DNA from: Bacteroidales bacterium UBA6397
Lineage (GTDB): Bacteria; Bacteroidota; Bacteroidia; Bacteroidales; UBA932
Assembly: GCA_002439875.1 (NCBI GenBank)
Contig: DJQB01000036.1
Coordinates: 139,079-203,078 of the forward strand
Direction of reading: 5' to 3'
Length of the DNA: 64,000 bases
Both the position numbers and the translations under genes were made by a program. The notes beneath the pieces were generated by a model. It saw only the letters and a list, made by a program, of their open reading frames with translations. It had not been told where the DNA came from and did no database searches. This document shows, piece by piece, positions 1 to 64,000 of the stretch. Within the stretch, counting starts at the first letter, position 1; each line of letters opens with the position of its first letter.

Positions 1-1170
1 CTGGTCTATCTTCGCGTAGTTTGAATCCTCGATAAGAGACCATGTGACCCCACGTGTGGTAGAGTTGGACGGGATGTACATCACACCGAATCTTGCGGTG
101 TTCCCGATGTCGGCCACCGTGTCCGGACCTATCACACTCAAGCCGCGGAGGATTACTTTTGTTTGTTCCGAATTGTCCGCCACCTTGTTGGCGTAATGCC
201 ACTTGAACGTCAGACTGCTGACCGCGCGGTCTGTCAATGATGTCTTGAACTCATCCACGACAATTGCCTTTTCAGAGCCATCCTTCTCGACAATATACCG
301 TTCTGTGGACGCTAGAAACTCAAGCCAGAACCCACCCATCCCAGCACTACCGACATGCCCGGAGTTTTGTTCGAAGTTCATCGTGCTGTCATTATCCAGC
401 TCCTGCTCGATCCCCGAAGTCACGAACACCCGCGTCTCCGACTCTATCGAGCGGTTGAACTTACCCGTTGCGTGAATATATTCATACGTCCCTCTCCGCC
501 CCAGAAACTTATAGGTCTTCAGCGGCAGCCGTAACCGTCTGGCGTCGAATGCATATATCTCTGATTTGCTTCCCGAATGTTCAATCCAAACCTCGTAACG
601 GGCAATATCTGATGCAGACAAACCATTTGTAGAAGCGACCGACATCATCGTGTCGTAAGAGACGTCCAAGTTGTACAGGCTGGATGTTCTTGTGCTGACA
701 GGAACGTACAAGCTGCAATTGGAGGAAACGCTCCCATTGTCGAATATGAAGCGGACATAAGCCGATGTTGCTCCCATTGTGGCGTTATAGAATGTGAGCG
801 TGTCCTTGCCTCCATCGTAGGCGGGCGATGTTTTCGGTCTTGTGCTGAATATGGCAGTGTAGATGTCGGTGTAACTGAATTTTCTGCACGGAAACACGCT
901 GAACGTATGCGAACACGCGGAATTACCTTGGCTGGCCTGGAAGGAACCATTGACAGTCGAGCCACCTCCGTTGATCAGAGCCCGCAGGATCTCCCCAGCT
1001 GGCAGCCGGACAATGCCGGAGTTCGGAGTCACGGCAAACGTCAGCACTTCCGTCGAGCCTCCAAAGATCTGAGTGAAGGAGACCGTTATCGTCACTTCAT
1101 CATCCGACTCCGTTGTCAGCGTCAGCCAAGAGCTTTCGTCAGCGAACTGTATGCTACCTGTAAATTCCAT
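1..1170 (-). CDS. Phage tail fiber / receptor-binding protein. Only the N-terminal 390 aa are present because the 3' end is cut by the window edge.
   Basis: My own translation from the ATG at 1170 (MEFTGSIQFADESSW...) stays open to position 1. It is absent from the ORF track because there is no stop in the window. The last ~50 aa (LRGLSVIGPDTVADIGNTARFGVMYIPSNSTTRGVTWSLIEDSNYAKID) resemble a Big_2 Ig-like repeat. Confidence 0.6.
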   Translation of the reverse strand, partial: MEFTGSIQFADESSWLTLTTESDDEVTITVSFTQIFGGSTEVLTFAVTPNSGIVRLPAGEILRALINGGGSTVNGSFQASQGNSACSHTFSVFPCRKFSYTDIYTAIFSTRPKTSPAYDGGKDTLTFYNATMGATSAYVRFIFDNGSVSSNCSLYVPVSTRTSSLYNLDVSYDTMMSVASTNGLSASDIARYEVWIEHSGSKSEIYAFDARRLRLPLKTYKFLGRRGTYEYIHATGKFNRSIESETRVFVTSGIEQELDNDSTMNFEQNSGHVGSAGMGGFWLEFLASTERYIVEKDGSEKAIVVDEFKTSLTDRAVSSLTFKWHYANKVADNSEQTKVILRGLSVIGPDTVADIGNTARFGVMYIPSNSTTRGVTWSLIEDSNYAKIDQ

Positions 1171-1246
1171 ATTCGTGCTTTATCATGGACATATCTTTCC
1201 CAGTCTTGGACAAATGTACGATTGCCATTGCCTTCCAGAAAGGACA

Positions 1247-2995
1247 TCAGATCTCGATGAACTCACCACGTGTAGAGACTGCCTCCGACCCCGCTGCCAC
1301 CGTCACCGAAAGTTTCGCCACGATCCATTTCCGCCCCTTGAAGTACACCGGCCTATACAGCCTGAAATTATGCAGATCGATAGGGGAGAGGTTCACATCC
1401 ACCGACACCCTCTGCCTCGTCTTACCCAGCCACTCAGCGAACTCCTTGTGGTACTTGTCCCACAGAGTTGATGGAGTCAATGATTGTGTCCCAACGAACA
1501 TCGCGTCACTTCTTGTCACCGGTTGAAAAACCCCATGTCCAAAAAACTGTCCTCCGTAAGACACCCCGATGTAAACCTTCTTATCTCTTTCATCACCAAC
1601 GGCATTCGGCTCGATGATAGCGGTCATTTTGTACACCCTGCTTGTGTCAGAGGAAAAGATCTTTTCTGGTGAACACTTTGGGAGAATGAAATCCGTACTA
1701 TTGTCGTAATCATCAGCATCATCTATCTTATTCTCAATTGGCTTGGCTCCTTGGAACAAAACATCGCATTCATAAGCCGTTTCAGTGTCAACGGTTACAC
1801 CTCCTCCAGTGCTTGTGTAACGCTTCTTTACGACTCCATCGTATTTTCTTCCGGAATAGACATCCCCGGTGCTTTTCTCAAACACAACAGAATAATCTTC
1901 CTTGGAAGTGAAGTGCTTAAGTATGCCTTTGAGATCACCTTCTTCAATCTGTTCGATGCTTCCGTTTTCAAGATTCTTTTCCATATCTCCCGACTCAGAA
2001 GAATCATCGTCCGAGAACCCGAATTTGTAGGACATTGCGGCCTCTTCCTCGGAAGAAAAGTCATCACTGATTCTGTCCGTCAAGTCCTCTATGTCAGTTT
2101 GATTGAAAAAATCTGTATTATTAATAAAACGCAGAGCATTTCCGTCATGGAATATGGTAGCACAGAAGATCCTGCATAGGTTTTTTAGAAGATCCGCGAA
2201 GGAAATGTCAGGGAGAAACGATGCGATGTCTGTAGTTGTGCTTCCAGACTGAGAGGGTTTGCCTGCTGCGGCTGTCTTGGAGCTGTCTGGCTTGGCCACA
2301 TCGTCGTAGAGATATTCATGGTATCTCCCCAAGATGGAAATTTCAGCCCATTCGTTCCGGAAAAGAAGATCACTCGGTATCTTGACAGGACATTCAGCCA
2401 ATATGACTCTGAGCGGCACTGAGGGAATAAAGGTTTTGTAGGTCACAGACTCCGAAGCACTGGTGTAATTGAAGTATTTCTGTAGGAACAAAAGGATGTC
2501 AGTGCTGACCATTCCAAATTCCGGTTCCCCTGAAACTGGCATCCTGCTGGCTTTTGAGTACGGTTGGACCGCCACATTGCTTTTGTTTATCAGCAAAGGC
2601 GTTGAAAACTTAGATGAACCGCTTGGAATGGAACCCGTGTCAAACTCCAGAATGCTCTTCTCCCAGATCTTCCCCTCCAGATCCACGACTTTCTCCGTGA
2701 ACGTGTACATCAGACACCCGTCCTCGATCCCGTCGTACACAAGCGTCCCGCTCACAAACGGCACGCCCCCGATCCACACCGAAGCCTCCAGCCTCTTCAC
2801 ATTCGGAGCCAGAAACATCGCAGGCGTGTACCCGAACACCTTCCGGTTCACCGGTGAAGGCGGAAACGAAATCTGCGTGCTGAAAGCCGAAGGAATATGA
2901 TCCTCCTCCAGCATCGGGTTCTCCATCTCGATCTGGAACTCAAACCCCTTAGTAAGATCCAGTTCCGTGTAGTCCTTAGTCAATATCCTAACCAT
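1247..2995 (-). CDS. Phage tail / baseplate structural protein (582 aa)
   Basis: Long ORF with the start refined to the ATG at 2995 (MVRILTKDYTELDL). It lies between the tape-measure region and the tail fiber. No specific motif was recognised. Confidence 0.6.
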   Translation of the reverse strand: MVRILTKDYTELDLTKGFEFQIEMENPMLEEDHIPSAFSTQISFPPSPVNRKVFGYTPAMFLAPNVKRLEASVWIGGVPFVSGTLVYDGIEDGCLMYTFTEKVVDLEGKIWEKSILEFDTGSIPSGSSKFSTPLLINKSNVAVQPYSKASRMPVSGEPEFGMVSTDILLFLQKYFNYTSASESVTYKTFIPSVPLRVILAECPVKIPSDLLFRNEWAEISILGRYHEYLYDDVAKPDSSKTAAAGKPSQSGSTTTDIASFLPDISFADLLKNLCRIFCATIFHDGNALRFINNTDFFNQTDIEDLTDRISDDFSSEEEAAMSYKFGFSDDDSSESGDMEKNLENGSIEQIEEGDLKGILKHFTSKEDYSVVFEKSTGDVYSGRKYDGVVKKRYTSTGGGVTVDTETAYECDVLFQGAKPIENKIDDADDYDNSTDFILPKCSPEKIFSSDTSRVYKMTAIIEPNAVGDERDKKVYIGVSYGGQFFGHGVFQPVTRSDAMFVGTQSLTPSTLWDKYHKEFAEWLGKTRQRVSVDVNLSPIDLHNFRLYRPVYFKGRKWIVAKLSVTVAAGSEAVSTRGEFIEI

Positions 2996-3072
2996 AATCC
3001 CAAGAATTATGGCACAAAAATAGCCGCCCACAGGCGGCCACAAAGGACAAAGGCCTATTTACGGAATAGACA

Positions 3073-3513
3073 TCAAGTCCTTCTTTTGTCTGATCCAGAA
3101 CTATTCCCTTTTCTAACGAAGAGAGAAACCACGGTGACAATAGTCCCGGCACTAAGGAATCCGGCAAACCAAAGCCTGTCAAGTTTTAAAGCGTACCCAG
3201 AAAGCGCGGCAAGAGCCAGAACAGAGAGGAACGCGAAAGCCATTCCCCACCAATTGATTCGGTAAGCCCTACGGTCTGACTTCTTGATTATGGAAAGCTT
3301 CTCCTTATCCACAAGATGCCTGTGAGCTTATTCCGAAGCAGCGGAGTCAATCAGAAATTTGACAATGTCGGGATTGATTTCTTTATAGGCTGCCAACTCT
3401 TGAGGCGAAGGGAGGTAACTGTCGTCAACGGTTAGGCTGTTCTCCAATTGCTTGCCCACGCCATCCTGTGTTGGAACTTCAGTTCTTCTCTGTAGTATTT
3501 GCTGTTTAGACAT
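3073..3513 (-). pseudogene. DUF2335-like membrane protein interrupted by one in-frame TAA at 3325..3327
   Basis: ORFs 3328..3513 and 3073..3312 are in the same frame. The read-through product is ...PSPQELAAYKEINPDIVKFLIDSAASE*AHRHLVDKEK... followed by 2 TM helices. This matches the DUF2335 layout as I remember it, with the stop where Q is expected. Confidence 0.6.
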
Positions 3514-3727
3514 TCTCTGTTTTGAGTTTTATCCAGGCGTTATGAACATCTTTCCCTACCATCTTCCAATCACCTTTGAGATGTTCCTTATCATTGGCCA
3601 GAGACGATGACTCTTCAAATAGTTCCTCCTTCATTTTTCTGACGCGTTCATCCTCTTGATAAAACTCGCCTCTGGATGCTTTTCTGAAAACACCCCTTAT
3701 GGAAATAAGGAACCTTGATAAAGTCAT
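3506..3727 (-). CDS. Hypothetical small protein (73 aa), first gene of a moron operon
   Basis: ATG at 3727 (MTLSRFLISIRG). It overlaps the DUF2335 start by 8 nt and is preceded by the conserved 88-bp repeat. Confidence 0.5.
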   Translation of the reverse strand: MTLSRFLISIRGVFRKASRGEFYQEDERVRKMKEELFEESSSLANDKEHLKGDWKMVGKDVHNAWIKLKTENV

Positions 3728-3745
3728 AATGTACTCTTTTATATC

Positions 3746-3833
3746 GTATCGCATTTGTATTGCGAATGTGTTTACAAAGAAACAACTTTCCGGACAAATA
3801 ATCAAGACTTCCCGCTGACTTTCACTTCGTTCG
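3746..3833 (-). repeat. 88-bp repeat, copy 1; it contains 30-bp element copy 1 at 3746..3775
   Basis: 3767..3833 matches 9751..9817 at 64 of 67 positions. The plus strand at 3746..3775 reads GTATCGCATTTGTATTGCGAATGTGTTTAC. Confidence 0.85.
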
Positions 3834-3878
3834 GTGGCCTTCTGGAAGAAATACAGCCGCCCGAAAGCGGCTGCGAAC

Positions 3879-4439
3879 TCACTTTATCCGTCTCATCCTT
3901 ACCTCCAACGGCCTGTTCAAATGCTGCTCCAAAGACTCTTTCAGCTCGTGGAAAAGAGACAATGAATATACCCTTGCGGAATCTGCCAGCACTTGGTTTT
4001 TACGGAGCCAAGCATTTGAGCGGTTCAAATGATCGTCACACGTTGAAAGACCAACGATATATCGCATCGGCTTATGGTTGCAATAGACATTGATGTTGGA
4101 AATAATGAACCGACAAGAATCTGGCATGCATTTGACATACATTCTGAAGGTTAGGTGATCTCCGAACGAAGTAGGCTTTTCCCCGTGGTTGAACCGAACA
4201 TCGTGCCCTTCCAGAACTACAACGCCTTTTCTTGCCATCTCACAATCGTTGACAACTCTGATTTCCGCAAGATTCGGCTTCCAGATGTTCAACTGATCCT
4301 CCATCCATTCGGCCTCTCTTCCGTACACTGGAAATGTCCCATAGATTGTAAGTGTGTCCGGTTTTATCGCCTGTCCGAAACAAGTCCCAAAGCAAGACAT
4401 CAATATGATCGCAGCAAAAATAACCTTTCTCATACTCAT
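3879..4439 (-). CDS. Secreted hypothetical protein, possibly DUF4468-like
   Basis: The N-terminal signal peptide MSMRKVIFAAIILMSCFGTCFGQA supports secretion. The domain guess is from memory only. Confidence 0.6.
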   Translation of the reverse strand: MSMRKVIFAAIILMSCFGTCFGQAIKPDTLTIYGTFPVYGREAEWMEDQLNIWKPNLAEIRVVNDCEMARKGVVVLEGHDVRFNHGEKPTSFGDHLTFRMYVKCMPDSCRFIISNINVYCNHKPMRYIVGLSTCDDHLNRSNAWLRKNQVLADSARVYSLSLFHELKESLEQHLNRPLEVRMRRIK

Positions 4440-4472
4440 TCAGAATTAGTGTCATCCAACCACTTGCAAAAA

Positions 4473-4760
4473 TCACTCCACCGTCTTGCCGTGGCGGAGG
4501 ATGTCGAACTCCAGCTCCTCGTTCATAATTTCCCTCAGAGCCTCATCCAATTGGTAGAAGGCTGAGTTCATCGTCCTGATCTCGTTGTCGAACCTGCCGT
4601 CCATCAGCAGTTCCTTCTTCTCGCACATCTGATTTTCCCACTGAGAGAACCGTTCCGCAATCTGGAATAATTCAATTCTGGTCTCAATGATGAAAGAGTC
4701 AGCCCCGATCTTGTGGCTTTCAGCGGCAACAGCCGCAACGTTTGAATTAGTGTTACGCAT
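4473..4760 (-). CDS. Hypothetical helical protein (95 aa)
   Basis: ORF with the start refined to the ATG at 4760 (MRNTNSNVAAV). It lies directly downstream of the tape measure gene. Confidence 0.5.
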   Translation of the reverse strand: MRNTNSNVAAVAAESHKIGADSFIIETRIELFQIAERFSQWENQMCEKKELLMDGRFDNEIRTMNSAFYQLDEALREIMNEELEFDILRHGKTVE

Positions 4761-5014
4761 GACTAATTGAATATAAAAACCCTCCGCTAAGGTCTGCGTA
4801 ACATACTTGAAGCCTTGCGGCCAAAATACTGTCACCGCTTTCGCAGGTAACGACCATACGGAGGGCAAATTTCCCTTAATAATATGTAAGCAATCTTTTA
4901 CGGAGAATAATCCAGCCGCTAAAGAATGCCATCAAATATGTTACGCACTGGCAAAGATGCGAATCTTTTTCCGATTTCCAAGAGTTTTGCGGAAATTTTT
5001 ATGAAAAAATCGCA

Positions 5015-8000
5015 TTATCCACCGTAAGTGCTCCTGCGTTTGGCACGATTGTACTTCTCCGTCTGCTCGATGATTCCGTTCTTGCCAAGCATCGACACAT
5101 CCGCCTTGATAGGCACGGAAAGCCTTTTGTTCAGCAGCTCGATAGCCTCCAGCAATTTCTCATCGGTCGCAGATCTTCCCGAAGCGACATTTCCACTACT
5201 CACAGAGCCGCTTCCGGTCACTGAGCTTGTCGAAGTGCCCGTGAACCCACCGCTTTCCCGACCGATGGCCGCACCCACCGGATAGACCGCCTCGAAGTTC
5301 AGGCTCTTCAACGTCCCTGCCTTCCGCGCTTCCTCCATCGTGGCCACAAACGGCAACAACGTCGGATTGCGCAACCCGTCAGCCGGAATCACATATTCCC
5401 CGCCATTCTCACCCACAAGCACGGTAGGGGAGGACACGAACCCTCTCTTGTCAGGAGACAGCCGCGCCTTGAACGCCTTGCCGTCCTGCGCCCTGCGAGT
5501 GTTCACGAAACCACCCTCTTCCGCACCGGTAGTGATAGGCTGGGCTGCTATCAATGCCGTTTGGGCCGCACCGAATGCCGCTACCATAGCGGCTGGAGCA
5601 GCACCAGCCGGCCATCCCCATTGCGCCAATGTCTTTGTGACCGACAAAGCCGTGTTGATTATGGCTTGCACAAGATTGAGGGCTTTCGTCCTCTTTGCCT
5701 GTTTAATCTCCATCTCCTCACGTTTGGCTTCCTCCTCGGCTTCCATCTCCTCGACCCTTGCGTTGTACTGCTCCTGAGACACCAATCCGGCATCATATCG
5801 TGATTTCAGATCCTTCTTTTTCTTCTCGTTGTTCTTCTTGTACTCATTGAACGCCTTGTTTTCCTTGGCGTTGGTAAGTTCGATCGCCTTACTTGCCAGC
5901 TGGAAGCCTTCCTGTGCAATCCCTCCCATTCCGGTCAAGGCATTCGCCAGATCTTCCGCTTTAAGCCTGCCATCAGACAGATTCGCAAAGAACTGATCCC
6001 ATTGCTCCTGCGACACGCCGAACAGGCTTCCTTTCCCTGTACCTGCGAAAGCCCCTGCTGTATCCTCTTTCTGTTTGTTCTTGAGTTCCGTGATCTTCTC
6101 GATAGTCTGCTGGAGTTGCAGTTTGTATTTCTGCAAGTCTTCTTCAGGAATCAGCCCACCGTCAAATTCTTTGCTTGTTGTGATCTTCTCCAGTTCTGTT
6201 TTGAGGTTCTCCAAGTACTCAAGGTCAGAAGACACCAACGCTGAGTTCATAGACCTTTGCAAGGAAGATTTTTCTACAGACGGACCTGCCGGCAAATCAA
6301 GCATTTGTCCGGAATAATCGTTCTGAATCTTCAACTTCTTAACCTCGTGTTCTGACTTAAGTCTTGCCATCTCCTTCGCCTCCGCATCCATCCGGATCTT
6401 CATCAGATTGTTCTGATGCTTCTTCTCGATAGCCTCCAACACCGCTGCATGATTCTCGTACAGAACCTGCGTCTCCTTGAACTTCTTGAGTTCCGCTTGA
6501 TACCGTGCCTCTTCACCGGCCATCGCAGCCTTGGTCTTGTCAGTCTCCACCTCGTTGATGATGGCCGTTCCCTCCTTGCTCAGTTCAGCGGCCTTCTTCT
6601 CGTTCTCCTGCTGCTTCTTCAACGCATCCTCCGAATGTTTCTTGATCTTCTCCTGCAACTCATTCTCGATCTTGGCCCTGTCTGCACCCTTCTCCTTATG
6701 AGCCGCCAGCCGAGCCGTCAGCGTCGCCACCTCCAGCTGGTAAATCCTCTCATCATATTCCTCCTGCGAAGCAATCTCCTTCTCATTGTACTGCCGCGTC
6801 AGTTCCGCCTTAGCCTTCAAGAACGCCTCATCATTGCTCAATGACCACTGCTTGTTGCTGCCAATTGGCGTGGTAGGCGTTGGTGTAGTACTTGGATTTG
6901 TGTTCGTTTCGGCAGGAGCAGTGACCGTTGATTGAGTCCCTTCATCGGTAGGATTCTCGTACTTCGATGCCGCCAAATTGAAGCCCTCCAAGGCATTCCG
7001 CTGGATGTCAAGTTTGTCCTTGCTATAGTGCCACCAACGACTGAATCCGCTTTGGCTGTCGTATGTGGATTGAGCTCTCTCCAGACCCATCTCGTAAACA
7101 CCCCTTTTGAATTCAATATGCGATTTCAGCTTTTCCAAATCGCCATCGTAGTATTTGAGCATCTTCTCCAAGTGCTCAGAAGACTCCTTGTAGAAACTTT
7201 GCTTTGATCCGGAAGACACCAGATCAGAAGTCTTCTCAATCAATTTCGTTAGCCAATCAATCACTTCTTTGATCGGTCCAGTTGATTCCTTGAACGACAA
7301 AATCAACCCCTCCCAAGCCGATTGCAACAGTTTGACAGAACCCTCGACCGTGTTGATTCTCTCCTCAGCGGTATTCTTCAGTACTCCGTTGACATCGTCC
7401 AACGAGTCTCGGAGATTCATAGCCGCGTCCGCACCATCCAAGAACGTGTTGAAGGCAGAAACCGACCTCTTGTCCGTCAGTTCCAACGTGGTGTTAAGGT
7501 CAACTCCTTGTGCCTTCAACGTCTTGAGACCGTCCATCAGTTCAGGGAACGTGCTCACAGGCTTACCCAAAGCGACCGCAAGCTTGCCACTCGAATCGGC
7601 AAGGTTCAACAGAATATTCCTTGTGGCCGTGGCCGCTGATGAAGCGTCAAAGCCAGCATTGGCCAATGTTCCGAGCAACGCCACCGTGTCCCGCAGCGAG
7701 AATCCGAAAGTCTTTGCCACCGGTCCGACCGTGGCCATAGCTGTCTGGTAGTACGTGAAACCGAGCGCGCTGTTGTTGGCTCCCTGAACGAGTACACCAA
7801 GAGTGTCTGCCGTGTCCTTGGCGTCAAGCCCGAACATCCTCAGAGTGGCTCCTGCCATGGCTGCCGCTTCCGGAAGAGTGGTCCCGATGGCCGTGGCGAA
7901 ATGCAGAACAGATTCCTGCATGTCCATGATGGAGTTCTCCTTGAAACCCAGCTTGGCAAGTTCCGTCTGGAGGAGCGTGACCTGCGAGGCGGTATATTCA

Positions 8001-8638
8001 GTGGTCCGTCCAAGCTCCATCGCTGAATATGTCAGTGCTTCGATGTCTTTGACATTCTTGCCGATGATGGTTGAAAGGTTCGCATTGGCCTGCTCGAAGT
8101 CCACGATTTTCTGGAAGGCCTTCGCCACACCTCTGATCGCTCCGGCAATCGCTGCGAATGCGGCCAAAGCACCGGCCTTGATGCTTGACAGTTTCTCCAA
8201 CGCCCCTTTGGTCTGTCCTGCCTGTGAGGTCAGTTCCTTGAGCCTTGCCTTGGTCTTCTGGACTTCCGCGTTAAGCTTCTTCCAGTTCTCCGTTCCGGGA
8301 ACCGCCTTGCTGAGAGCCGCCTGAGTCAGTTTAAGATGATTGCGAAGTTCAGCCAATGTCTTGTTTTCAAGAGATATGGCACTTTGGAGTTTGTTGTATT
8401 TATCCCTGCATTCAGTCAAGGTCTTCTCCTGATCCTTGAGAGTTTTTGTCAGGTTCTGATATTCCTGAGTGCCAGTCTTGCCGGCCTTCTCCAGATTCTT
8501 GAGCTCCGTCCTTGTCTTCTTGGTAGAACTCTGCAAATCCTTCATCTGCCTTTCCAGTTCCAGCATCTCCTTCTTCCCACCGTCCCCGTTGACAATCAGG
8601 TTCAGCCGAAGATCCTCATCCGTAATTCTTTTTGCCAT
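5015..8638 (-). CDS. Phage tail tape measure protein (TP901-type core)
   Basis: 1207 aa with long coiled coils. It has a core segment (EQANANLSTIIGKN...ELGRTTEYTASQV...GATLRMFGLDAKDT...) typical of the TP901 TMP family. The start was refined to the ATG at 8638 (MAKRITDEDL). Confidence 0.9.
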   Translation of the reverse strand: MAKRITDEDLRLNLIVNGDGGKKEMLELERQMKDLQSSTKKTRTELKNLEKAGKTGTQEYQNLTKTLKDQEKTLTECRDKYNKLQSAISLENKTLAELRNHLKLTQAALSKAVPGTENWKKLNAEVQKTKARLKELTSQAGQTKGALEKLSSIKAGALAAFAAIAGAIRGVAKAFQKIVDFEQANANLSTIIGKNVKDIEALTYSAMELGRTTEYTASQVTLLQTELAKLGFKENSIMDMQESVLHFATAIGTTLPEAAAMAGATLRMFGLDAKDTADTLGVLVQGANNSALGFTYYQTAMATVGPVAKTFGFSLRDTVALLGTLANAGFDASSAATATRNILLNLADSSGKLAVALGKPVSTFPELMDGLKTLKAQGVDLNTTLELTDKRSVSAFNTFLDGADAAMNLRDSLDDVNGVLKNTAEERINTVEGSVKLLQSAWEGLILSFKESTGPIKEVIDWLTKLIEKTSDLVSSGSKQSFYKESSEHLEKMLKYYDGDLEKLKSHIEFKRGVYEMGLERAQSTYDSQSGFSRWWHYSKDKLDIQRNALEGFNLAASKYENPTDEGTQSTVTAPAETNTNPSTTPTPTTPIGSNKQWSLSNDEAFLKAKAELTRQYNEKEIASQEEYDERIYQLEVATLTARLAAHKEKGADRAKIENELQEKIKKHSEDALKKQQENEKKAAELSKEGTAIINEVETDKTKAAMAGEEARYQAELKKFKETQVLYENHAAVLEAIEKKHQNNLMKIRMDAEAKEMARLKSEHEVKKLKIQNDYSGQMLDLPAGPSVEKSSLQRSMNSALVSSDLEYLENLKTELEKITTSKEFDGGLIPEEDLQKYKLQLQQTIEKITELKNKQKEDTAGAFAGTGKGSLFGVSQEQWDQFFANLSDGRLKAEDLANALTGMGGIAQEGFQLASKAIELTNAKENKAFNEYKKNNEKKKKDLKSRYDAGLVSQEQYNARVEEMEAEEEAKREEMEIKQAKRTKALNLVQAIINTALSVTKTLAQWGWPAGAAPAAMVAAFGAAQTALIAAQPITTGAEEGGFVNTRRAQDGKAFKARLSPDKRGFVSSPTVLVGENGGEYVIPADGLRNPTLLPFVATMEEARKAGTLKSLNFEAVYPVGAAIGRESGGFTGTSTSSVTGSGSVSSGNVASGRSATDEKLLEAIELLNKRLSVPIKADVSMLGKNGIIEQTEKYNRAKRRSTYGG

Positions 8639-8704
8639 AATCTCACGTGATTTATGGCACAAAAATAGCCGCTATCAAGCGGCTGCAAAGGACAAAGATG
8701 TTGA

Positions 8705-9148
8705 CTATCCGGCTTTTGGTGGATCAAAGAACTTTGTTCTGGTGGCGATGATCACGGTTAATGCCAAAGCCGCGAGGGATAGCCAGCCGACCACTTTCCA
8801 ATCGTAGATGTCGAATAGAGGCAGTGTCCAGATAATGATTGCGAAGAAAGCCAGAAAACCAGCGGCTGAGAGGATCACCTTCTTCATCAGCCACCTACGT
8901 TCTATTGCGAGCTCTCTTGTGTCCTCATCGGATGTCCCACAACTACTTTCATCTATTCCAGCTAATTTCTCTATACCCTTCCACAATGCGACGAAAGGGA
9001 ACGTGATGATGACGAACCTTTTTGGCTTGGATTCCTTTCCCGGTTTAGGTTTCACTCTGTCCTCCGGAAACATCTCCATCTTCAGGACTTGACCGATCTC
9101 GATAGCAAACTTTCTTAGTTCGGCAGGAAATGAGCCAAGTTCCATCAT
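8705..9148 (-). CDS. Membrane protein with 2 C-terminal TM helices; candidate Panacea-associated toxin
   Basis: 147 aa. Its start overlaps the upstream stop by 4 nt (ATGA at 9145..9148). The C terminus (VILSAAGFLAFFAIIIWTL...VVGWLSLAALALTVIIA) is hydrophobic. Confidence 0.6.
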   Translation of the reverse strand: MMELGSFPAELRKFAIEIGQVLKMEMFPEDRVKPKPGKESKPKRFVIITFPFVALWKGIEKLAGIDESSCGTSDEDTRELAIERRWLMKKVILSAAGFLAFFAIIIWTLPLFDIYDWKVVGWLSLAALALTVIIATRTKFFDPPKAG

Positions 9149-9720
9149 AACCTTGCAAACCTGTCAGTCTCAAGGAAATCCTTAAGGTACTGCAAAGCAT
9201 CCGAGGAAGCGTCTCCTTCTTTGGCTATATTTAAAAGGTTCATCTCCTTCAAAGAAGATCCGCTGTTGAAAGCGCGGCTCCACTCCTGCCCGTGCGTGTC
9301 ATCCATTATCTGGCTGAAAGACATTCCGGCTACCTTGCTGATTCCATAGTTCAGACATTCAATGTCAGACTGGGAAAGAAAATCCGGATCGGGATCTTCT
9401 TTCGCTGAATATCTTTCATTCTCGAAAGCGATGGCATCCGAGGCCAAGTGCATATTGTCTGCCTTATGGTAGTTGAGAACACGAGAATCGCCACGTGCCA
9501 TTTTCAGGACATTGTAGATGTTGGATGGCACCGGTCCGAACGGCAAAGCGCAGATGCAATCCTTGAAGAGGGGAGTGCCATACTGCGCAAGATGGCTCTG
9601 CTGCGCATAATAAGCCGCCTTCACAAGGCTGTAGATGTCCCTTTTCCTATCCTCGCTATGCGTAAGAATATACAGCAGAACAGCCTTGATTACAAGTATA
9701 TCGTCTTTTCCAAGCCTCAT
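9145..9720 (-). CDS. DUF4065 (Panacea / SocA / GepA-like) antitoxin-domain protein
   Basis: Start at the ATG at 9720 (MRLGKDDILVIKAVLLYIL). The segment VKAAYYAQQSHLAQYGTPLFKDCICALPFGPVPSNIYNVLK fits the DUF4065 core as I recall it. Confidence 0.7.
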   Translation of the reverse strand: MRLGKDDILVIKAVLLYILTHSEDRKRDIYSLVKAAYYAQQSHLAQYGTPLFKDCICALPFGPVPSNIYNVLKMARGDSRVLNYHKADNMHLASDAIAFENERYSAKEDPDPDFLSQSDIECLNYGISKVAGMSFSQIMDDTHGQEWSRAFNSGSSLKEMNLLNIAKEGDASSDALQYLKDFLETDRFARL

Positions 9721-9729
9721 AATTCCTTC

Positions 9730-9817
9730 GTATTGCGTTTGTATAGCGTTTGTGTTTACAAAGAAACAACTTTCCGGCCAAATAATCAAGACTTCCCGCT
9801 GATTTTCACTTTGTTCG
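9730..9817 (-). repeat. 88-bp repeat, copy 2; it contains 30-bp element copy 2 at 9730..9759
   Basis: The plus strand at 9730..9759 reads GTATTGCGTTTGTATAGCGTTTGTGTTTAC. It lies 9 nt upstream of the DUF4065 gene ATG. Confidence 0.85.
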
Positions 9818-10177
9818 CCCAAGTTCCGATTCCCGAATCCGGGCGATGACATCGTCCGTGAACTCGTACATCAGGCGCTCGGCGATGGAGGCGAAAGCAC
9901 CGAAGACATAGCGGTTGTGGATCTTGCGGTTGCTCTTGACGGAATGGCCGCCACGCTGGAGACGCTTCATGTCCAGATAACGCTCGTAGGCCACGTGGAC
10001 GAACGTCAAAGTCCCCGAAGCACCGCTGCCGCCCGTCACCGAAACACTCCTTGACGACTCCATCCGTCCCGAACGCTTCTTGACCCTTGCCTCGATGGCC
10101 TTGCCCTGATTTCTCAAAAGCCTCTGACCCTCATCCTGAAGGACCTCATCCACAAAACGCGCCCTGACATCCATCAC
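9806..10177 (-). CDS. Phage hypothetical / structural protein (123 aa)
   Basis: ORF in the late-gene block, tightly packed with its neighbours. Confidence 0.6.
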   Translation of the reverse strand: MMDVRARFVDEVLQDEGQRLLRNQGKAIEARVKKRSGRMESSRSVSVTGGSGASGTLTFVHVAYERYLDMKRLQRGGHSVKSNRKIHNRYVFGAFASIAERLMYEFTDDVIARIRESELGRTK

Positions 10178-10629
10178 TCAAACGCAAGCTCAATGCTGTA
10201 CCCGCTCCAACCACCGAACACGCTGGCCTCCGGCACCACATCCACAGAAGCAAGCGACAACCCCGTCACCAAACGGCAGTTCTGTCCTGAAGTCTCCTCC
10301 GCAATGTAGGCCAGAATCAAATCCGCAATCTCCAGAAGCCGCGAATACTGCCCATTCTCCGATTCCTCCGTCTTGTCCAACCCAAGCCCCTTCTCCAACA
10401 CGAAGATCACCGTCCCAAGTTCCTCACGGAACGTGTCAGAATCCCCGCGCTGATGAACCTCCGGACGCGCCAAAAGAACCTGCACACCCGAAAGATGCGC
10501 CAGCTTGGAAGTCGCGTCCGACTGCGCGGTCGTGCAAATCGGATCAATACCATCGGGATACTTACCGGATTTAATCCTTAACCCCGCAAGGTACTCAGTG
10601 AGCCTTTGAAGCCTTGATAATCTGCTCAT
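10174..10629 (-). CDS. Phage hypothetical / structural protein (151 aa)
   Basis: Start refined to the ATG at 10629 (MSRLSRLQRL). Lies in the late-gene block. Confidence 0.55.
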   Translation of the reverse strand: MSRLSRLQRLTEYLAGLRIKSGKYPDGIDPICTTAQSDATSKLAHLSGVQVLLARPEVHQRGDSDTFREELGTVIFVLEKGLGLDKTEESENGQYSRLLEIADLILAYIAEETSGQNCRLVTGLSLASVDVVPEASVFGGWSGYSIELAFE

Positions 10630-11485
10630 TCCTCTTTCTTTCCTTATAGTTATGCCACATAATCGACAACACGGAGAATAACGGCTCCTCATCCACCCGG
10701 TCAATGTTCCCAAGCGTGTTCTCCTTGGCCACCTCGACCAGCAGGTCATTCCACCCGAAGCTTACCCCCGAATGGCTATCATCCCCCGCGAAAAGCCTCG
10801 ATAAGTCAATCTCCTCTCCGTCAATCTCCAGAACGCCCGTCTGAAGGTACTTCAAGCAAGCCGAAAACCACATCATCACAAGGTTCTTCTGCCATCCCTT
10901 CAACCTCGATGCTCTATGAATATGCCACCTCGCGTTCCGCTGGTCTACATCCGGCACCATCCGTCCCGCCCGATTGGCCTTCCTTGACTTCTTCCGGTAC
11001 AGGAATGCGATGCACTCATCCAGATCCGCCACATCGTGATTCTTGAAGAAGCGGTTCACAGCCGCGGAAGCGTGCCTGAACTCCCCGAAAGTCAGATCCT
11101 GAAGCAATTCCCCAGGGCCGTGCAGCCACACAAGCCCCGAACGCACCACCGGCATAGGATTGGCTACCGAATCGAACGTCAACGCAGCTGACTCCTCCGA
11201 GAACAGAAACCCCAGAAACCTCTCGCACATCCGATAGACATTCTCATCCCTCAAAGACCCCTGATCGCCTTTGAATATGTCCGTGAACCATCCCCTGACA
11301 GTCCGCTTGACCCCCAGCAGCATCCAAAGCACCCTCACATTGAAGTCCAACGGAGATTTACCGTGCCTGAGACACCACTCGAAGATCCGGAACACCCCAC
11401 GCACCTGTTTCGGAGTCATCTCATTCCACGAACCAGGCACCTGAACGACCTTTCCGGTATCGAAAACCTCAATCGTGTTCATCAC
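10595..11485 (-). CDS. Phage hypothetical / structural protein (296 aa)
   Basis: Long ORF in the late-gene block with a 4-nt overlap onto the upstream gene. Confidence 0.7.
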   Translation of the reverse strand: MMNTIEVFDTGKVVQVPGSWNEMTPKQVRGVFRIFEWCLRHGKSPLDFNVRVLWMLLGVKRTVRGWFTDIFKGDQGSLRDENVYRMCERFLGFLFSEESAALTFDSVANPMPVVRSGLVWLHGPGELLQDLTFGEFRHASAAVNRFFKNHDVADLDECIAFLYRKKSRKANRAGRMVPDVDQRNARWHIHRASRLKGWQKNLVMMWFSACLKYLQTGVLEIDGEEIDLSRLFAGDDSHSGVSFGWNDLLVEVAKENTLGNIDRVDEEPLFSVLSIMWHNYKERKRNEQIIKASKAH

Positions 11486-12405
11486 TCAGTAGTAAAGAAT
11501 TTGTTCCGCCTGTCATTCGTAGGCAAAAGCTTCGGATCCGCCTTCTCCTCGTTGATAAGATCCGCAAGATCCGTCAAAGCGTCCTTCACCTCCGCCTTCA
11601 GATTGCCCACATACCAGTCAATCTCATCGGTCGTGGCCACCCTGTTCGACCTGTTGCCCTGATAGGTAGGGGAGAACCGCCTTGCTATCTCGATGGGGAA
11701 CACCTCAAGGCTCCACCTTGTGCCCGCAACGATCACCGCACTGAGTATGGCCGCCCTTCTGGCCAGCGAAAGCACCCTCTCATCAGCCGAACCGTCAACT
11801 ATTGAAGCCCATTTATCCCCTGCGAACGGTCCTATCACCGCCCTTTGCCGCTCGATCACAAGCGCCTGCAATAGATAATAGACATAGTAGCTCCCGTCGA
11901 TGGGATAGACGGCCTCGAACTCCTGAATATTCCTGACAATGGATTCGCCCGTCATCGTCCTTTTTGCCGAAGCCTTCCAGCTCTCGTTGCCGGAAGTCTC
12001 CAGATAGGTGTACAAAGCGTCCAAAGCCCGGAAATACCGTTCTCTCATCGCCCTGTCATCCCTGTCTATCTGCCACTCGTAAGGACTTCTCTCATTGTCG
12101 TCAATCTTGACCTTCCGTCCGGTCGACTCGTGCGACACGGACGAAAGCTTTGCGTACCGCATCAACGCAAGACAAGCCACCGGAAGCCTCACGGCGGCCA
12201 CAAGTTCCGGCTTCTCATCCTCATCGTAAGCCTCGGCTGCCTCCTTGACCACCTCCTGACTCACAAGCCGCGCCACCTCATCGGTAGCGAACCTGATCTC
12301 CGTCTCGATCAGCCTGAATGGAGAAGAAGCGTACCACTGGCCGGTCAGATCCTCAAGCTCCTTGGAACCGTCCCGATTTCTGTTGAACAAATCCATCATA
12401 ATCAC
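11482..12405 (-). CDS. Phage hypothetical / structural protein (307 aa)
   Basis: Long ORF with a 4-nt overlap onto the putative portal gene. Confidence 0.7.
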   Translation of the reverse strand: MIMMDLFNRNRDGSKELEDLTGQWYASSPFRLIETEIRFATDEVARLVSQEVVKEAAEAYDEDEKPELVAAVRLPVACLALMRYAKLSSVSHESTGRKVKIDDNERSPYEWQIDRDDRAMRERYFRALDALYTYLETSGNESWKASAKRTMTGESIVRNIQEFEAVYPIDGSYYVYYLLQALVIERQRAVIGPFAGDKWASIVDGSADERVLSLARRAAILSAVIVAGTRWSLEVFPIEIARRFSPTYQGNRSNRVATTDEIDWYVGNLKAEVKDALTDLADLINEEKADPKLLPTNDRRNKFFTTE

Positions 12406-13760
12406 TGATTTTTAACCCTTGCCGAAGAAGTCAGCGCATCCTCCGCCTCCAACTGCTTGTGGAAGAACCCAAGTTTCAGCCCCTTGCCGGGGAAATTGAA
12501 CGCTATCGCCTGGTTGATAGGCTCAAGAATCGTCTGCGAGGCGATCTCCGTGTCCGAAAGCAGGAAAAGCTTGAAAGCGTACAGCAGTTCCGAGCCCGAA
12601 GCCAGCTTTCCGTTCACCATCACGTTCGACAACGACGGATGCAGCCCCATTCCCGAAGTGATGGCCGAAGCCGAAGCCTCGGAGATTTTCAACTGAGCCT
12701 CGACAAAGTCCTTCATCTTCTGGTCAATTGCCTCCACGGTCCAAGCCACACGCCCCGCACCGCTCTCGGAAGGCATATCCAACGAGTAGAAGAACTTTCC
12801 AGCGTTCTCCTTGCCGCTTAGAACATCCTGCATCTGCATCAGCAAGTCTTCCGTCAGCCTGCTGATCTCGTTCTCCACCTTAGTGTCATCCCAAGTCGGA
12901 TGGATCATCCTTAGGCGGTCCCGTCTTTCCTCCCAGTACTCCTTAGGAGCCTTCACCAGATAGGCAAGATTGATTCCGTTGTCTGTCACGTACTTGAATA
13001 TGGTCGGAATCTCCGAACCCTTGACAATCCAGCGCAGCGCGCCCCAGTACTGAGGCACCGCATAGAAATCCCTTGCGAACGAATAGGTGTAGTTGTACGA
13101 GGCCGATGCTCCGTACCGTCCCGGATTCCTCCTGTCATAGACCGGATAGACCCGTACGCCAGTCCCCACGCATGAATGCTCGAAATCACCCACGACAATA
13201 TGTCTCACATCCCTTATCTCCCGGCTGTCAGTCCACTCCAGCCTTGCGTTCTTTGAAGGGATATGCTCAAGATAGGCAATCTTTGGCTCCCTGCCTATCC
13301 TTCTGCCTTTCTCCAAGTACTTGGCATCGAAGAACCCTTTCAGATGCAGGTAGTCGGTCATGCATCCCTTGATGTAGCTTACATAGTCCCAGCTGTCCAA
13401 CCACGCCTGGATCTCCTTGTCTTCCTCCCAGTGATGCACGATGTTCCCATCCTGGTAAGCCAGCCGGTTCAGGAACACGCCCTGGCCGTAGAGAAGCCCC
13501 ATCTGCCTTTCAAGGATTCCGGGACCAAGATTGTTTTCGTCAAGGATGTCCCGAAGATGCACGGGAAGGTTGTTGTCGTGGCCGAACGGCACGATCTTCT
13601 GTCCGCAAATCGTCTGGGGCAACTGCTCCCAGTTTCTTTGCTGCGCCATCCAGAACACAGAGTCAAGACTGCTGTCCCTTCTGTTGGAAAGCGCGAAAGC
13701 CCGGCCATCGTTCAGCCGCAGGACGGCCGTGTGGTCGGATATTTTTTCGATTCTGCTCAT
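12402..13760 (-). CDS. Putative portal protein
   Basis: 452 aa. The call rests on size and position just downstream of the large terminase. No motif was verified. Confidence 0.5.
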   Translation of the reverse strand: MSRIEKISDHTAVLRLNDGRAFALSNRRDSSLDSVFWMAQQRNWEQLPQTICGQKIVPFGHDNNLPVHLRDILDENNLGPGILERQMGLLYGQGVFLNRLAYQDGNIVHHWEEDKEIQAWLDSWDYVSYIKGCMTDYLHLKGFFDAKYLEKGRRIGREPKIAYLEHIPSKNARLEWTDSREIRDVRHIVVGDFEHSCVGTGVRVYPVYDRRNPGRYGASASYNYTYSFARDFYAVPQYWGALRWIVKGSEIPTIFKYVTDNGINLAYLVKAPKEYWEERRDRLRMIHPTWDDTKVENEISRLTEDLLMQMQDVLSGKENAGKFFYSLDMPSESGAGRVAWTVEAIDQKMKDFVEAQLKISEASASAITSGMGLHPSLSNVMVNGKLASGSELLYAFKLFLLSDTEIASQTILEPINQAIAFNFPGKGLKLGFFHKQLEAEDALTSSARVKNQ

Positions 13761-14029
13761 ACGAGTATCAGTTTTTGTCCGTTGAATGTCATCAGAAGCG
13801 GCTGGTAGAAACGCCTCGGCTCCCCGGTCTCCATATCCGTGTAGCCCTCGATCAGGTCAGCGTTCTTGTTGCGCTCCTTGGTTTCCCTATGCCGCAGCAC
13901 ACCGCGTCGCACATAGACAATCCCGTCGCTTGTGCCTTTCGTCGGATTGTAGCTCATAAACGAGAAACTGAAGCTCCTGCCTTCCTCTGACAGCCGCCTC
14001 ATCTGAGCCAATGCTTCATATACGTTCAT
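13757..14029 (-). CDS. Phage hypothetical protein (90 aa)
   Basis: ORF overlapping the portal start by 4 nt. Confidence 0.55.
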   Translation of the reverse strand: MNVYEALAQMRRLSEEGRSFSFSFMSYNPTKGTSDGIVYVRRGVLRHRETKERNKNADLIEGYTDMETGEPRRFYQPLLMTFNGQKLILV

Positions 14030-14311
14030 ATCACAAAGTTAGCCACCTCACAAGACGATAAAAAGGACACCTTGCACAAGTCGCTTCGGCAGGCTCAGCG
14101 ACCACGGTGGACCGGTCACCGAGCTTGTCGAAGTGCCCGAACCTCCTAACTATGCAAAGAGACCAGAACTACAGCCCAAGGCACTGAAATTTCAGCAAAT
14201 CAACACTGATTTGTGAATATATTTCCGTCAATCCCGTACTGTTCAATCCCTTGCGCCCCGCCACGGCAGAAACGCTTTTTTCCAGACGCAAAAAAGCACG
14301 GGCCGCGCAAA

Positions 14312-14339
14312 GGAAGAATCGCAATTGCGATTCCTTTCC
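14312..14339 (-). terminator. Palindromic hairpin just downstream of the large terminase gene
   Basis: Perfect 18-bp palindrome GAATCGCAATTGCGATTC at 14316..14333 with flanking GGAA/TTCC. The T-run on the minus strand is weak (TTTG). Confidence 0.35.
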
Positions 14340-14366
14340 GGGGGTGATATATGGCGCAGACCCCAC

Positions 14367-16157
14367 TCAGTCCTTGTTTTTACCCACGGCTCTCGGATCC
14401 GTAGCCGAAGACGGAAGCATCGTCTTCCCACTGGCCTGCCCTCTCAACTGCTTGGTCATCACAAGATACTTGAATGAGTCAGAAGGATTGGTGGACTCGG
14501 TAGGCAGCTGCTCCACAGGCAACTTCTCGCTTCTCTTGTCCTTGAACACAACACCGTTCTTCACAACTGTCCTTGCCTTCTCCAATGAGAGTTTCAGATG
14601 CTTGGCCGCATAGGCGTCGATGCGAATCACGGGCAACCGAGGATTGCGCTCACTCATTATCTCCTGCATGAATGAGTATTCCTCCGGCTGTCCGATGTTG
14701 CCCTGGTTGATGGACATCAGCTGCACCGTCCACCCTGTGCGGCGGCCGGACTCATCATATTCAACAGCCTTCTTGAACTTGCCGACCTGGTCTTCTCCCA
14801 CCGACTTGTAGGCGTTGCCGGCACGGTCATAGTACAGCATCAGGGTCTTGCGCCTCACAGGCGCGAAGAAGGTGCGGAATTTCTCCCCAAGGTCGGGGAC
14901 ATATTCAGGTGCAAGTGTGTAGAGGAACTTGACCACACGTAGGCACGCGCGTCCCTTCTCGATGTCATTCTGGGCGATGGACATCGAGCACATATTCCCG
15001 AAGTCGACTCCTGCTATGAGTGGCTTGTCCAGATCAACGTACTTTAGCACACTGCAATCCTCCTTGTCCAGCAGACCGAATCCATCGTAGGCGTCCTCAT
15101 CCGTGCCGTCATAGTAGAAGTGGCGTTCGCTCAGTGAAGTGTAGAAGCGGTCGCCTGATTCCAGGGACGGACGCATGGAGAGTATGGCCGTGTTCAGATC
15201 AGGAAGCTTTCCTGCGATCGCATCCCCGAACCACTGCTCTGTGAGGATGTCCACATTGATGTACGAGGACGCAAGCATGAAGAACGTTCTGGCTTCCTTC
15301 CGCATCCGCAGTTCCGTCCATCGTGCCTTCCATTGTTCTGCCACACGGCATTTGCCGCGATAGATGTTCAGATCCTCGTTGCTGTGGGTCTTCAGCCATT
15401 TGTCCTTGGCGGCCACCGCCTCGTGAAGGCATTCGTTATAGACCAGACCGGCCTTCAGCACAAGGACTATTGCCGGGATGTCCATGTTGTGGGCGTATTT
15501 CAGGATCCAGTCATATTCTCCGATGTGCGTGGTGTCGGGCATGTCGGTGGTGAAACTGAATCCTCTGTAGAAGACACTGTGGCCATATTCCTGCCTGTAG
15601 CCCCGGACGGCCTTCAGCAGGTTGGAGATCTTGTCTTCCCGGAAATATTTCACCTCGTCCCCGAAGCAGAACACGTAAGAGGCACCCGCCAGCGTGGCCG
15701 GACGGTCAAGTGAGCCGAACCGGATGTTGGTGCCTGTGTAGAAGATGATTGTCCGCTTGTAGGAGACCAGTTTGTTGAAAGGCTTCCAGAAATGCGGCCT
15801 TAGCCAGTCAGGAATGGTTGATTTCTCAGCTTCCGTGAATGTCGGGGGCTCCTTCTCGATGACATAGTGGACACCTTCACGTAGGCCTTTGCGCTCCAGA
15901 CCTTCCAGAACAGAGGGGAGGATGTTGGCGTTCAGGTTCGTGAACGTGTCGGCCACCCAGACCACGGGCGCGCCCGGCATGTCATAGATGACATCCAGAA
16001 GCCGTTCTGCCTGGATGTCGGTTGTCTTGGCTCCGCCACGGCCCACGACCTGAAGGTTCTGGCACGCACCGGCCAGAGACACTATCTGGGCGAAAGGGTT
16101 CTGGTACTGTACGGAGGCAGCCTGTGTGGATTCAGGCTTAACTCTCTTCCTTTGCAT
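14367..16157 (-). CDS. terL: Terminase large subunit
   Basis: 596 aa. A Walker A-like VVGRGGAKTT is present, followed by an acidic FCFGDE segment. Size and neighbourhood are typical. Confidence 0.8.
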   Translation of the reverse strand: MQRKRVKPESTQAASVQYQNPFAQIVSLAGACQNLQVVGRGGAKTTDIQAERLLDVIYDMPGAPVVWVADTFTNLNANILPSVLEGLERKGLREGVHYVIEKEPPTFTEAEKSTIPDWLRPHFWKPFNKLVSYKRTIIFYTGTNIRFGSLDRPATLAGASYVFCFGDEVKYFREDKISNLLKAVRGYRQEYGHSVFYRGFSFTTDMPDTTHIGEYDWILKYAHNMDIPAIVLVLKAGLVYNECLHEAVAAKDKWLKTHSNEDLNIYRGKCRVAEQWKARWTELRMRKEARTFFMLASSYINVDILTEQWFGDAIAGKLPDLNTAILSMRPSLESGDRFYTSLSERHFYYDGTDEDAYDGFGLLDKEDCSVLKYVDLDKPLIAGVDFGNMCSMSIAQNDIEKGRACLRVVKFLYTLAPEYVPDLGEKFRTFFAPVRRKTLMLYYDRAGNAYKSVGEDQVGKFKKAVEYDESGRRTGWTVQLMSINQGNIGQPEEYSFMQEIMSERNPRLPVIRIDAYAAKHLKLSLEKARTVVKNGVVFKDKRSEKLPVEQLPTESTNPSDSFKYLVMTKQLRGQASGKTMLPSSATDPRAVGKNKD

Positions 16158-17070
16158 CTTCGAGGTATTTTACGATGTCAAGATCCGTGATTCCGGCATC
16201 GGCCTTCAAACGTCTCTTCACAGCCTCCGGGGCGACCACGGTGTCGATCTGACGTTCAAGCTCATCACGGTTGGCGGCAGGGAGACCGATTGATTCAGGC
16301 GTGGCCGAAAGCAGACGGAACATAGGCTGATAGAGTTCAGCCGGAAGCTTGGCAGGATCATCCTTGTCCAGCTGGAGCGCCCTTGCCTTGTTGGCCAGGA
16401 TGTCAGCGGCCACCGCATAGTCCTTGGAAGTCTTGGCGGCATCCCTTGCGGCCACGTAGAGGGTGTCAAACTGATCAGCCATCTTGTTGCGCATAGCCTC
16501 CTTGGAGACCTTGCGGTTGCAGAAGAAAAGTTCCATCGCTTCCGAATATATGTCCGCCGCCCGCTGGTAGGGGATGCAGAACGGCGCGGTGGTCAGAAAC
16601 TTGATGGTTCTCCTTTTGCCATACTGGCCGTCCAAAGAATATATCAGTGTCATCAGATCGATGTAGATCTGCTCCTTGTCTGAGAGGGTGCCCTTGGAGC
16701 CAGAAGCTATATATTCCTGAATCTTCTCGAATGCGCCCTCTTTCTCTGTGCCACCGAACAAATCCAACTTGGAAATGGTGAAGCTTTTGTCCCGGACGAT
16801 GTCACGGAACTGCTCGATGGAGACAGCGTCACCGCCCATCGCTCCACGCACCACGGCAAGTTCGATCTTTGCCCTTTTCTCCAGCTGGCCACGCTTGATG
16901 GCGTCGCGTATGTTCAGATCATCCGTTGAGATCGGATCCGCCAAGATAACCGCCAGCTGCCTTTCGGTGATGTCAAGGAAACCGGCCAGTTCGGCATCTG
17001 TCCAGCCGATGGCCGCAAGTGATGAAAGATCATCGAGAAGTTCGGGTTTTAGTTCCTTCATATTCTTCAA
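16138..17070 (-). CDS. Putative terminase small subunit
   Basis: 310 aa immediately upstream of terL, with an N-terminal HTH-like segment GWTDAELAGFLDITERQLAVIL. Confidence 0.5.
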   Translation of the reverse strand: MKNMKELKPELLDDLSSLAAIGWTDAELAGFLDITERQLAVILADPISTDDLNIRDAIKRGQLEKRAKIELAVVRGAMGGDAVSIEQFRDIVRDKSFTISKLDLFGGTEKEGAFEKIQEYIASGSKGTLSDKEQIYIDLMTLIYSLDGQYGKRRTIKFLTTAPFCIPYQRAADIYSEAMELFFCNRKVSKEAMRNKMADQFDTLYVAARDAAKTSKDYAVAADILANKARALQLDKDDPAKLPAELYQPMFRLLSATPESIGLPAANRDELERQIDTVVAPEAVKRRLKADAGITDLDIVKYLEDAKEES

Positions 17071-17719
17071 TCATTCGGTTGATGTCATTGAGAGTCATCC
17101 GCAGGCGCGCAAGCCTTTCCTCCCTTGAGATTTTAAGATCCGGACGGTCGCCTTGCTTGATTTCCCGCTCGGCCCGCCAGATGGAATCCTGAACGTTCTT
17201 CCTTTTCTGGAACAGGCTTGTGATAGGCAACCGACGAAGCTCGTTCATCTTCTTCGCCAAAGCGAAGATCGGATGCTTGCCCAGAACCCTGTGATGCTCT
17301 TTGTAGTACTGAAATTCAAGTCGAGAACTTGAATTTTGCGTAAAATTTCTTATTGTTTTTTCAGCGACCTCGAAGCATTCTTCCGGAGTGGTGCACCTGA
17401 AGAGATCTTCGTGGGCGTTGACATAGTTGTGCCACGAAGTGATCATGTCAGCCGCAAGGGCTTTCAGTTCGGTCGGGCAATCTGGTTCGGCCAGAAAAGG
17501 CCAGTCTTCCCGGAATCGCCCGCCCTTGGTCAGGGTCTGCGAAAACGGCACCTCGGTGCTGAACGGAAGCAAAGCTTTTTTCAAGAGGTGTGAATATGCC
17601 TTCGGAGCTTTCCGGACTAGCGCCTCAAGCCAATTGTTAGGTGCGTATATGCTCAAGAGCCGAAGTCCTTCAGTGACCTCGGCTCCCGAACATATCCATC
17701 TGTCAATCTCGTTACTCAT
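17030..17719 (-). CDS. Phage hypothetical protein (229 aa)
   Basis: ORF in the late block. Confidence 0.65.
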   Translation of the reverse strand: MSNEIDRWICSGAEVTEGLRLLSIYAPNNWLEALVRKAPKAYSHLLKKALLPFSTEVPFSQTLTKGGRFREDWPFLAEPDCPTELKALAADMITSWHNYVNAHEDLFRCTTPEECFEVAEKTIRNFTQNSSSRLEFQYYKEHHRVLGKHPIFALAKKMNELRRLPITSLFQKRKNVQDSIWRAEREIKQGDRPDLKISREERLARLRMTLNDINRMIEEYEGTKTRTSR

Positions 17720-18311
17720 TCAGCAGGTATTGGTCAATCAGATGTGTGATGGCCGCATAGCCTTGCGGTGTGGCGAACACGAACTTCTTGCGGACGAAAG
17801 CCTCGATGACAAGGTGCTCGCAAGGGTTCGCTCGATAGACCGGAGTGACGATGTTGCCGAAGCGGAATCCCGCCTCAATCGGCCTGTGCAGGTTCTTTTT
17901 GAAGTAGTCTTTAAGGAACTCTTCCGATGTCTGGCCGTCAGCAGGGAGCATTTCCACCAGTTTCTCCTTGGAGAACGGTTTAGGAAGCCTTTCGCCATAG
18001 ACCTTGTTGCCCTGTACGTCAAGGAAAACAAGTGGCGTGGCCAGTTCCTCCATCGAGATCTTGGAGCAAGGAATGCAATTGGCTGGTGCCAGAATAAAGT
18101 CATCAGCGACATTGTTGTCAGCGATGATCCCGGCTAGGGTGTCGCGGATGTCAGCGTCCGGTCCGATTGTGATGACAACAGGATTGACTCCTGTCATCTT
18201 CTCCCAAACTTTGGACAACTGGCCGTCCGTGCCTTCGTAGGCACAGACAACCAGATTTACCTTTTTGTCCGCAGTCTTGCGGTCTGCAACTGAGGTTTTA
18301 CTCTTACTCAT
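17712..18311 (-). CDS. Phage hypothetical protein (199 aa)
   Basis: ORF in the late block. Confidence 0.65.
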   Translation of the reverse strand: MSKSKTSVADRKTADKKVNLVVCAYEGTDGQLSKVWEKMTGVNPVVITIGPDADIRDTLAGIIADNNVADDFILAPANCIPCSKISMEELATPLVFLDVQGNKVYGERLPKPFSKEKLVEMLPADGQTSEEFLKDYFKKNLHRPIEAGFRFGNIVTPVYRANPCEHLVIEAFVRKKFVFATPQGYAAITHLIDQYLLNE

Positions 18312-18314
18312 CCG

Positions 18315-18875
18315 CTATGCGCCACCTCCTTCGGAGGAACCAGCAGCCGCGGCGATTTCCGGGAGTTCCCCAGCATAGTCACCAGCAAGGAACTTGTCTG
18401 GAAGAGATTGCTTCCATGTCATAGTCCTCTTGGTGGCTTCATTGTCCATCTTCGTCTCGATTGAGAGCCTCAATGGGTTGCAGACACTGCCAATGATCTG
18501 GGTACGTCCAGCTGCCGACCCATCACATTCCTGCACAAAAGCGATGACACCACGGTTTTTGAAGACCTCGACAAAGTTCTTTACCGCAGCCGAGTTGCCG
18601 GGATGGTCATAAACCAGCCCGTTCTTCACTCCTTCAGCGTCTGGATCTCCGGAGTATTCCTCGGTTATCTGGATGGTCGAAGAGGTTGCGTAGATCGAAA
18701 CTGCCTTAGCCCCTGTCTTCAAAGTGAGGTTTCCTGTAACATTGCAGTCGCCAACTTCCCTTGACGGTTCGCTGGCCACATCCTCCACATCCACGAGGAT
18801 GATAGCGGATTTCCTGGCGGACGGTGCACCGGCACCGTCCCCAGGTCTTGGAATTGATGATTTAACGTAAGCCAT
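18315..18875 (-). CDS. Phage structural protein (186 aa) next to the capsid gene
   Basis: ORF directly downstream of the major capsid gene, with a Gly/Ser-rich C-terminal tail like the capsid protein. Confidence 0.6.
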   Translation of the reverse strand: MAYVKSSIPRPGDGAGAPSARKSAIILVDVEDVASEPSREVGDCNVTGNLTLKTGAKAVSIYATSSTIQITEEYSGDPDAEGVKNGLVYDHPGNSAAVKNFVEVFKNRGVIAFVQECDGSAAGRTQIIGSVCNPLRLSIETKMDNEATKRTMTWKQSLPDKFLAGDYAGELPEIAAAAGSSEGGGA

Positions 18876-18893
18876 ATCTTTCGTTATTATTGG

Positions 18894-20438
18894 TTATGCT
18901 CCTGTTCCGCCACCTTCAGAACCTCCTTGGCCTTCTGAGCCCGAACCACCGGATTGAGTTGCCTTCTTCCCGTTCTCCCACTTGTCGGTGTCCGGGACAT
19001 CGGAAACGATGCTCTCCACCGGAGTGTAGCCGTCAGGAACAGCGGCATAGACAGCCTCGGCAATCTTGAAGCCTACAGAGAGGGAATATTCACCGAAGAC
19101 CTTCACATCGTAGTTCTGCTCCTCGATCTTGACGATGCAGTTTTCCGCCTTGGAGAGGTCAACCAGTTCCACGAAGTTCTCCTTCGGAGTCGCGAAGATG
19201 ATAGGGGAGTTATACATCGATTTCAGAGGCACAAGATGGAAGTTCGTGAAACGTATGCTTCCATCGTTCTCGTAGCCGGTGTACTTGCCGTTCACCGCGA
19301 AGTCGGCTCTCTTGTAGCGGGTCAGCAACTGCTCTGAGCAGTGGATGGTCACGATGTGTGCGAACAGCCCAGAGATGCTGTCCACGAAGCCATCGATGTA
19401 GGCAAGAAGCTCAGAGTCGGACATTGTCATAGGATCTGCTGCCGACTTGTAGTAGTTGATCTTGCAGTTCTCATCAGTCTTTCCTTCCACAAGGATGGTC
19501 TCGAAACCGTCCATGGAGTTCTTGGCGGCTTTACCTGCATCACCGTCTGCGACAACGCCAGCGTCAACGAACTTACCCTTCGCGATCATCGAGATGGTGA
19601 TGTCATCCAGCACCTTAGGAAGGATGTGATTCTCGATGATGTAGCGAGTGATAGGCATGTCGGACATCGTCTTGCCCTGCTCGTAGAGATAGAGCAGCCA
19701 GCTCTTCAGCACGTCAGCAGGCTGAATAAGCACGTTCAACTTGTGACGACGGTATGGGATGCGGATTGGAGTGAACTTGGCAGCTCCCTTAGGAGTCCAT
19801 TTCGGAGTGAACTGCTGTGACACCTCTGACATGATGGCCGTGCTTGCGATGTAGTCAGTGTTGGACTGGATGCGGGTCATGTGCTTGGCGTCATCGAATC
19901 CGTTGTAGATCCTCTTGTTCAGAAGTTCGAGCTTCATCTTTGGAGGCATCACCATCGAGAACTCAGCGTTGAGATCTGTGATGTTGATGGAAGCGTCATC
20001 AAGCGCGGTGAAAGCGTAAGGATTGACGGAGTCAAGTGCTTCCTTAACTATCTTGTTGTGGGCCGCAGCCATGTTGATGGCAAAGGTCTTAGCCTCCTTC
20101 GATGCTGGTGTAGCCGTGGCTTTCGGCTTTGGTTCTGGCTCGGATGCCAAAGAGACAACGTCTTTCTGAAGCTTCTTTACTTGCTCTTTAAGAGCAGCTG
20201 TTGCCTCAGCGGTCTTTGCCTCTACAGCGGCATCGAAAAGGGTCACGGCATCGCCCTCTTCATCGAGATTGATGCTTTCGAGTTTGTCAAGAAAGTCATG
20301 GCCATAGTTCTCCAGAACCTTCTGGCGTTCCTGATCGGAAAGGGAAACCTTGCCGTCCTTGACGTCAAGTTCGCTCTTGCCGAAGAGACGGGCTACAAGT
20401 CGCCCCATCTTGGAATTGTTGAGAGTTTTCGTATCCAT
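18894..20438 (-). CDS. Major capsid protein with an N-terminal scaffold-like coiled coil
   Basis: 514 aa directly downstream of the S49 prohead protease. It has an N-terminal ~110 aa charged helical region and a C-terminal GGSGSEGQGGSEGGG tail. Confidence 0.7.
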   Translation of the reverse strand: MDTKTLNNSKMGRLVARLFGKSELDVKDGKVSLSDQERQKVLENYGHDFLDKLESINLDEEGDAVTLFDAAVEAKTAEATAALKEQVKKLQKDVVSLASEPEPKPKATATPASKEAKTFAINMAAAHNKIVKEALDSVNPYAFTALDDASINITDLNAEFSMVMPPKMKLELLNKRIYNGFDDAKHMTRIQSNTDYIASTAIMSEVSQQFTPKWTPKGAAKFTPIRIPYRRHKLNVLIQPADVLKSWLLYLYEQGKTMSDMPITRYIIENHILPKVLDDITISMIAKGKFVDAGVVADGDAGKAAKNSMDGFETILVEGKTDENCKINYYKSAADPMTMSDSELLAYIDGFVDSISGLFAHIVTIHCSEQLLTRYKRADFAVNGKYTGYENDGSIRFTNFHLVPLKSMYNSPIIFATPKENFVELVDLSKAENCIVKIEEQNYDVKVFGEYSLSVGFKIAEAVYAAVPDGYTPVESIVSDVPDTDKWENGKKATQSGGSGSEGQGGSEGGGTGA

Positions 20439-20453
20439 TATTTTAAAGATTGG

Positions 20454-21299
20454 TTAAACGCTTGTGAGTGCGAAGACCGCCTCGATGGTCTCAGGGAGCG
20501 TCTTCTTTGCATCGGCCATGTTTAGGCGTAACGCATCGGCTGTGTAGAACATCGAACCACTCAAAACACCGTGCTCTTCTTTCAGAATATTCGGTCTTCC
20601 TGACACGACTGCATTCTGAAACTGTTTCACCAGCGGTTTGAGTTCTGCCTTGGCCGCATCGAAATTGCCTGCCAGTGCGTCCCTGTAGGCGCGGTTCTTC
20701 TCCGAGGATTCATCCGAATAGACTGTGAGGGTCTTTTCTCCAGTCGATGGATTGACTGCTGAATAGTCCACATAGACGGCCATTGCTCCGATGGATCCAA
20801 CCTCGGACATGTCATTGTCCATGTAGATAGCATCACATTGCGAGGCCACCCAGTAGGCAGCCGAAGCGCAACAGTCAACGTGAGCATATACCGGTTTCCC
20901 TTTGGATTTGGCGTAGCCTATTGCTTCGAGCATAGGTGGGATGGCCGAAGAGCTTCCGCCTGGGGAGTCTATGTTCAGGACGATACCGATGACATTTCCG
21001 TCATCGGCCATCTCCCGGATCTTTTTAGCTATGAATGTTGTTCCGTAACTTTCGCACGTGTCGTACTTGGTCATCGTGCCGTGAAGAGGGACAACGGCTA
21101 CACTCTTTGATTCCTCGGCCTTAGCATCAGAATCGACCACGGTGGAGAACACCGCGGTCTTTGCCTCCATCTCCACAGGCAGCCTATTGAGAAACGCCCT
21201 GGCCACCAGAAGCAATGTGTCAGGGTTGGCGACAAGCCATCTTCCCTGCATTATGTCCCTTGCTAGCTGGAATGTGTCTGCTTTCATCTTATGTATCAA
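20454..21299 (-). CDS. Prohead protease, S49 (SppA/ClpP-fold) family
   Basis: The motifs NIDSPGGSSSA and SAAYWVASQCD...VGSIGAM are typical of S49 peptidases. Confidence 0.8.
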   Translation of the reverse strand: MIHKMKADTFQLARDIMQGRWLVANPDTLLLVARAFLNRLPVEMEAKTAVFSTVVDSDAKAEESKSVAVVPLHGTMTKYDTCESYGTTFIAKKIREMADDGNVIGIVLNIDSPGGSSSAIPPMLEAIGYAKSKGKPVYAHVDCCASAAYWVASQCDAIYMDNDMSEVGSIGAMAVYVDYSAVNPSTGEKTLTVYSDESSEKNRAYRDALAGNFDAAKAELKPLVKQFQNAVVSGRPNILKEEHGVLSGSMFYTADALRLNMADAKKTLPETIEAVFALTSV

Positions 21300-21345
21300 T
21301 GTTTACGCAAAGATAAAAGCAGGCTCCCCGACACGAAAGGACACG

Positions 21346-21669
21346 CTAATAGATAGGGAATTGGTAGGAACAGGACAATTTCAAAGAGTTGGTCTCGTTG
21401 ACCTCGAAAGTCAAAGGTAGGTCTTCAGTTCCGTAAGTCTCATCGTCACCGTGGCAGAATCCTACCATTAATATAAGGTTATCCCTCATTACATCGGAAG
21501 CCTCCGACAGTGTGGCGTTGATCTTGACGGTGGCCAGTCTTCCGGCGTCCTCCGTCTTCTCAGATCTCTCAATCGTGGCCGTTCCCGGAACGAGCGCCAG
21601 CTTGTGCCAGACACCGTCCTGCTTGTCAAGGCTCTGAGCCTGTAGTGTGTCAATGATTCTGATCATCAT
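21346..21669 (-). CDS. Phage hypothetical protein (107 aa)
   Basis: ORF upstream of the protease gene. Confidence 0.55.
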   Translation of the reverse strand: MMIRIIDTLQAQSLDKQDGVWHKLALVPGTATIERSEKTEDAGRLATVKINATLSEASDVMRDNLILMVGFCHGDDETYGTEDLPLTFEVNETNSLKLSCSYQFPIY

Positions 21670-22198
21670 TCAATCCCTTTAAGTTTATTGTTCTGTCAAT
21701 GTAGTGAATCCTTTGCAGAAGTTTCCCGGTCATCTTGTCAAGAACCTGCTGCGATTGCCTGTAGATCCGCTTGTGAAGAGCGTCAAACCGGTCTGACGTG
21801 AACAGACCTCTGGACACGATGAACGCTGAGACTATGTCCTTCTTCTGGAATCCAAGCTCGAAGCCAGCAAGGTAATACTGTTTGAACTCGATATCGAAAA
21901 AAGCCGATATGGCCATGTTCAGCGCAGCCGTGTCGTGCCTGTTGTAGTAGAGGAATCTGTTGATAAGAGGCTTGGTCGCCTCGTCGTTCGGAAGAATTAG
22001 TTCCACGAAGCCGTCACCGTCCGCTGGCACCGGACGATCCGACACCTTACAGTGGGCGACGAGCAGCTTGCCTATGCTTTTTCGTGCACAGACTTTCAGA
22101 GGTCCTCCCGGACTATCAGGTGGGAACAGATAGGCCAGATAATCCGCCATCATCAGCGAATCCACTTTCAATTTGACATCGAGCATTTCACAGTTCAT
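21650..22198 (-). CDS. Phage hypothetical protein (182 aa), first gene after the iteron region
   Basis: ORF with the ATG at 22198, immediately downstream of the 8-mer repeat array. Confidence 0.6.
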   Translation of the reverse strand: MNCEMLDVKLKVDSLMMADYLAYLFPPDSPGGPLKVCARKSIGKLLVAHCKVSDRPVPADGDGFVELILPNDEATKPLINRFLYYNRHDTAALNMAISAFFDIEFKQYYLAGFELGFQKKDIVSAFIVSRGLFTSDRFDALHKRIYRQSQQVLDKMTGKLLQRIHYIDRTINLKGLNDDQNH

Positions 22199-22232
22199 TA
22201 ATTATATGGGACACATTTTTCGCAAAAACATC

Positions 22233-22453
22233 AACTACACTAACTACACTTGAAGCTATGTTTGATTATCAATGAGTTAACTAAAAACGAGGTGTAGTTG
22301 AGCCCCCAAATTGTGTAGTTAGTGTAGTTGAAGCCAGAGCAAGTGTAGTTGAATGTAGTTGGAGTGTAGTTCTCCAACTACACCGTAACTATACCTTATT
22401 TCATTAATATTCATTCATTTGCTTCAAGTGTAGTTAGTGTAGTTAGTGTAGTT
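22233..22453. repeat. Iteron-like array: about 12 copies of GTGTAGTT in both orientations
   Basis: Forward copies are at 22292, 22313, 22322, 22343, 22353 (ATGTAGTT), 22364, 22428, 22437 and 22446. Inverted copies are at 22233, 22242 and 22376. The outer blocks form an inverted repeat: TCAACTACACTAACTACACTTGAAGC against GCTTCAAGTGTAGTTAGTGTAGTT. Confidence 0.85.
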
Positions 22454-22786
22454 GGGGTTTTTCTTTTCCTCAGCAAAAATATTTTTCCCAAAATTACGTA
22501 ATTTATTGAAGAACTACAATAGATAAGACAAGATAATCTTTTGTTCTTTTTGAATATAACTAAAAACTCCTCTCTTACTTGTGCTAAATTTTGGCACAAT
22601 CACTGCGATTTCCCTCTTTTTCCTCGATTCTCCCGAAAACCGCCCATTTGATGAAAATTGTAAGCAAAATCCCTTGTTTTTCTTATTGTTTTCGCCATTG
22701 GCTATTGAAAACTCCATTTCACGCACTTCCCTCCAATAAAAATTGTAAGAGCGAACTAAGATTCAGCTTCTTAATCCGCACTTACC

Positions 22787-22821
22787 AAAATAAGAAAAGC
22801 CATGGAAGAATCTCCCATGGC
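22787..22821 (-). terminator. Rho-independent terminator after the SecB-like gene
   Basis: Hairpin GCCATGG-N9-CCATGGC at 22799..22821, followed on the minus strand by TTTTCTTATTTT. Confidence 0.7.
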
Positions 22822-22846
22822 ATCATATTATTTCTAAAACAGAATC

Positions 22847-23272
22847 CTATTTGACTTTATCATCTAATGGGATTTTTACATCATTTGGGATCATATTGGT
22901 CACATTGATTGGAGGCAGTATGTATTGACTGTAAGGTGTCCCTTCCGTCTTGCACACTAATACCCCTCTTGCCGTGCCAACCGTGTGCATGGCAAGATGA
23001 GCCAAAAATCCGGATGGTATGATCATCTTTCCGTCTTTTACCTCAAACTCTTCTGCACCGTCAATCTTGAATCTACACGTGAGTTCAAGTATCAATATTT
23101 TCGTGTCCTGATGTCTGAAAAGAAACTTCATCTTGATCGCGGCCTCTAATGGGTCCAAGGAGAAGGATGAGATTAAATCCACATCCACCTGCCATTCCTT
23201 CACCTTCTCATATTCGTCCGCTAGTATTGCAAACTGGTCTATGGCGACCCCCGTCATTCTGAACTTTACCAT
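22847..23272 (-). CDS. SecB-like chaperone candidate, third gene of a toxin-antitoxin-chaperone module
   Basis: 141 aa. The pattern ILELTCRFKIDG ... IPSGFLAHLAMHTVGTARGVL...YILPPINVTNMI resembles the SecB C-terminal consensus (...LFPY.R......G.P.L.L.P.NF). It starts 1 nt after the antitoxin stop. Confidence 0.5.
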   Translation of the reverse strand: MVKFRMTGVAIDQFAILADEYEKVKEWQVDVDLISSFSLDPLEAAIKMKFLFRHQDTKILILELTCRFKIDGAEEFEVKDGKMIIPSGFLAHLAMHTVGTARGVLVCKTEGTPYSQYILPPINVTNMIPNDVKIPLDDKVK

Positions 23273-23273
23273 A

Positions 23274-23624
23274 TTATGCTGCGTTTAGATATTCAGTGTC
23301 ATCAGTAGGCTTGAACGTTACGCTTGAAGAGCTTTTCGCTGTCACTCTGCATCCGCCTTCTTCCACAACGGCTTCGATAGGCACAAACTGGATTTTAGGA
23401 ATATACCCGAAATCCATCGATAATTCCACGAATTTGGAGAGTCTGTGGTCGTAGTCTCCGTTCAGAACTTGAGACACATATCCCGCTGACACTCCGAGGT
23501 GTTCAGCAAGCTGTTTTTTATTCAGTCCTTTCCGCTTCATGAACTTTCCTGCGCATTCGTATAACGCCATCTGGATTCTCGCTGCCCAATAAGCGGGCGA
23601 CCTTAATACTCTTTCACGGCTCAT
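23274..23624 (-). CDS. XRE-family HTH antitoxin (HigA-like) with a C-terminal extension
   Basis: HTH motif NKKQLAEHLGVSAGYVSQVLNGD. It follows the toxin gene by 2 nt. Confidence 0.75.
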   Translation of the reverse strand: MSRERVLRSPAYWAARIQMALYECAGKFMKRKGLNKKQLAEHLGVSAGYVSQVLNGDYDHRLSKFVELSMDFGYIPKIQFVPIEAVVEEGGCRVTAKSSSSVTFKPTDDTEYLNAA

Positions 23625-23626
23625 AA

Positions 23627-24007
23627 TTAAAACTCTTTTATCTTCTTGGCAAGAACTGCTACATCCTTGTCTTGATTCTTCTTATATCCACCCATGACTA
23701 TATAGACATTGGGCTTCCTAAGTATCACATATACTCTGAGATCGTTGGATTTAAACTCGTAAACATCCTCCCTTTTCAGCCCTTTGATGTTGCGGAATTT
23801 CTCTTTAGGCAAAAGTGTAGGACCGAACAAGTCCATATAGGCGATGATCTTGTCCATGCTCTTGGCATCCCTGGACTTTGCGTTTTCCGTCACTTTCTCA
23901 TAAAACTGCTCAAACTGGCATTCCCCATCAATGAACAATTTGAAAAACAAGTAATCGTTCTCATTGTCAACATCTTCAAATATTTTGTAAAAATATTCAG
24001 CCATCAA
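23627..24007 (-). CDS. RelE/ParE-superfamily toxin (Gp49/HigB-like)
   Basis: The C-terminal VYEFKSNDLRVYVILRKPNVYIVMGGYKKNQDKD matches the Gp49-like RelE pattern. Confidence 0.7.
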   Translation of the reverse strand: MMAEYFYKIFEDVDNENDYLFFKLFIDGECQFEQFYEKVTENAKSRDAKSMDKIIAYMDLFGPTLLPKEKFRNIKGLKREDVYEFKSNDLRVYVILRKPNVYIVMGGYKKNQDKDVAVLAKKIKEF

Positions 24008-24082
24008 TTTATTTTAGTTATCGCTAAATTTTTTGCAAATATCGTCATTCTTTCCTTAACATCCAACCATTTCCCGAAAAAG

Positions 24083-24112
24083 GTATTGCTTTTGTATTGC
24101 GAATGAGTTTAC
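24083..24112 (-). promoter_or_regulatory. Conserved 30-bp element, copy 3
   Basis: The plus strand reads GTATTGCTTTTGTATTGCGAATGAGTTTAC. It sits directly after the terminator T-run and 75 nt upstream of the toxin ATG. Confidence 0.6.
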
Positions 24113-24141
24113 GAAAAAGCGGCACCCGAAAGGATGCCGCT
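24113..24141 (-). terminator. Rho-independent terminator after the DUF5053-like gene
   Basis: Hairpin AGCGGCA-N10-TGCCGCT followed on the minus strand by TTTTTC. Confidence 0.75.
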
Positions 24142-24213
24142 CCGGCCTCGTCTCCTGGCGGCCATTTTGTCAAAACAAACAAGATCTGTTGAAGTTAACA
24201 GAAGGTTGGAGAC

Positions 24214-24444
24214 TTAGAGGTTGTCGGCCGCACGCTGTATTCTGTCAGCGAGGTCGCAAAGCGCGCCCTTCAGTTGCTGGAGCTCTTCGGGGGTGAAGTC
24301 TGTTTCCTTGCCGTTTCCGTCCCGCCCGTCAAGTTTGTGATATAACCAAGATGGCGATCTCTGTAAGTAGTTCTTTGCAAGTCTGCCAAGATTGATGTCC
24401 AAAAACACCCCGATGTTTTCCCGTTTGATTCTTGTGCCTTCCAT
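24214..24444 (-). CDS. DUF5053-like small protein
   Basis: SWLYHKLDGRDGNGKETDFTPEELQQLKGALCDLADRIQRAADNL matches my memory of this Bacteroides-associated family. Confidence 0.6.
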   Translation of the reverse strand: MEGTRIKRENIGVFLDINLGRLAKNYLQRSPSWLYHKLDGRDGNGKETDFTPEELQQLKGALCDLADRIQRAADNL

Positions 24445-24716
24445 ATCATTGTGTTTTTAATGGAGGCCCGAAGGCCTCCGTTTTTCATTCTCCCTACATC
24501 AGTTCGTTGAGTAGTCGTTGGATTTCCTATTCGAACTCAGCCTTGTTCTCCATCCACCCTCTTGCGGCCTTGAAGTTTCTGATTGCCTCAATCAGGTCCT
24601 TCTCTTTTTCGTTTAACTTCTTCATATCTTGTTTGTTTTTGTTGATATAAAGATAGTACAAAATTTCGTACTATGCAAATATTTGAGAAGGAATTTCCAA
24701 AATAATTCACTCTTTT

Positions 24717-25022
24717 TCAGACCTTTCCGAATATACTCTCAAGTTCCTCCGAGGTGTCCGGATCGCGTCTGATCCTGCGGTAATCATGACTGAAGGTGAT
24801 GCTGACAAGGCGTTCCTGATGGCAGATGCAGATCAGGCCGATGACAGCTTCGTAGTCACGAGGGGAGACCTGAACGAGATAGTCCACCCATTCCCGGAGC
24901 GGAAGGCCGCGCAGCCAGTTCACGTACACCCTCCGCCTTGCCGCGATCATATTGGCATACCTGTTCCGGAACGCATCTTCCTGCTCCTTGGAATACAGGA
25001 CATATTTCCGAAGATCCTCCAT
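24717..25022 (-). CDS. Phage hypothetical protein (101 aa)
   Basis: The ATG at 25022 overlaps the primase stop (TGATG). Confidence 0.55.
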   Translation of the reverse strand: MEDLRKYVLYSKEQEDAFRNRYANMIAARRRVYVNWLRGLPLREWVDYLVQVSPRDYEAVIGLICICHQERLVSITFSHDYRRIRRDPDTSEELESIFGKV

Positions 25023-28000
25023 CACTTCTCCCAAGGTTCGGCTTCAGTCGATTCAGCGGACTCAGTGACCGGTGGGGGAGTGCTGGCCGCGGTGCGGTTG
25101 TCCCCGATTTCCAGCGTGTCGGTGGAGATGTCCAGATCGATGCCATAGTTGACCTTGAGCGCGTCATAGTCAAAGACCATCGCGGTGGTCACACGGCTCT
25201 TGCCTGTCTCAGGATTGCTCGACACATAGGTCTTGTTCTCCAGCAGCTTGAACCGCATCGACTTGGCCGTCCCGATGAACTCAGGCGAATGCTCAAGATA
25301 GTACTTCAGCGAATCCCTCGGAATCACCTTGCCGTTCACGTCCTTGCCCTCCTTCATGTAGAGGGCCGAAAGCCGCTGGAACGCCAGATAGATGTACCGC
25401 ACACCGTGTTTGGGCTCGAACGGAACATCCGATTCCTTGATGGCGAACGGACGGTCCCCGGCGCAAAGCTTATAGTCGATGTTGATGTACGCCTGCCCGG
25501 ATGCCACCAGATTCTCCACAATCTCCCAGAATCCAGAAAGCTCGTTGTTCTGCTTGGTCTTCTGATTCTGGTCCACGCAACCCTTGCAGCAAAGCTTGAA
25601 CATCTCCTCGCTGTCAAACGGCACATCGATGTCCGTCCTCAAAGTCCTATAGGCGGCCAGCAGGATAGCCCAGTTCCTCAGGGTCCTGTCCTCGACATTG
25701 TACGACCGCACTCTGTCATTCATGTCCGACAACGTCTCATCCCACACCCTCCTGAAATCCGTCTGGAACTTGGAGCGCAACTGCAACAACTGGTTCGTCA
25801 GATGCGTAAGCCCGCGCTTCTCGACAAGCTTCAGATTCTCGTAGTTCCTCTTCTCCTGATCACTGAACGTGGTCTTGCTGAACGTCAGGAACACAAGGCG
25901 GTTGAACAGGGCTATGTCAGCGGTCGGCATCTCCTGACCGCTCATCACGACCCCGCAGTCCACAGCTGTGGTCTCACGTCTCTTGTCATTGTCCATATTC
26001 ATCCTCGAACGCCCCGCACCGTCCCATATTCCCTTCAGGAACTCCCTCTTCTCAAGGTCAAGGTTGTTCTTATATTCATCAAGATGCACCACCGCGTTGC
26101 TGACTTCCGCCACAGCCTCGGCAAGAGCCGCCTTGGTCGTGTTGTTGATGTTTGGCGCGATGTTGTTGCTGACAAAGAATGATGTAAGCGAATGTCCCAG
26201 CTCCGACTTTCCCGTGCCTTTCGGACCGAACAGATCCAGAATGGGAAAGGAGGTCGTCACTGATGTCACCACATCCTTGAACAGCGAAGCGAACAGGAAG
26301 CAAAGCGCCACCTTGGCGTTGTCCCCGAACACTGTGATGAGCTTCTCTGAATATTCCCGAAGCGTGATGGTGTTGGTCTCCGTGTAGACGAACTTCCTTG
26401 CCAGCTGGTAGCCTTGGGTGTTGTCCCTTGTGTCCAGCGCGCAACCAGGAAGATAGAACTTCTGCCCCTTGATGTCGATGATTCCGTACTTGTCCACCGG
26501 CTTGAACGTGCCGTTGTCAAGGCCGCCGTTGCCCCAAGCGTAGAAGCCCCACTTCTTCTGCCAACCCAGCTGCTTGATCTCATCAGCCGAAGGGGTTCCG
26601 TCATAGAGGAACTTCTTCAGTGAGGTAAGCTCGTTGGCCGTGGCCTCCCACACATAGTTCCCCGCTGTCTCGACCCTCGTCTTGAAATCCGTGAACGACA
26701 CAAGCTCGCTTTGGTTCAACTTCACCACCGCCTCCTGCATCTTGACGTTCCGCAGCGTGAATATTCTCCGAGCGTTCTTCTCATCCCGGATGTGGAGGAT
26801 CGGAGTCATCGTGAAATTGCTCCACCTCATGTCGTTCCCGGATCTTGAAGCTCCATAGTAGCAGTTGTTCTTGACGTAGAAGCCATAGTTCTGGAGCATC
26901 TCCTTAGTGCCGTCCTCCTTGGCCTCCGCACGCTCCTGATCATTCTTGGCCTTGAAATATTCCTGGTTCCAGATCTTCCCGAACTTGTAGGTCTTCGTGA
27001 AGGTCTCCCTGTACATGTCAGCCGAACTCTGATCCGGCACCTTGGCCAGCAGCTTGCAGACCTCGGTGATCACGGCTGCCTTCTCTGTCTGGGACGTGGC
27101 CGCGTCCATCCATTTCTTGCAGATCCAAGGAATATAATCGTTCGTCCTTTGGAGGTTGCATTCATCGAACTCGTGCTGGTGCGTCCGGAAAAACTCATCG
27201 GCATCCTTGCCAAGTTCAGCGGGCAACTCCATCACACTGACCGAAAGACCGGCCTCCGTCATCAGCTTTGCGTTCTTCTGCACTGCCTCGACTCCGGCCT
27301 TGTCGGTGTCCCCTATGATTGTGACCCTTTCAGCCCTTGTTTTCAGAAGGTCGATTTGTTCCTGAGTCAATGCCGTGCCGCAAGGAGCCACCGCGTTCTT
27401 GACTCCGATCTCGTGCAAGCGACAAACATCCAGATTGCCCTCGACAAGGTAAGCCTGCTTGGTGGCGTAGATCTGCATATTCGCCTGAAGCCACCCGAAA
27501 AGGATTCCCTTCTTCCTGTACAGCTCCGTCTCCCCGGTGTTCAAGTACTTGGGAACACCCGGTTTGTCACCGATGTAGCGTCCGGAAAACCCTGCGATGT
27601 AGCCGCTTGCCCAGAAGACCGGGAACATAATCCTGTGTCTGAACGAGTCATAGACCTGCCCGGTGTCCTCGTTCCTCTTGACCAGTCCTGCCGCAAGCAG
27701 CACGTCCTCCTTCCAGCCAAGCCCCGTCAGATACTGTTTCAGCCCACCCTTTTCAGGAGCGTAGCCTATGCCGAACAGTTCAGCGGTCTCGACCTTGATC
27801 CCGCGCTTCTTAAGGACATATTCCTTGGCGCCAGGCGACTCCTTGTACCGCTGGATGAACCACTCGGAGGCCAGCTTGTTCACTGTCATCAGCTGTGACC
27901 GCCTGAACTCCGCAGCCTTCTCTTCCGGTGTCGGCTCCTTCTTCTCGTAGTCGATTCCCAACCGCCCGGCAAGATGCTCCACGGCCTCGTAGAACGTCAT

Positions 28001-28228
28001 TCCGCGTCTCTCCATCACAAAGCTGATGGCGTCTCCGGTACGTCCGCACCCGAAGCAGTGGTACATGTTCCTCGAAGGCGTCACCACGAACGAAGGTGTC
28101 TTCTCTCCGTGGAAAGGGCAACAGCATTTGTAGTGGCTGCCTTCCCGCTTGAGCTCCACGCCCTCGTCCTGGATGATCGAGACGATGTCCCGCTCCTTGA
28201 TCTGGTCTTTTACATAGTCGGGAATCAT
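25022..28228 (-). CDS. DNA primase-helicase fusion: CHC2 zinc finger, TOPRIM, and a C-terminal P-loop NTPase
   Basis: CHC2 motif CCCPFHGEKTPSFVV...YHCFGCG. TOPRIM motifs LVEGNLDV and IIGDTDKAG. Walker A motif FGPKGTGKSE. Confidence 0.85.
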   Translation of the reverse strand: MIPDYVKDQIKERDIVSIIQDEGVELKREGSHYKCCCPFHGEKTPSFVVTPSRNMYHCFGCGRTGDAISFVMERRGMTFYEAVEHLAGRLGIDYEKKEPTPEEKAAEFRRSQLMTVNKLASEWFIQRYKESPGAKEYVLKKRGIKVETAELFGIGYAPEKGGLKQYLTGLGWKEDVLLAAGLVKRNEDTGQVYDSFRHRIMFPVFWASGYIAGFSGRYIGDKPGVPKYLNTGETELYRKKGILFGWLQANMQIYATKQAYLVEGNLDVCRLHEIGVKNAVAPCGTALTQEQIDLLKTRAERVTIIGDTDKAGVEAVQKNAKLMTEAGLSVSVMELPAELGKDADEFFRTHQHEFDECNLQRTNDYIPWICKKWMDAATSQTEKAAVITEVCKLLAKVPDQSSADMYRETFTKTYKFGKIWNQEYFKAKNDQERAEAKEDGTKEMLQNYGFYVKNNCYYGASRSGNDMRWSNFTMTPILHIRDEKNARRIFTLRNVKMQEAVVKLNQSELVSFTDFKTRVETAGNYVWEATANELTSLKKFLYDGTPSADEIKQLGWQKKWGFYAWGNGGLDNGTFKPVDKYGIIDIKGQKFYLPGCALDTRDNTQGYQLARKFVYTETNTITLREYSEKLITVFGDNAKVALCFLFASLFKDVVTSVTTSFPILDLFGPKGTGKSELGHSLTSFFVSNNIAPNINNTTKAALAEAVAEVSNAVVHLDEYKNNLDLEKREFLKGIWDGAGRSRMNMDNDKRRETTAVDCGVVMSGQEMPTADIALFNRLVFLTFSKTTFSDQEKRNYENLKLVEKRGLTHLTNQLLQLRSKFQTDFRRVWDETLSDMNDRVRSYNVEDRTLRNWAILLAAYRTLRTDIDVPFDSEEMFKLCCKGCVDQNQKTKQNNELSGFWEIVENLVASGQAYINIDYKLCAGDRPFAIKESDVPFEPKHGVRYIYLAFQRLSALYMKEGKDVNGKVIPRDSLKYYLEHSPEFIGTAKSMRFKLLENKTYVSSNPETGKSRVTTAMVFDYDALKVNYGIDLDISTDTLEIGDNRTAASTPPPVTESAESTEAEPWEK

Positions 28229-28557
28229 AAGTTGAATATGTCTATTGCTTCACCGCTTTTCTTGTCGTTCTGAAGGAACGTCTCGAAACTTTCCCAGTGC
28301 GAATCATCGTCCACCCTCTCATTAGCCTGGTCGATCTCGAAAACCATCCTCCTTGCTATGCCGATGCATTGCTCAAGATGGCATTTCCGCTGAATCTCCC
28401 AAGTCTGCATCTGCATTGGCGCAAGCCCAGCGAACTCCATCAGTTGGACTTCCCAAAGCTGCACCGCCATCTGGCATGCCCCGCGAAGTGCCGACCATTC
28501 CGGCCTGTTCATCTCGAACACCGAGACCAGGCCTCTTGAATCCTTGTCCGCGTACAT
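28225..28557 (-). CDS. Phage hypothetical protein (110 aa)
   Basis: ORF with a 4-nt overlap onto the primase start. Confidence 0.55.
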   Translation of the reverse strand: MYADKDSRGLVSVFEMNRPEWSALRGACQMAVQLWEVQLMEFAGLAPMQMQTWEIQRKCHLEQCIGIARRMVFEIDQANERVDDDSHWESFETFLQNDKKSGEAIDIFNL

Positions 28558-28560
28558 GGC

Positions 28561-28812
28561 CTAACCCTTTTCCGGAAACAACTCATTCACGGAAGCCTCT
28601 ATCCCGAAAACATCTTTCACGTACTTCCTGATGTTCTCCTGATAGAGCGGCTTTGGCCGCCTTGTCCCGTTGCACCATGAATATGCCGTCGGGTACGACA
28701 CCCCGTCCATCACGATCAACGTCAGCATCTCATTCCGCTGTTTAAGGCCCGCGGTCTCCCAAATCCTCTTGATGTCCATTGTATGAATATTATTGTTTAT
28801 TATTTCGTCCAT
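28561..28812 (-). CDS. Small putative DNA-binding protein (83 aa)
   Basis: ORF with an HTH-like segment LIVMDGVSYPTAYSWCNGTRRP. Confidence 0.5.
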   Translation of the reverse strand: MDEIINNNIHTMDIKRIWETAGLKQRNEMLTLIVMDGVSYPTAYSWCNGTRRPKPLYQENIRKYVKDVFGIEASVNELFPEKG

Positions 28813-29080
28813 CCTTAGGTGTTATGAAGTCCAGTGTCAATTCATCTATCAGTAACGCAGCCTCGTCACCAAAATATTCGCTTACCGCCTCTGATAGCGA
28901 CATACCTTCATCTTCATAATCGCCAACCATTTTGTGCAGCCATTTGTCGAACTTCACGATGTCAATTATCACGCAGCCAGCCCATAGGCTCGGTAAAGGG
29001 TCGTAAAACTCTGATACCCCTGTCTGGAAGCACTCGAATAATTTATCTTTGAGTGCTTTGTTGTCACCCAATTTCTGCAT
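28790..29080 (-). CDS. Acidic phage hypothetical protein (96 aa)
   Basis: ORF downstream of the recombinase gene. Confidence 0.5.
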   Translation of the reverse strand: MQKLGDNKALKDKLFECFQTGVSEFYDPLPSLWAGCVIIDIVKFDKWLHKMVGDYEDEGMSLSEAVSEYFGDEAALLIDELTLDFITPKDGRNNKQ

Positions 29081-29084
29081 CAGA

Positions 29085-30002
29085 TTACTTCTCTTTCTCG
29101 TAATTCTTCTTTGCTCGCTTATGCCCGTGAGCCCTGTAAAGTATGTTTAGTTCCTTTTCTTGGCTTATGCGTTCGTAGACCTCGTCATAGGTGTAATCTG
29201 GAAACTCTTGGGCTATGATAGGGATTGTCTTGTCTTCCAATATTAACTCCTTTAATCTCTCTCGCGATATCTCGAAAATTCGCGGAGAATCGCACTTTTG
29301 GTGTTTATTATATTTTATCCGGGCTCTTTCCCTCTCCCTTCTCATCCTTTCCTCCTTTTTCTCCCTAGCATCTTCGATTTTGCCTCTATACTCGCCCCAG
29401 TCTATTATGTAATTCCTGATGGTTCCTCTGTCAACCTTGAATAATTTTTCCATTCTTCTCAGAGGCATTCCCTCCCTGTAGTTTTCCAGAATCAGTTCTT
29501 TGTATTTGTTCATTCTGGACTCCACTTTGACTTTTCTACTAGGACCATCCGCATAAGCCCTTCCCATCAGTACGCCCATTTTCCGTCTCAATTCCAGCCC
29601 TTCTTTTGTTCTCTGCCTGATCATCTGTCTCTCTATTTCCGCAGAAAGTCCAAAGGCGAACGCAAGTACCTTGCTTTGAATACTTTCGCCCAATGTAAAC
29701 CCGTCTTTCACCGTGTAGATTGTTGCCTCTCTTGCCATGCAAAAGTGGAGTATATCCATCACCATATACAGATCACGCCCGAGGCGGCTGATCTCGCTGC
29801 AAATTATGATGTCTCCCTTTTGGATTTTTTTTAGCATCGGCCCAAGATTTCTCTTGTTCGGATCTTTGCCTCCAGACACCCCCTTATCGGAAATATACTT
29901 TTCGATTGTCCACCCTTTTGCAGCTGCGAACGCATCCACTCCCTGCCTTTGGCTGTTGACATCCTGCTCATCGGATGATACTCTCAGATAACCGTAAATC
30001 AT
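29085..30002 (-). CDS. Small serine recombinase (resolvase/invertase type) with an extended C terminus
   Basis: The N-terminal catalytic motif is MIYGYLRVSSDEQD ... CSEISRLGRD ... ERQMIRQRTKEG. An HTH-like segment MPLRRMEKLFKVDRGTIRNYI follows. At 305 aa it is too short for a large serine integrase. Confidence 0.85.
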   Translation of the reverse strand: MIYGYLRVSSDEQDVNSQRQGVDAFAAAKGWTIEKYISDKGVSGGKDPNKRNLGPMLKKIQKGDIIICSEISRLGRDLYMVMDILHFCMAREATIYTVKDGFTLGESIQSKVLAFAFGLSAEIERQMIRQRTKEGLELRRKMGVLMGRAYADGPSRKVKVESRMNKYKELILENYREGMPLRRMEKLFKVDRGTIRNYIIDWGEYRGKIEDAREKKEERMRRERERARIKYNKHQKCDSPRIFEISRERLKELILEDKTIPIIAQEFPDYTYDEVYERISQEKELNILYRAHGHKRAKKNYEKEK

Positions 30003-30079
30003 AATCTTTATTATTTGATAATCAGCGAAATAAATTAAAAATTTCTTGAAAAATAGTTGTGTAATTCAAAATAAATGCG

Positions 30080-30087
30080 TACCTTTG
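30080..30087 (+). promoter_or_regulatory. Candidate -7 box (TACCTTTG) of a Bacteroidota-type promoter
   Basis: Matches TAnnTTTG and points toward 30302..30520. The -33 region is only approximate (TTGT). Confidence 0.4.
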
Positions 30088-30150
30088 TAATGCGGTTCAG
30101 GGAGAACCGCGAAAGAGGAATCTGAAACGCTTGAAAGGGAGTAAGAAAAA

Positions 30151-30279
30151 ACCTACCAAAGTCTTAGAAAAGATGAGCGCTAAATTCACTTTTAAGATTT
30201 GGAAACTGAGATTCACGATCGAGATCGCAATCTAGTTTTGCCAACGGAGGCTGAGAGACCAGCCTCCCCTTTGGTAGGT
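30151..30279. repeat. 129-bp segment bounded by perfect 11-bp inverted repeats; candidate invertible element or structured leader
   Basis: ACCTACCAAAG at 30151..30161 pairs with CTTTGGTAGGT at 30269..30279. Inside are a 20-codon uORF (30173..30235), a TAGTTTTG box (30233..30240) and the hairpin GGAGGCTG-N6-CAGCCTCC. Confidence 0.6.
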
Positions 30280-30301
30280 GCTGCAAAAATACACAAATTG
30301 T

Positions 30302-30520
30302 ATGCAAAACAAAAATCTGTCATCTTCACAGACTCCTTCCGAGTCTCCGTCCTGGGGCGGTGCCCGTTCCGGTGCCGGCCGCAAGTCCAAGCCCCACGGA
30401 AAATCCTACACCTTCCAGTCCACCCCAGAGGTTGACGCGTTTCTCTCCTCCTATCAAGGCAATAAGACCGAGTTCATCAACCGCGCGATCCTGACCCTTG
30501 CCGGTGAGTCTCCCGAATGA
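30302..30520 (+). CDS. Small basic DNA-binding protein, possibly ribbon-helix-helix (72 aa)
   Basis: ATG at 30302 (MQNKNLSS...). Contains the motif WGGARSGAGRKSKPHGK and a C-terminal FLSSYQGNKTEFINRAILTL. Confidence 0.55.
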   Translation: MQNKNLSSSQTPSESPSWGGARSGAGRKSKPHGKSYTFQSTPEVDAFLSSYQGNKTEFINRAILTLAGESPE

Positions 30521-30659
30521 CCTCGATCTCCCATCTGTCCGACCTCTTGGCCGCAAGTTCAGCGAACTTTTCCCGTGCTTTCTCTTCGGTGTCGTAGTAC
30601 CATTCATCTACGATACCGAAGCATCTTGCCATAACGACAAATCTGACTTTTCCGTCCAT
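30477..30659 (-). CDS. Hypothetical small protein (60 aa)
   Basis: ATG at 30659 (MDGKVRFVVMARCFGIVDEWYYD). It overlaps 30302..30520 convergently by 44 nt and no promoter was seen. Confidence 0.3.
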   Translation of the reverse strand: MDGKVRFVVMARCFGIVDEWYYDTEEKAREKFAELAAKRSDRWEIEVIRETHRQGSGSRG

Positions 30660-30660
30660 A

Positions 30661-30708
30661 ACACAATAAATTAAGCGGCAACTCCAAAACACTGGAATTG
30701 CCGCTTAA
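30661..30708 (-). terminator. Terminator after the GHKL-STAS operon
   Basis: Hairpin TTAAGCGGCA-N18-TGCCGCTTAA followed on the minus strand by TTTATTGTGT. The loop is large. Confidence 0.55.
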
Positions 30709-30727
30709 TTGCAAAGATTATCTGTCC

Positions 30728-31021
30728 TTAGCTTGCAGAAGTATCGAACCTCTTAACGTAGTCTCTGATGTGAGCTATTTGGCTGGCGGAAATATTGCTG
30801 AATGCGATTTTTTGGCGAACGATTTCCGCACCTTTTTCACCGATGATCTTTCCAATAGACGTATTCAAAAACATTGATGGAACAAGTGTCACATCTTTGA
30901 AATCCAAAATGATTCTGTCCTGCTTGTCAAGATTATCATTTAGTATAGAGTATAACACGTCACCCGCATCGGGGTAATTCCTACCCTGAAATATAGCTGA
31001 AACTGAAATGCGATAATCCAT
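30728..31021 (-). CDS. STAS-like protein (DUF4325-like)
   Basis: 97 aa. The pattern ILDFKDVTLVPSMFLNTSIGKII is typical of DUF4325/STAS as I recall it. It starts 1 nt after the ATPase stop. Confidence 0.6.
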   Translation of the reverse strand: MDYRISVSAIFQGRNYPDAGDVLYSILNDNLDKQDRIILDFKDVTLVPSMFLNTSIGKIIGEKGAEIVRQKIAFSNISASQIAHIRDYVKRFDTSAS

Positions 31022-31022
31022 A

Positions 31023-31904
31023 TTATAAAAGTGTTAAATCGTCTTCGATATAATTGTCTTCCAAGTGTTCAAGAGAAATTGAATACATTATCAATGTTCC
31101 CTTGAAGTGTCTCTTTAATCTTACAGACCTATCGTTATCCCCTGATGTTACCAAAGCCCCATCGTTGCTTATTATCCAAAGGGAATCGGGGTCAGTGCAA
31201 TAATCACGAAGATTCCCCAGCCCCAAACCAGCATTGTGATTGGTGGATCTGATAGTGAATCGAGGCTCCATGGCTTTCTTTATTGCTTGAACGTCATCCG
31301 TTATTTCTGGCAGCACCGTTCTTACGGATTCGGCAATACCACGGCCAAAGTCGCATACGGAAATGAAAACCTTGTTGATTCTCCTGTCATATTCAACCAT
31401 GGAGAAGGCAACTCCTTCACATAAAGAATGGTCGATGACATTGTAATACGCCTCTGTTAAACTGCCTTCAAGTGGAGTCAGGTCTTTAGCCTGAAACTTG
31501 GTGGTCCGGAAATATTCACTTATCCGTTTGGCGTGCATTTCCATCCCGTCCGCTTCAATCTTCCATAAGTTCAGAATGTCATCGTTGCCTGGTTTTACAT
31601 AGTCTTCATGCAAATTCCAGTATCTTGATATTCCGAGCTCATTTTCAAGATAGCCTTTGATTTCTTTGCTCGTTTCCAACTGGACGTGGCAACCTTTTCG
31701 CGCGCAAGATTCAATCAGACATGCAAGGGATGTGATGTGTTCTGGACGTAATTTGTCTCGTGTAATGTCATTGCTGATATTTACCACCAAATGGTTGACG
31801 CCTTTCTGTTCGATCATATATCTTCCATCGCAAATTCCGGCAAGCCAACTAAGCCTGTCGGCTGATGACAGTATTACTACTCTTATATTTGCGACTTTAA
31901 GCAT
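31023..31904 (-). CDS. GHKL-superfamily ATPase / anti-sigma-type serine kinase-like protein with an unknown N-terminal domain
   Basis: N-box EAYYNVIDHS, G1 box VCDFGRGI and G2 box NAGLGLGN. ATG at 31904; the ORF track starts at the GTG at 31910. Confidence 0.75.
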   Translation of the reverse strand: MLKVANIRVVILSSADRLSWLAGICDGRYMIEQKGVNHLVVNISNDITRDKLRPEHITSLACLIESCARKGCHVQLETSKEIKGYLENELGISRYWNLHEDYVKPGNDDILNLWKIEADGMEMHAKRISEYFRTTKFQAKDLTPLEGSLTEAYYNVIDHSLCEGVAFSMVEYDRRINKVFISVCDFGRGIAESVRTVLPEITDDVQAIKKAMEPRFTIRSTNHNAGLGLGNLRDYCTDPDSLWIISNDGALVTSGDNDRSVRLKRHFKGTLIMYSISLEHLEDNYIEDDLTLL

Positions 31905-31925
31905 AGACACATAACCTTTTCAGAG

Positions 31926-31960
31926 CAAAGATAATCTTTAGAAAATCATTTTCCAAACAA
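31926..31960 (-). promoter_or_regulatory. Bacteroidota sigma-A type promoter for the GHKL-STAS operon
   Basis: The minus strand reads TTTG-N20-TATCTTTG. The -7 box is at 31926..31933, about 20 nt upstream of the ATG. Confidence 0.65.
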
Positions 31961-31983
31961 TGTTTCTGTGATGCTCTTTTATC

Positions 31984-32000
31984 TTAACGGCAATTCCAGT
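31984..32000. repeat. Right inverted repeat flanking the GHKL-STAS cassette; its partner is at 30691..30708
   Basis: The reverse complement, ACTGGAATTGCCGTTAA, matches ACTGGAATTGCCGCTTAA at 30691..30708 (17 of 18, with a 1-nt indel). Confidence 0.6.
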
Positions 32001-32021
32001 ATTTCAAAGAACCTGTTTTCG

Positions 32022-32149
32022 TCCCCGGGAACGGAATCGAACCGCTCACATCGCGCTAGGCTTTCGGGGCGGCCCCCGCCCTCCTGGGCTTAAATCCTAC
32101 GCAAGGCCGCTTCGTGCTGGCAGGGACCCATATCCTGCCCTTTCCGGGG
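32022..32149 (-). ncRNA. tRNA-like structured RNA B (128 nt, non-canonical)
   Basis: Read on the minus strand. The ends CCCCGGA and CCCGGGG pair at 6 of 7 positions. The T arm is AGCGG-TTCGATT-CCGTT. A D-like hairpin GGCAGG-ATATGGGTC-CCTGCC is present. About 70 nt of GC-rich branched helices replace the anticodon arm. Confidence 0.4.
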
Positions 32150-32260
32150 AGTTGCCGGTCTTTCCCGGCTGTCAAACAAACTTATTATCTCAACACTACT
32201 AAACACACAGTCTTTCACCGCCCGGCGCTCCTTGACACCGTAATTGAAATTAAACTGAGA

Positions 32261-32351
32261 TCCCGTGCCGGACTCGAACCGGAATGAGTAATTAATCTGA
32301 TTTATGACTAATCGGTATTTTGCCTGCCGCTCCCCACGGAGCCACACGGGA
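32261..32351 (-). ncRNA. tRNA-like RNA A (91 nt, non-canonical)
   Basis: Read on the minus strand. The acceptor is TCCCGTG/CACGGGA (7 bp, extendable to 8). The D arm is GCTC-CGTGGG-GAGC and the T arm is CCGG-TTCGAGT-CCGG. Forty-six AT-rich nt lie between the D and T arms, so no clean anticodon arm forms. Confidence 0.45.
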
Positions 32352-32428
32352 TTGTTCACGCCTCACAGCGTTACGCTTGGCCTCTCAGGACCTCTTGTGA
32401 TAGGTTTGCCAAGACTATTTTATTGCTT

Positions 32429-32518
32429 TTACTCTTCATCATCCTCCTTGAACGCCCGCCAGTACAGCCAGACCACGAACGCCAGCATGACACCTTCAAC
32501 AATGAGATGTATCGACAT
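32429..32518 (-). CDS. Possible 29-aa single-TM peptide
   Basis: My own translation gives MSIHLIVEGVMLAFVVWLYWRAFKEDDEE. It is below the ORF-track size cutoff and overlaps the end of 32496..32822. Confidence 0.3.
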   Translation of the reverse strand: MSIHLIVEGVMLAFVVWLYWRAFKEDDEE

Positions 32519-32822
32519 ATCCTATAACATCCTCCTCAAGTATTTTCTCAAAATCCTTCAATATCTTTTTCCAGTCCCACTTGTTCGGAGCCAGCCTCGC
32601 CAATCTTGGCCCATCGAGCATCCAAGCGCCTTCCGCGCACTCCCAAGCCGCAAGACACTGCTCCAGTCTGTCAGCGATGAATTTCCTCGCAAGCGGCCTG
32701 ATGTCTTCGCCCATCTGCGCCTTGTGCCAAAGCCCGACAATGTTAACCCCTGCATCCAGATAGTGTTTCGCCATCAAATCGATGAACTTGTCCCTGTTGA
32801 CATCATATTTCTCCATAGCCAA
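32496..32822 (-). CDS. Phage hypothetical protein (108 aa)
   Basis: ORF in the leftward early operon. Confidence 0.55.
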   Translation of the reverse strand: MAMEKYDVNRDKFIDLMAKHYLDAGVNIVGLWHKAQMGEDIRPLARKFIADRLEQCLAAWECAEGAWMLDGPRLARLAPNKWDWKKILKDFEKILEEDVIGYVDTSHC

Positions 32823-32872
32823 TGAATATTAGTGATGTTGTCTCCCGTCCCAATCGTGTGTGATGACTCCCA

Positions 32873-33142
32873 TCAGCATCCACGCGTCCGGATTGTTTTC
32901 CGGACTGAGAAGCCACGCCATCGCATCCTTATAAGCCTTGCGCCAGCTGATAGTCTTCGGAGCCAGTCTGCGCACGCACCCATCGTGTACGCAATCATCA
33001 GTGTCCCCAAGTGCCACCACGCGAACTCCGCTTTCCCTGCAATCGCCTGCACCGCGTTCACCATCAACGCCACCGCCACCACAACCGCGAACACCCTCCA
33101 GATGCCCACCGTGGTCCTCTCCATTCTTTCTTCTTCGCTCAT
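32873..33142 (-). CDS. Small membrane protein, first gene of the leftward early operon; possibly frameshifted
   Basis: N-terminal TM helix VGIWRVFAVVVAVALMVNAVQA. The overlapping frame 32829..33149 has a more protein-like C terminus (TISWRKAYKDAMAWLLSPENNPDAWMLMGVITHDW). Confidence 0.5.
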   Translation of the reverse strand: MSEEERMERTTVGIWRVFAVVVAVALMVNAVQAIAGKAEFAWWHLGTLMIAYTMGACADWLRRLSAGARLIRMRWRGFSVRKTIRTRGC

Positions 33143-33192
33143 AACTCATTGTTTTTGTGATATTTTATTGTTATCTTCGCTCATTTAATGCT

Positions 33193-33222
33193 GTATTGCA
33201 TTTGTATTGCGTTTGTGTTTAC
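33193..33222 (-). promoter_or_regulatory. Conserved 30-bp element, copy 4
   Basis: The plus strand reads GTATTGCATTTGTATTGCGTTTGTGTTTAC. It begins 4 nt downstream of the -7 box of the leftward promoter. Confidence 0.65.
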
Positions 33223-33226
33223 ACTG

Positions 33227-33257
33227 CAAATATAGAGAAGTCTCTGTAATATTCAAA
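33227..33257 (-). promoter_or_regulatory. Leftward early promoter (Bacteroidota consensus)
   Basis: The minus strand reads TTTG (33254..33257), N19, then TATATTTG (33227..33234). Confidence 0.65.
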
Positions 33258-33309
33258 GAATTTTGCAGAAAGATTTCTAATTATTTTAACGCAAAAATTG
33301 CATTGAATT

Positions 33310-33756
33310 ATGACACAAGGTGTTAAGGAAAGACTGATTACTTTTTTGAAGAATGAGGGTTTGTCGCAGGCTAAGTTTGAGCGCATCTGTGGCTTTTCCA
33401 ATGGTTATGTAAACAACATTCGTAACGGTATCGGAGCTGATAAGTTGCAGACTATTCTCTGTAAATTCCCAGCATTGAACGCCAACTGGCTTGTCAATGG
33501 AGAAGGTGAAATGTCTACTCCATCACAGAGAGCAGGGGATAATAGTGTCGTTATTGGCAGCCATAATCACCATGGCTCTTTCAACATCGATAACCGCCAA
33601 TATTATTCCGACAGCCCCGATGTCCTCAGAGCCCAAATCGAACTACTCGACGAACGCATCAAGGAGAAGGACGCCCAGATCAAGGAGAAGGACGCCCAGA
33701 TCAAGGAGAAGGACGCCCAGATAAACCGTCTCCTCTCCATCCTCGAAAAGCAATAA
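33310..33756 (+). CDS. cI-like HTH repressor with a C-terminal coiled coil
   Basis: HTH motif LSQAKFERICGFSNGYVNNIRNG and the NWLVNGEGEM motif common in Bacteroidota phage repressors. It is divergent from the early operon. Confidence 0.7.
   Translation: MTQGVKERLITFLKNEGLSQAKFERICGFSNGYVNNIRNGIGADKLQTILCKFPALNANWLVNGEGEMSTPSQRAGDNSVVIGSHNHHGSFNIDNRQYYSDSPDVLRAQIELLDERIKEKDAQIKEKDAQIKEKDAQINRLLSILEKQ
33658..33720 (+). repeat. Perfect 21-bp tandem repeat, three copies, inside the repressor gene
   Basis: ATCAAGGAGAAGGACGCCCAG occurs three times and encodes IKEKDAQ x3. Confidence 0.95.
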
Positions 33757-33949
33757 GAAAGGGCGCACCTCCCGGCGTGGCCTTTCCCTTACCATTAAAT
33801 CATTAGGATTATAAGAAAGTCTATAGTCCAAGTTTAGGAATCAACACTAATTTTAACTGTTATGAGTAAAGAAAATTATCAAACGAAGAAAGCTCCTGCA
33901 GGGCCTCCACCGCCACCTCCATCGAGCAGTGACCCGAAGATCCACGGCA

Positions 33950-34549
33950 TCAGACCAGCATCGCCTCCACTGCCAGAGAAAAAAGGATGATGCAAGCGAA
34001 TGCAGCCGCCCAAAGACTGATGTTGACGCCTATCCGGTAACACTTCCTTATCCGCAGGGCGATACGGAGGTTTCTATTGGCACAATCCTGCAATCGGATC
34101 AGCTCCTGGTACTTCTTACACACCACCCAATTCTTGTCTTTGTAGTTGTCGAGCCAATCGACTGTTTCCAGTGTAAGAAAATCAGCTGGAGCGGATCCCG
34201 GACCGTAAGAAGTCACATTGTACATTGATCCCTTCCAGAAGCAGATGATGACCACCGAGATGAATACAATGCCATAGCACGTGAGCGACAATGAAAGCGT
34301 CGAAGGTGCTGATGCGGCCACGAGCCCGGCAAGGATGCCGATCAGGGAGATGTCAGCAGCGACATACCATCCGAGGAACGTCTGGACAATCCCCATTGTG
34401 TGGCTGATTGTCTGTGTGCTGAATTCCAGCTTCCTTTTCCCCGCCTCGTAGGCAAGGTTGATGATTTCCGGAGTCAGCCTGTCCATCGGGATGTCGAATG
34501 TCTTCTCCTCGAAGACCTGCTTGGCTGTGTTTTCTTTATGCTTGAACAT
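33950..34549 (-). CDS. Multi-pass membrane protein, convergent with the repressor gene
   Basis: ATG at 34549 (MFKHKENTAKQVF), with about 4 predicted TM helices. Confidence 0.6.
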   Translation of the reverse strand: MFKHKENTAKQVFEEKTFDIPMDRLTPEIINLAYEAGKRKLEFSTQTISHTMGIVQTFLGWYVAADISLIGILAGLVAASAPSTLSLSLTCYGIVFISVVIICFWKGSMYNVTSYGPGSAPADFLTLETVDWLDNYKDKNWVVCKKYQELIRLQDCANRNLRIALRIRKCYRIGVNISLWAAAFACIILFSLAVEAMLV

Positions 34550-34705
34550 ACCTCTGTTGTTTTTTGCAAATATAATAAATCCAATGTAGTAAACCTTATC
34601 GTTTATCAATAAATCGAAATTAAAATTTCGGTCAAAATTAATTAAAATTTCTAAAATTATCGTTGTAAGTAATTGTTTAATAAAATTTTAAGTGGACGTG
34701 TGCCA

Positions 34706-34727
34706 GGACAAAAACGGGACAAAAACT
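34706..34727. repeat. Tandem 11-bp repeat GGACAAAAACG, two copies
   Basis: GGACAAAAACG is followed by GGACAAAAACT. Confidence 0.8.
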
Positions 34728-34866
34728 TTTAGTAAATCGTTTTATGAGCAAAAAGCCGAAATTGATTACCAAGGACTTAAAAAGTTTAGAACCCGACAGA
34801 GCAATCCTGTATCCTCCGCAAAATCGCTGTAATGAACTAATAGACAATATTTTACGGGATTTTTCC

Positions 34867-34898
34867 GAGAAAAACGGGACAAAAACGGGACAAGATTT
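34867..34898. repeat. Tandem 11-bp repeat of the same family, about three copies
   Basis: Reads GAGAAAAACG GGACAAAAACG GGACAAGATTT. Confidence 0.75.
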
Positions 34899-35016
34899 TT
34901 CCTTGTATGATGCGCTCAGCGCATTGTGCAAAGAAAAAAAAATTGTGTTAACGCCACCGATTCCATACATAGATTTCATTCCTCCGAAGCTCTCAAGGCC
35001 GTTGACATTATAGATT

Positions 35017-35042
35017 AAAAAAGCCCCGGATTGCTCCGGGGC
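35017..35042 (-). terminator. Rho-independent terminator after the 63-aa HTH gene
   Basis: Hairpin GCCCCGG-N6-CCGGGGC followed on the minus strand by TTTTTT. Confidence 0.75.
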
Positions 35043-35072
35043 CGTGCGGCTATGCGCTTTTGCTGTCAAACA

Positions 35073-35264
35073 TTAAGAGATAGCCGATAATTCTTTTGCG
35101 ATGGTGTGGATGCCGTCCACAATTTTCGCCCTCATAGCCGGACGCGGCTTACGATAGCCGTTGGCATAGTGGGTCAGTTGTTGTTGGTTGATTCCGGTCA
35201 CTTTGGCGATGGCCGATTTCGGCACCAATTTTTCTGTATAGTGAAGAAGAGCCGCGGTGGTCAT
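35073..35264 (-). CDS. Small HTH DNA-binding protein (63 aa)
   Basis: HTH motif SAIAKVTGINQQQLTHYANGYRKP. Confidence 0.65.
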   Translation of the reverse strand: MTTAALLHYTEKLVPKSAIAKVTGINQQQLTHYANGYRKPRPAMRAKIVDGIHTIAKELSAIS

Positions 35265-35515
35265 ACTCCATTCAAACTCCCATTCACCGTCAAATTCAGC
35301 TGGGCAGTCGGATTGTGCAACCCGTCAGCCGGAATCAAATATTCCCCTCCATTTTCACCCACAAGCACGGTAGGGGAGGACACGAACCCTCTCTTGTCCG
35401 GAGACAGCCGCACCTTGAACGCCTTCCCCATAACCGCCTGCACCGCGTTCACCATCAACGCCACAGCCACCACAACCGCAAACACCCTCCGGATGCCCAC
35501 CGTGGTACTCTCCAT
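35261..35515 (-). CDS. Chimeric membrane-anchored protein: an early-operon TM leader fused to a tape-measure fragment
   Basis: The protein reads MESTTVGIRRVFAVVVAVALMVNAVQAVMGKAFKVRLSPDKRGFVSSPTVLVGENGGEYLIPADGLHNPT.... At the DNA level 35308..35429 matches 5361..5482 (115 of 122), and 35431..35635 matches 33041..33225. Confidence 0.55.
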   Translation of the reverse strand: MESTTVGIRRVFAVVVAVALMVNAVQAVMGKAFKVRLSPDKRGFVSSPTVLVGENGGEYLIPADGLHNPTAQLNLTVNGSLNGV

Positions 35516-35713
35516 CCAGTATGATAACCCACGACAGCTCACCTATAACTCATTTGTTTTCTGAATATTTTATTACTAAATTCGCATTAAATGTTGCTGT
35601 GTGGCATCTGTAATGTTTGAGTTTAACGTTTACAGTTTATTATATGTTAGACAATAATAAACTTGTTTTTATATGTTGGAACTTCCTCCGCTTCCGCTGA
35701 TCAATAGCATGTT

Positions 35714-38700
35714 ATGACTATCAAGAATTTGTCTTATGCCGCAGCGATGATGTTTGTCGCGGCATCGGTCGGTTGTACATCCAACGACCTGGTTGAGAAT
35801 ATTGCCTTGAATAAGGCGGCCTGCGCTTCGTCTTCTTATGATTATAACCTTACGGCGCAGCTGGTCACGGATGGCGTTGTGGAAAATGCCGAACCCGCTT
35901 GGCTTAAAGTCTGTACGTCTGGAAGGGAATTTCCTCGGCGCGAGAAGGAATGGACCGTGGATGCCGGGCCATATTCAAGCAATAGGTTAGAGGGCGAGGC
36001 CAATTTCCTTGAATATGAATGGAGTCGACAGAGGTTTTCCGCCGGTTGTGTCCGTGTGCGTGGGTATGTGGTCTATCAGGAGCCTGCTAAAGGGTGGTCT
36101 GTCACATGCAAGGCAGGTGATTCCGGAGCGGTAATGAATCAGGTCGGGTTTGTCGGAGGCTCCGGCTTACCGGGGACAAAACGCCTCCCTGAAGTGATTA
36201 CGGATCCGAACAAACTAACCGAGTCAATCTCCCGTCCGTCCCGTGAGTTGGATTTGGAAATCCCACTCATAGATGCGGTTGACTTCAATCATTTCAAGAT
36301 TGAGTTCAATATGGACGGCGCTCTTTTCTGGGTTATCTATTCTGTGGATTTCTCAACGGAGCCGAAATTCGGAAGGAGTTCTGACACCGGACCTTATGAT
36401 TCCAAAGAATCACGTGGATTCATTGTGCTTCCGTCGGAGGTCTATTCAAGCGTGTGGATGAGCGCTGACGACAAGCCACAGTGGATTCGGATTGACCTTG
36501 GGTCGAAAAAGAAATTCAGTGAGGTTCGCCTTAATTGGATCCATAAGGCAGACGGTGGCCGCATTGAAGTATCGGACGATGGGAAGAGTTGGAAGAAGGT
36601 CGCTGATCTTCCGCAGACAGATTCTCTGGCATATTCATTCAAGGCGGTTGGAAACGCCCGTTATGTCCGTCTTTCAATGGAGGGAACAGATGAGAGCGGG
36701 CATTTTGCTTTGAGTGAGATGGAAGTGCTTGGACCTAAAGTGATTGAAGAAATCAAGCCGGAATGGAAACTTCAGCGGGCTTCAGCAGTATCAGAAATTG
36801 GCGAGGTGATTTCCGGAAATGAATATGATGACTCGGATTGGCTGCCCGCGGTCGTGCCGGGAACTGTTCTATACAGTTACATAGCTGCAGGTGCCGTGCC
36901 GGATCCCGGAATCGCGGACAACAATCTTCAGATTTCAGAATCGTTCTTCAATTCTGATTTCTGGTACAGGTGGACACCGGACACTCGGTCACTGAGCATG
37001 TCGAAGCGACCGGAAGGCGAGTCTCTGATTCTTGCATTCGATGGAATAAACTGGAAGGCAGAGGTTTATGTCAATGGAAAATTTGTGGGGAACATCGCCG
37101 GCGCCTTCAAGCGCGCCCGTTTTGACATCACGGACTTGATAATAGGCGATAAAGATGTCATAGCCGTTCACATTATAAAACCAGCCCATTATGCGGCAGT
37201 CAAGGAGAAAAACGCCGAGAGCCCGGACTTCAACGGTGGCCAGCTCGGGGCCGACAACCCGACTTTCCATGCCACTGTGGGTTGGGACTGGATGCCTACA
37301 GTCAGAGGACGCGACATGGGAATATGGAACGACATCCGGATCGAGAAGGTGAAGGCTGTGACTTTAAGTGATCCTTTGGTTCAGAGCAAGATAACGGATG
37401 GACTTGCGTCGATGACCGTTTCGGTCAAGATTGTGGACGGAACTTACAAGTCGCTTCGACAGGCCCAGCGACCAGAGAAAACCATCTGCGGAACCCTGCG
37501 TGGAACCATCGGCGGCATCGAGTTCTCAAAGATAGTGGAATTGAAAGCAGGGGAGAGTGGAACTATCATATTCACTCCCGAGGAATATCCTCAACTGAAG
37601 AATCAGGAAATCGCTCTTTGGTGGCCTAACGGCTACGGCGAGCCTGCTTTGCACAAAGCTACCTTCACATTCATTCCTGACGGAGCGACAGAAGCGATGA
37701 CATCTATCGAATGGCAGGCCGGCATCAGGGAATTCACCTACGGTGATGTTATGAGTGACCTTAAGATGTTCATCAACGGCCGCCGCTTCTTCCCTAAAGG
37801 CGGCAACTGGGGCTTCAGCGAATATAACCTCCGCTATAGGGCTGATGAATATGAAAACGCGGTCCGTATGCACAAGGACATGAATATGAATATGATCCGT
37901 AACTGGGTCGGCCAGACGGGCGATGAGGAGTTCTATGAAGCCTGCGACAAGTATGGAATAGTAGTATGGCAGGATTTCTGGCTGGCCAACCCGGCAGACG
38001 GCCCTGATCCAGATGACAATGAGATGTTCCTTGACAATGCCAGAGATTATGTCAGCCTGATCCGCAAACATCCGAGCATCGGTCTGTACTGTGGTCGTAA
38101 CGAGGGCTATCCTCCGGCAGCGTTGAACGCCGGTCTGACAGAGACCGTTAACGCTCTTCATTCAGACATCGTTTATATTCCAAGCTCAGCCGATGACGGT
38201 GTCAGCGGCCACGGCCCTTACCGTGCCGTCGAGCCTTCGTACTACTTCGAAAACCCGACTGCCAAGTTCCACAGCGAGAGGGGAATGCCTGCGATCATGG
38301 AATATGAAAGCCTGCGTCAGATGCTCACTCCGGACCATCTCTGGCCTACGAACGATGTCTGGGGACAGCATGATTTCACAAGAACGGGAGCTCAGGGCGA
38401 CACAGCGTTTGTCGGAATGGTAAGAAGGCGTTTCGGAGAGCAGGCGATGGAGTCCGCCGAGACGTTCGCGAAATATGCCCAGTGGGTCAACTATGATGGC
38501 TACCGTGCCATGTACGAGGCGAACAACGTCGGTCGTAAAGGACTCCTGATCTGGATGTCACATAGTGCCTGGCCAAGCCTTGCATGGCAGACCTACGATT
38601 ATTGGTTCCGTCCGACCGCGGCCTGTGCCGCTGTCAGAAAGGCCTGTGAGCCTCTGCACATCCAGTTAAATCCAGCGTCAAGCCATGTAGAAGTGGTGAA

Positions 38701-39004
38701 CGCCAGCTGTGGTGATCTTGAGAACCTGACCGCCGTCATTTCCGTGATTAAACCGGACGGTGAGGAAGTATATTCAAAAACAGCTGTTGTCAGCCCGTCG
38801 GAAGACACGACGACTCCGGTCATTAATGTCGCTGACGTGCCGGACGGCCTTTGCATAGTGACTCTCAAACTGACTTCAGCTGACGGCAATGTCCTTTCGG
38901 AGAATTGTTACTTCCGAAATTACCGCTCTGGTAAGGACACAGGTAACTATCAGGCACTTGTCGGGACTAAGTTGCTGGACGACTCAATGCTCAGATTTGA
39001 TTGA
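35714..39004 (+). CDS. Glycoside hydrolase family 2 lipoprotein with an N-terminal F5/8 type C (discoidin) domain
   Basis: Lipoprotein signal ...VAASVGC. Discoidin-like segment WIRIDLGSKKKFSEVRLNW...GKSWKKV. GH2 barrel motifs MIRNWVGQTGDEEFYEACDKYGIVVWQDFW and CGRNEGYPP. Confidence 0.8.
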   Translation: MTIKNLSYAAAMMFVAASVGCTSNDLVENIALNKAACASSSYDYNLTAQLVTDGVVENAEPAWLKVCTSGREFPRREKEWTVDAGPYSSNRLEGEANFLEYEWSRQRFSAGCVRVRGYVVYQEPAKGWSVTCKAGDSGAVMNQVGFVGGSGLPGTKRLPEVITDPNKLTESISRPSRELDLEIPLIDAVDFNHFKIEFNMDGALFWVIYSVDFSTEPKFGRSSDTGPYDSKESRGFIVLPSEVYSSVWMSADDKPQWIRIDLGSKKKFSEVRLNWIHKADGGRIEVSDDGKSWKKVADLPQTDSLAYSFKAVGNARYVRLSMEGTDESGHFALSEMEVLGPKVIEEIKPEWKLQRASAVSEIGEVISGNEYDDSDWLPAVVPGTVLYSYIAAGAVPDPGIADNNLQISESFFNSDFWYRWTPDTRSLSMSKRPEGESLILAFDGINWKAEVYVNGKFVGNIAGAFKRARFDITDLIIGDKDVIAVHIIKPAHYAAVKEKNAESPDFNGGQLGADNPTFHATVGWDWMPTVRGRDMGIWNDIRIEKVKAVTLSDPLVQSKITDGLASMTVSVKIVDGTYKSLRQAQRPEKTICGTLRGTIGGIEFSKIVELKAGESGTIIFTPEEYPQLKNQEIALWWPNGYGEPALHKATFTFIPDGATEAMTSIEWQAGIREFTYGDVMSDLKMFINGRRFFPKGGNWGFSEYNLRYRADEYENAVRMHKDMNMNMIRNWVGQTGDEEFYEACDKYGIVVWQDFWLANPADGPDPDDNEMFLDNARDYVSLIRKHPSIGLYCGRNEGYPPAALNAGLTETVNALHSDIVYIPSSADDGVSGHGPYRAVEPSYYFENPTAKFHSERGMPAIMEYESLRQMLTPDHLWPTNDVWGQHDFTRTGAQGDTAFVGMVRRRFGEQAMESAETFAKYAQWVNYDGYRAMYEANNVGRKGLLIWMSHSAWPSLAWQTYDYWFRPTAACAAVRKACEPLHIQLNPASSHVEVVNASCGDLENLTAVISVIKPDGEEVYSKTAVVSPSEDTTTPVINVADVPDGLCIVTLKLTSADGNVLSENCYFRNYRSGKDTGNYQALVGTKLLDDSMLRFD

Positions 39005-39095
39005 CGAGATGAATGAAAATATTGTTCCATTCAACCGGATAGACTCTTGTGAAGTTGACTGTTGGAGATGTAATTGTCTCTGTCTGCCAGTAACT

Positions 39096-40025
39096 TTAGT
39101 CTGCAAACTTCACATCCGCCATCACAAAGTAGTGGTCGCTTGGCAGGATGCCATTGATCCCTTCCGTGATCATGCGGCAATGAACCGGCTTGGCCTTGCC
39201 GTGCAGATAGATGAAATCAATGCGGGTGTTCTTCTTGGTGTACTTCCCGCCTTTGAAACCATGAAAAGAGAAGCGGTCCGGGATGTCCATCCATTCGTAA
39301 GCGTCTTTCCATCCTGCTGCGTGCAGTGTCTGGGCCGCCCCGTCAGTGATGCTTGAATTGAAATCCCCACAGATGATCTGCGGAAAATCCTCTGCATACT
39401 GACCTGCTTCCGCAGCCAGCATTTTTGCCTGTTCCCGCCTTGCGTTGTCAGACTTGTGGTCAAGGTGCGTGTCAAGTATGCGGAACTCCTCACCGGTTTT
39501 CCTGTCACGAAGCCTGAGATAGTTGCAGTGCCTTGCCCTTGTGGTTCCCCACGATATTGTGCCCCCGATGAGCGGCTCCTCTGACAGCCAGTAGCAACCT
39601 GCTCCGAGCATCTCGTATCTGGAGGTCTTGTAGAAGATCACATTCTTTCCGATGAAGTGGTAGCCTTCCGTGAAAGGATCCATTTCGGGGCCTGAGAATC
39701 CGAACGAAGTATAGCCTTTCAACTCTTTCTTCATGTACTCGTTGGAGTCATAGATGACCTCCTGCATGCAGATGATGTCTGGTCTCTGGGCAAGTATCAC
39801 GTCCCGGCAGACCTCCCGTCTTTCCTCCCATGTGCATCCCGGTTTCTTGGAGTCTTCCGGCAGTCCCGTTATGCGGATGTTGCAGGTCATGATTCGGTGG
39901 GTGCCTTTCTCCTGCGCGTCACGGCTGAGACCTTTCGCGGCGGCACTCGAAGGCAATGTGCCAGCAACCGCAAGCAACGCAGTCAAGGCCGTAATAATCA
40001 ATGATTTGTTCTTGAATATGTTCAT
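39096..40025 (-). CDS. Secreted endonuclease/exonuclease/phosphatase (EEP) family protein
   Basis: Signal peptide from the ATG at 40025. EEP motifs TCNIR, CMQEV, DTHLDH, CGDFN and PSDHY. Confidence 0.8.
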   Translation of the reverse strand: MNIFKNKSLIITALTALLAVAGTLPSSAAAKGLSRDAQEKGTHRIMTCNIRITGLPEDSKKPGCTWEERREVCRDVILAQRPDIICMQEVIYDSNEYMKKELKGYTSFGFSGPEMDPFTEGYHFIGKNVIFYKTSRYEMLGAGCYWLSEEPLIGGTISWGTTRARHCNYLRLRDRKTGEEFRILDTHLDHKSDNARREQAKMLAAEAGQYAEDFPQIICGDFNSSITDGAAQTLHAAGWKDAYEWMDIPDRFSFHGFKGGKYTKKNTRIDFIYLHGKAKPVHCRMITEGINGILPSDHYFVMADVKFAD

Positions 40026-40047
40026 GATTGGAACTATTATATATTCA

Positions 40048-41421
40048 TTAGTCCCTGAGGTATGCTCCGGTTTCCTTGAGTTCCTTGCGGACCTCGGCAA
40101 CATTTACCTTGGCTACCGGCACGCCTTCCTCCAATGCGATTCTTGCCGCCCTTCCGGCAGCCTCTCCCATAGCCATGCAAGTGGACATCACTCTGGCGGA
40201 AGCCATGGCCTCGTGGGTCATTGATGCGCACCGTCCGGCCACGAGCAGATTTCCGATTTTTTCCGGAACCAGCATCCGGTAAGGCAGATCGTAGCAATCC
40301 GGGCACCACATCATCGTACAATCGTCTCCGTGGCTGTGATGTATGTCTACAGGATAGCTGCCGACACCTATAGAGTCCTCAAACTTGCGGCACTTCAGGA
40401 TGTCATCAGCGGTAAGCACATATTCGCCCTTGATGACGCGACTCTCGCGGATCCCCATAAACGGGGCGACCTTGTCTCTCCATGCATTCTCGAATCCCGG
40501 AATGAAGTCCTTGAGGTATCTTTCAACCTCCTCGTTCTGGAAGCGGGCCTTGATTTCCCCTTCGGTGTAGCTGGCGGGATCGGTGGAATCCACACCGCAT
40601 ACCCTGGACATATTCACCCAGATTTCATCTTCGGCCAGGCCTGTGATGAGGATTGTTCTGGCCACAGGAATGTCATAGCCTTTCTCTCTGGCCTCGTTGA
40701 TCTTCTTTCTGAATCCAACCACGATGAAAGGTCCGTCTTTGAACTGTTCGGTCGGCATCACGTCCATGTCGAATTCATCCGGATGGTTCACTATCGCGTC
40801 CCTAAGCTCGGGCATATTGACACCTCTCATCGAGAACATCAATGTCGGCGGCTGCAAGCCTCCTTCAGAGTCCCCTTTATGGCATTCCACTCCGGCCTTG
40901 AAGGCGACATCAGCGTCTCCCGTGCAGTCTATGACTGCTTTTGCCATGATGGCCTCACGACCTTCCTTGCTTTCGACTATGATGCCTTTCACATCGTCAC
41001 CTTCCTTGATGACACCTGAGCAGAACACGTACATCAGGATTTTGACTCCGACTTCCTCCAGCATCGCCAAAGCCTCGTCCTTCACGGCTTCAGGATCTAT
41101 GATCGTGAGGCTGACATGGTTCTTGCACGGCTTGTGTTCCGAAGCCTTGCCCTTGGCTCTTAGCCTGCTGATTAGCATCTGGGGCAGACCTTCGATGACC
41201 TGATTGCCCTTTCTGCCTAGAAATCCGAGGATCGGAAGACCGAGAGTAAGGTTGCCACCTATGTAGCCGCGGCTCTCGATGAGCATGACATCAAGGCCTT
41301 TGCCGGCGGCGGCACGGGCGGCCATTATGCCGGAAGGTCCACCTCCGACAACAAGTATATCCACATTGTCCCTGACCGGAATTTCCCTTGCCGGCTCTGT
41401 GTAAGTTCTTTTTGTTTCCAT
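40048..41421 (-). CDS. FAD-dependent oxidoreductase
   Basis: N-terminal dinucleotide-binding motif DILVVGGGPSGIMAARAAA. 457 aa. Confidence 0.8.
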   Translation of the reverse strand: METKRTYTEPAREIPVRDNVDILVVGGGPSGIMAARAAAGKGLDVMLIESRGYIGGNLTLGLPILGFLGRKGNQVIEGLPQMLISRLRAKGKASEHKPCKNHVSLTIIDPEAVKDEALAMLEEVGVKILMYVFCSGVIKEGDDVKGIIVESKEGREAIMAKAVIDCTGDADVAFKAGVECHKGDSEGGLQPPTLMFSMRGVNMPELRDAIVNHPDEFDMDVMPTEQFKDGPFIVVGFRKKINEAREKGYDIPVARTILITGLAEDEIWVNMSRVCGVDSTDPASYTEGEIKARFQNEEVERYLKDFIPGFENAWRDKVAPFMGIRESRVIKGEYVLTADDILKCRKFEDSIGVGSYPVDIHHSHGDDCTMMWCPDCYDLPYRMLVPEKIGNLLVAGRCASMTHEAMASARVMSTCMAMGEAAGRAARIALEEGVPVAKVNVAEVRKELKETGAYLRD

Positions 41422-41433
41422 TGTTATTTGTTA

Positions 41434-42750
41434 TTAATGATTCCTTGAATGCCGCTCCGGGCGTTCAGGGCGCACCATTTTCCACAGCACGAGAGAGGCG
41501 ATAAGGTGAAGCACTCCCATCACGGCGAACAGGATATTGCCCATAGACGAGAGTAGGGAGCCGACGAACACATTGAATATAGCCCCTCCGACGGCGCCTG
41601 CCCCTGCTGTTATGCCGACCACACTGGCCACATTCCTCACCGGGAACGCTTCCGCCACCACCACGCAGATGGTGTAGAGCCAGCTTGAGCACATCACGGC
41701 GATCACGCTGAATATGCCTACTACCATCCAGGCTCTGACTCCGAACGCTATGGACTCGCATCCACTCACGATAGGTGTCAGCGCGCAAATAGGCGCGACG
41801 AAGGATATTCCTATCATCATTATCTTTCTTGCCTTGAGGGCTGGAATCCCTTTCTTGACCAGATGGTCGGAGAAGATGGACGACAGTATGCCACCGACCG
41901 CGCTGAAGAAGAACGGCACACCACCCATGTACTGGATCATGTCCAATGTGGCCTGCTGGCTGAGTCCCTGAGCCTCTCCCAAACTTCTAAGGTAGCCTGG
42001 AAGCCAGAAGCAGCAGAAATACCACACAGGATCGCTGATGAGGCGGATAAGCAATATTCCCCATAAGGAACGGGTTTTCCATAGACCAGTCCATGTGAAT
42101 GCGGCGGATCCTTCGATGGATTTCTGAGAATTGTCTGCATCCTCATCCGCGTCCATTGTCATTGCGAGCACATCTTTGTCCGGATTACGATAGACAAGCG
42201 CCCAGACAACAGCGATGATCAGGCCGATTCCACCGGCCAGGATGAACACCTCATGCCAAGGCAGAATCCTTGCCATCCATGCTATCACAAGCGGAGCGAT
42301 GACCGTTCCCAAGGCTCCTCCGGCTGTGCAAAGGCTGTTGGCTGTGGCTCTGTGACGTTTCTCGAACCAAACTGTCACGGCGACAATCTGCCCGGCTATG
42401 ATGGTAGGTTCCGCGAGACCGAGTATGCCTCTGAACATCGCGAAAAGCACGGCGTTGGTTGACAGACCGCCTCCGATGCACGCCAGTGACCACACTACGA
42501 TTCCGACCGTTATCACAGGCTTGGGACCGAATTTGTCCACGAGTATCCCTGAAATTGGGTACATTATAGCATAGCAGATCAGGAACACGTTGACTATCCA
42601 TGCGTACTGAATGTCCCCGATCCCGAAATAGTCCAAGATTTCCGGTTTCAATATTGACAACAACTGGCGGTCAAGATAATTGCAGATGATCGCGACAAAG
42701 AGAGTGGCGACAATGAATATCCGCCGTTTTCCGAAAGAGTGATTCTCCAT
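41434..42750 (-). CDS. MFS transporter (ExuT / ACS-like)
   Basis: 438 aa, about 12 TM helices, with the N-terminal LDRQLLSILKPEI pattern. Confidence 0.75.
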   Translation of the reverse strand: MENHSFGKRRIFIVATLFVAIICNYLDRQLLSILKPEILDYFGIGDIQYAWIVNVFLICYAIMYPISGILVDKFGPKPVITVGIVVWSLACIGGGLSTNAVLFAMFRGILGLAEPTIIAGQIVAVTVWFEKRHRATANSLCTAGGALGTVIAPLVIAWMARILPWHEVFILAGGIGLIIAVVWALVYRNPDKDVLAMTMDADEDADNSQKSIEGSAAFTWTGLWKTRSLWGILLIRLISDPVWYFCCFWLPGYLRSLGEAQGLSQQATLDMIQYMGGVPFFFSAVGGILSSIFSDHLVKKGIPALKARKIMMIGISFVAPICALTPIVSGCESIAFGVRAWMVVGIFSVIAVMCSSWLYTICVVVAEAFPVRNVASVVGITAGAGAVGGAIFNVFVGSLLSSMGNILFAVMGVLHLIASLVLWKMVRPERPERHSRNH

Positions 42751-44340
42751 TTATTTCAATTTGCTTAGTTCAAGATATTTTTGGTAACGGCGATCCAGCA
42801 CCTCGTGCCTTTCAGAAGACGGGATGTAAGTGCGGACGGGTGACGGACATAATGCTTTCTGGGCAGTAGGAACATCGGGGTGCAGACCGGCCACGACAGA
42901 AGCGTTGACCGCCGCTCCCAGGGCACATGATTGCTTACAGTCAAGTACTTCAATCTTTTTCATGTTGGCGTCCGCCATCAGTTGCATGATGAAAGGGGAC
43001 TTGAACGCTATGCCGCCGATTGCGACAAGGCGCTCGATAGGCACCCCGTTGTCAATCAGATGGTCAATCGCGGCTTTCGCGCCGAATGCGGCTGACTCGG
43101 CAAGAGCGTAATAGATTTCCGCAGGAGATGTCCCTAAGGTCAATCCGGTGATGGTGCAGGTCAGAGAACTGTCGGGGGCAGGAGAGCGTCTTCCGTTGAG
43201 ATAACCAGTGGAAATTGGATTTGACAGACTGATGTTCAGTTTCTCAGCCTCTTCCGAGAGCCTTTGAAGAATATTGTCATCATGACATTCTGATGCCCAT
43301 CCCAAGATTCGTTTCAGCCATGCAAAAATGTCCCCGAACGCTGACATTCCGACCTCATATCCAGTCATCCCCGGGAGGATGGAACCATCCACTTGTCCGA
43401 AAACACCGTCTATAATATGCTCGTTAGGCGGTGTGACTGCCATGAAACAGGCGGATGTGCCGAGATTCATGACCATCGTTCCGTAGGAGATTCCAGCTCC
43501 AACAGCACCGGAGTGAGAATCGATGTTCCCTATTCCTATAAACACGTCTCTCGAAAGTCCTAGTCTGTCTGCCCATTCCGGCGAGATTACTCCAGCCGCC
43601 TTGTCGCAGCCGGATATGTTTGTCGGCATATTCCTAAGTATAGGAACAAGAACGCTGTCTATTCCATCGAAGAACTCCTCAGGAGGGAATCCTCCCCATT
43701 CCTTCGCCCACAATCTTTTCGCTCCGGCGGCGCACAGCCCTGATTTCATCTTCGTGATGTCATCAACACCTGTCAGCACAGCCGGGATCCAGTCGCACAA
43801 TTCTATGGCGGTGCAAGCATCTTTCTGAAGTTCCGGTGAATGGCGTAGCGTCTTGAGGACTTTCGCCCAGAAACACTCCGCGGAATAGTGGCCGCCAGAA
43901 TGGCAGGAATATTCTTTGCCGGAATTTCTGATGGCATTGTTGATCTCCGCAGCCTCGCTTTCAGCAGTGTGGTCTTTCCAGAGGACGAACATCGCATCAG
44001 GATTATCTTTATGTCTCTCCAGCATAGAGAGTGGCTTGCAGTGCCTGTCCACAAGACATGGGGTGCTGCCCGTGGTGTCTACGGAGATGCCTCGTATAGC
44101 CTCTGGTGACGGGCAATGCGAAACAACATCGGTAAGCACCTTTTCAAGACCTTCGAGATAGTCCGGAGGGGATTGGCGGAACATGGCCTTTGCCCTGTCG
44201 GTATAAAATCCCTTGCCCCATCTGGTGTACAAAGCCTCGGACGTGTGGACATATTCCCCAGTGATGGCGTTGACCAGCAATGCCCTCACCGAGTCGGAGC
44301 CGAAATCTACTCCTATTGTGTATGAATTCTGTCTGTTCAT
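42751..44340 (-). CDS. araB: FGGY-family carbohydrate kinase, ribulokinase-like
   Basis: Strong resemblance to AraB as remembered: IGVDFGSDSVRAL, NPDAMFVLWKDHTA, AECFWAKVL, IELCDWIPAVLTG and GMSAFGDIFAWL. Confidence 0.7.
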   Translation of the reverse strand: MNRQNSYTIGVDFGSDSVRALLVNAITGEYVHTSEALYTRWGKGFYTDRAKAMFRQSPPDYLEGLEKVLTDVVSHCPSPEAIRGISVDTTGSTPCLVDRHCKPLSMLERHKDNPDAMFVLWKDHTAESEAAEINNAIRNSGKEYSCHSGGHYSAECFWAKVLKTLRHSPELQKDACTAIELCDWIPAVLTGVDDITKMKSGLCAAGAKRLWAKEWGGFPPEEFFDGIDSVLVPILRNMPTNISGCDKAAGVISPEWADRLGLSRDVFIGIGNIDSHSGAVGAGISYGTMVMNLGTSACFMAVTPPNEHIIDGVFGQVDGSILPGMTGYEVGMSAFGDIFAWLKRILGWASECHDDNILQRLSEEAEKLNISLSNPISTGYLNGRRSPAPDSSLTCTITGLTLGTSPAEIYYALAESAAFGAKAAIDHLIDNGVPIERLVAIGGIAFKSPFIMQLMADANMKKIEVLDCKQSCALGAAVNASVVAGLHPDVPTAQKALCPSPVRTYIPSSERHEVLDRRYQKYLELSKLK

Positions 44341-44364
44341 TACCGTATTTTATACGGGCGTGAA

Positions 44365-45660
44365 TTATAGCGTGGTAAGGTGGAAGTTCCTCCAGAGGAC
44401 CCTGATGTTGTTTCCGTCGTGGATCTGAAGCATGATGCGGCCGGACTTGGAGCCGATCAGTTCATCATTGATGTCAACCATAGACTCGCCATTCAACCAA
44501 GTCTTCACGTTGTTCCCCTCGACACGCAGACGTAGCGTGTTCCATTCGCCTTCTTTGAGGATGTCTTCCTTTTCGTCCGGAATCTGAACAAGCCAGCCGC
44601 GTCCGTATGACTCGTAGATGCCGGCTGTGTCCTGACCCTTTGGAGCGACCTCGCACTGCCATCCGTTCACAATGTTGTTCAGGTAGCCGCCATCCACAAA
44701 TGAATGGAAGAACAGACCTGAATTGCCATTCGAACACTGTTTGAACTCGACAGTCAGATCGAAATCCTTGTAGTACTCACGGGTTCCGAGGTAGCCGTAG
44801 CGAAGATCCTCTCCGTTCTCTGTGACGAGATTGCCTTCTTCGTCAACTTCTGTGCGCATACTTCCGAACAACTCCCAACCATGGAGATCCTTGCCGTTGA
44901 AAAGGACGACCTCCTGGCCGGCCTTGTGGGGCAACTCTTTGATCTTGATGTTCCTGAACGAGGCTGGGTCTCCGTGATCCTGAAGACATATAACCCCTTC
45001 GTGGGCGAGACCATATTCGGTAGCGTCGCCCCATTTGCCGCTGGCTTTCTTCTCGAACCAGTCATCTGTCCACGCTTCGAACTCAAGTATTTTCTCGCCA
45101 TTCAGCCAATGCTCGACATGACCGTTGTCAAAAACGATTTTTGAGTTGTTCCATTCGCCTTGTGGATTGACCTTCATCTTACTGTAGTCAGGAAGGTGCA
45201 TGGCATAGTCAACCCCAAGCATCTGCCACTCCTCAAGTTTTGCCGGAGAGTTCACTTCCTCCCAACCTTCGTTGTCAATGAGTTGATATTCAGGCCCTGT
45301 GACATAGGGAACCTTGAATTTCGGATTTTCGATGACATGGTAAAGCATTCCACTGTTGCCTCCGTGTGTGAGTTTCCAGTCCCAGGAAAGCTCGAAATTC
45401 TCAAATGTCTTGTCGGTCACGATGTAGCCGGATTCATCAGCCCCGTTGCCGGAAGCCTGTATGCAGCCGTCCACGACAGTCCAGCCGTTTGTCATGGAAT
45501 CACCATTGTAGTCACGCCACCCATCAAGATCTTTTCCGTTGAACAACAGTGACCAGCCTTCGGCCTTTTCCTCGGATGTCAATGTGTTCGGGGGTGTTCC
45601 GCATGATGCAATCAACGCCACATTCCCTATTACCGATAAACATAAAATGATATTCCTCAT
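44365..45660 (-). CDS. Lipoprotein with two DUF1080 (3-keto-disaccharide hydrolase-like) domains
   Basis: Lipobox LIASC. The pattern LFNGKDL.GW......W.V.DG ... NSG occurs twice. Confidence 0.75.
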   Translation of the reverse strand: MRNIILCLSVIGNVALIASCGTPPNTLTSEEKAEGWSLLFNGKDLDGWRDYNGDSMTNGWTVVDGCIQASGNGADESGYIVTDKTFENFELSWDWKLTHGGNSGMLYHVIENPKFKVPYVTGPEYQLIDNEGWEEVNSPAKLEEWQMLGVDYAMHLPDYSKMKVNPQGEWNNSKIVFDNGHVEHWLNGEKILEFEAWTDDWFEKKASGKWGDATEYGLAHEGVICLQDHGDPASFRNIKIKELPHKAGQEVVLFNGKDLHGWELFGSMRTEVDEEGNLVTENGEDLRYGYLGTREYYKDFDLTVEFKQCSNGNSGLFFHSFVDGGYLNNIVNGWQCEVAPKGQDTAGIYESYGRGWLVQIPDEKEDILKEGEWNTLRLRVEGNNVKTWLNGESMVDINDELIGSKSGRIMLQIHDGNNIRVLWRNFHLTTL

Positions 45661-45846
45661 TGGTCGTTAATCTGTGTTATTTTTCATAAAGAGTACAAAA
45701 GTAAGCAAATTCAACCATTAATACAAACGAATGTATTGCGCGGACGCACAGGGCCGTATTGGGCTGTGGGTATATTTTTCTACAAAATTTAAAGGTTATT
45801 CCGGAAAAAATGCGTAAAATAGAGGTGTATATAAAAATGAACTGTT

Positions 45847-47121
45847 ATGAAAAGAGATTTGAAAAGATTTATCGGAGGCACTTTGCTTCTGATCGCGGCG
45901 GCTTGTGGCAAAACTGGTACTGATCCTGAGCCGGAACCTAATCCAGGCACTGAACCGGAGCCAACACCTGTGACAGCGGAGATTTTGAGTAAGGATGGAA
46001 CGTCCAACTGCTACGTTATCACAAAAAAGGGAGATTATTCATTTGATGCCACAATCAAAGGAAACGGTGCCGCGTCCAAAGGACTCGCCGCGCCTGAGAG
46101 GATGGCTCCTGATTCTGCTGCTCTATTGTGGGAAACTGCAAAGGGAATGATCACGGATGTCGCTCTCAAGGACGGAAAGATCACTTTCAAGGCCTCTGCT
46201 TTGAACGGCAATGCCTTGATCGCCGCATATTCTGCGGACAAGGCTGTTGTTTGGAGTTGGCACATCTGGTTTCCTGAGGAGAAAATCGTGGCTGTCGAGA
46301 CAAAGACAGGCTATGAGGTTATGAATATGAACCTCGGAGCAATGACCTCTGCTTTCGGTTCAACCCCTGACGTTAAGCCTTATGGGTTGTTGTACCAATG
46401 GGGACGCAAGGATCCGTTTCCGTCCGCACCGACTGTTACCGGTGATGAAAAGACTCTGCCTGTTCCCGTTTATGGCCCAGATGGCGCAGAGGTGAAGATT
46501 TCCTATTCCCTTTGGAGTTCGGTTGAAAACAACACAATTGAATATTCCATTGCAAATCCGACGAAATGCCTTTCGAATTATGCACAGTACAATACATGCA
46601 AGGATTGGCTGAAGGCATCAGACAGCAATGACGCTTTGTGGGGAAATCCTGATGGAGGAGAAAGGGATTCCGACAACAATTATGTCAATAAAGGCTCCAA
46701 GTCATTCTATGACCCATGCCCTGTGGGCTATCGCGTGCCGCCAGCTGACGTGTTCAGAACATTCACGACTTCAGGTGGATATTCTCAGGATCCTTCCACA
46801 TTCGATGTCGTTGATCTGAATTACGACGGAGAGATAGACAGGCAGGACTATGACTATGGCTGGTCCTTTAAAATGAAGGAAGGCTCTCAATTTTTTCCTG
46901 CCGCCGCCCGTTATGACGGTTCATACGCAATGTTGATGGGTTCAAAAAGTGGCTTGTGGGGATCTTATTGGGGAAATGCTCCTGCCAAATCCTATGGATC
47001 GGCCACCGGTTTCGGATTCTGTGTCCTTGCGTTCATGAATGAGGCCGCAGGTACATCCGTCTCTGCCACAGCCTCGGCCAACCGCGCCGACGCTTACTCC
47101 GTCCGCTGCGTCAAAGAGTAA
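45847..47121 (+). CDS. Lipoprotein with a FISUMP-like (Fib_succ_major-like) C-terminal domain
   Basis: Lipobox LIAAAC. Motifs YGLLYQWGRKDPFP, DPCPVGYRVP and FFPAAARYDG. Confidence 0.5.
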   Translation: MKRDLKRFIGGTLLLIAAACGKTGTDPEPEPNPGTEPEPTPVTAEILSKDGTSNCYVITKKGDYSFDATIKGNGAASKGLAAPERMAPDSAALLWETAKGMITDVALKDGKITFKASALNGNALIAAYSADKAVVWSWHIWFPEEKIVAVETKTGYEVMNMNLGAMTSAFGSTPDVKPYGLLYQWGRKDPFPSAPTVTGDEKTLPVPVYGPDGAEVKISYSLWSSVENNTIEYSIANPTKCLSNYAQYNTCKDWLKASDSNDALWGNPDGGERDSDNNYVNKGSKSFYDPCPVGYRVPPADVFRTFTTSGGYSQDPSTFDVVDLNYDGEIDRQDYDYGWSFKMKEGSQFFPAAARYDGSYAMLMGSKSGLWGSYWGNAPAKSYGSATGFGFCVLAFMNEAAGTSVSATASANRADAYSVRCVKE

Positions 47122-47177
47122 ACCAAAGCCCCGCCGGGGTAGCCCACAAAGAGGCAGAATAATAGTCTGGAGACAAA

Positions 47178-47211
47178 AGAAGAGGGTGAGACAATCTCAT
47201 CCTCTTCTTTT
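47178..47211 (+). terminator. Rho-independent terminator, possibly bidirectional, abutting the tRNA-Ala 3' end
   Basis: 14-bp stem AGAAGAGGGTGAGA-CAA-TCTCATCCTCTTCT followed by TTT. Confidence 0.7.
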
Positions 47212-47212
47212 G

Positions 47213-47285
47213 TGGAGCATAGGAGGATCGAACTCCTGACCTCAAGATTGCGAACCTTGCGCTCTACCAGCTGAGCTAATACCCC
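47213..47285 (-). tRNA. tRNA-Ala (anticodon CGC)
   Basis: Manual cloverleaf. The acceptor GGGGTAT/ATGCTCC includes a G3:U70 pair. The D arm is GCTC-AGCTGGTA-GAGC. The anticodon arm is CAAGG-TTCGCAA-TCTTG. The T arm is AGGAG-TTCGATC-CTCCT. CCA is not encoded. Confidence 0.9.
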
Positions 47286-47422
47286 GTTCAGACTGCAAAT
47301 ATACAAAAAAACATTCACGACACCATTATATTCAATGAAATTTCATCTTTGCTTCATCATTTCATCTTTTGGCTGTCGGAATCTCATTGCCCACATTTTG
47401 TGAAAAAGACTTCAATCGCTGA

Positions 47423-48286
47423 TTATCTTGTGGATGCGATGAAATCCTTATATCTGATGAAATCATCCGGAATCGGCATGTCATAGACTTTGCTTCTGAG
47501 GAACGCTCCGAAATCCTTGATGTCGGAATGCCCGGACTGCTCTTCCACTGTCAGCACCTCACCGATCCCTACCCTTATCCTCCTGTGCTTTTTGTTGACA
47601 AGCTCGTGAGGAAGCTGCATCAGCCGGACCCTCCAGTCGATAAGCCCCAAATAGTAAAACCACATTGAATTGTGGTCGAAAAACCTGACTGGCACAACCG
47701 GAACCTTTGCTTTTTGAATGAGACGCAGAACCGCTTCCTGCCATTCCCTGTCCCTGATCTTCATCTCTTTAAGGCTTAGATCCGAAACTGCTCCGGAAGG
47801 AAAGAATCCGACCGGCTCACCGTCATGAAGCCTTTCCAGAACCTCACGGACACCTTGGATATTCTTGGCCGTAATGCCCTTGTTGAGGTTGTTCTTTGGG
47901 TTGACAACGATGATGCTTGGACGCAGCGCTTCGACCAAGGCGAGGAATTCGGTCACCATCACTTTGAACCCCTGCCGCAGATGTCCCATAAGGTCAATGA
48001 GAATGATTCCGTCCATGCCTCCGTAAGGATGGTTGCTTATCGTGATGAACGGCCCGTCCGGCAGATTCAGAAGTCTCTCCGAGCCTCCCAAATGGTAATT
48101 GACACCAAGCTTGTCCAGTAGGGCACCGGCGAAATCCGCTCCCTGATATTCATCAATCGTGTCGTAAAGGTCGGACAAGGTCTTGACTGACAGCACTTTT
48201 CTTAGCAAACGCACAATAGTGTTACCGAATTTCCCTTTGAAAACCGGCGCTAAACGCTCAATCTGTTCAACTGGAAGAAGCGGCAT
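47423..48286 (-). CDS. Lysophospholipid / 1-acylglycerol-3-phosphate acyltransferase family (PlsC-like)
   Basis: HX4D motif NHPYGGMDG and FPSGAVS block. Confidence 0.7.
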   Translation of the reverse strand: MPLLPVEQIERLAPVFKGKFGNTIVRLLRKVLSVKTLSDLYDTIDEYQGADFAGALLDKLGVNYHLGGSERLLNLPDGPFITISNHPYGGMDGIILIDLMGHLRQGFKVMVTEFLALVEALRPSIIVVNPKNNLNKGITAKNIQGVREVLERLHDGEPVGFFPSGAVSDLSLKEMKIRDREWQEAVLRLIQKAKVPVVPVRFFDHNSMWFYYLGLIDWRVRLMQLPHELVNKKHRRIRVGIGEVLTVEEQSGHSDIKDFGAFLRSKVYDMPIPDDFIRYKDFIASTR

Positions 48287-48999
48287 TATTTGTCGTCACT
48301 TTTGGGCATAGGATCCATTTTGGCGTAACCCTTTGCGTCGTTGATGATTGTCACGGCATAAATGATCACGAGTATGGCAAGGATGACAATGCCAGCGACA
48401 TCAAGCGAATGAAGTTCAACTTTATTTCCGAGGACACTGATTGATGCGCTGAAATCCCTCAATGGTTTTATGAATATGAACAGTGATGTCAGGATGATCG
48501 CTATCACCCTGAATTCGGTCGGCCCGAGTTTGGCATAGGTGAGCCGGAATTCGCTCTTGAGATGCGCGTTCACGCTGACATTCACAGTAAGGCAAAGATA
48601 GACAACGAATATCATCAACGCCAGATCCAGCCGCATAAGGCATGACAACCCTAAACCAACGAACATAAAAGCCTCGTTGATGCAGTCAACTGTGTGGTCG
48701 AGGTAATAGCCGTAGATCGGTCTTTGAGTATTGCGGACTCTGGCCAGCGTCCCGTCCAATGAATCTCCATACCAGTTCACAACGAATCCAAAGCAACTGA
48801 GCCATAGGAAATTGATGTTGTCACTGCAGAGGATGTACCCGGCCCCGATCATAATCGCTCCAAGTGTGCCGATGGCTGTAAGTGTGTCGGATACGACCCA
48901 TTTCGGCTGCCTCTCGGCCAGCCAGACAAGGGCCTTCTTCTCGACCCCGTTCAGGATGGAAGTCTGTATTCTTTCCGCTTTCTTGTCTGCCATATTCAA
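48286..48999 (-). CDS. CDP-alcohol phosphatidyltransferase family protein
   Basis: Motif DSLDGTLARVRNTQRPIYGYYLDHTVDCINE (D-G-x2-A-R...D-x3-D), with multiple TM helices. Confidence 0.8.
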   Translation of the reverse strand: MNMADKKAERIQTSILNGVEKKALVWLAERQPKWVVSDTLTAIGTLGAIMIGAGYILCSDNINFLWLSCFGFVVNWYGDSLDGTLARVRNTQRPIYGYYLDHTVDCINEAFMFVGLGLSCLMRLDLALMIFVVYLCLTVNVSVNAHLKSEFRLTYAKLGPTEFRVIAIILTSLFIFIKPLRDFSASISVLGNKVELHSLDVAGIVILAILVIIYAVTIINDAKGYAKMDPMPKSDDK

Positions 49000-49006
49000 T
49001 TATGTG

Positions 49007-50131
49007 TTAGATGTTCTTGACGTAGATTCTTGCTCTCTTGTGGAGATGATGCTCGAATTTGCCCCAAAGGTTCTGCACGTTATGGTTCCCCTCCAGCTCA
49101 CGGGTGCTCTCGACGTATTTGATGCCGTTCTTGTGCATCCCCTTGCCGATCTTGGAGATGATCATTGCATTTACACCCTTGTCCTTGTATTCGTTGGATA
49201 TCGCGATCAGCAATGCGTCGATCGTGTCATTGTGATGAAGCGCCCAGAGTATGTGGATGAACCCGAAAGGAAACATATGTCCTTTCGCCTTCTGCAGAGC
49301 CTTTGACAATGACGGCAGTGTGATCCCGAAGCCGATGACTTTGTCGCTCTGATCAACAATGACTGAGACGTAGTCCAGATTCAGGTTCGGGAAGAACTGG
49401 TCCTTGAGATCCTCGCACTGGGCGGGGGAGAGCTCTGAAAAACCGTGAAGGACGGAATAGCACTCGTTCATTACACGGAATATTCCATCGGCATATTTAT
49501 GGAGCAATTCTTCCTTGTTCTTGTAGTTTCCTTCCCTTAAATTGTAGCGTTCACCGACCAATTCCGCGAAATGGAAGTACCTGTCAAGATTGTCGGGAAC
49601 AGTGATTTTATACTCAACGAAGTCAGTTTCTTTAGTAAAACCCTCTTGAAGGATCAGATGCTCATAATAGGGTGCGTTGTACTTCCCGTAGGCCGTTGGA
49701 AGTTGGTCAAATCCTTCGACAAGTACGCCAGAGATGTCAAACTCAAGGAATCCTACCGGCCCCTCGATGACATTCATTCCCTTTTCTTTGGCATATTCCT
49801 TCACATTCTCCATTAGGGCGTGTACAACTTCCTGAGATTCGATAAAATCGATCCATCCGAATCTACAGATTTTTTTGTCAACTTTTTTGTTGTACTTGTA
49901 GTTTATGATTCCAGCGACCCTGCCGACGATTTCACCTTCCTCGTTGTAGGCCAGCCAATATTTACCTTCGCAGACCTCAAATGCCCGGTTTTTGCCCGGT
50001 GTGAGCGTGTCCATTTCCATCGACTCTATCTGAGGGACATAGTATTTATTGTCAGCGTACAACTCGTTTGGAAACCTGACGAAAAGCCTCAGATCCTGTC
50101 TGCTGACCACTTCCTTGGTTGTAATAGCCAT
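49007..50131 (-). CDS. GNAT-like acyltransferase (374 aa)
   Basis: Family guess from overall resemblance to Bacteroidota 370-aa GNAT proteins. It is the first gene of the three-gene lipid operon. Confidence 0.45.
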   Translation of the reverse strand: MAITTKEVVSRQDLRLFVRFPNELYADNKYYVPQIESMEMDTLTPGKNRAFEVCEGKYWLAYNEEGEIVGRVAGIINYKYNKKVDKKICRFGWIDFIESQEVVHALMENVKEYAKEKGMNVIEGPVGFLEFDISGVLVEGFDQLPTAYGKYNAPYYEHLILQEGFTKETDFVEYKITVPDNLDRYFHFAELVGERYNLREGNYKNKEELLHKYADGIFRVMNECYSVLHGFSELSPAQCEDLKDQFFPNLNLDYVSVIVDQSDKVIGFGITLPSLSKALQKAKGHMFPFGFIHILWALHHNDTIDALLIAISNEYKDKGVNAMIISKIGKGMHKNGIKYVESTRELEGNHNVQNLWGKFEHHLHKRARIYVKNI

Positions 50132-50283
50132 TGTTCTTTTACTTTACAATCCGCTAAGGTAGTAAAAAATCGTAAAATATTATATTTTTGAATATACAAA
50201 ATGGTTCCGACATTTGCCAATGACGGGACTGATATCTCTTATTGATAAATGTTTAAATCAGTTTTATAAAATAGTAAGATGGG

Positions 50284-50913
50284 TTACTTTTTCTCGTATC
50301 CGACCGGGTGGTTCAGCAAGAGTTCCTGTCCGTCCTTTAATCCAAGAGCCGTCTTCACTGCATCGTGGTTCATACTTCCGCGCGGAACCGTCGCCAGCCC
50401 GAGAGCCTCGCATGCAAGGCAGATGTTCTGGGAGACATAACCGGCGTCGAGCGCTCCGAACATCGCGGTTCTTTCATCGCGGAACTTGTACTTGTTAAGG
50501 TCGCAGACGATCACGAGGAACAAAGGAGCGTTGGCGACAGATGTCTGACGTCCGGCCAGATCCGCGCGTATGTCCTTTCCGGAAACCTTGGTCAATGTGT
50601 TTTCTTGGGCATTGAAAAGCCAAGCGCCGTCAGCGCGGCAGACATAGACGCTTTCCTCCTGTGTGTTCATCGCTGACGGAACGGTCAGCTTTCCGTCCTC
50701 ACGATTGACTCCGCAGGCAGCCCATAGTAACTGTGACAGAGTCGCTTCGCTGATCTGCGAATCGGAATATTCACGGACAGAGGCTCTTTGCTGAAGGGCC
50801 TGATAGAGAGTCATTGGCACATTTTTGTCAGGTCGTGGAAGCTTGATGACTTCTTGTGCGAATGCGGAAGTGGCCAGCGCGGTGGCAGCCAAAGCGATGA
50901 TGATCTTTTTCAT
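50284..50913 (-). CDS. Secreted nitroreductase-family protein
   Basis: Signal peptide MKKIIIALAATALATSAFA. Nitroreductase-like segments RASVREYSD...LLWAACGVN and NICLACEALGLATV. Confidence 0.7.
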   Translation of the reverse strand: MKKIIIALAATALATSAFAQEVIKLPRPDKNVPMTLYQALQQRASVREYSDSQISEATLSQLLWAACGVNREDGKLTVPSAMNTQEESVYVCRADGAWLFNAQENTLTKVSGKDIRADLAGRQTSVANAPLFLVIVCDLNKYKFRDERTAMFGALDAGYVSQNICLACEALGLATVPRGSMNHDAVKTALGLKDGQELLLNHPVGYEKK

Positions 50914-50926
50914 ATACATAAAGTTT

Positions 50927-51871
50927 TTAATGTTTGAGACTTGGACAATTTGTCGCGGCGCGGCTCCGGTTGACGACGGCCACTCCGCTGAACACCATAA
51001 TGATGGCCACAATCTTTTGCCATGTCATCGTGTCCATCCCGCCGATGACGCTGAGCAGACAGGCCAGAATCGGCTGAAGGTAGGTGTACATAGCCACAAT
51101 GGTCGGACGGACGCTCTTCTGGCCGACCGGAATCAGGAAATAGGCCACGAATGTGGCAAAAAAGATAAGATAACCTATTTCAAGAACTTGCGGCAGCTTG
51201 ATGGCGGCATAGTCGGTGTGGATAAGGTCTCCGAAAGACAACGGCAATGACATCAGAAGTGAAAACAGGAACATCCACTTCATGAACGTGATCACTGAAT
51301 ATCTTTGGATGAGCGGCCTGAACGCTCCGAGGTACAGCGAGAAACTGATGCTGTTAAGGAACAGCAGGACGAAGCCCATCGGTTTAGTCGCCTCAATGCC
51401 ATTATGGCCATGCACTGAATTGAATATCAAGAATATGATTCCGATGAAGCTGATCCCGACCCCAATGGCCTTTTTCGCTGTGATAGGCTCTTTCACGAAG
51501 ATGAAAGCGAAGAACATCGTGAAGATCGGGCCGAGGGTTCCGATGATAGATGCGTCTATGGTCGTGGCCATCGTGATACCTTTGAGGAATGTGTACTGGG
51601 TGATGAAAAGCCCGAATATCGATGCCAACGCCATCTGTATCAGGTCCTTGGTCTGAACTTTCTCTTTAGGTGTGAACAGGGATATCAGCCAGAACAGAGC
51701 CGATGCTCCGATGGCTCTCAACGTGAACAGGGCGATGGGGGAGACGTTCACCGAGTTGGAGATGTCCTTCGTCAGCACGATGTTGACGCCGAAGATAGTA
51801 TAGGCCGCGAGCAGGGCCAGATGTCCTTTCAGATTGCCGCCCGCAATACCTTTCTGATCACTGTTCGCCAT
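50927..51871 (-). CDS. EamA/DMT-family transporter
   Basis: 314 aa with 10 TM helices in two repeats. Confidence 0.75.
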   Translation of the reverse strand: MANSDQKGIAGGNLKGHLALLAAYTIFGVNIVLTKDISNSVNVSPIALFTLRAIGASALFWLISLFTPKEKVQTKDLIQMALASIFGLFITQYTFLKGITMATTIDASIIGTLGPIFTMFFAFIFVKEPITAKKAIGVGISFIGIIFLIFNSVHGHNGIEATKPMGFVLLFLNSISFSLYLGAFRPLIQRYSVITFMKWMFLFSLLMSLPLSFGDLIHTDYAAIKLPQVLEIGYLIFFATFVAYFLIPVGQKSVRPTIVAMYTYLQPILACLLSVIGGMDTMTWQKIVAIIMVFSGVAVVNRSRAATNCPSLKH

Positions 51872-52298
51872 AGCCGTTCTCTGAGCATTGCGGGCATATC
51901 CCTTTAATAAGGTAGTTCGCCGTGGTTTCTGAATATCCCATCGGAAGCTTTACCGGTGGTATGTGTATTTCTTCAAGACAGAATGTGCGGTGGCATATCT
52001 CGCAGAAAAAATGCACGTGCGCGTCCTCGTCACGCTCTGAGTCGTGACTCAAACAGAGCTCGTAACGTGTACCATCACCGCCGTCCTCGATCGTATGGAC
52101 GAGGTGACGATCCTTGAACAGCGCGAGGCTTCTGAATATTCCCGACTTGTCGATCGTTCCTATCTTGTCCTCCAGCTCCATCAGGCTCAGCGGCCGCCCC
52201 TCAGTAAGGAGCGCCCCTGCCACTATCAGCCTGTTGGCCGTGGCTTTGATGTTGTGCCTTTCAAGCAGTTCTGTCAGGTCAGTGTTCGACATATTCAT
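51858..52298 (-). CDS. Fur-family metalloregulator (Zur/PerR-like)
   Basis: Motifs HVHFFCEICHRTFC and CPQC, plus an N-terminal winged helix. Confidence 0.8.
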   Translation of the reverse strand: MNMSNTDLTELLERHNIKATANRLIVAGALLTEGRPLSLMELEDKIGTIDKSGIFRSLALFKDRHLVHTIEDGGDGTRYELCLSHDSERDEDAHVHFFCEICHRTFCLEEIHIPPVKLPMGYSETTANYLIKGICPQCSENGYGEQ

Positions 52299-52325
52299 TT
52301 TACAAATTTACGCATTTTTCCACTT

Positions 52326-52340
52326 TGCAACCCGGTTGCA
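52326..52340. promoter_or_regulatory. Candidate operator palindrome between the Fur-family gene and the P-type ATPase gene
   Basis: Perfect 7-1-7 palindrome TGCAACC-C-GGTTGCA in the 92-bp divergent intergenic region. Confidence 0.45.
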
Positions 52341-52390
52341 TAATTTTTTTTTGACCTTTGCACCATTGAAATCAAAGTCAAAGAAAGAAT

Positions 52391-54274
52391 ATGGAAAAGG
52401 AAAACAAAATCAGATTCGCGAGAATCATTCTTTCAGCCGCCTTTCTCGGCGTGGCAGTCTTGGTGGAGAAGGGACTTGACCTCAGTGTCTGGCAACTTCT
52501 CATTGTCTATCTAATACCTTATCTCATCGCTGGTTACGACACCTTGCTTGAGGCTGGGGAGAAGATCGTGAAAGGTGACTTCTTCGATGAGGACTTCCTG
52601 ATGAGCATCGCCACGATCGGAGCGCTCTGCATCGGATTCCTTCCCGGAGCCGAGACCCAGTTCCCTGAGGCCGTCTTCGTGATGTTGTTCTTCCAGGTCG
52701 GAGAACTTTTCGAGGATATCGCCGAAGGCAGGAGCCGCAAGTCGATCTCAGCTCTGATGGACATAAGGCCTGACGCCGCAAATGTAGAGCGTGACGGGAA
52801 GATCTTGACTGTCAATCCTTCAGAAGTTAAGGTCGGTGAGACAATCATTGTCAGCCCCGGCGAGAAAGTCCCGATGGACGGGGTTGTTCTTGAAGGTACA
52901 TCAAGCCTTGACACTGTGGCGCTTACCGGCGAAAGTGTCCCTCGGACAATCGGACCTAAGGACAACATAATCTCCGGCTGTGTGAACCTTACCGGAGTCA
53001 TCCGCGCGAAAGTCACTAAGGCGTTCGGAGAGTCCACGGCCTCAAAGATTCTGAACCTTGTCGAGAACGCGTCAGCGAACAAATCCAGGAGCGAGAGCTT
53101 CATCTCAAGATTCGCAAGAATCTACACCCCGGTAGTCGTGTCCGCCGCACTGGTGTTGGCGTTCATCCCGCCTATCCTCTCTGGTGATTTCGGAGGTACT
53201 TTCGCCACGTGGCTCTACAGGGCGTTGACTTTCCTGATCGTTTCCTGCCCATGTGCCCTAGTGATCTCAGTCCCGCTTTCCTTCTTCGGTGGCATAGGCG
53301 GGGCATCAACGAAAGGAATTCTTGTCAAAGGCTCGAACTATCTTGAGGCCTTGGCAAAGGTCGGGATTGTTGTTTTTGACAAGACAGGAACTCTGACCGA
53401 AGGGGTGTTCGAGGTCACAGCTGTCCACCCTGAATTGATCAGCCAGAAGGAGCTTCTGCACCTTGCCGCGCACGTGGAAAGATACTCGTCACACCCGATC
53501 GCCGTATCATTGAAGCACGCTTACCCTGACGAGGCTGACGGATGTTCGGTAAAAGGTGTAGAGGAAATCGCGGGTCAGGGAGTCCGCGCTGTGGTGAACG
53601 GAAAGACAGTCTGCGTGGGCAACACCAAGATGATGGATGCGGTTGGTGCGCAGTGGAAGCCTTGCGAGAAAAACGGCACGATCGTGCACGTCAGTGTGGA
53701 TGGTGTCTATGTCGGACACATTGTGGTCTCAGATAGGATCAAGCCTGATTCCGCTGATGCGGTCAAGGCACTCAAGTCCGAAGGTGTCACAAAGACCGTG
53801 ATGCTTACCGGTGACAAGCGTGAGGTCGGAGAATATGTCGCCTCGGCCGTTGGCATTGATGAGTTCCGCGCGGAACTCATGCCCGCTGACAAAGTCTCTG
53901 AACTTGAGAGGCTTCTGAAAGAGAAGCCGGAAGGGAAGACTCTCGCTTTTGTCGGTGATGGCATCAACGACGCTCCGGTTCTTGCCAGAGCCGATCTTGG
54001 AATAGCGATGGGTGGACTCGGGTCTGACGCGGCGATTGAGGCGGCGGATGTCGTCCTGATGGATGACAAGCCATCGAAGATAGCCCTCGGCGTGAAGATC
54101 GCTCGCAAGACCCTGCTTCTGGCAAGGGAAAACACTTTCTTTGCCATATTTATAAAACTTCTTGTCCTCGTCCTTGCCGTTCTTGGTGTCGCGACGATGT
54201 GGATGGCGGTCTTCGCCGATGTCGGTGTCACCGTCCTCGCCGTCCTGAACGCTATGCGCGCCCTGAAGGTATAG
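52391..54274 (+). CDS. Heavy-metal translocating P1B-type ATPase (Zn/Cd/Co type)
   Basis: Motifs SCPCALVISVP (CPC), DKTGTLT and VGDGINDAP. Confidence 0.9.
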   Translation: MEKENKIRFARIILSAAFLGVAVLVEKGLDLSVWQLLIVYLIPYLIAGYDTLLEAGEKIVKGDFFDEDFLMSIATIGALCIGFLPGAETQFPEAVFVMLFFQVGELFEDIAEGRSRKSISALMDIRPDAANVERDGKILTVNPSEVKVGETIIVSPGEKVPMDGVVLEGTSSLDTVALTGESVPRTIGPKDNIISGCVNLTGVIRAKVTKAFGESTASKILNLVENASANKSRSESFISRFARIYTPVVVSAALVLAFIPPILSGDFGGTFATWLYRALTFLIVSCPCALVISVPLSFFGGIGGASTKGILVKGSNYLEALAKVGIVVFDKTGTLTEGVFEVTAVHPELISQKELLHLAAHVERYSSHPIAVSLKHAYPDEADGCSVKGVEEIAGQGVRAVVNGKTVCVGNTKMMDAVGAQWKPCEKNGTIVHVSVDGVYVGHIVVSDRIKPDSADAVKALKSEGVTKTVMLTGDKREVGEYVASAVGIDEFRAELMPADKVSELERLLKEKPEGKTLAFVGDGINDAPVLARADLGIAMGGLGSDAAIEAADVVLMDDKPSKIALGVKIARKTLLLARENTFFAIFIKLLVLVLAVLGVATMWMAVFADVGVTVLAVLNAMRALKV

Positions 54275-54438
54275 TGTGACAGACACACTAGATCTTAAAC
54301 CTCCAGCCCCAGAGGTGCACTGGGAAAGGATTCCCCGAAACCCCTTTGGCCACTTCGCTACTAATTTATGACCCTCTTACTTTTTTTTGCGAAATTGCAA
54401 AGGAAGGCGGGTCATCTTTTTTTATTAATTTTGCAGTT

Positions 54439-55263
54439 ATGAAAACGAACGTGAAAACAGTGCTGGTGACCGGCGGAAGCAGCGGAATCGGGGCAGCGAC
54501 AGCGCGGCTTCTTTGCGATGCCGGGATGACGGTGTATGCAGCGTCAAGGAGAGGGAAGGCTCCGGAGGGATCTTCACAGAACGTGAATATGATTCCAGTG
54601 GTGATGGATGTGAATGACGCTGAGGCGATTGCCGTTGTGGTTGAGAGAATTGTCCGTGAGCGGGGAAGTCTTGACGCAGTGGTCTGCAACGCCGGTAACG
54701 GAATCGCCGGACCTATTGAGGAAACTTCCGTCGAAGAGATCGAGGCTCAATATTCAACAACATTTTATGGGGTAGTCAAGACGGTGCAGGCCTGCCTGCC
54801 GGTTTTCCGGAAACAGGGGCACGGGCGTGTGGTGACAGTCTCGTCTGTTGCCGCTTTGGCACCGCTGCCGTACCAAGGCTATTATTCATGCGTGAAGGCT
54901 GGAATATTACAACTTACAAAGGCGTTGGCCATTGAGACAAAGGAGTTTGGCGTGCAATGCTGCGTTGTGATGCCGGGAGATGTCAAGACCGGATTCACAA
55001 AGGCCCGCCGTGTGGCTGTGAAAACCCAAAGAGAAGACTCTCCTTACTATAAAGACTGCGCAGACGCTGTCGCCGCTATGGCAAAGGACGAACGTGAGGG
55101 AATGAACCCTGAGGTCATCGGTAAGGCCATTCTGAGGCAACTCAAGCGAAGGAATATGAAGACGGAGGTTACTCCAACGTTCCTTTACAGCCTACTGGTG
55201 TTTCTGATCCGCCGTCTGCCTCAAAGACTGGTGCTCAATGTGATAGGCTGGATGTATTCCTGA
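54439..55263 (+). CDS. Short-chain dehydrogenase/reductase (SDR)
   Basis: Motif TGGSSGIGAATA and a YSCVK catalytic motif. ATG at 54439. Confidence 0.8.
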   Translation: MKTNVKTVLVTGGSSGIGAATARLLCDAGMTVYAASRRGKAPEGSSQNVNMIPVVMDVNDAEAIAVVVERIVRERGSLDAVVCNAGNGIAGPIEETSVEEIEAQYSTTFYGVVKTVQACLPVFRKQGHGRVVTVSSVAALAPLPYQGYYSCVKAGILQLTKALAIETKEFGVQCCVVMPGDVKTGFTKARRVAVKTQREDSPYYKDCADAVAAMAKDEREGMNPEVIGKAILRQLKRRNMKTEVTPTFLYSLLVFLIRRLPQRLVLNVIGWMYS

Positions 55264-56157
55264 TTACTGGGAATCGTCCTCTGGCTCAAGGTGAAGGGAA
55301 ATCTGCGTCTCGGCGCCGAATTCCTTGCGAAGAGCCTCCTCGACTTTCTTGGAGATGTCGTGAGCCACTTTCAAAGAAATTTCGGAATCCAGAACAAGGT
55401 GCCCTTCCATTATTATCCCCGGACCCTCACGGCGTGTCTTAAGTTCGTGAAGGTCAATGACTCCTTTGATTGATTTGGCGGTAATCTTGATCTTGTCCTC
55501 AACATCGTCCGGAAGCGACACGTCCAGCAGCTCCCTTATGGCAGGCACGGACATCTTCACAGCCATCACCAGAATGAATATGCTGATGACGCATCCTGTG
55601 ATCGGGTCAAGTATGACGAATTTGTCACCAAGGAATATGGCCCCCGCGATTCCGAGCAAGGAGCCAACGGACGAAAAAGCGTCCGAGCGGTGATGCCAGG
55701 CGTTGGCTATCATCATCGGGCTGTTCAGAGCCTTTCCCTGAACGATCGTGTAACGGTAAAGAATCTCTTTCAAGACGATTGACGCTATGGCAGCCCACAA
55801 GGCAATCATACCAGGTGAACTTACCTCTCCTCCATCAAGGATCAGATGGATCTTGCTTATGCCACCGGACATAAGGTTGGCGGCCACTACGATCAGCATC
55901 AGGCTGATTATCAGCGTGGCGAAAGTCTCGAACTTCCCGTGCCCGTAGTCGTGGTCCTTGTCCCTTCCCTTGGCGGAGATCTTGACGAAGAAGATCACGA
56001 CAATGTCACTCAAAAGATCTGACAGAGAATGGATTCCGTCAGCGATCATCGCTGTGGAGCGTCCGAGGACACCGGCAATTATCTTGAACACGGTCAGTAT
56101 TATGTTGACTACCGATCCGACCAATGTGACGAATGTGACTTTTGCTGTCCTGTCCAT
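55264..56157 (-). CDS. Cation diffusion facilitator (CDF) metal efflux transporter
   Basis: ATG at 56157 (MDRTAKVTF). The segments HSLSDLLSD and HHRSDAFSS are typical of CDF proteins. Confidence 0.8.
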   Translation of the reverse strand: MDRTAKVTFVTLVGSVVNIILTVFKIIAGVLGRSTAMIADGIHSLSDLLSDIVVIFFVKISAKGRDKDHDYGHGKFETFATLIISLMLIVVAANLMSGGISKIHLILDGGEVSSPGMIALWAAIASIVLKEILYRYTIVQGKALNSPMMIANAWHHRSDAFSSVGSLLGIAGAIFLGDKFVILDPITGCVISIFILVMAVKMSVPAIRELLDVSLPDDVEDKIKITAKSIKGVIDLHELKTRREGPGIIMEGHLVLDSEISLKVAHDISKKVEEALRKEFGAETQISLHLEPEDDSQ

Positions 56158-57464
56158 TATGAGTAGCGTTTTGGAAGTCTGAATATGATTGAGATGCAAG
56201 CAACAGCGCAGAGTACGAACGGGTAGTAGAGGCAAGGAATGATCGCTGCCGCTGAGATGCTGGCGAATCCTGAGGCCATCAGAAGCTGTGCACCATAAGG
56301 AATTATGCCCTGGACGACACAGGAAAACGTGTCCAGAAGGCTAGCGGATTTCCTCGGGTCAAGCCCGAATTTCTTGGTGATGTCGCGGGCGATGTCACCA
56401 GTGGTAAGGATTGCAATCGTGTTGTTTGCGGTACAGAAATTCGACAGTCCCACAAGTCCAGCGATGCTGAACTCAGCTCCTCTCTTTCCTTTGATACCTT
56501 TGGTTAAACCTTTGATGATGAAATCTATGCCACCGTTGTGGCGAATCAGTTCCAACATGCCACCGGAAAGCATCGTCACGATGATAAGCTCGCCCATTCC
56601 TGCGATTCCGTCCCCGACACTGCCGAGGAAGCCGAGCCAGGTCATTCCGTTGACGAATCCAATCGTCGCGCTCAATGCCAGACCTATTCCGAGTACAAGA
56701 AGGACATTAAGCCCGCAGAGAGCCAGCACGATGACCGAAAGATAGGGAATCAATTTGACATATTCAATCTCCCCGATTTCCGGTGTGGCTACGTGGTTGA
56801 ATCCGATGGCGATGTAGATGATTGTGACGATCAATGCAGCCGGACCACAGATCCAGATGTTGGCCTTGAACTTGTCTGACATCGAACAACCTTGGGATGT
56901 GGTCGATGCGATTGTGGTGTCCGAGATGAAGGACATGTTGTCACCGAAAAACGCCCCACCGACTATCAACCCGGTCAGCATCGCAAGAGACAGTCCAGAT
57001 TGTTCCGCCAATCCGGATGCTATAGGAACCAGCGCCACCACAGTCCCGACGCTTGTGCCTATAGCCATCGAGATGAAGCAGGAGGCAAGAAACAACCCGG
57101 CCAGCAGCCATTTCCCAGGCAGAATCGTAAGCGTGAGATTGACAGTCGCCTCCACGCTCCCGATGGCCTTCGCTGTCGTGGCGAACGCCCCCGCCATCAC
57201 GAATATCCAGATCATGAGCAAGACGTTCTTGTTGCCTGCCCCGCCAGAGAATATGCTGATTCTATCGTTCACTGAGCCTTTTGTGATCAGCATAGCATAA
57301 ATCGACGCAATCAGAAACGCTGACGCCACCGGCACCTTGTAAAAGTCATGCGCCACCAGTGATGACACCAGATAAGTCACCAAAAACACCGCCAGCGGAC
57401 TCAGCGCCAGCCAACCGTTCATCCTTCGTCTTGTAAGTTCGTCCTTTTCCATAATCGTCGGCAA
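56157..57464 (-). CDS. Na+/H+ antiporter, NhaC family
   Basis: 435 aa polytopic membrane protein with overall NhaC-like organisation. The exact start is uncertain (57464 or 57452). Confidence 0.65.
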   Translation of the reverse strand: MPTIMEKDELTRRRMNGWLALSPLAVFLVTYLVSSLVAHDFYKVPVASAFLIASIYAMLITKGSVNDRISIFSGGAGNKNVLLMIWIFVMAGAFATTAKAIGSVEATVNLTLTILPGKWLLAGLFLASCFISMAIGTSVGTVVALVPIASGLAEQSGLSLAMLTGLIVGGAFFGDNMSFISDTTIASTTSQGCSMSDKFKANIWICGPAALIVTIIYIAIGFNHVATPEIGEIEYVKLIPYLSVIVLALCGLNVLLVLGIGLALSATIGFVNGMTWLGFLGSVGDGIAGMGELIIVTMLSGGMLELIRHNGGIDFIIKGLTKGIKGKRGAEFSIAGLVGLSNFCTANNTIAILTTGDIARDITKKFGLDPRKSASLLDTFSCVVQGIIPYGAQLLMASGFASISAAAIIPCLYYPFVLCAVACISIIFRLPKRYS

Positions 57465-57556
57465 AGTTAGCGATCATAATCGGAATAATAAGAGAATATT
57501 TTTGAATGTTCATAGTTATAATTGGAATAATGCCTACATTTGTCGAAGATCAAATT

Positions 57557-58384
57557 ATGATTGCTATGAACAACGAGATTCTGACTTTTGCGGCGGTGGC
57601 GGTAACGCTTTCCTGGGGACTGGTCTCTTGCTCTGACAAGGAGACGGAGGTCACTACTTATGAAAACACTTATGAGCAGACGCTGGTGCAGGATGACTCG
57701 GCGTCGGTGCGGATAAGCCATTCAATTGAATATTACAAGTCACTCAAAGGCTCCAAGGCTCCGCGCGGGAAGATCAACGACGCCATCGTCAGATGCTGCT
57801 TCGGAGAGGAATATGCCGGGCTGACTGTCGAGGAGGCTTCTGATGCCGTTTCCGACACTTTAATAGCTGGCTATCAGAAAGATGCCGGGCAGAGTTATGA
57901 GGAATATCTTGCATATTCCAAAGATAATGGGGACGATGACTATTGGAATCCGGCCACATTCTGCAACTGGTACTATAGGACTTCCGGAGGCTTCGGGGAG
58001 GAATTTATGAATCTCCTGACCTATCAGGTGCTCAGTGAAAGCTACACCGGAGGAGCACACGGGATGTATTACTCAATTCCATACATCATCGATATGACGA
58101 CCGGAGAGATTGTGACCGAGAACGATTTGTTCCTACCTGGTTATGTCGCTCCTGTTACCGGGCTGATCAAGGCTAAGATCAAGCACGAGCAGGGAGGTGA
58201 TTCCTTCGAAGGCATGTTCCAGGAAGGAATGGTGCCTAACGGAAAATGTGGAGTCTCCATTGAAGGCGTAACTTGGTTCTACCAGCCTTACGAGGTCGCC
58301 TCTTATGCGGAAGGCATAATCAAGGTCACTATCAGTTGGACGGATTTGAAGCCTTATCTGAATCCTGAATATATCAAACTCTAG
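57557..58384 (+). CDS. DUF3298/DUF4163-type lipoprotein
   Basis: Lipobox GLVSC and the motif SYTGGAHGMY. Confidence 0.65.
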   Translation: MIAMNNEILTFAAVAVTLSWGLVSCSDKETEVTTYENTYEQTLVQDDSASVRISHSIEYYKSLKGSKAPRGKINDAIVRCCFGEEYAGLTVEEASDAVSDTLIAGYQKDAGQSYEEYLAYSKDNGDDDYWNPATFCNWYYRTSGGFGEEFMNLLTYQVLSESYTGGAHGMYYSIPYIIDMTTGEIVTENDLFLPGYVAPVTGLIKAKIKHEQGGDSFEGMFQEGMVPNGKCGVSIEGVTWFYQPYEVASYAEGIIKVTISWTDLKPYLNPEYIKL

Positions 58385-60630
58385 ACAGTTTCTAATTCGC
58401 TGATATTCCCGGCAATCCAAACTGTGTCACCGGCCTGGAACCTGAAATCAGGCTCCGGGTTGGTGATAAACTCAGAGTCTCGCAGCACGCTGATGACCAT
58501 ACAGTGGTATTTTCTGAGATTCAAGCTCATTAATGTCTTGCCTGTTAAGAAGGAATCAGCCGCAAGGATCTCAGGTTTAATTTTAAAGCCGGATCCGGAA
58601 TCCGGTGCCACGTGTACGGTGGCTTCCGTGAACATATTCTTCAACGAATCCAACTGTGCGGATGTCCCAACAGCCAGCAGCTCGTCTCCGGGAAACAGGA
58701 CCACATCGCCTGACGGAACGATGAAGTGCTGGTCTCCACGATTGATCTTGATGATGTTCGCACCGGTCTCGGCCCGCAGCGGAATGTCTTTCAGGGCTAC
58801 CCCGGCATAGGATGAGTTTTGCCCGATGGTCAAGGTATCGGTGTGGACATTGTAGTCAGCGAGATTCTGACTGACGGATGAAGACACGGGTTTGCTGCGG
58901 CGTTCATCCTCCTCTTTCTCGTTATAGTTGGAGAGGAAGCGCATCTCCAATGCAGAGTATCTGTGGATTGACTGGCGCGCGAATAAGATGAAGATGATTC
59001 CCGCGAAGAAAATGGCGAGGACAGTCCAACCTGCCAGATGAAAATAAGAGGAAAGGACAGCAAGGACGATTCCAACCGCAAGGAATGACCTTGCGAAAAT
59101 CAGTCCCATCAAAGGCCAGACATTGCTCTCTTTCTCTTTAAGAAGTTTCGGGGCTGACTTGCTGATGGAACCGGAATGAACACCTAGCCCGAAAAGAAAA
59201 GGAAGCATCATGAGAAGGGTTATTCCGACCTCTATTATCTTCTGGATTGTCGTGCTCAGATCGGGCAACAGTTTTCCGATGGCGGGTCTCAGGTAGAGTT
59301 TAGACCCGATATAGATGGCGATTAAGATCACTCCGTAGAGAATGATCCGGGTGAAATAGGCACTGAGCAAGGTTTTCCATTCATTATGCTCGACTGCTGT
59401 CGCCCGCTTGCCGGAATCGTTCATCTGTTGTAGCCTTTTGACCCATGAAGCCGGAAGCCGTTTACATAAAAGATTGTAGCAAGGATCAGCCAGTTTAATC
59501 ATGAATGGAGTCGTGAATGTCGTGATGACGGAGACAGAGATGATTACTGGATAGATGAAGTCCCTCATCACGCCAAGTGTGCAGCCTACCCCGGCTATGA
59601 TGAAACCGAACTCTCCGAGCTGGGCTAGGCTGAAGCCGGTGTGGACAGCGTTGTCAAGGCCGTTCCCCGTCAGGATTATCCCGGTTCCGGCGAAAATGAT
59701 GTGGCTCACGACCACTATTACGGCTATGAGGAGTATCACCGGCCAATGCTCAGCGATGACCGAAGGGGAGACCATCATACCTACAGAGATAAAGAATATC
59801 GCACCGAACAGATTCTTGATGGGTTCCACAATGTGGTCGATATGCTCGCTTTCCGAGGTCTCGGCAAGGATTGAACCCATCACGAATGCGCCAAGGGCTG
59901 AAGAGAATCCGACCGAGATGGCAAGTGCGACCATTCCGAAGCAAAGTCCCAGGCTGACAATCAGGAGTATCTCGTCACTAAGGTATTTCTTGGCCTTCTT
60001 CAGCAATGTCGGTATGACATAAATCCCGACAAGAAACCAAAGTATCAGGAAAAAGGCCAACTTGGCTATGTTCATGATCAGTTCCTTTCCTGCGAATGTC
60101 TGCGAGACCGCCATCGTCGAGAGAAGCACCATCAGAAGAATCGCTATTAGATCCTCCACTACAAGTGTCCCGAACACCACTCCGGCGTAGGGTTTGTTCT
60201 TAAGCCCAAGATCCTCGTAGGATTTCAGCACCACTATCGTTGACGACATAGACAGCAGGCCGCCCAGGAAAACGCTTTCCATAAAGCTCCAGGACAGGGC
60301 CTGCGCGGTGACAAAACCAATGATGAACACTCCGACGAATTTCACTGCCGCGGTGACGATCGCACTTCCTCCGACTTTCAGCAATTTCTTGAAGCTGAAC
60401 TCGAGGCCTAGTCCGAACATGAGGAAGATAATGCCAATCTCCGACCATTGGTGCACAGTCGCCTCGCTGGAGACTCCAGGAAAGAAACTGATGTTAGGGC
60501 CTATGAGAAATCCTGCAATGATATAACCTATGATAAGAGGCTGCTTCAAAGCCTTGGAGATTATGGTGAACACTCCGGCCGAAATAAGTATCACGGCCAG
60601 GTCTCGCACAATGTTCATTTCGTCAGACAT
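58381..60630 (-). CDS. CPA2 cation:proton antiporter (Kef-type) with C-terminal TrkA_C/RCK_C domains
   Basis: 749 aa with an N-terminal ~400 aa polytopic domain. The C-terminal repeats ...GDQHFIVPSGDVVLFPGDELLAVG and ...EPDFRFQAGDTVWIAG are present. Confidence 0.75.
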   Translation of the reverse strand: MSDEMNIVRDLAVILISAGVFTIISKALKQPLIIGYIIAGFLIGPNISFFPGVSSEATVHQWSEIGIIFLMFGLGLEFSFKKLLKVGGSAIVTAAVKFVGVFIIGFVTAQALSWSFMESVFLGGLLSMSSTIVVLKSYEDLGLKNKPYAGVVFGTLVVEDLIAILLMVLLSTMAVSQTFAGKELIMNIAKLAFFLILWFLVGIYVIPTLLKKAKKYLSDEILLIVSLGLCFGMVALAISVGFSSALGAFVMGSILAETSESEHIDHIVEPIKNLFGAIFFISVGMMVSPSVIAEHWPVILLIAVIVVVSHIIFAGTGIILTGNGLDNAVHTGFSLAQLGEFGFIIAGVGCTLGVMRDFIYPVIISVSVITTFTTPFMIKLADPCYNLLCKRLPASWVKRLQQMNDSGKRATAVEHNEWKTLLSAYFTRIILYGVILIAIYIGSKLYLRPAIGKLLPDLSTTIQKIIEVGITLLMMLPFLFGLGVHSGSISKSAPKLLKEKESNVWPLMGLIFARSFLAVGIVLAVLSSYFHLAGWTVLAIFFAGIIFILFARQSIHRYSALEMRFLSNYNEKEEDERRSKPVSSSVSQNLADYNVHTDTLTIGQNSSYAGVALKDIPLRAETGANIIKINRGDQHFIVPSGDVVLFPGDELLAVGTSAQLDSLKNMFTEATVHVAPDSGSGFKIKPEILAADSFLTGKTLMSLNLRKYHCMVISVLRDSEFITNPEPDFRFQAGDTVWIAGNISELETV

Positions 60631-60773
60631 TTCTCGCTCGTTTAGTAATTAACATCCTGTCTGCGGCAAAATATTCTTTGCCACCTATGAAACGACAAAT
60701 TTACTGAATAGATTTGCTAATTATCCAAAGTTTCATGTTTTTTATGTAAGTTTGCCGTCCGAAACCGAGAGAG

Positions 60774-61235
60774 ATGTCCATGCCCAGTGTTGAAATAGCC
60801 AAAAGATTTATCGGATTTTCCGCATCGAGCCTTCTTGGAACGATTGTGGACACGGTTGTGCTTTGGGTATTCTCGAAGTGGGTTTTCAGTTCTTATGTAG
60901 GGGAGTACATAGTCTCACCGGCAATCTCGTTCGAGTGCGCTGCTGTGACAAATTTTGTGGTGGCCTATTTCTTTATCTGGAAGGACAGGGTGACGTGCCG
61001 GAGCAAAAGGTCATTCTTCCGGCATCTTTGCGGCTACAATCTTTCCTGCATCGGGGCGTTTCTTGTGAAGATGGCCTTCCTTCTTCTTATCCAAAGAATT
61101 TTCCGCTGGGATGTAGTGTGGTGCAACCTCTTGGCGTTATGCGTGTCAGGAGGACTGAACTTCTTTATGAGCGAAAGGGTGGTCTTCCGCAGGAAGAAAG
61201 CGCTTCCTCCTCACAAGATTGAGAAGGAGGGCTAG
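60774..61235 (+). CDS. GtrA-family membrane protein
   Basis: 153 aa, 4 TM helices, with a FSASSLLGTIVDTVVLW pattern. Confidence 0.6.
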   Translation: MSMPSVEIAKRFIGFSASSLLGTIVDTVVLWVFSKWVFSSYVGEYIVSPAISFECAAVTNFVVAYFFIWKDRVTCRSKRSFFRHLCGYNLSCIGAFLVKMAFLLLIQRIFRWDVVWCNLLALCVSGGLNFFMSERVVFRRKKALPPHKIEKEG

Positions 61236-62473
61236 TGGTTTCTTTTTCCGGAGAAGAGTCGCTGTGGCAGCTCCATCGCCACGATTATGCCAAGGACTAT
61301 CGCTATGGCGGCCTTGACGGCTGTGAACCCGGCTGTGGCGGACAGGTAGAACTGACTGGAGACGAGGTAGTAGGTGAACCAGAATATTCCGGCCCCCGGA
61401 ACGAGGGGGAATATTCCGCAAAGCAGGAAGACCGTGCTGGGGCATTTGTCTTTGACAGCTGCGAATCGGGATAGAATGCAGATGATGATTGTTGCCACGG
61501 AGATTGAGACTGTCGGTCCTGAATGGCAGAACCGTGTGAGCATCAGGTATATGACCCAACCGATGGCACCAATCACTCCAGAGGTGAAATATTGCTTGCG
61601 CGGAGCTCCGAAGAGGATCGCGAAGGCGAATGTGCCGATGAAGGCGGCAAGGCATTGCCACAGGATTCCGGCGGTCTGAGGGTTGACTGTCATTCCGCTG
61701 AGTTCAATCATTCCATCAAACAGCCATCCATCGGTCACGAAGCTGATACTCACGCCAAGAGCGATGCAGATGAATCCGAGCATCGCATCCGTGAGCCGAG
61801 TGATTCCGGCGATGTAATCGGAATTGGCAAGATCCCTGACTCCGTTGACGAACGGCACGCCGGGGATGAGGGGCATCACCGCACCGATTATGATGTTGCT
61901 GAGGCTGTCACCGAATCCTAACCTGTACGATGCAAGGCAGAGAATTGTGGTCACGAGAGCGTTGCAGATTCCACCGACGATCTTTGAGAGTGAGGCGCTG
62001 ACGTAAAGGCAGAAGACGTACAAAAGTGCTCCGATCACGAAATCAGCCGCGCAATCCATAAATCCTCCACCGAACACAGCGCAGAATCCAGCGGCACCTA
62101 AAGCCGAGCCGGCTATCTGTTCCCAAGCCGGTTTGGCAGGAGCGTCCTTTATTGACTCAAGCCTTTGCCTGGCATCCGCAAGAGTGTGTTTGTTGGCAGC
62201 GATCTCGTAGCTTAACTGGTTTACCTCTACTACTTTTGAGAGTTGTATGCCACGAATCGGGATGAACTCCACATTGGCGTACTTACCGAGCGAACCGGTT
62301 GTGAATATGCCGTTGCTGAGCACGAAAAAATGACCGGAATCCACACCGTAATGCGATGCGATCCGTTCCATGGTGTCCTCCACACGGGAAATCTCGGCTC
62401 CGTTCTCCAGCAGAATGTGACCGGCGATCGAAGCGGCTTCCAGGACCTCTGTCGTGTTGTCCGTCTCTGTCAT
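61232..62473 (-). CDS. Threonine/serine exporter family protein (ThrE-like, fused DUF1212 and DUF3815)
   Basis: 413 aa. The N-terminal GHILLENGAEISRVEDTM motif is followed by about 10 TM helices. Confidence 0.7.
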   Translation of the reverse strand: MTETDNTTEVLEAASIAGHILLENGAEISRVEDTMERIASHYGVDSGHFFVLSNGIFTTGSLGKYANVEFIPIRGIQLSKVVEVNQLSYEIAANKHTLADARQRLESIKDAPAKPAWEQIAGSALGAAGFCAVFGGGFMDCAADFVIGALLYVFCLYVSASLSKIVGGICNALVTTILCLASYRLGFGDSLSNIIIGAVMPLIPGVPFVNGVRDLANSDYIAGITRLTDAMLGFICIALGVSISFVTDGWLFDGMIELSGMTVNPQTAGILWQCLAAFIGTFAFAILFGAPRKQYFTSGVIGAIGWVIYLMLTRFCHSGPTVSISVATIIICILSRFAAVKDKCPSTVFLLCGIFPLVPGAGIFWFTYYLVSSQFYLSATAGFTAVKAAIAIVLGIIVAMELPQRLFSGKRNH

Positions 62474-62604
62474 GGCGCAAAATTACAATAAAATCGGCAG
62501 ATTATTGTAATTTGCTTTCGTGTGCTTGATTGTGTTTGTTATGATCGCCTTTATGTCAGAGTTGTCCGATCGCTTCAACAAGCGCAGCGGCCACGGATGC
62601 TTGG

Positions 62605-63804
62605 TCACTGAGCCTGCCGAAGTGACCTTCTGGTCACAATGTGTTTCCAATAGACCAGTGCCAGCGTCACTATAACCCCGCCAACGATTCCGATGAACGA
62701 GATTGACAGATGGGTGCAGACCATTCCTCCGACCAAGGCTCCCGTACCGATGCCGAAATTGAATATTCCCGAAAAGATTGACATTGCGACGGAGGTCTGC
62801 GACTGTGGAGTGTCCGTGATGATCTCGGACTGCATCGCCACGTTGAAAGCAGTCGCTGACATTCCGATGAGGGCGCAGACCGCAATGGTGGCAGGGATGC
62901 TGAAGGTGAGAGGACGCAGAAGAATAACTCCACCGATCAAACCCGCAAGCGTGAGGTTGATGAACTTGTATCTGTATTTAGGGAAAAACTTTGAAAACAA
63001 CATGCTTCCGATGATTCCGGCCCCACCGAAGAGCATCAAAGTCAGCGTGATCTGATTCTCCGTCATCTTCCCGACCTGCTGAAGGAACGGTTCTATGTAA
63101 CTGTACGCTGTGTAATAGCCGGTGGCAAATGCTGCGGTGGTTATGAATATTCCGACAAGGATCCTGTTCTTCAGCATCGCCGGCAGGTCGTGGGCTGTCA
63201 TTCCGCCTCCGCTTGGCACCCTCTGGAGCAATGCGGAAAGATAGAGTAGAATAAACAATGCCACAGCCCCGATGCTGAGGAAGGTCATTCTCCACCCAAC
63301 GCTAAGACCTATGACGCGTCCAAGCGGCAGACCGAGGATCATCGCGATAGACGATCCAGTGACTATCATACTGAGTGCTATGGCCTTATGACTGGTGGGG
63401 ACAATCCTTACCGCTATGATTGAGATTATTGACCAAAAGATGGAATGCGCGCATGCGACACCGATTCTGGATGCCAGCAGCATTCCAAAGGATGTCGAGA
63501 GATAAGACATCACCTGAAATGAGGTAAACACTGCGATGACCCCAAGGAGAAGTCTGCGCATCTCCAACTTGGAAGTCATCAGCATAAGCGGAAGTGAAAG
63601 AGCCATGACGACCCATGCATAGACGGAAATCAGCATCCCCGCTTTCGCCTCGGTCAACCCGAAATCCCTGCCGATGTCCGTCAGCAGCGCGATGGGAATG
63701 AACTCCGAAGTGTTGAATATGAACGCTGAGAGTGTCAGCCCCACTAAAGCCATCCACGTTTTCAAGGACATCTCTGGTTCCTTGATCTGATCAACCATTA
63801 ACAT
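62605..63804 (-). CDS. MFS efflux transporter (DHA1-like)
   Basis: 399 aa with 12 TM helices. Confidence 0.7.
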   Translation of the reverse strand: MLMVDQIKEPEMSLKTWMALVGLTLSAFIFNTSEFIPIALLTDIGRDFGLTEAKAGMLISVYAWVVMALSLPLMLMTSKLEMRRLLLGVIAVFTSFQVMSYLSTSFGMLLASRIGVACAHSIFWSIISIIAVRIVPTSHKAIALSMIVTGSSIAMILGLPLGRVIGLSVGWRMTFLSIGAVALFILLYLSALLQRVPSGGGMTAHDLPAMLKNRILVGIFITTAAFATGYYTAYSYIEPFLQQVGKMTENQITLTLMLFGGAGIIGSMLFSKFFPKYRYKFINLTLAGLIGGVILLRPLTFSIPATIAVCALIGMSATAFNVAMQSEIITDTPQSQTSVAMSIFSGIFNFGIGTGALVGGMVCTHLSISFIGIVGGVIVTLALVYWKHIVTRRSLRQAQ

Positions 63805-63887
63805 AATAAAATTTAACTAACCGGGCGCAAATTTAGAAAAGAATCAGATTTATTCCTATCTTTATACTCTTTAAACCGTTATGAAGT

Positions 63888-64000
63888 ATGACAAAGGATG
63901 TCGCATTGGTGCTTTCGAGTGGTGGCCCGAGAGGTTTTGCCTACATCGGTGCTATTGAAGAACTGGAAAAAAGAGGCTACAACATCACTTCCGTGACTGG
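63888..64000 (+). CDS. Patatin-like phospholipase; N terminus only because it is cut by the window edge
   Basis: ATG at 63888. The sequence MTKDVALVLSSGGPRGFAYIGAIEELEKRGY contains the patatin G-G-x-R-G oxyanion motif. Confidence 0.7.
   Translation, partial: MTKDVALVLSSGGPRGFAYIGAIEELEKRGYNITSVT

Follow-up and report, generated by a model that had tools for sequence, protein, structure and literature searches.

The closest described relatives of the locus analysed here are two systems in which a GHKL kinase works with a STAS protein. In VapKSC, the kinase VapK and the STAS antitoxin VapS accompany the PIN toxin VapC, which is inhibited by the C-terminal helix of VapS (residues 94-116), and the system protects against phage Bas42 by ~2 log (Chambers et al., EMBO J 2026, PMC13373217). 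CapK and CapS regulate CBASS, Bub, Thoeris and similar operons: CapK, which has an HTH–STAS–GHKL architecture, phosphorylates Ser54 of CapS, a DNA-binding repressor composed of a STAS domain and a wHTH, upon binding ssDNA (PMC13373217). Both CapK and VapK respond to DNA damage, and in both systems the GHKL kinase and its STAS partner form a portable sensor of DNA damage or infection that is wired to different outputs (PMC13373217). Here we describe a kinase gene and a STAS gene (henceforth K and S, and K-S for the pair) in a 64,000-nucleotide stretch of DNA (henceforth the window) and propose, with a probability of roughly 60%, that together they work as an autonomous phospho-switch, made of a kinase and its substrate, within the CapK/CapS–VapK/VapS superfamily, and that this unit is carried as a prophage moron. 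K-S is an effector-less variant of the known kinase–STAS phospho-switch, as it has neither the toxin nor the DNA-binding output of VapKSC and CapKS.

Both genes lie on the minus strand, with the coordinates and gene structure that an earlier note on this DNA had given them. K (gene A, 31023..31904, ATG at 31904) encodes 293 residues, of which residues ~1-140 (31485..31904) form an N-terminal domain delimited by alignment, AF2 models and hhalign against VapK, and the remainder (31023..31484) a GHKL (Bergerat-fold) kinase domain of the SpoIIAB type delimited by motifs, profiles and Foldseek. The GHKL motifs were found where the earlier note had placed them: the N-box EAYYNVIDHS (E151/N155/H159), the G1 box CDFGRGI (D185-G187-G189, i.e. 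D185xGxG) and the G2 box NAGLGLGN (N224-G226-G228, i.e. N224xGxG) are conserved in an alignment of 40 homologues, and the three motifs are likewise conserved across 78 intact K homologues. The matches of K to Pfam HATPase_c (E 0.015) and HATPase_c_2 (E 0.043) are sub-threshold, that to NCBIfam SpoIIAB (2e-4, 21 vs 135 bits) is far below the cutoff, and a sequence search against the PDB returned only noise. Despite this, the GHKL fold of K is supported because the AF2 model (pLDDT 87.5) has SpoIIAB as its best Foldseek match in the PDB (E 2e-6, probability 1.0, TM 0.69 on the target), the top matches being the SpoIIAB entries 1l0o, 1til, 1tid and 1th8. Judged by its invariant N, G1 and G2 boxes and its SpoIIAB-like fold, the serine kinase domain of K is predicted to be catalytically intact.

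The N-terminal region, in which the earlier note had recognised no motif over some 140 residues, can now be placed. A profile of 40 K sequences aligned by hhalign with VapK, whose sequence we transcribed from the authors' AlphaFold 3 cif file, gave a probability of 98.8% and an E-value of 9e-17 over 222 columns in both domains (K 35-272 to VapK 40-284), so that the alignment takes in the N-terminal domain from residue 35, including a common LRP motif. In addition, phrog_3364 is matched by both VapK (1.8e-37) and K (7.6e-31) over nearly the full length of the two proteins. In the AF2 models the domain is alpha/beta, with the order b-a-b-a-b-a, and the alignment contains six invariant (L60, A61, C62, E65, Y95, L113) and four nearly invariant (W20, H56, W96, N112) residues. 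Foldseek of the N-terminal domain model by itself against the PDB gave nothing significant (best E 0.02, MITD1), so the assignment to the STAS fold rests on the homology to VapK; an hhalign comparison of the K and S profiles gave no sign (probability 0.5%) that the domain and S are STAS paralogues. On the strength of the profile alignment, the N-terminal domain of K is the counterpart of the (STAS-like) sensor domain at the N-terminus of VapK.

S (gene B, 30728..31021) starts with an ATG one nucleotide past the TAA stop codon of K, and the two genes are therefore probably translationally coupled. It encodes a single-domain, VapS/CapS-like protein of 97 residues that exceeds the gathering threshold of Pfam DUF4325 (4.8e-12) and matches no other domain, in agreement with the earlier assignment to this STAS-like family. 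VapS is also a member of DUF4325, and phmmer matched S to the crystal-structure chain 9z7o_A of the PDB, ‘Escherichia VapS’ (6e-5). In the alignment to VapS, Ser49 of S (codon TCA, 30875..30877, minus strand; motif VPSMFLNTSIG) falls on Ser66 of the chain, which corresponds to VapS Ser48 once an 18-residue tag, deduced from the difference between 134 and 116 residues, is subtracted. Ser49 is invariant in 17 homologues, and in the 80 S homologues from the wider survey described below the position is always occupied by Ser (75) or Thr (5). We predict from these alignments that Ser49 is the phospho-acceptor of S, at the acceptor position of VapS and CapS. The median length of the S homologues is 96 residues; S ends where its STAS domain ends and is ~20 residues shorter than VapS (116 residues). 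A word-indexed search with S recovered close relatives only, and the more distant S sequences were taken from the loci of K homologues.

By sequence homology, then, the kinase is related to VapK over both domains and S to VapS. The pair is of the SpoIIAB/SpoIIAA type that the earlier note had recognised, namely a GHKL serine-kinase-like protein with a STAS-like partner; its remark that it knew of no named anti-phage system of such a composition has to be brought up to date, as the pair is homologous to VapK/VapS of VapKSC and to CapK/CapS (PMC13373217). PADLOC, which had been proposed as a check, returned no system-level match for K-S: its single weak match, of the GHKL region of K to one DrmA model, is also obtained with VapK, S matched nothing, and no known system can be assigned to K-S by PADLOC on such a match.

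K and S are obligately adjacent and have no conserved third gene. We surveyed 80 loci from GTDB species-representative genomes, nearly all of them Bacteroidota, and S lies directly downstream of K on the same strand in every one of the 78 with an intact K (78/78), at distances of -20 to +138 nt. Within 6 kb of K-S, no other family occurs in more than 4 of the 80 loci, and no PIN toxin, wHTH, sigma factor or PP2C phosphatase recurs beside the pair; the absence of an adjacent sigma factor or PP2C, noted earlier for this window, thus extends to all 80 loci. The genes downstream of K-S are heterogeneous, and in only 11/80 loci does one share the strand of the pair at a distance of no more than 100 nt. 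Clustered at 50% identity, the K family amounts to 226 clusters for E<=1e-30 and to 1,963 for E<=1e-10. Species-representative genomes that contain it number at least 133 and are nearly all from Bacteroidota, and a relative is present on 38 IMG/VR contigs. A tblastn search of K gave no match in cultured-phage genomes and three weak matches only in plasmids (two Hymenobacter, one Bradyrhizobium). Eight distinct contexts were found for K-S, among them the early region, structural modules (L007, L013), a prophage end by a Gp49/HTH pair, an integrase element of 7 kb (L015) and chromosomes in which the pair stands alone between housekeeping genes (L010, L012). Some chromosomal copies adjoin GmrSD, Eco57I-type or Type ISP restriction-modification genes, ParD, Fic or RhuM, and these defence-gene neighbours are an anecdotal observation, made without a background control.

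In the natural alleles recovered, the pair decays in one direction. K has been deleted or degraded next to an intact S in at least five independent events (L128, L138 and L144, and two distinct deletions spread over 7 contigs), and there were 0 cases of an intact K without S. By our own calculation, such a 5:0 asymmetry has p ~0.24 under neutral hits, and it is statistically not decisive because K is three times as long as S. K is dispensable for the prophage, since K-deleted alleles persist in several samples.

The cassette carries transcription signals of its own, as the earlier note had claimed. Upstream of K on the minus strand lies a housekeeping-type promoter (31926..31960) read from the sequence as a -33 TTTG, an N20 spacer and a -7 TATCTTTG, with the ATG of K 21 nt downstream of the -7 element; TTTG-N20-TATCTTTG fits the Bacteroides -33/-7 promoter consensus. 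Sister cassettes carry the same element, and TAnnTTTG occurs within 150 nt upstream in 48% of 73 homologous loci compared to 10.6% of random windows from the same loci. Downstream of S, folding revealed an intrinsic terminator hairpin on the minus strand (30669..30710) with a 19-bp stem and a T-rich tail (dG -28.6 kcal/mol, z = -9 vs shuffles), and both promoter and terminator signals are enriched across the K-S family. The flanking inverted repeat reported earlier is also real: its arms (30687-30703 and 31988-32004) share 17 nt, 16 of them complementary, against a chance expectation, by our own estimate, of ~0.03 such pairs in 4.5 kb, and sister prophages conserve them in the same places. The left arm coincides with the 3' half of the terminator stem. 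Rfam searches of the window and of 31900-32500 found nothing at the cassette or at the G+C-rich stretch upstream of it.

Comparison with sister prophages gives these signals a further meaning, as the borders of an exchangeable slot. The surrounding prophage genes in the window include a tape measure, a head protease, a small terminase and a DnaG-type primase. The terminator hairpin forms the downstream border, and alternative cargo in sister prophages ends in the same hairpin; the upstream border (31984..32004), which reads ACTGGAATTGCCGTTAA on the strand of the genes, repeats the 5' arm of the terminator in inverted orientation and the 3' arm in direct orientation, and the sequence past ...GCCGTTA differs between cargo types while that before it is conserved. 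The same borders enclose either K-S or, in sister prophages, an 80-residue gene with a retropepsin-like aspartic protease; these are the only two cargo types seen, neither is a validated defence system, and no ‘empty’ slot was found among the recovered contigs. The G+C content is 0.39-0.44 in the cassette compared to 0.53-0.58 in the primase region. K-S thus has the features of a moron in a hotspot, i.e. its own promoter and terminator, a deviating composition and replacement between otherwise collinear phages, and the earlier view of it as phage-borne accessory cargo stands: K-S is a moron and not an invertible element, and sits in an exchangeable cargo slot of a temperate phage whose host is a gut bacterium of the Rikenellaceae/Bacteroidales. 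The serine recombinase that had been placed about 700 bp away (29085..30002; Mpi-like invertase family, 217.7 vs 272 bits, below the cutoff) lies 726 nt from the stop codon of S. We rejected it as a part of the cassette: it occupies a separate, variable and sometimes empty slot, which in sister prophages holds a tyrosine integrase, a 184-residue gene or nothing. A blastn search of 28000-35600 against phages had as its sole match a 72-nt promoter-like stretch near the recombinase.

The earlier note had also implied that repeat and recombinase belong together, which would make K-S an invertible, phase-variable cassette whose expression would be switched through inversion of the repeat-bounded segment by the neighbouring Mpi-like serine invertase. 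While a conserved 17-nt inverted repeat does bracket the promoter and both genes, 726 nt from an invertase-family recombinase, we give this reading almost no credence. In assembled contigs, an inverted junction, which would read ...GAAATACTGGAATTGCCG followed immediately by CTTAATTGCAAAG, was present in 0/33 related slot loci from independent assemblies (3/33 being truncated or of unclassified cargo), and all of the intact cassettes (19/19) are oriented alike relative to their flanks. Moreover, the left arm is merely half of a terminator stem, the arms also flank other cargo, sister prophages without the serine recombinase have retained the repeats, and inversion would leave the promoter coupled to the genes because it lies inside the segment. 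The inverted repeat was consequently rejected as an inversion switch; its arms mark the exchangeable cargo slot. Scarcely more probable is an ordinary host sigma-factor partner switch of the RsbW/RsbV or SpoIIAB/SpoIIAA type that has come to lie in a prophage by chance. The closest solved structures and the NCBIfam match (21 vs 135 bits) do point to SpoIIAB, but a sigma factor or PP2C is adjacent in 0/80 loci, K has an extra 140-residue sensor domain in common with VapK, and the distribution over prophages, IMG/VR contigs and an integrase element is patchy and mobile.

Two further explanations assign K-S a role in the affairs of the phage itself. As a prophage induction sensor, K would sense DNA damage in the form of ssDNA and phosphorylate S, and phosphorylated S would release or activate a phage factor, e.g. 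an antirepressor, thereby coupling an SOS-like state to the lysis–lysogeny decision in a phage whose repressor lacks a self-cleaving peptidase domain. The setting is suggestive, since the cassette lies in the leftward early operon, ~1.4 kb from a divergently oriented gene of HTH repressor-like type (33310..33756), whose only matches are an HTH domain and phage regulator PHROGs, without an S24 peptidase; a comparable pair adjoins the repressor module in L014 and in Francisella phage KIRK, and CapK and VapK respond to DNA damage (PMC13373217). Nevertheless, K-S is also found in structural modules, on the 7-kb integrase element and alone between housekeeping genes, phage genes do not co-vary with it, and the life cycle of the phage is independent of K-S because the slot of the same prophage lineage can carry unrelated cargo or a K-deleted allele, so that we regard an induction sensor as quite improbable. 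We hold it very improbable that K-S is an anti-defence decoy against VapKSC or CapKS of the host, with S standing in as a substrate of host kinases or soaking them up as a sponge, or with K pre-empting the S proteins of the host. Complete vapKSC operons are present in Bacteroidota, e.g. in Flavobacterium and Prevotella communis (Dataset EV3, PMC13373217), and a decoy would allow the S-only alleles that persist in prophages. However, many K-S copies are chromosomal and outside phages, some of them beside restriction genes, a sponge would not need strict K-S pairing or intact catalytic motifs, and the possession of its own promoter in the prophage argues for expression during lysogeny.

For the autonomous phospho-switch that we favour, the following sequence of events can be envisaged. 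At rest, K and unphosphorylated S would hold each other, or S would hold a partner. An infection or DNA-damage cue would then bind the N-terminal domain of K; the analogy with CapK and VapK would make ssDNA the cue, but conservation in K does not extend to the aromatic residue used for stacking. Activated K would phosphorylate S at Ser49, phosphorylated S would let go, and the switch would be one-way because no phosphatase is encoded. Freed K could then phosphorylate or sequester a host or phage protein, following a toxin–antitoxin or abortive-infection logic. As no effector is encoded in cis, the most likely output is K itself and a protein encoded elsewhere is less likely. We are confident of the molecular identity of K-S and of its moron status. 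That the output serves defence or is of the toxin–antitoxin kind is plausible, and we hold to it only tentatively. We consider it unlikely that the two genes by themselves make up an entire abortive-infection or toxin–antitoxin system, with K as effector, S as its pseudo-substrate antidote and infection-triggered phosphorylation of Ser49 as the event that frees K to phosphorylate or sequester an essential protein of host or phage. Were this so, K would be the first GHKL-kinase toxin, and K-S would represent VapKSC in a minimal ancestral or derived form, widespread among gut prophages of Bacteroidota. Whether K is the effector or the switch acts in trans on a host or phage protein, either option would extend the logic of CapKS and VapKSC and would also offer a handle on the accessory functions of Bacteroidales temperate phages, a dominant yet poorly characterised part of the gut virome. 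A slot with fixed borders is a practical place to seek more cargo genes in this phage lineage.

Compared to VapKSC, the kinases belong to the same length class (293 vs ~290 residues), the gene order is K then S, neither system encodes a phosphatase, and S and VapS are both DUF4325 proteins with the motif S-x-F-(L/F)-N-x-S-I-G and the acceptor Ser in common. In contrast to VapKSC, no VapC/PIN gene stands beside K-S in the window or in the 80 loci (survey of neighbour families and downstream genes), and S (97 residues) is without the C-terminal helix by which VapS (116 residues) inhibits VapC. The trigger of K may differ from that of VapK, because the ssDNA-stacking Phe54 of VapK aligns with a variable, non-aromatic column in K (K51); moreover, the conserved residues H56, C62, E65, Y95 and W96 of the N-terminal domain of K are absent from VapK. 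With CapK and CapS, K-S has in common the logic of a kinase and its STAS substrate and the conserved acceptor Ser, and at least one family member (L101) resembles CapK further in having an XRE-type HTH fused to the N-terminus of K (HTH_3, 3.4e-10). The K of the window, however, has no HTH, S cannot be a DNA-binding repressor because it has no wHTH, and 3' of K-S there is no immune operon but a strong terminator and neighbours that are unrelated between loci. Since S has neither the C-terminal helix of VapS nor the wHTH of CapS, neither known output mechanism is applicable.

With SpoIIAB–SpoIIAA and RsbW–RsbV, K-S shares a GHKL serine kinase with the E..N..H, DxGxG and GxG boxes, to which the best structural matches belong, and a STAS partner in which helix 2 has a Ser at its N-terminal end; it differs from them in having no sigma factor and no PP2C, in the extra N-terminal sensor domain of K and in its mobile, phage-borne context. 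The KKP kinase–kinase–phosphatase module of Pseudomonas Pf prophages, which is reported to control both lysogeny and anti-phage defence and to behave like a toxin–antitoxin system (PMC11341870), is likewise a prophage-encoded phosphorylation module and a functional analogy for what K-S could do as a moron; its protein families are unrelated to those of K-S (Hanks-type Ser/Thr kinases and a phosphatase), and it has no STAS partner. The slot itself, although it belongs to another phage lineage, in Bacteroidota, resembles the prophage defence hotspots such as those of P2/P4 (bioRxiv 10.1101/2021.01.21.427644) in that alternative small cassettes are swapped at a fixed position between conserved phage flanks.

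The cassette comprises two genes on the minus strand of the window: geneA (31023..31904), which encodes a 293-aa GHKL kinase (henceforth K), and geneB (30728..31021), which begins 1 nt past the TAA stop codon of K and encodes a 97-aa DUF4325/STAS protein (henceforth S). On the same strand lie a promoter (TTTG-N20-TATCTTTG, 31926..31960, with the ATG 21 nt beyond), which we take to be a match to the Bacteroides -33/-7 consensus, and a terminator hairpin (30669-30710) with a 19-bp stem and a T-rich tail (dG -28.6 kcal/mol; z = -9 compared to shuffled sequences). The cassette is flanked by a 17-nt inverted repeat (16/17 complementary), of which one arm (30687-30703) forms the 3' half of the hairpin and the other (31988-32004) lies just upstream of the promoter. 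The gene pair, its motifs, promoter, terminator and repeat, which an earlier note had described, were confirmed from the sequence. The surroundings are those of a prophage encoding a tape measure protein, a head maturation protease, a small terminase and a 1068-aa DnaG-type primase, and an HTH repressor-like gene (33310..33756) is transcribed divergently from the operon to which the cassette belongs. The G+C content drops to 0.39-0.44 in the cassette, compared to 0.53-0.58 in the primase region.

The same prophage has other features. Three tandem 21-nt repeats (33649-33725) in the repressor-like gene encode KEKDAQI three times in the C-terminal coiled coil. Upstream of phage transcription units, a 40-nt motif (GTATTGCATTTGTATTGCGAATGTGTTTACA) occurs four times (3737-3776, 9721-9760, 24074-24113 and 33184-33223), once in the region from which the repressor-like gene and the early operon diverge. 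The copies are probably promoter or operator elements specific to the phage, and the cassette makes no use of the motif. At the prophage edge, 35307-35515 is a mosaic remnant in which 35307-35428 duplicates part of the tape measure gene (5361-5482, 94%) and 35420-35515 duplicates the start of a 106-aa early gene (33029-33124, 91%), and which was probably left behind by an earlier, related prophage or by recombination.

The GHKL domain of K is weakly detected by library models, all below cutoff (Pfam HATPase_c, E 0.015; HATPase_c_2, E 0.043; NCBIfam SpoIIAB, 2e-4), and K matches phrog_3364, a phage family to which no function is assigned, over nearly its full length (7.6e-31). In an alignment of 40 homologues with identities down to 26%, the catalytic boxes (E151..N155..H159, D185-G-x-G189 and N224-x-G226-x-G228) are invariant. 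The Foldseek comparison that the earlier note had proposed bore out the GHKL fold: the best PDB matches to the AlphaFold2 model of K (pLDDT 87.5, pTM 0.89) are structures of the anti-sigma kinase SpoIIAB (1l0o, 1til, 1tid and 1th8; E 2e-6 to 1e-4; TM 0.63-0.69 on the target). The N-terminal domain has the element order b-a-b-a-b-a in AlphaFold2 models, and its STAS fold is putative and not directly confirmed, as the domain alone gave no significant Foldseek match in the PDB and a comparison of the K and S profiles was negative. Residues W20, H56, L60, A61, C62, E65, Y95, W96, N112 and L113 of this domain are invariant or nearly so. The assignment of S to the STAS-like DUF4325 family likewise held (Pfam, 4.8e-12), and in the PDB it matches only 9z7o chain A ('Escherichia VapS'; 6e-5). 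In the S-VapS alignment, Ser49 of S stands opposite Ser66 of that chain, which corresponds to Ser48 of VapS when the 18-residue tag is not counted (134 compared to 116 residues). This position shows no variation among 17 diverse S homologues; in 80 homologues from species-representative genomes (median length 96 aa), 75 have Ser and 5 have Thr there.

We examined the contexts of eight K homologues of increasing distance. Among GTDB species representatives, at least 133 genomes, nearly all Bacteroidota, contain a relative, and 80 loci were taken. When these were read with K and S profiles, as part of the co-occurrence check suggested in the earlier note, S was found directly downstream on the same strand in 78/78 intact K genes, with gaps of -20 to +138 nt. 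Clustering of neighbouring ORFs within 6 kb revealed no family besides K and S in more than 4 of the 80 loci, and a gene following S on the same strand within 100 nt occurs in just 11 of them and is unrelated from case to case. No PIN toxin, sigma factor or PP2C phosphatase accompanies the pair in the 80 loci, and S carries no wHTH, which extends the earlier remark that no sigma factor or PP2C phosphatase is adjacent. The strict adjacency and lack of a recurrent third family indicate that K-S is, on sequence grounds, a self-contained two-gene unit, and this is further supported by enrichment of a -7 promoter motif upstream (48% of loci compared to 10.6% of random windows) and a strong hairpin after S (58% compared to 30%).

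The pair also occurs in alleles that have lost K. Seven contigs carry K-deleted alleles that arose by two independent deletions. One deletion, common to six contigs from different samples, cuts K to 13 codons; its junction shows an overlap of 9 nt, and the promoter, the TAATATG junction and an intact S are retained. The seventh contig has other end points. In the K-seeded genome set, K is degraded and S intact at three loci, through a frameshift (L128), internal deletions (L138) or loss of the N-terminal half (L144). Intact K without S was found in none of the 78 GTDB loci and none of 19 slot loci. Such an asymmetry would be expected if K without S were harmful, though it is only suggestive because K is three times longer than S and five losses against none have a calculated p of ~0.24 under neutral hits. 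The natural K-deleted alleles do show that K is dispensable for the prophage.

Inverted-repeat arms are present at matching positions in sister prophages. We searched a metagenome contig collection with the upstream arm and a short flank, and read all phage-type matches together with the loci already collected. The segment between the arms contained an intact cassette in 19 loci, a K-deleted cassette in 7, and different cargo in 5 and in one truncated contig; an empty slot was not seen among them. The alternative cargo of the five loci encodes an 80-aa protein with no family match and a 190-aa retropepsin-like aspartic protease (Pfam Asp_protease_2 and gag-asp_proteas, with a C-terminal SEC-C motif), for which the PADLOC matches were limited to weak ones between the SEC-C region and E2-like models. 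It sits between the identical upstream arm and the terminator hairpin with its own TAnnTTTG promoter, and the slot corresponds to 30710-31984 of the window. Since identity between the cargo types ends directly past ...ACTGGAATTGCCGTTA, the arms are the borders of an exchangeable cargo slot, and not the rearrangement site that the earlier note had suspected. An inversion switch was rejected: no inverted junction was present among the slot loci read in assembled contigs, 19/19 intact cassettes are oriented as in the window, and inversion could not toggle expression from a promoter within the segment.

The nearby Mpi/invertase-family serine recombinase (29085..30002, 305 aa, scoring under the family cutoff) belongs to a separate, independent variable slot between a 57-aa gene and the 72-aa/105-aa/primase block. 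In sister prophages this second slot holds a tyrosine integrase and a 186-aa gene (L001-L003), a 184-aa gene (L004, L006 and L024) or nothing (L005), and the inverted repeat is kept regardless. Next to it, 30019-30090 (plus strand) is a promoter-like stretch (…TACCTTTG) that shares ~80% identity with unannotated DNA close to the genome ends of 16 phages of Bacteroides ovatus, koreensis and kribbi and is directed at a ~200-nt leader and a conserved 73-75-aa ORF (30302..30520, plus strand) that converges on the 57-aa gene. Directly upstream of the cargo-slot border, 32005-32360 (minus strand) is G+C-rich and non-coding, and forms the left flank of the slot, conserved in all sister prophages. It contains two degenerate tRNA-like elements with canonical T-arms (GGTTCGAGTCC and GGTTCGATTCC), reported by ARAGORN at a relaxed threshold alone as 'tRNA-Gly(acc)' (32259-32352), with a cloverleaf fold and a long variable arm (z = -2.7), and 'tRNA-Pro(ggg)' (32021-32106), with no such fold (z = 0.35); the stretch has no Rfam match.

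In the window's prophage family, K-S lies in the early region, and P0012 alone is found on hundreds of contigs. The pair also lies within structural modules of other phages (L007 and L013) and at a prophage end, where its neighbours are an HTH repressor and a Gp49/HTH pair (L014). In L015 and L016 it is the main cargo of a ~7-kb integrase/excisionase element. The repeat unit of this small element in L015 is ~7.1 kb, with an integrase, an excisionase-like HTH_17 protein, a few unassigned genes and K-S; the 12.8-kb contig exceeds one unit length, which suggests a circular or tandem form. Elsewhere the pair occupies chromosomal sites without phage genes (L010), one of them beside an SNF2 helicase (L012), and other chromosomal copies adjoin GmrSD, an Eco57I-type methylase, a Type ISP enzyme, ParD, Fic or RhuM, anecdotal cases with no background control. 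A relative is present in 38 IMG/VR contigs, and none was found in cultured phage genomes at tblastn sensitivity. Of 1.84 billion cluster representatives searched by profile, 226 clusters matched at E<=1e-30 and 1,963 at E<=1e-10; their lengths are mostly 280-300 aa, and a few are extended at the N-terminus. A 371-aa homologue (L101, 146-1261) has an N-terminal XRE-type HTH, and its partner S remains a bare STAS domain. In a table for Francisella phage KIRK (PMC7924643), a 293-aa hypothetical protein (Fhv_0046) precedes a 112-aa DUF4325 protein (Fhv_0047) beside a CI repressor; likened by annotation alone, this pair from a gammaproteobacterial temperate phage may be of the same kind outside Bacteroidota. 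Overall, the core of the earlier reading, a self-contained, phage-borne GHKL kinase and STAS partner, was right.

The analysis establishes what the two proteins are, that their catalytic and acceptor residues are intact, and that the pair is obligate, autonomous, mobile and resident in a cargo slot. We infer that the N-terminal domain of K would bind a cue tied to infection or DNA damage, upon which K would phosphorylate S at Ser49. As no phosphatase is encoded, the switch would be one-way. S lacks both the tail of VapS and the wHTH of CapS, and there is no linked effector. The most likely output is therefore K itself, after its release from S, in the logic of toxin-antitoxin or abortive-infection systems; alternatively, it would be a host or phage protein in trans.

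Other roles appear unlikely to differing degrees. The proximity of the cassette to the lysogeny switch in the window, and a repressor-like protein without a peptidase domain, would suit a sensor of prophage induction, but the many non-phage and structural-module contexts of K-S and its replaceability in the prophage slot make this role unlikely. That the pair is a decoy directed against host VapKSC or CapKS is more doubtful still, and a housekeeping regulator of a sigma factor, for which both the defining sigma factor and PP2C phosphatase are absent, is highly improbable. An invertible cassette, with no inverted junction seen and the promoter inside the segment, is the least credible of these.

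The earlier note knew of no named system with this composition; named relatives now exist in VapK/VapS and CapK/CapS. ssDNA activates CapK (HTH-STAS-GHKL), and the phosphorylation of CapS (STAS-wHTH) by CapK on a conserved Ser de-represses neighbouring immune operons (PMC13373217, Chambers et al., EMBO J 2026). In VapKSC, VapK (STAS-GHKL) phosphorylates VapS at Ser48, which frees VapC, a PIN toxin; the operon confers protection of ~2 logs against phage Bas42, the ssDNA-stacking aromatic residue is Phe54 in VapK and Trp68 in CapK, and full vapKSC operons occur in Bacteroidota too (Dataset EV3; PMC13373217). Using VapK residues 1-286 transcribed from the authors' AlphaFold 3 model file, we found a match between the K profile and VapK over 222 columns (98.8% probability, E 9e-17), which pairs K 35-272 with VapK 40-284. 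The aligned part includes the N-terminal domain, with an LRP motif before helix 2 in both proteins, which identifies the 140 N-terminal residues of K, at the level of sequence, as the counterpart of the VapK sensor domain. K and VapK are thus homologous across both domains and both match phrog_3364 (VapK at 1.8e-37); S and VapS (6.3e-18) are both DUF4325 members, with Ser49 opposite Ser48. The column of K51, opposite VapK Phe54, is variable and non-aromatic among K homologues, and since other N-domain residues are instead invariant or nearly so, the trigger of K may differ from the ssDNA of CapK and VapK. Unlike VapKSC, K-S loci have no PIN toxin gene and S has no VapS tail; unlike CapS, S has no wHTH, although the HTH-bearing K homologue in L101 has the architecture of CapK. 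In the PDB, the kinase fold of K is nearest to SpoIIAB. Because the output features of both VapKSC and CapKS are lacking, K-S is neither system as defined, and is a new, effector-less variant of the VapK/VapS-CapK/CapS kind.

Follow-up and report, generated by a model that had tools for sequence, protein, structure and literature searches.

Mimicry of tRNA is well known from RNA viruses, tmRNA, Y RNAs and a few coliphage immunity RNAs. In the vertebrate MALAT1 and MEN-beta transcripts, a tRNA-shaped module (mascRNA) lying in a longer RNA is cut by RNase P and RNase Z; its anticodon region is poorly conserved, and cleavage frees a small tRNA-like RNA and leaves the upstream RNA protected by a structure at its 3' end. 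Among phages, the c4 RNAs of P1 and P7 and the CI RNA of P4 (RF01695) are small RNAs whose tRNA-like fold lets RNase P release them from an early or immunity transcript, and the T4 "species 1 and 2" (rnaC, rnaD) are stable small RNAs of unassigned function, with tRNA-like ends, that are co-transcribed and matured with tRNAs. YrlA, a non-coding RNA often associated with phages or prophages, mimics the T arm, D arm and acceptor of tRNA (PMC4201824).

The DNA analysed here is a 64-kb stretch (the window) carrying a prophage of gut Bacteroidales. Two tRNA-shaped elements, A and B, are positioned inside the first early polycistronic unit of this prophage, whose transcription is predicted from the sequence (Table 1). 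The order along the unit is c12, c5, a 29-aa peptide gene, hairpins HP1-HP2, A, hairpins HP3-HP4, B and the next gene. Their place within a transcription unit is supported by the lack of any predicted intrinsic terminator over 31950-32450, and by relatives devoid of the cargo in which an ORF follows B closely. Upstream lies an early promoter box divergent from a repressor-like gene, and boxes of the TAnnTTTG type are enriched in the window (47 found versus 24 expected). A GHKL-like/DUF4325 cargo cassette with its own promoter box begins directly after B. The placement of A and B in the original prediction, downstream of the early box TATATTTG and upstream of the cassette promoter (TTTG-N20-TATCTTTG), was therefore correct, and the sequence features that it had listed for A and B on the minus strand were all found in place. 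It had also described the region as a 585-bp noncoding gap. A and B do lie there, but the gap holds in addition a conserved 29-codon ORF (32518-32429) and four conserved hairpins.

Table 1. Positions in the window of the two elements, their parts and the surrounding features.
Feature	Position	Strand	Basis
Element A, tRNA-shaped RNA	32352-32260	minus	sequence, MFE fold, covariation, covariance model R2
A, acceptor stem at 8 bp, AUCCCGUG/CACGGGAU	32352-32345 with 32267-32260	minus	sequence read
A, D hairpin GCUCC-GUGG-GGAGC	32342-32329	minus	
A, AU-rich centre, 46 nt, in place of anticodon arm and variable loop	32328-32283	minus	allele comparison
A, T arm CCGG-UUCGAGU-CCGG	32282-32268	minus	
A, discriminator position, C	32259	minus	
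Element B, tRNA-shaped RNA, 129 nt	32150-32022	minus	sequence, alignments A1/A4, covariance model R1
B, discriminator position, C	32021	minus	
HP1, GGUC-CUGAGA-GGCC, upstream of A	32379-32392	minus	stem covaries
HP2, GNRA tetraloop, ACGCU-GUGA-GGCGU, ends 5 nt upstream of A	32358-32371	minus	allele comparison
HP3, CGGU-GAAAG-ACUG, in A-B spacer	32208-32220	minus	allele comparison
HP4, GCCGG-GAAAGA-CCGGC, ends 3 nt upstream of B	32154-32169	minus	RNAalifold
29-codon ORF, hydrophobic peptide MSIHLIVEGVMLAFVVWLYWRAFKEDDEE, last coding gene before the RNA array	32429-32518	minus	codon usage, conservation
Gene c5, about 100 aa	32496-32822	minus	coding score 27
Early leftward -7 box TATATTTG, Bacteroidetes-type	33234-33227	minus	box search
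HTH repressor-like gene	33310-33756	plus	
-7 box TATCTTTG of GHKL-like/DUF4325 cargo cassette, TTTG-N20 upstream	31933-31926	minus	box search
-7-like box TAAGTTTG between HP3 and HP4, some alleles	32184-32177	minus	box search

The product of c5 had no match in Pfam or PHROG. The 29-codon ORF has a positive codon-usage score and is conserved among relatives in two diverged forms. Two other ORFs, one of 89 aa (32090-32359, minus strand) and one at 32304-32825 (plus strand), were rejected as coding for their low codon scores, and a coding explanation of the gap was discarded because indel lengths between alleles are not divisible by three. As a side observation, tRNA finders miss A and B, and annotation would show at this place an empty gap or the spurious 89-aa ORF.

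Element A has an acceptor stem TCCCGTG/CACGGGA, extendable to 8 bp, a D hairpin, and a T arm in which a 4-bp stem carries the loop UUCGAGU. Its core is non-canonical: the D hairpin has 5 bp and a 4-nt loop, and position 8 is sometimes other than U. All three helices were kept in the MFE fold of each of 8 alleles, and pairing in this shell was 100% in 9 alleles and 99.6% in 15. Compensatory changes were seen in the acceptor (CG to UA), in the D stem (CG to UA, and GC to GU to AU) and, at locus L052, in the T stem (CG to AU). The centre behaves differently: it measures 46-64 nt, is only 0.30-0.37 identical between alleles compared with about 0.9 for the shell, evolves fast and cannot be aligned, and no shared fold or conserved sequence was found in it across the MFE folds of 8 alleles.

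In element B, the acceptor UCCCCGG/CCGGGGA has 7 bp, with U1 paired to A or G at position 72, and the T arm AGCGG-UUCGAUU-CCGUU has a 5-bp stem and the loop UUCGAUU. Three traits are non-canonical, namely the 4-nt linker AAAG between acceptor and D arm, the 6-bp stem of the D arm (GGCAGG-AUAUGGGUC-CCUGCC, with loop AUAUGGGUC), and a single extra C separating the T stem from the acceptor. Where a tRNA has its anticodon arm, B has a branched domain of about 70 nt. It is built from helix H0, CACG(U)/(A)UGUG, and helix H1, GCGGCC/GGCCGC, which encloses a conserved loop UAGGAUUUAAGCCCAGGAGG with a small hairpin GCCC-AGGA-GGGC. Across relatives this loop reads AGGAUUURAGCCNAGGAG, and its complement was not found elsewhere in the window. 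In alignments A1 and A4, 96-98% of cells are paired. H1 covaries, three pairs being altered on both sides, and variants occur in the T stem (GU/GC/AU) and at pair 1-72 (UA/UG). The acceptor, D and T stems are otherwise nearly invariant among homologues, so that covariation gives no independent proof of their pairing. The covariation that had been proposed as a check was thus found in the three helices of A and in H1 of B. In both elements G-U pairs are many, and these would be A-C mismatches on the opposite strand, which designates minus as the RNA strand.

The inner domain of B might also form a pseudoknot UGCG/CGCR, for which the CGCGCG repeat permits several registers and no double change is seen. 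The order H1, UUGCG, GCCC-AGGA-GGGC, H1', CGCGA resembles the nested double pseudoknot P1-P2-P3-P1'-P4-P2' of HDV-like ribozymes, where P1.1 is formed by L3. We did not file B among these ribozymes (theta included), as the match of topology is partial: L3 would have only 4 nt, the CC forming P1.1 is absent from the L007 and L023 alleles, the putative P2 is broken by single changes, and Rfam gave no match.

The likeness to tRNA lies in the top half of the molecule. The acceptor and T stems together make a 12-bp stack in A (8+4) as well as in B (7+5), both T loops fit UUCRANY, and both D loops have GG. Conversely, an anticodon arm (5-bp stem, 7-nt loop, U33, R37) is not present or conserved in either. 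The original prediction had pointed to an anticodon-like hairpin with UCA in A (CCGATT-AGTCATA-AATCAG) and to an AUUUAAG heptamer of the U-UUA-A pattern in B. The hairpin is not conserved in relatives, which in place of the heptamer show AUGUAAAG, AUUAAG or AUUUGAG; because both vary, neither is an anticodon loop. A decoding tRNA was rejected for A and B, which lack a conserved anticodon arm and are negative with ARAGORN and the Rfam tRNA model. A tmRNA was rejected for B, which is 129 nt long without an ORF and negative in the ARAGORN tmRNA mode and in Rfam. The missing anticodon arm suggests that tRNA-processing enzymes probably excise A and B, and that a use in decoding is unlikely.

A and B account for every exact match of the T-loop pattern GGTTCRANTCC in the window. 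A descriptor written post hoc, after the elements had been seen (T arm with G53-C61, fully paired 12-bp acceptor and T stack, GG-containing D hairpin, 45-190 nt between), picked out A and B, and no third site, when both strands of the window were searched, and had no match in any of 60 block-shuffled windows, a type of control that ignores relatedness among loci. No credible call was made for either element by ARAGORN in its default, intron, tmRNA and relaxed-to-80% modes. With Rfam 15, A, B and six related loci had no match at gathering score or at E<=10, RF00005 included, and the tmRNA, YrlA, ROOL, GOLLD and C4 (RF01695) families had none in the window at E<=10. The novelty put forward in the original prediction therefore withstood the ARAGORN and Rfam searches. 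Similarity searches at the DNA level in phage, plasmid and E. coli collections returned no match, and literature searches brought up no description of such elements.

Both elements are found again in about 60 related contigs of human-gut Bacteroidales (prophage or viral), a sample which amounts to one phage lineage plus one transfer. Among 33 metagenome loci collected with c5, B was found in 30 and A in 22. Covariance model R1, built on B, matched these 30 loci and 6 genomes at 115-168 bits, and model R2, built on A, matched 28 loci. Further away the elements were not seen: R1 gave no match to B upstream of primases of 55-64% identity, loop-only patterns in IMG/VR gave nothing beyond this phage lineage, and our own descriptor had no match over distant loci.

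What role could such RNAs play? The explanation we prefer, to which we give somewhat less than even confidence, is that A and B are non-coding RNAs built on a tRNA scaffold, that RNase P and RNase Z excise them and the early operon is thereby punctuated, and that B carries a payload. The features kept would be those that tRNA-processing enzymes measure, namely the 12-bp coaxial minihelix, the canonical T loop, and a GG D hairpin to build the elbow. Judging from this shape, RNase P would cleave at the 5' end of each element and RNase Z 3' of the discriminator C, and the CCA-adding enzyme would finish the 3' end. Neither A nor B encodes CCA, and the same is true of a host tRNA-Ala gene in the window, suggesting that post-transcriptional addition of CCA is the norm in this host.

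After excision, the upstream piece of mRNA would end in a stable GNRA-type hairpin (HP2 or HP4) and should resist 3' exonucleases. Such a hairpin stands 3-6 nt upstream of each element. HP2 has the loop GUGA, GCGA or GGGA, varying at the N of GNRA only, with U-G/C-G variation in the stem; HP4 is present in every B-bearing locus, and is kept even in the deletion variants L060 and L114. The two other hairpins are maintained as well, HP1 with the stem alleles GGUC/GGCC, CGGC/GCCG, GGUC/GACC and AGGU/ACCU, and HP3 with ACUG, ACCG or GCCG on its 3' side and GAAAG, GAGAG or GCGAG as loop. The downstream cistron or cargo would be uncoupled from the upstream mRNA, and two stable small RNAs would be set free, the scaffold of A bearing a loosely constrained AU-rich insert and that of B a conserved, structured payload domain which presumably binds a partner.

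It is also possible, if doubtful, that this extends to a general device: gut Bacteroidales phages would use a natural "tRNA scaffold", in which a minimal top half attracts RNase P, RNase Z and the CCA-adding activity, so that unrelated payloads borne by mRNAs are cut out, stabilised and perhaps also CCA-tagged or charged. The pseudoknot-like payload of B, AGGAUUURAGCCNAGGAG, would then be a new functional RNA domain, perhaps an aptamer or a decoy aimed at host translation or tRNA-directed defence, and the ends of the scaffold would double as breakpoints for cassette shuffling.

Conservation of B is not limited to the scaffold. Between alleles, identity is 0.83-0.91 along its whole length, which compares with 0.88-0.93 for the primase gene and 0.5-0.8 for neighbours such as c5 and c7. 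This exceeds what processing by itself would need, and a payload domain and loops conserved over the full length would suit RNAs that act in trans. A and B could be early-expressed mimics or decoys of tRNA (a decoy is among the roles named in the original prediction), titrating or misleading some factor, of the host or of a competitor, by which the tRNA top half is recognised; processing would then be the maturation route only. Candidate targets are a tRNA-targeting defence nuclease or toxin, a nucleotidyltransferase or acetyltransferase toxin, EF-Tu, an aminoacyl-tRNA synthetase or a modification enzyme. In favour of this, the accessory module adjoins a hot spot of accessory and defence-like cassettes, and phage tRNAs are proposed as a counter to tRNA-targeting defences (PMC10264068). 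Several observations nevertheless make it unlikely. The centre of A is not conserved, and no partner gene co-varies with the elements except c5 and the peptide. The usual target of anticodon nucleases is the anticodon loop, and both elements lack it. Finally, A and B replace each other in position though their inner domains are unrelated. Loci carry A and B, B alone or A alone, the elements being gained, lost and swapped independently, and the cargo junction AACAGGTTCTTTGAAATACTGG follows A in L052 and L064 and B in the window. Such interchangeability speaks for the preferred explanation, as it points to a function based on the shared tRNA-like top half.

The elements stand about 0.9-1.2 kb downstream of the early promoter, where lambdoid phages keep nut and tR1. 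They could therefore act in cis on transcription, as put- or nut-like read-through RNAs, or as structured terminators or insulators shielding the downstream cassette. The U-rich stretch that follows HP3 in some alleles and the own-promoter cargo starting directly after B are in keeping with this. However, put and nut RNAs have neither an exact tRNA T loop nor a 12-bp minihelix, and in relatives devoid of the cargo 26 nt, free of any promoter box, separate B from the start of a 63-aa ORF on the same strand, so that B cannot be an efficient terminator. Moreover, B follows a late lysis gene in L007, one of two loci (L007/L087) of an unrelated prophage in which the whole spacer-B-GHKL-DUF4325 block lies directly after the endolysin gene. 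We thus regard a role in cis as improbable. A search for promoters of A and B themselves yielded the -7-like box upstream of HP4, in some alleles only; B might therefore have its own promoter there, which would count against the preferred explanation.

Accessory cassettes join exactly at the 3' ends of A and B: L001 has a 51-aa ORF inserted right behind A, cargoes have been exchanged directly behind B, or behind A in the case of L052, and L060 and L114 have lost B and its cargo after HP4. Optional serine and tyrosine recombinase genes are found near, a few hundred bp downstream. These mosaic junctions recall tRNA-gene att sites, and it is only in this respect that the recombination target of the original suggestion fits; no duplicated att-like copy was found. 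Exchange of accessory cassettes at targets recognised as DNA appears highly improbable, since the 3' halves do not recur, as second copies or direct repeats, at the borders of any cassette (each element has a single T-loop match), and since the compensatory changes and G-U pairs speak for selection acting on the RNA fold. Element ends are expected as junctions in any case, for recombinants with a damaged copy of a selected RNA do not persist. The gene c5, the peptide ORF and the RNA elements travel as one accessory module, all being missing together from L066. As L060, L114 and L066 lack elements, these are dispensable for the phage.

Since A offers a variable centre within a conserved, processable scaffold, and lies in an early operon close to a repressor gene, we also considered that it could be an immunity or regulatory RNA of antisense type, like P1 c4 or P4 CI, matured by RNase P and with a centre that would pair with a phage target and define the immunity type. 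This was weakened to the point of being very doubtful: a complement search of the window stayed at chance level, with a best run of 12 nt including G-U pairs, duplex energies against the surrounding +-5 kb were for four alleles no better than those of shuffled centres, and the Rfam C4 family did not match. That A and B are functionless, either decaying tRNA pseudogenes or tRNA genes with dead insertions, would fit the missing anticodon arm, the lack of a call by ARAGORN and Rfam and the absence from some relatives, but this degenerate-tRNA option of the original prediction is largely refuted and hardly tenable, given compensatory changes that keep the helices paired, a conservation of B equal to that of the primase gene, presence in about 30 of 33 c5-bearing gut loci, and transfer of the block with B to another phage, whereas its other option, a structured tRNA-mimic RNA, is supported.

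Conserved tRNA-shaped modules devoid of an anticodon arm, absent from Rfam, sit in the early operon of widespread prophages of gut Bacteroidales, and are a new variant of tRNA mimicry. Should RNase P and RNase Z cut A and B as we propose, the elements would be a bacterial-virus counterpart of the MALAT1/mascRNA mechanism, would represent the engineered "tRNA scaffold" in natural form, and would account for the uncoupling of polycistronic RNA segments by these phages. The host phylum does without classical Shine-Dalgarno-led translation, and its RNA processing is poorly understood. As a structured RNA domain, B itself is a clean candidate for novelty, with a presumed ligand or partner.

Compared with described systems, A and B share with phage tRNA genes (RF00005) the acceptor stem, GG D hairpin, UUCGANU T loop and 12-bp acceptor/T stack, the lack of an encoded CCA, and a location in an accessory region where small ORFs and cassettes insert. 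They differ from them by their non-canonical D-arm geometry and by an unstructured insert of 46-64 nt in A, or a branched domain of about 70 nt in B, instead of an anticodon stem-loop. The tRNA-like domain of tmRNA resembles B in its acceptor and T arm and in a non-tRNA domain, possibly with a pseudoknot, that separates the D region from the T arm; B, however, has a true 6-bp D stem, no G3-U70 and no tag ORF. In YrlA, the 5' and 3' ends form the Ro-binding stem on the anticodon side and the acceptor is capped, whereas the termini of A and B sit in the acceptor stem; among the neighbouring proteins scanned around the elements, a subset of the window ORFs, no rsr (Ro60) gene or Ro/TROVE-type match was found. 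The c4 and CI RNAs have no canonical T loop, which A and B possess, and act through antisense loops on sites of the same operon, of a kind that our searches did not find for A and B. The T4 species 1 and 2 come from another phage and host and have no known sequence relation to A or B. mascRNA is eukaryotic, unrelated in sequence, and protected by a triple helix rather than by a GNRA-capped hairpin. Nevertheless, A and B have the substrate geometry of the mascRNA type, the 12-bp stack with its T loop, from which cleavage is predicted by shape, and mascRNA is the closest functional analogy to the processing that we propose.

Elements A and B, two tRNA-shaped RNAs of the prophage early operon, are very probably both structured RNAs under selection. 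In A, the acceptor helix (8 bp, AUCCCGUG/CACGGGAU) is separated by a two-base linker from a D hairpin (GCUCC-GUGG-GGAGC), followed by 46 AU-rich bases and a T arm with a 4-bp stem and the loop UUCGAGU. Element B has a 7-bp acceptor (UCCCCGG/CCGGGGA), the linker AAAG, a 6-bp D stem with the loop AUAUGGGUC, an inner domain of about 70 nt, and a T arm (stem AGCGG/CCGUU, 5 bp; loop UUCGAUU), with one extra C between T stem and acceptor. Both have C at the discriminator position. Acceptor and T stem add up to 12 bp in A (8+4) and in B (7+5), which is the length of a tRNA minihelix. The two elements have in common the top half of a tRNA, namely T loop, elbow partner and 12-bp minihelix; their inner domains differ. 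The window has no further match to their exact T-loop pattern. A descriptor written post hoc (T arm, fully paired 12-bp stack, D hairpin with GG, 45-190 nt between) retrieved A and B alone, and had no match in 60 block-shuffled copies. Both elements have frequent G-U pairs, which would turn into A-C mismatches if the plus strand were the RNA; the RNA strand is thereby fixed as the minus strand.

Features of the window and of related loci (L numbers), with positions and strand
Feature	Position	Strand	Remarks
Phage genes (tail and others)	roughly 1-35600		
Host carbohydrate genes	from 35714		
HTH repressor-like gene	33310-33756	+	divergent
Early promoter box	33234-33227	-	
c5	32822-32496	-	
Peptide ORF	32518-32429	-	conserved, 29 codons, hydrophobic (MSIHLIVEGVMLAFVVWLYWRAFKEDDEE), overlaps c5 end
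-7-type box TAGGTTTG	32401-32408	+	opposite strand to peptide ORF
HP1	32392-32379	-	covarying stem
HP2	32371-32358	-	ends 5 nt upstream of A
Element A	32352-32260	-	sequence reading
HP3	32220-32208	-	GNRAG loop
HP3 and stretch behind it	32177-32220	-	U-rich tract, -7 box
HP4	32169-32154	-	ends 3 nt upstream of B
Element B	32150-32022	-	sequence reading
Rfam DUF2693 RNA match	31925-32012	-	very weak
GHKL-like/DUF4325 cassette	30728-31910	-	own promoter
71-aa early-strand ORF	30477-30692	-	convergent with 80-aa gene
80-aa protein	30278-30520	+	well conserved, looks RHH/CopG-like
Recombinase cassette	29085-30002	-	serine resolvase/invertase, 96-aa protein
Primase	25022-28228		about 30% identical to Porphyromonas gingivalis phage primases
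Host tRNA-Ala(CGC)	47212-47285	-	CCA not encoded
A with C-C mismatch, L098	2957-3069		
A with C-C mismatch, L100	1734-1846		
ORF between A and spacer, L001	1590-1760	-	51 codons
A shell fragment, L002	9800-9870	-	unrelated viral contig
GHKL-like/DUF4325 cassette, L007	4545-5721		proteins 91-97% identical to the window's
GHKL-like/DUF4325 cassette, L087	4442-5618		proteins 91-97% identical to the window's

Folding energies of the single sequences were modest (z-scores: A, -2.6 to -3.1; B, about -1), so the case was built on comparison with relatives rather than on energy. Using exact and degenerate patterns plus protein-anchored searches, the elements were recovered from 33 human-gut metagenome contigs, from IMG/VR contigs, and from six Bacteroidales or Bacteroidaceae MAG contigs (one binned as Lachnospiraceae); none were found among phages with a primase 55-64% identical. 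The covariance model for A, R2, found it in 28 loci (15 distinct sequences). The 17 pairs of its shell were paired at 100% in 9 alleles and 99.6% in 15, and pairing was only 35-57% when the 3' partners were slid by 1-3 columns. The sole unpaired cell is a C-C acceptor mismatch (CGCCGGAU instead of CGCGGGAU) in two metagenome alleles. All three helices have pairs altered on both sides: the acceptor has U-A for C-G, the D stem has this replacement as well as G-C via G-U to A-U, and the T stem of locus L052, whose T loop is UUCGACU, has A-U for C-G. The centre of A varies from 46 to 64 nt and is 30-37% identical among alleles, versus about 90% for the shell; no common fold of it was found across alleles, and the hairpin with a central UCA described in the original prediction is confined to the window-type allele. 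On L002, just the 3' part of the shell is present (GCCGGTTCGAGTCCGGCACGGGAG, 5-bp T stem), with neither the 5' half nor an ARAGORN call. This may be an attP-type tRNA fragment, and it hints that the A shell derived from a real host tRNA.

With R1, the covariance model for B, matches scoring 115-168 bits were obtained at each of the six genome loci and at 30 of the 33 metagenome loci anchored on c5. Between alleles, identity was 83-91% for B, 88-93% for the primase gene and 51-92% for c5 and c7. Acceptor, D and T stems of B are nearly invariant, with variants only at pair 1-72 (U-A/U-G) and in the T stem (G-U/G-C/A-U), so the data agree with their pairing but do not prove it independently. Three pairs of the inner helix H1 are altered on both sides (GCGGCC/GGCCGC, GGCAGAC/GUCUGCU, GGCGG/CCGCC, GGCGGAGC/GCUCCGUC); since all homologues come from one phage lineage and one lateral transfer, covariation counts for both elements are small and confounded by relatedness. 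Helix H0 (CACGU/AUGUG), a short one closing the inner domain beside the T arm, is paired in 91% with one-sided changes. H1 encloses a loop in which a small hairpin and the motif AGGAUUURAGCCNAGGAG are retained; UGCG and CGCR may pair as a pseudoknot. Because the length of the heptamer AUUUAAG differs between alleles, it is not an anticodon loop.

Four additional hairpins, HP1-HP4, are conserved around A and B. The HP2 loop is GUGA, GCGA or GGGA among alleles, the sequence signature of a selected GNRA tetraloop, and HP4 is present at every B-bearing locus. HP3 precedes a stretch rich in U (UAUUUUUUGG in L013-type alleles) and may therefore be an attenuator or weak terminator. Some phages may transcribe B from a separate promoter, because window-type and L003-type alleles, and no others, have a -7 box (TAAGTTTG) in the HP3-HP4 interval. 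Across the window, the Bacteroidetes -7 box TAnnTTTG is about twice as frequent as in shuffles (47 observed, 24 expected), and the host tRNA-Ala has a textbook one (TATATTTG). The supposedly noncoding gap contains the conserved peptide ORF, which has two diverged forms in relatives and resembles small membrane or toxin-like phage peptides. Directly past its stop codon, in the conserved motif GUCUUGGCAAAYC, sits the box TAGGTTTG, exact in some alleles only; the RNA predicted to start from it would be antisense to the ORF, in a type I toxin-antitoxin-like layout.

ARAGORN, one of the checks suggested with the original prediction, called only the host tRNA-Ala in the window, and its intron and tmRNA modes gave nothing; calls at thresholds lowered to 70-80% were meaningless. 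Rfam 15, also suggested there, had no match in the A/B region at gathering score or at E<=10, nor in six related loci, and annotated phage, plasmid and E. coli collections had no similar DNA. Next to B, the DUF2693 RNA match (12.9 bits, E = 8, gathering score 81) rests on GUUCUUUGAAAUACUGGA, the conserved start of the cargo cassette, and probably reflects chance or a motif common to promoter regions.

In RNA orientation, the HTH gene and early promoter box are followed by c12, c5, the peptide, the array HP1, HP2, A, HP3, HP4, B, and then a 63-aa ORF or, alternatively, an accessory cassette that brings its own promoter; farther on come the convergent RHH-like gene, optional recombinase cassettes, c6, c7 and primase. 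By this order, A and B are internal rather than terminal in a polycistronic early unit, and no intrinsic terminator was predicted there. Some loci (e.g. L013, L023) have B, HP3 and HP4 without A; L052 and L064 have HP2 and A without spacer and B, and the cargo junction AACAGGTTCTTTGAAATACTGG, 3' of B in the window, is there 3' of A. L060 and L114 retain HP3 and HP4 and have lost B and cargo, and L066 lacks c5, peptide and all the RNAs. In L001, an ORF (MSKGCIYSEWQNNLGRGGVRAGRLRWVAEISIRGKRYRFRSTNYANAVGWLEKMSETTV) that looks AP2-like is inserted exactly between the A 3' end and the spacer. The window's cargo after B is a GHKL-like ATPase (PHROG 3364; weak DrmA-region match in PADLOC) plus a DUF4325 STAS-like protein; elsewhere this place is either empty or taken by an aspartyl-protease/SEC-C protein and its small partner. 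The block HP3-HP4-B-GHKL-DUF4325 also lies in an unrelated prophage (L007/L087), directly after the endolysin gene and beside an integrase. Thus A and B are accessory, portable and interchangeable in position. Around 30278-30692, longer mechanically listed ORFs look spurious. Between B and primase, relatives (L014, L004, others) carry, in place of the window's recombinase cassette, a 316-aa tyrosine recombinase and a 186-aa protein with a methyltransferase-like motif (EPTAGNGS).

Tentatively, and a little short of calling it probable, we propose that A and B are tRNA-like processing modules in a polycistronic RNA and that the payload of B is functional as well. The junction usable by either element, the stable hairpin ahead of each and the promoter-less cistron after B all point to processing modules. 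That they act in trans as decoys seems to us unlikely. A put/nut-like or terminator role is argued against by the ORF beginning 26 nt past B and by the presence of B after a late gene. For a DNA role like that of att sites, duplicated half-sites were not found in the window, and no target for an antisense immunity RNA was found in the window or within 5 kb of A in four alleles. Pseudogenes, the degenerate tRNAs of the original prediction, are contradicted by compensatory changes and conservation; its other option, a structured tRNA mimic, gains from helices kept by compensatory changes across relatives, mainly in the A shell and B H1.

RNase P, RNase Z and the CCA-adding enzyme all recognise the tRNA top half. 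As processing modules, the elements would be excised from the polycistronic RNA by RNase P and RNase Z; the upstream RNA would then end in a 3' hairpin and the downstream RNA would become uncoupled. The whole length of B is conserved, which suggests an additional, independent function for the excised RNA, residing in the payload domain. The closest analogy to such processing is MALAT1/mascRNA, alongside the c4/CI RNAs of P1 and P4, which are matured by RNase P.
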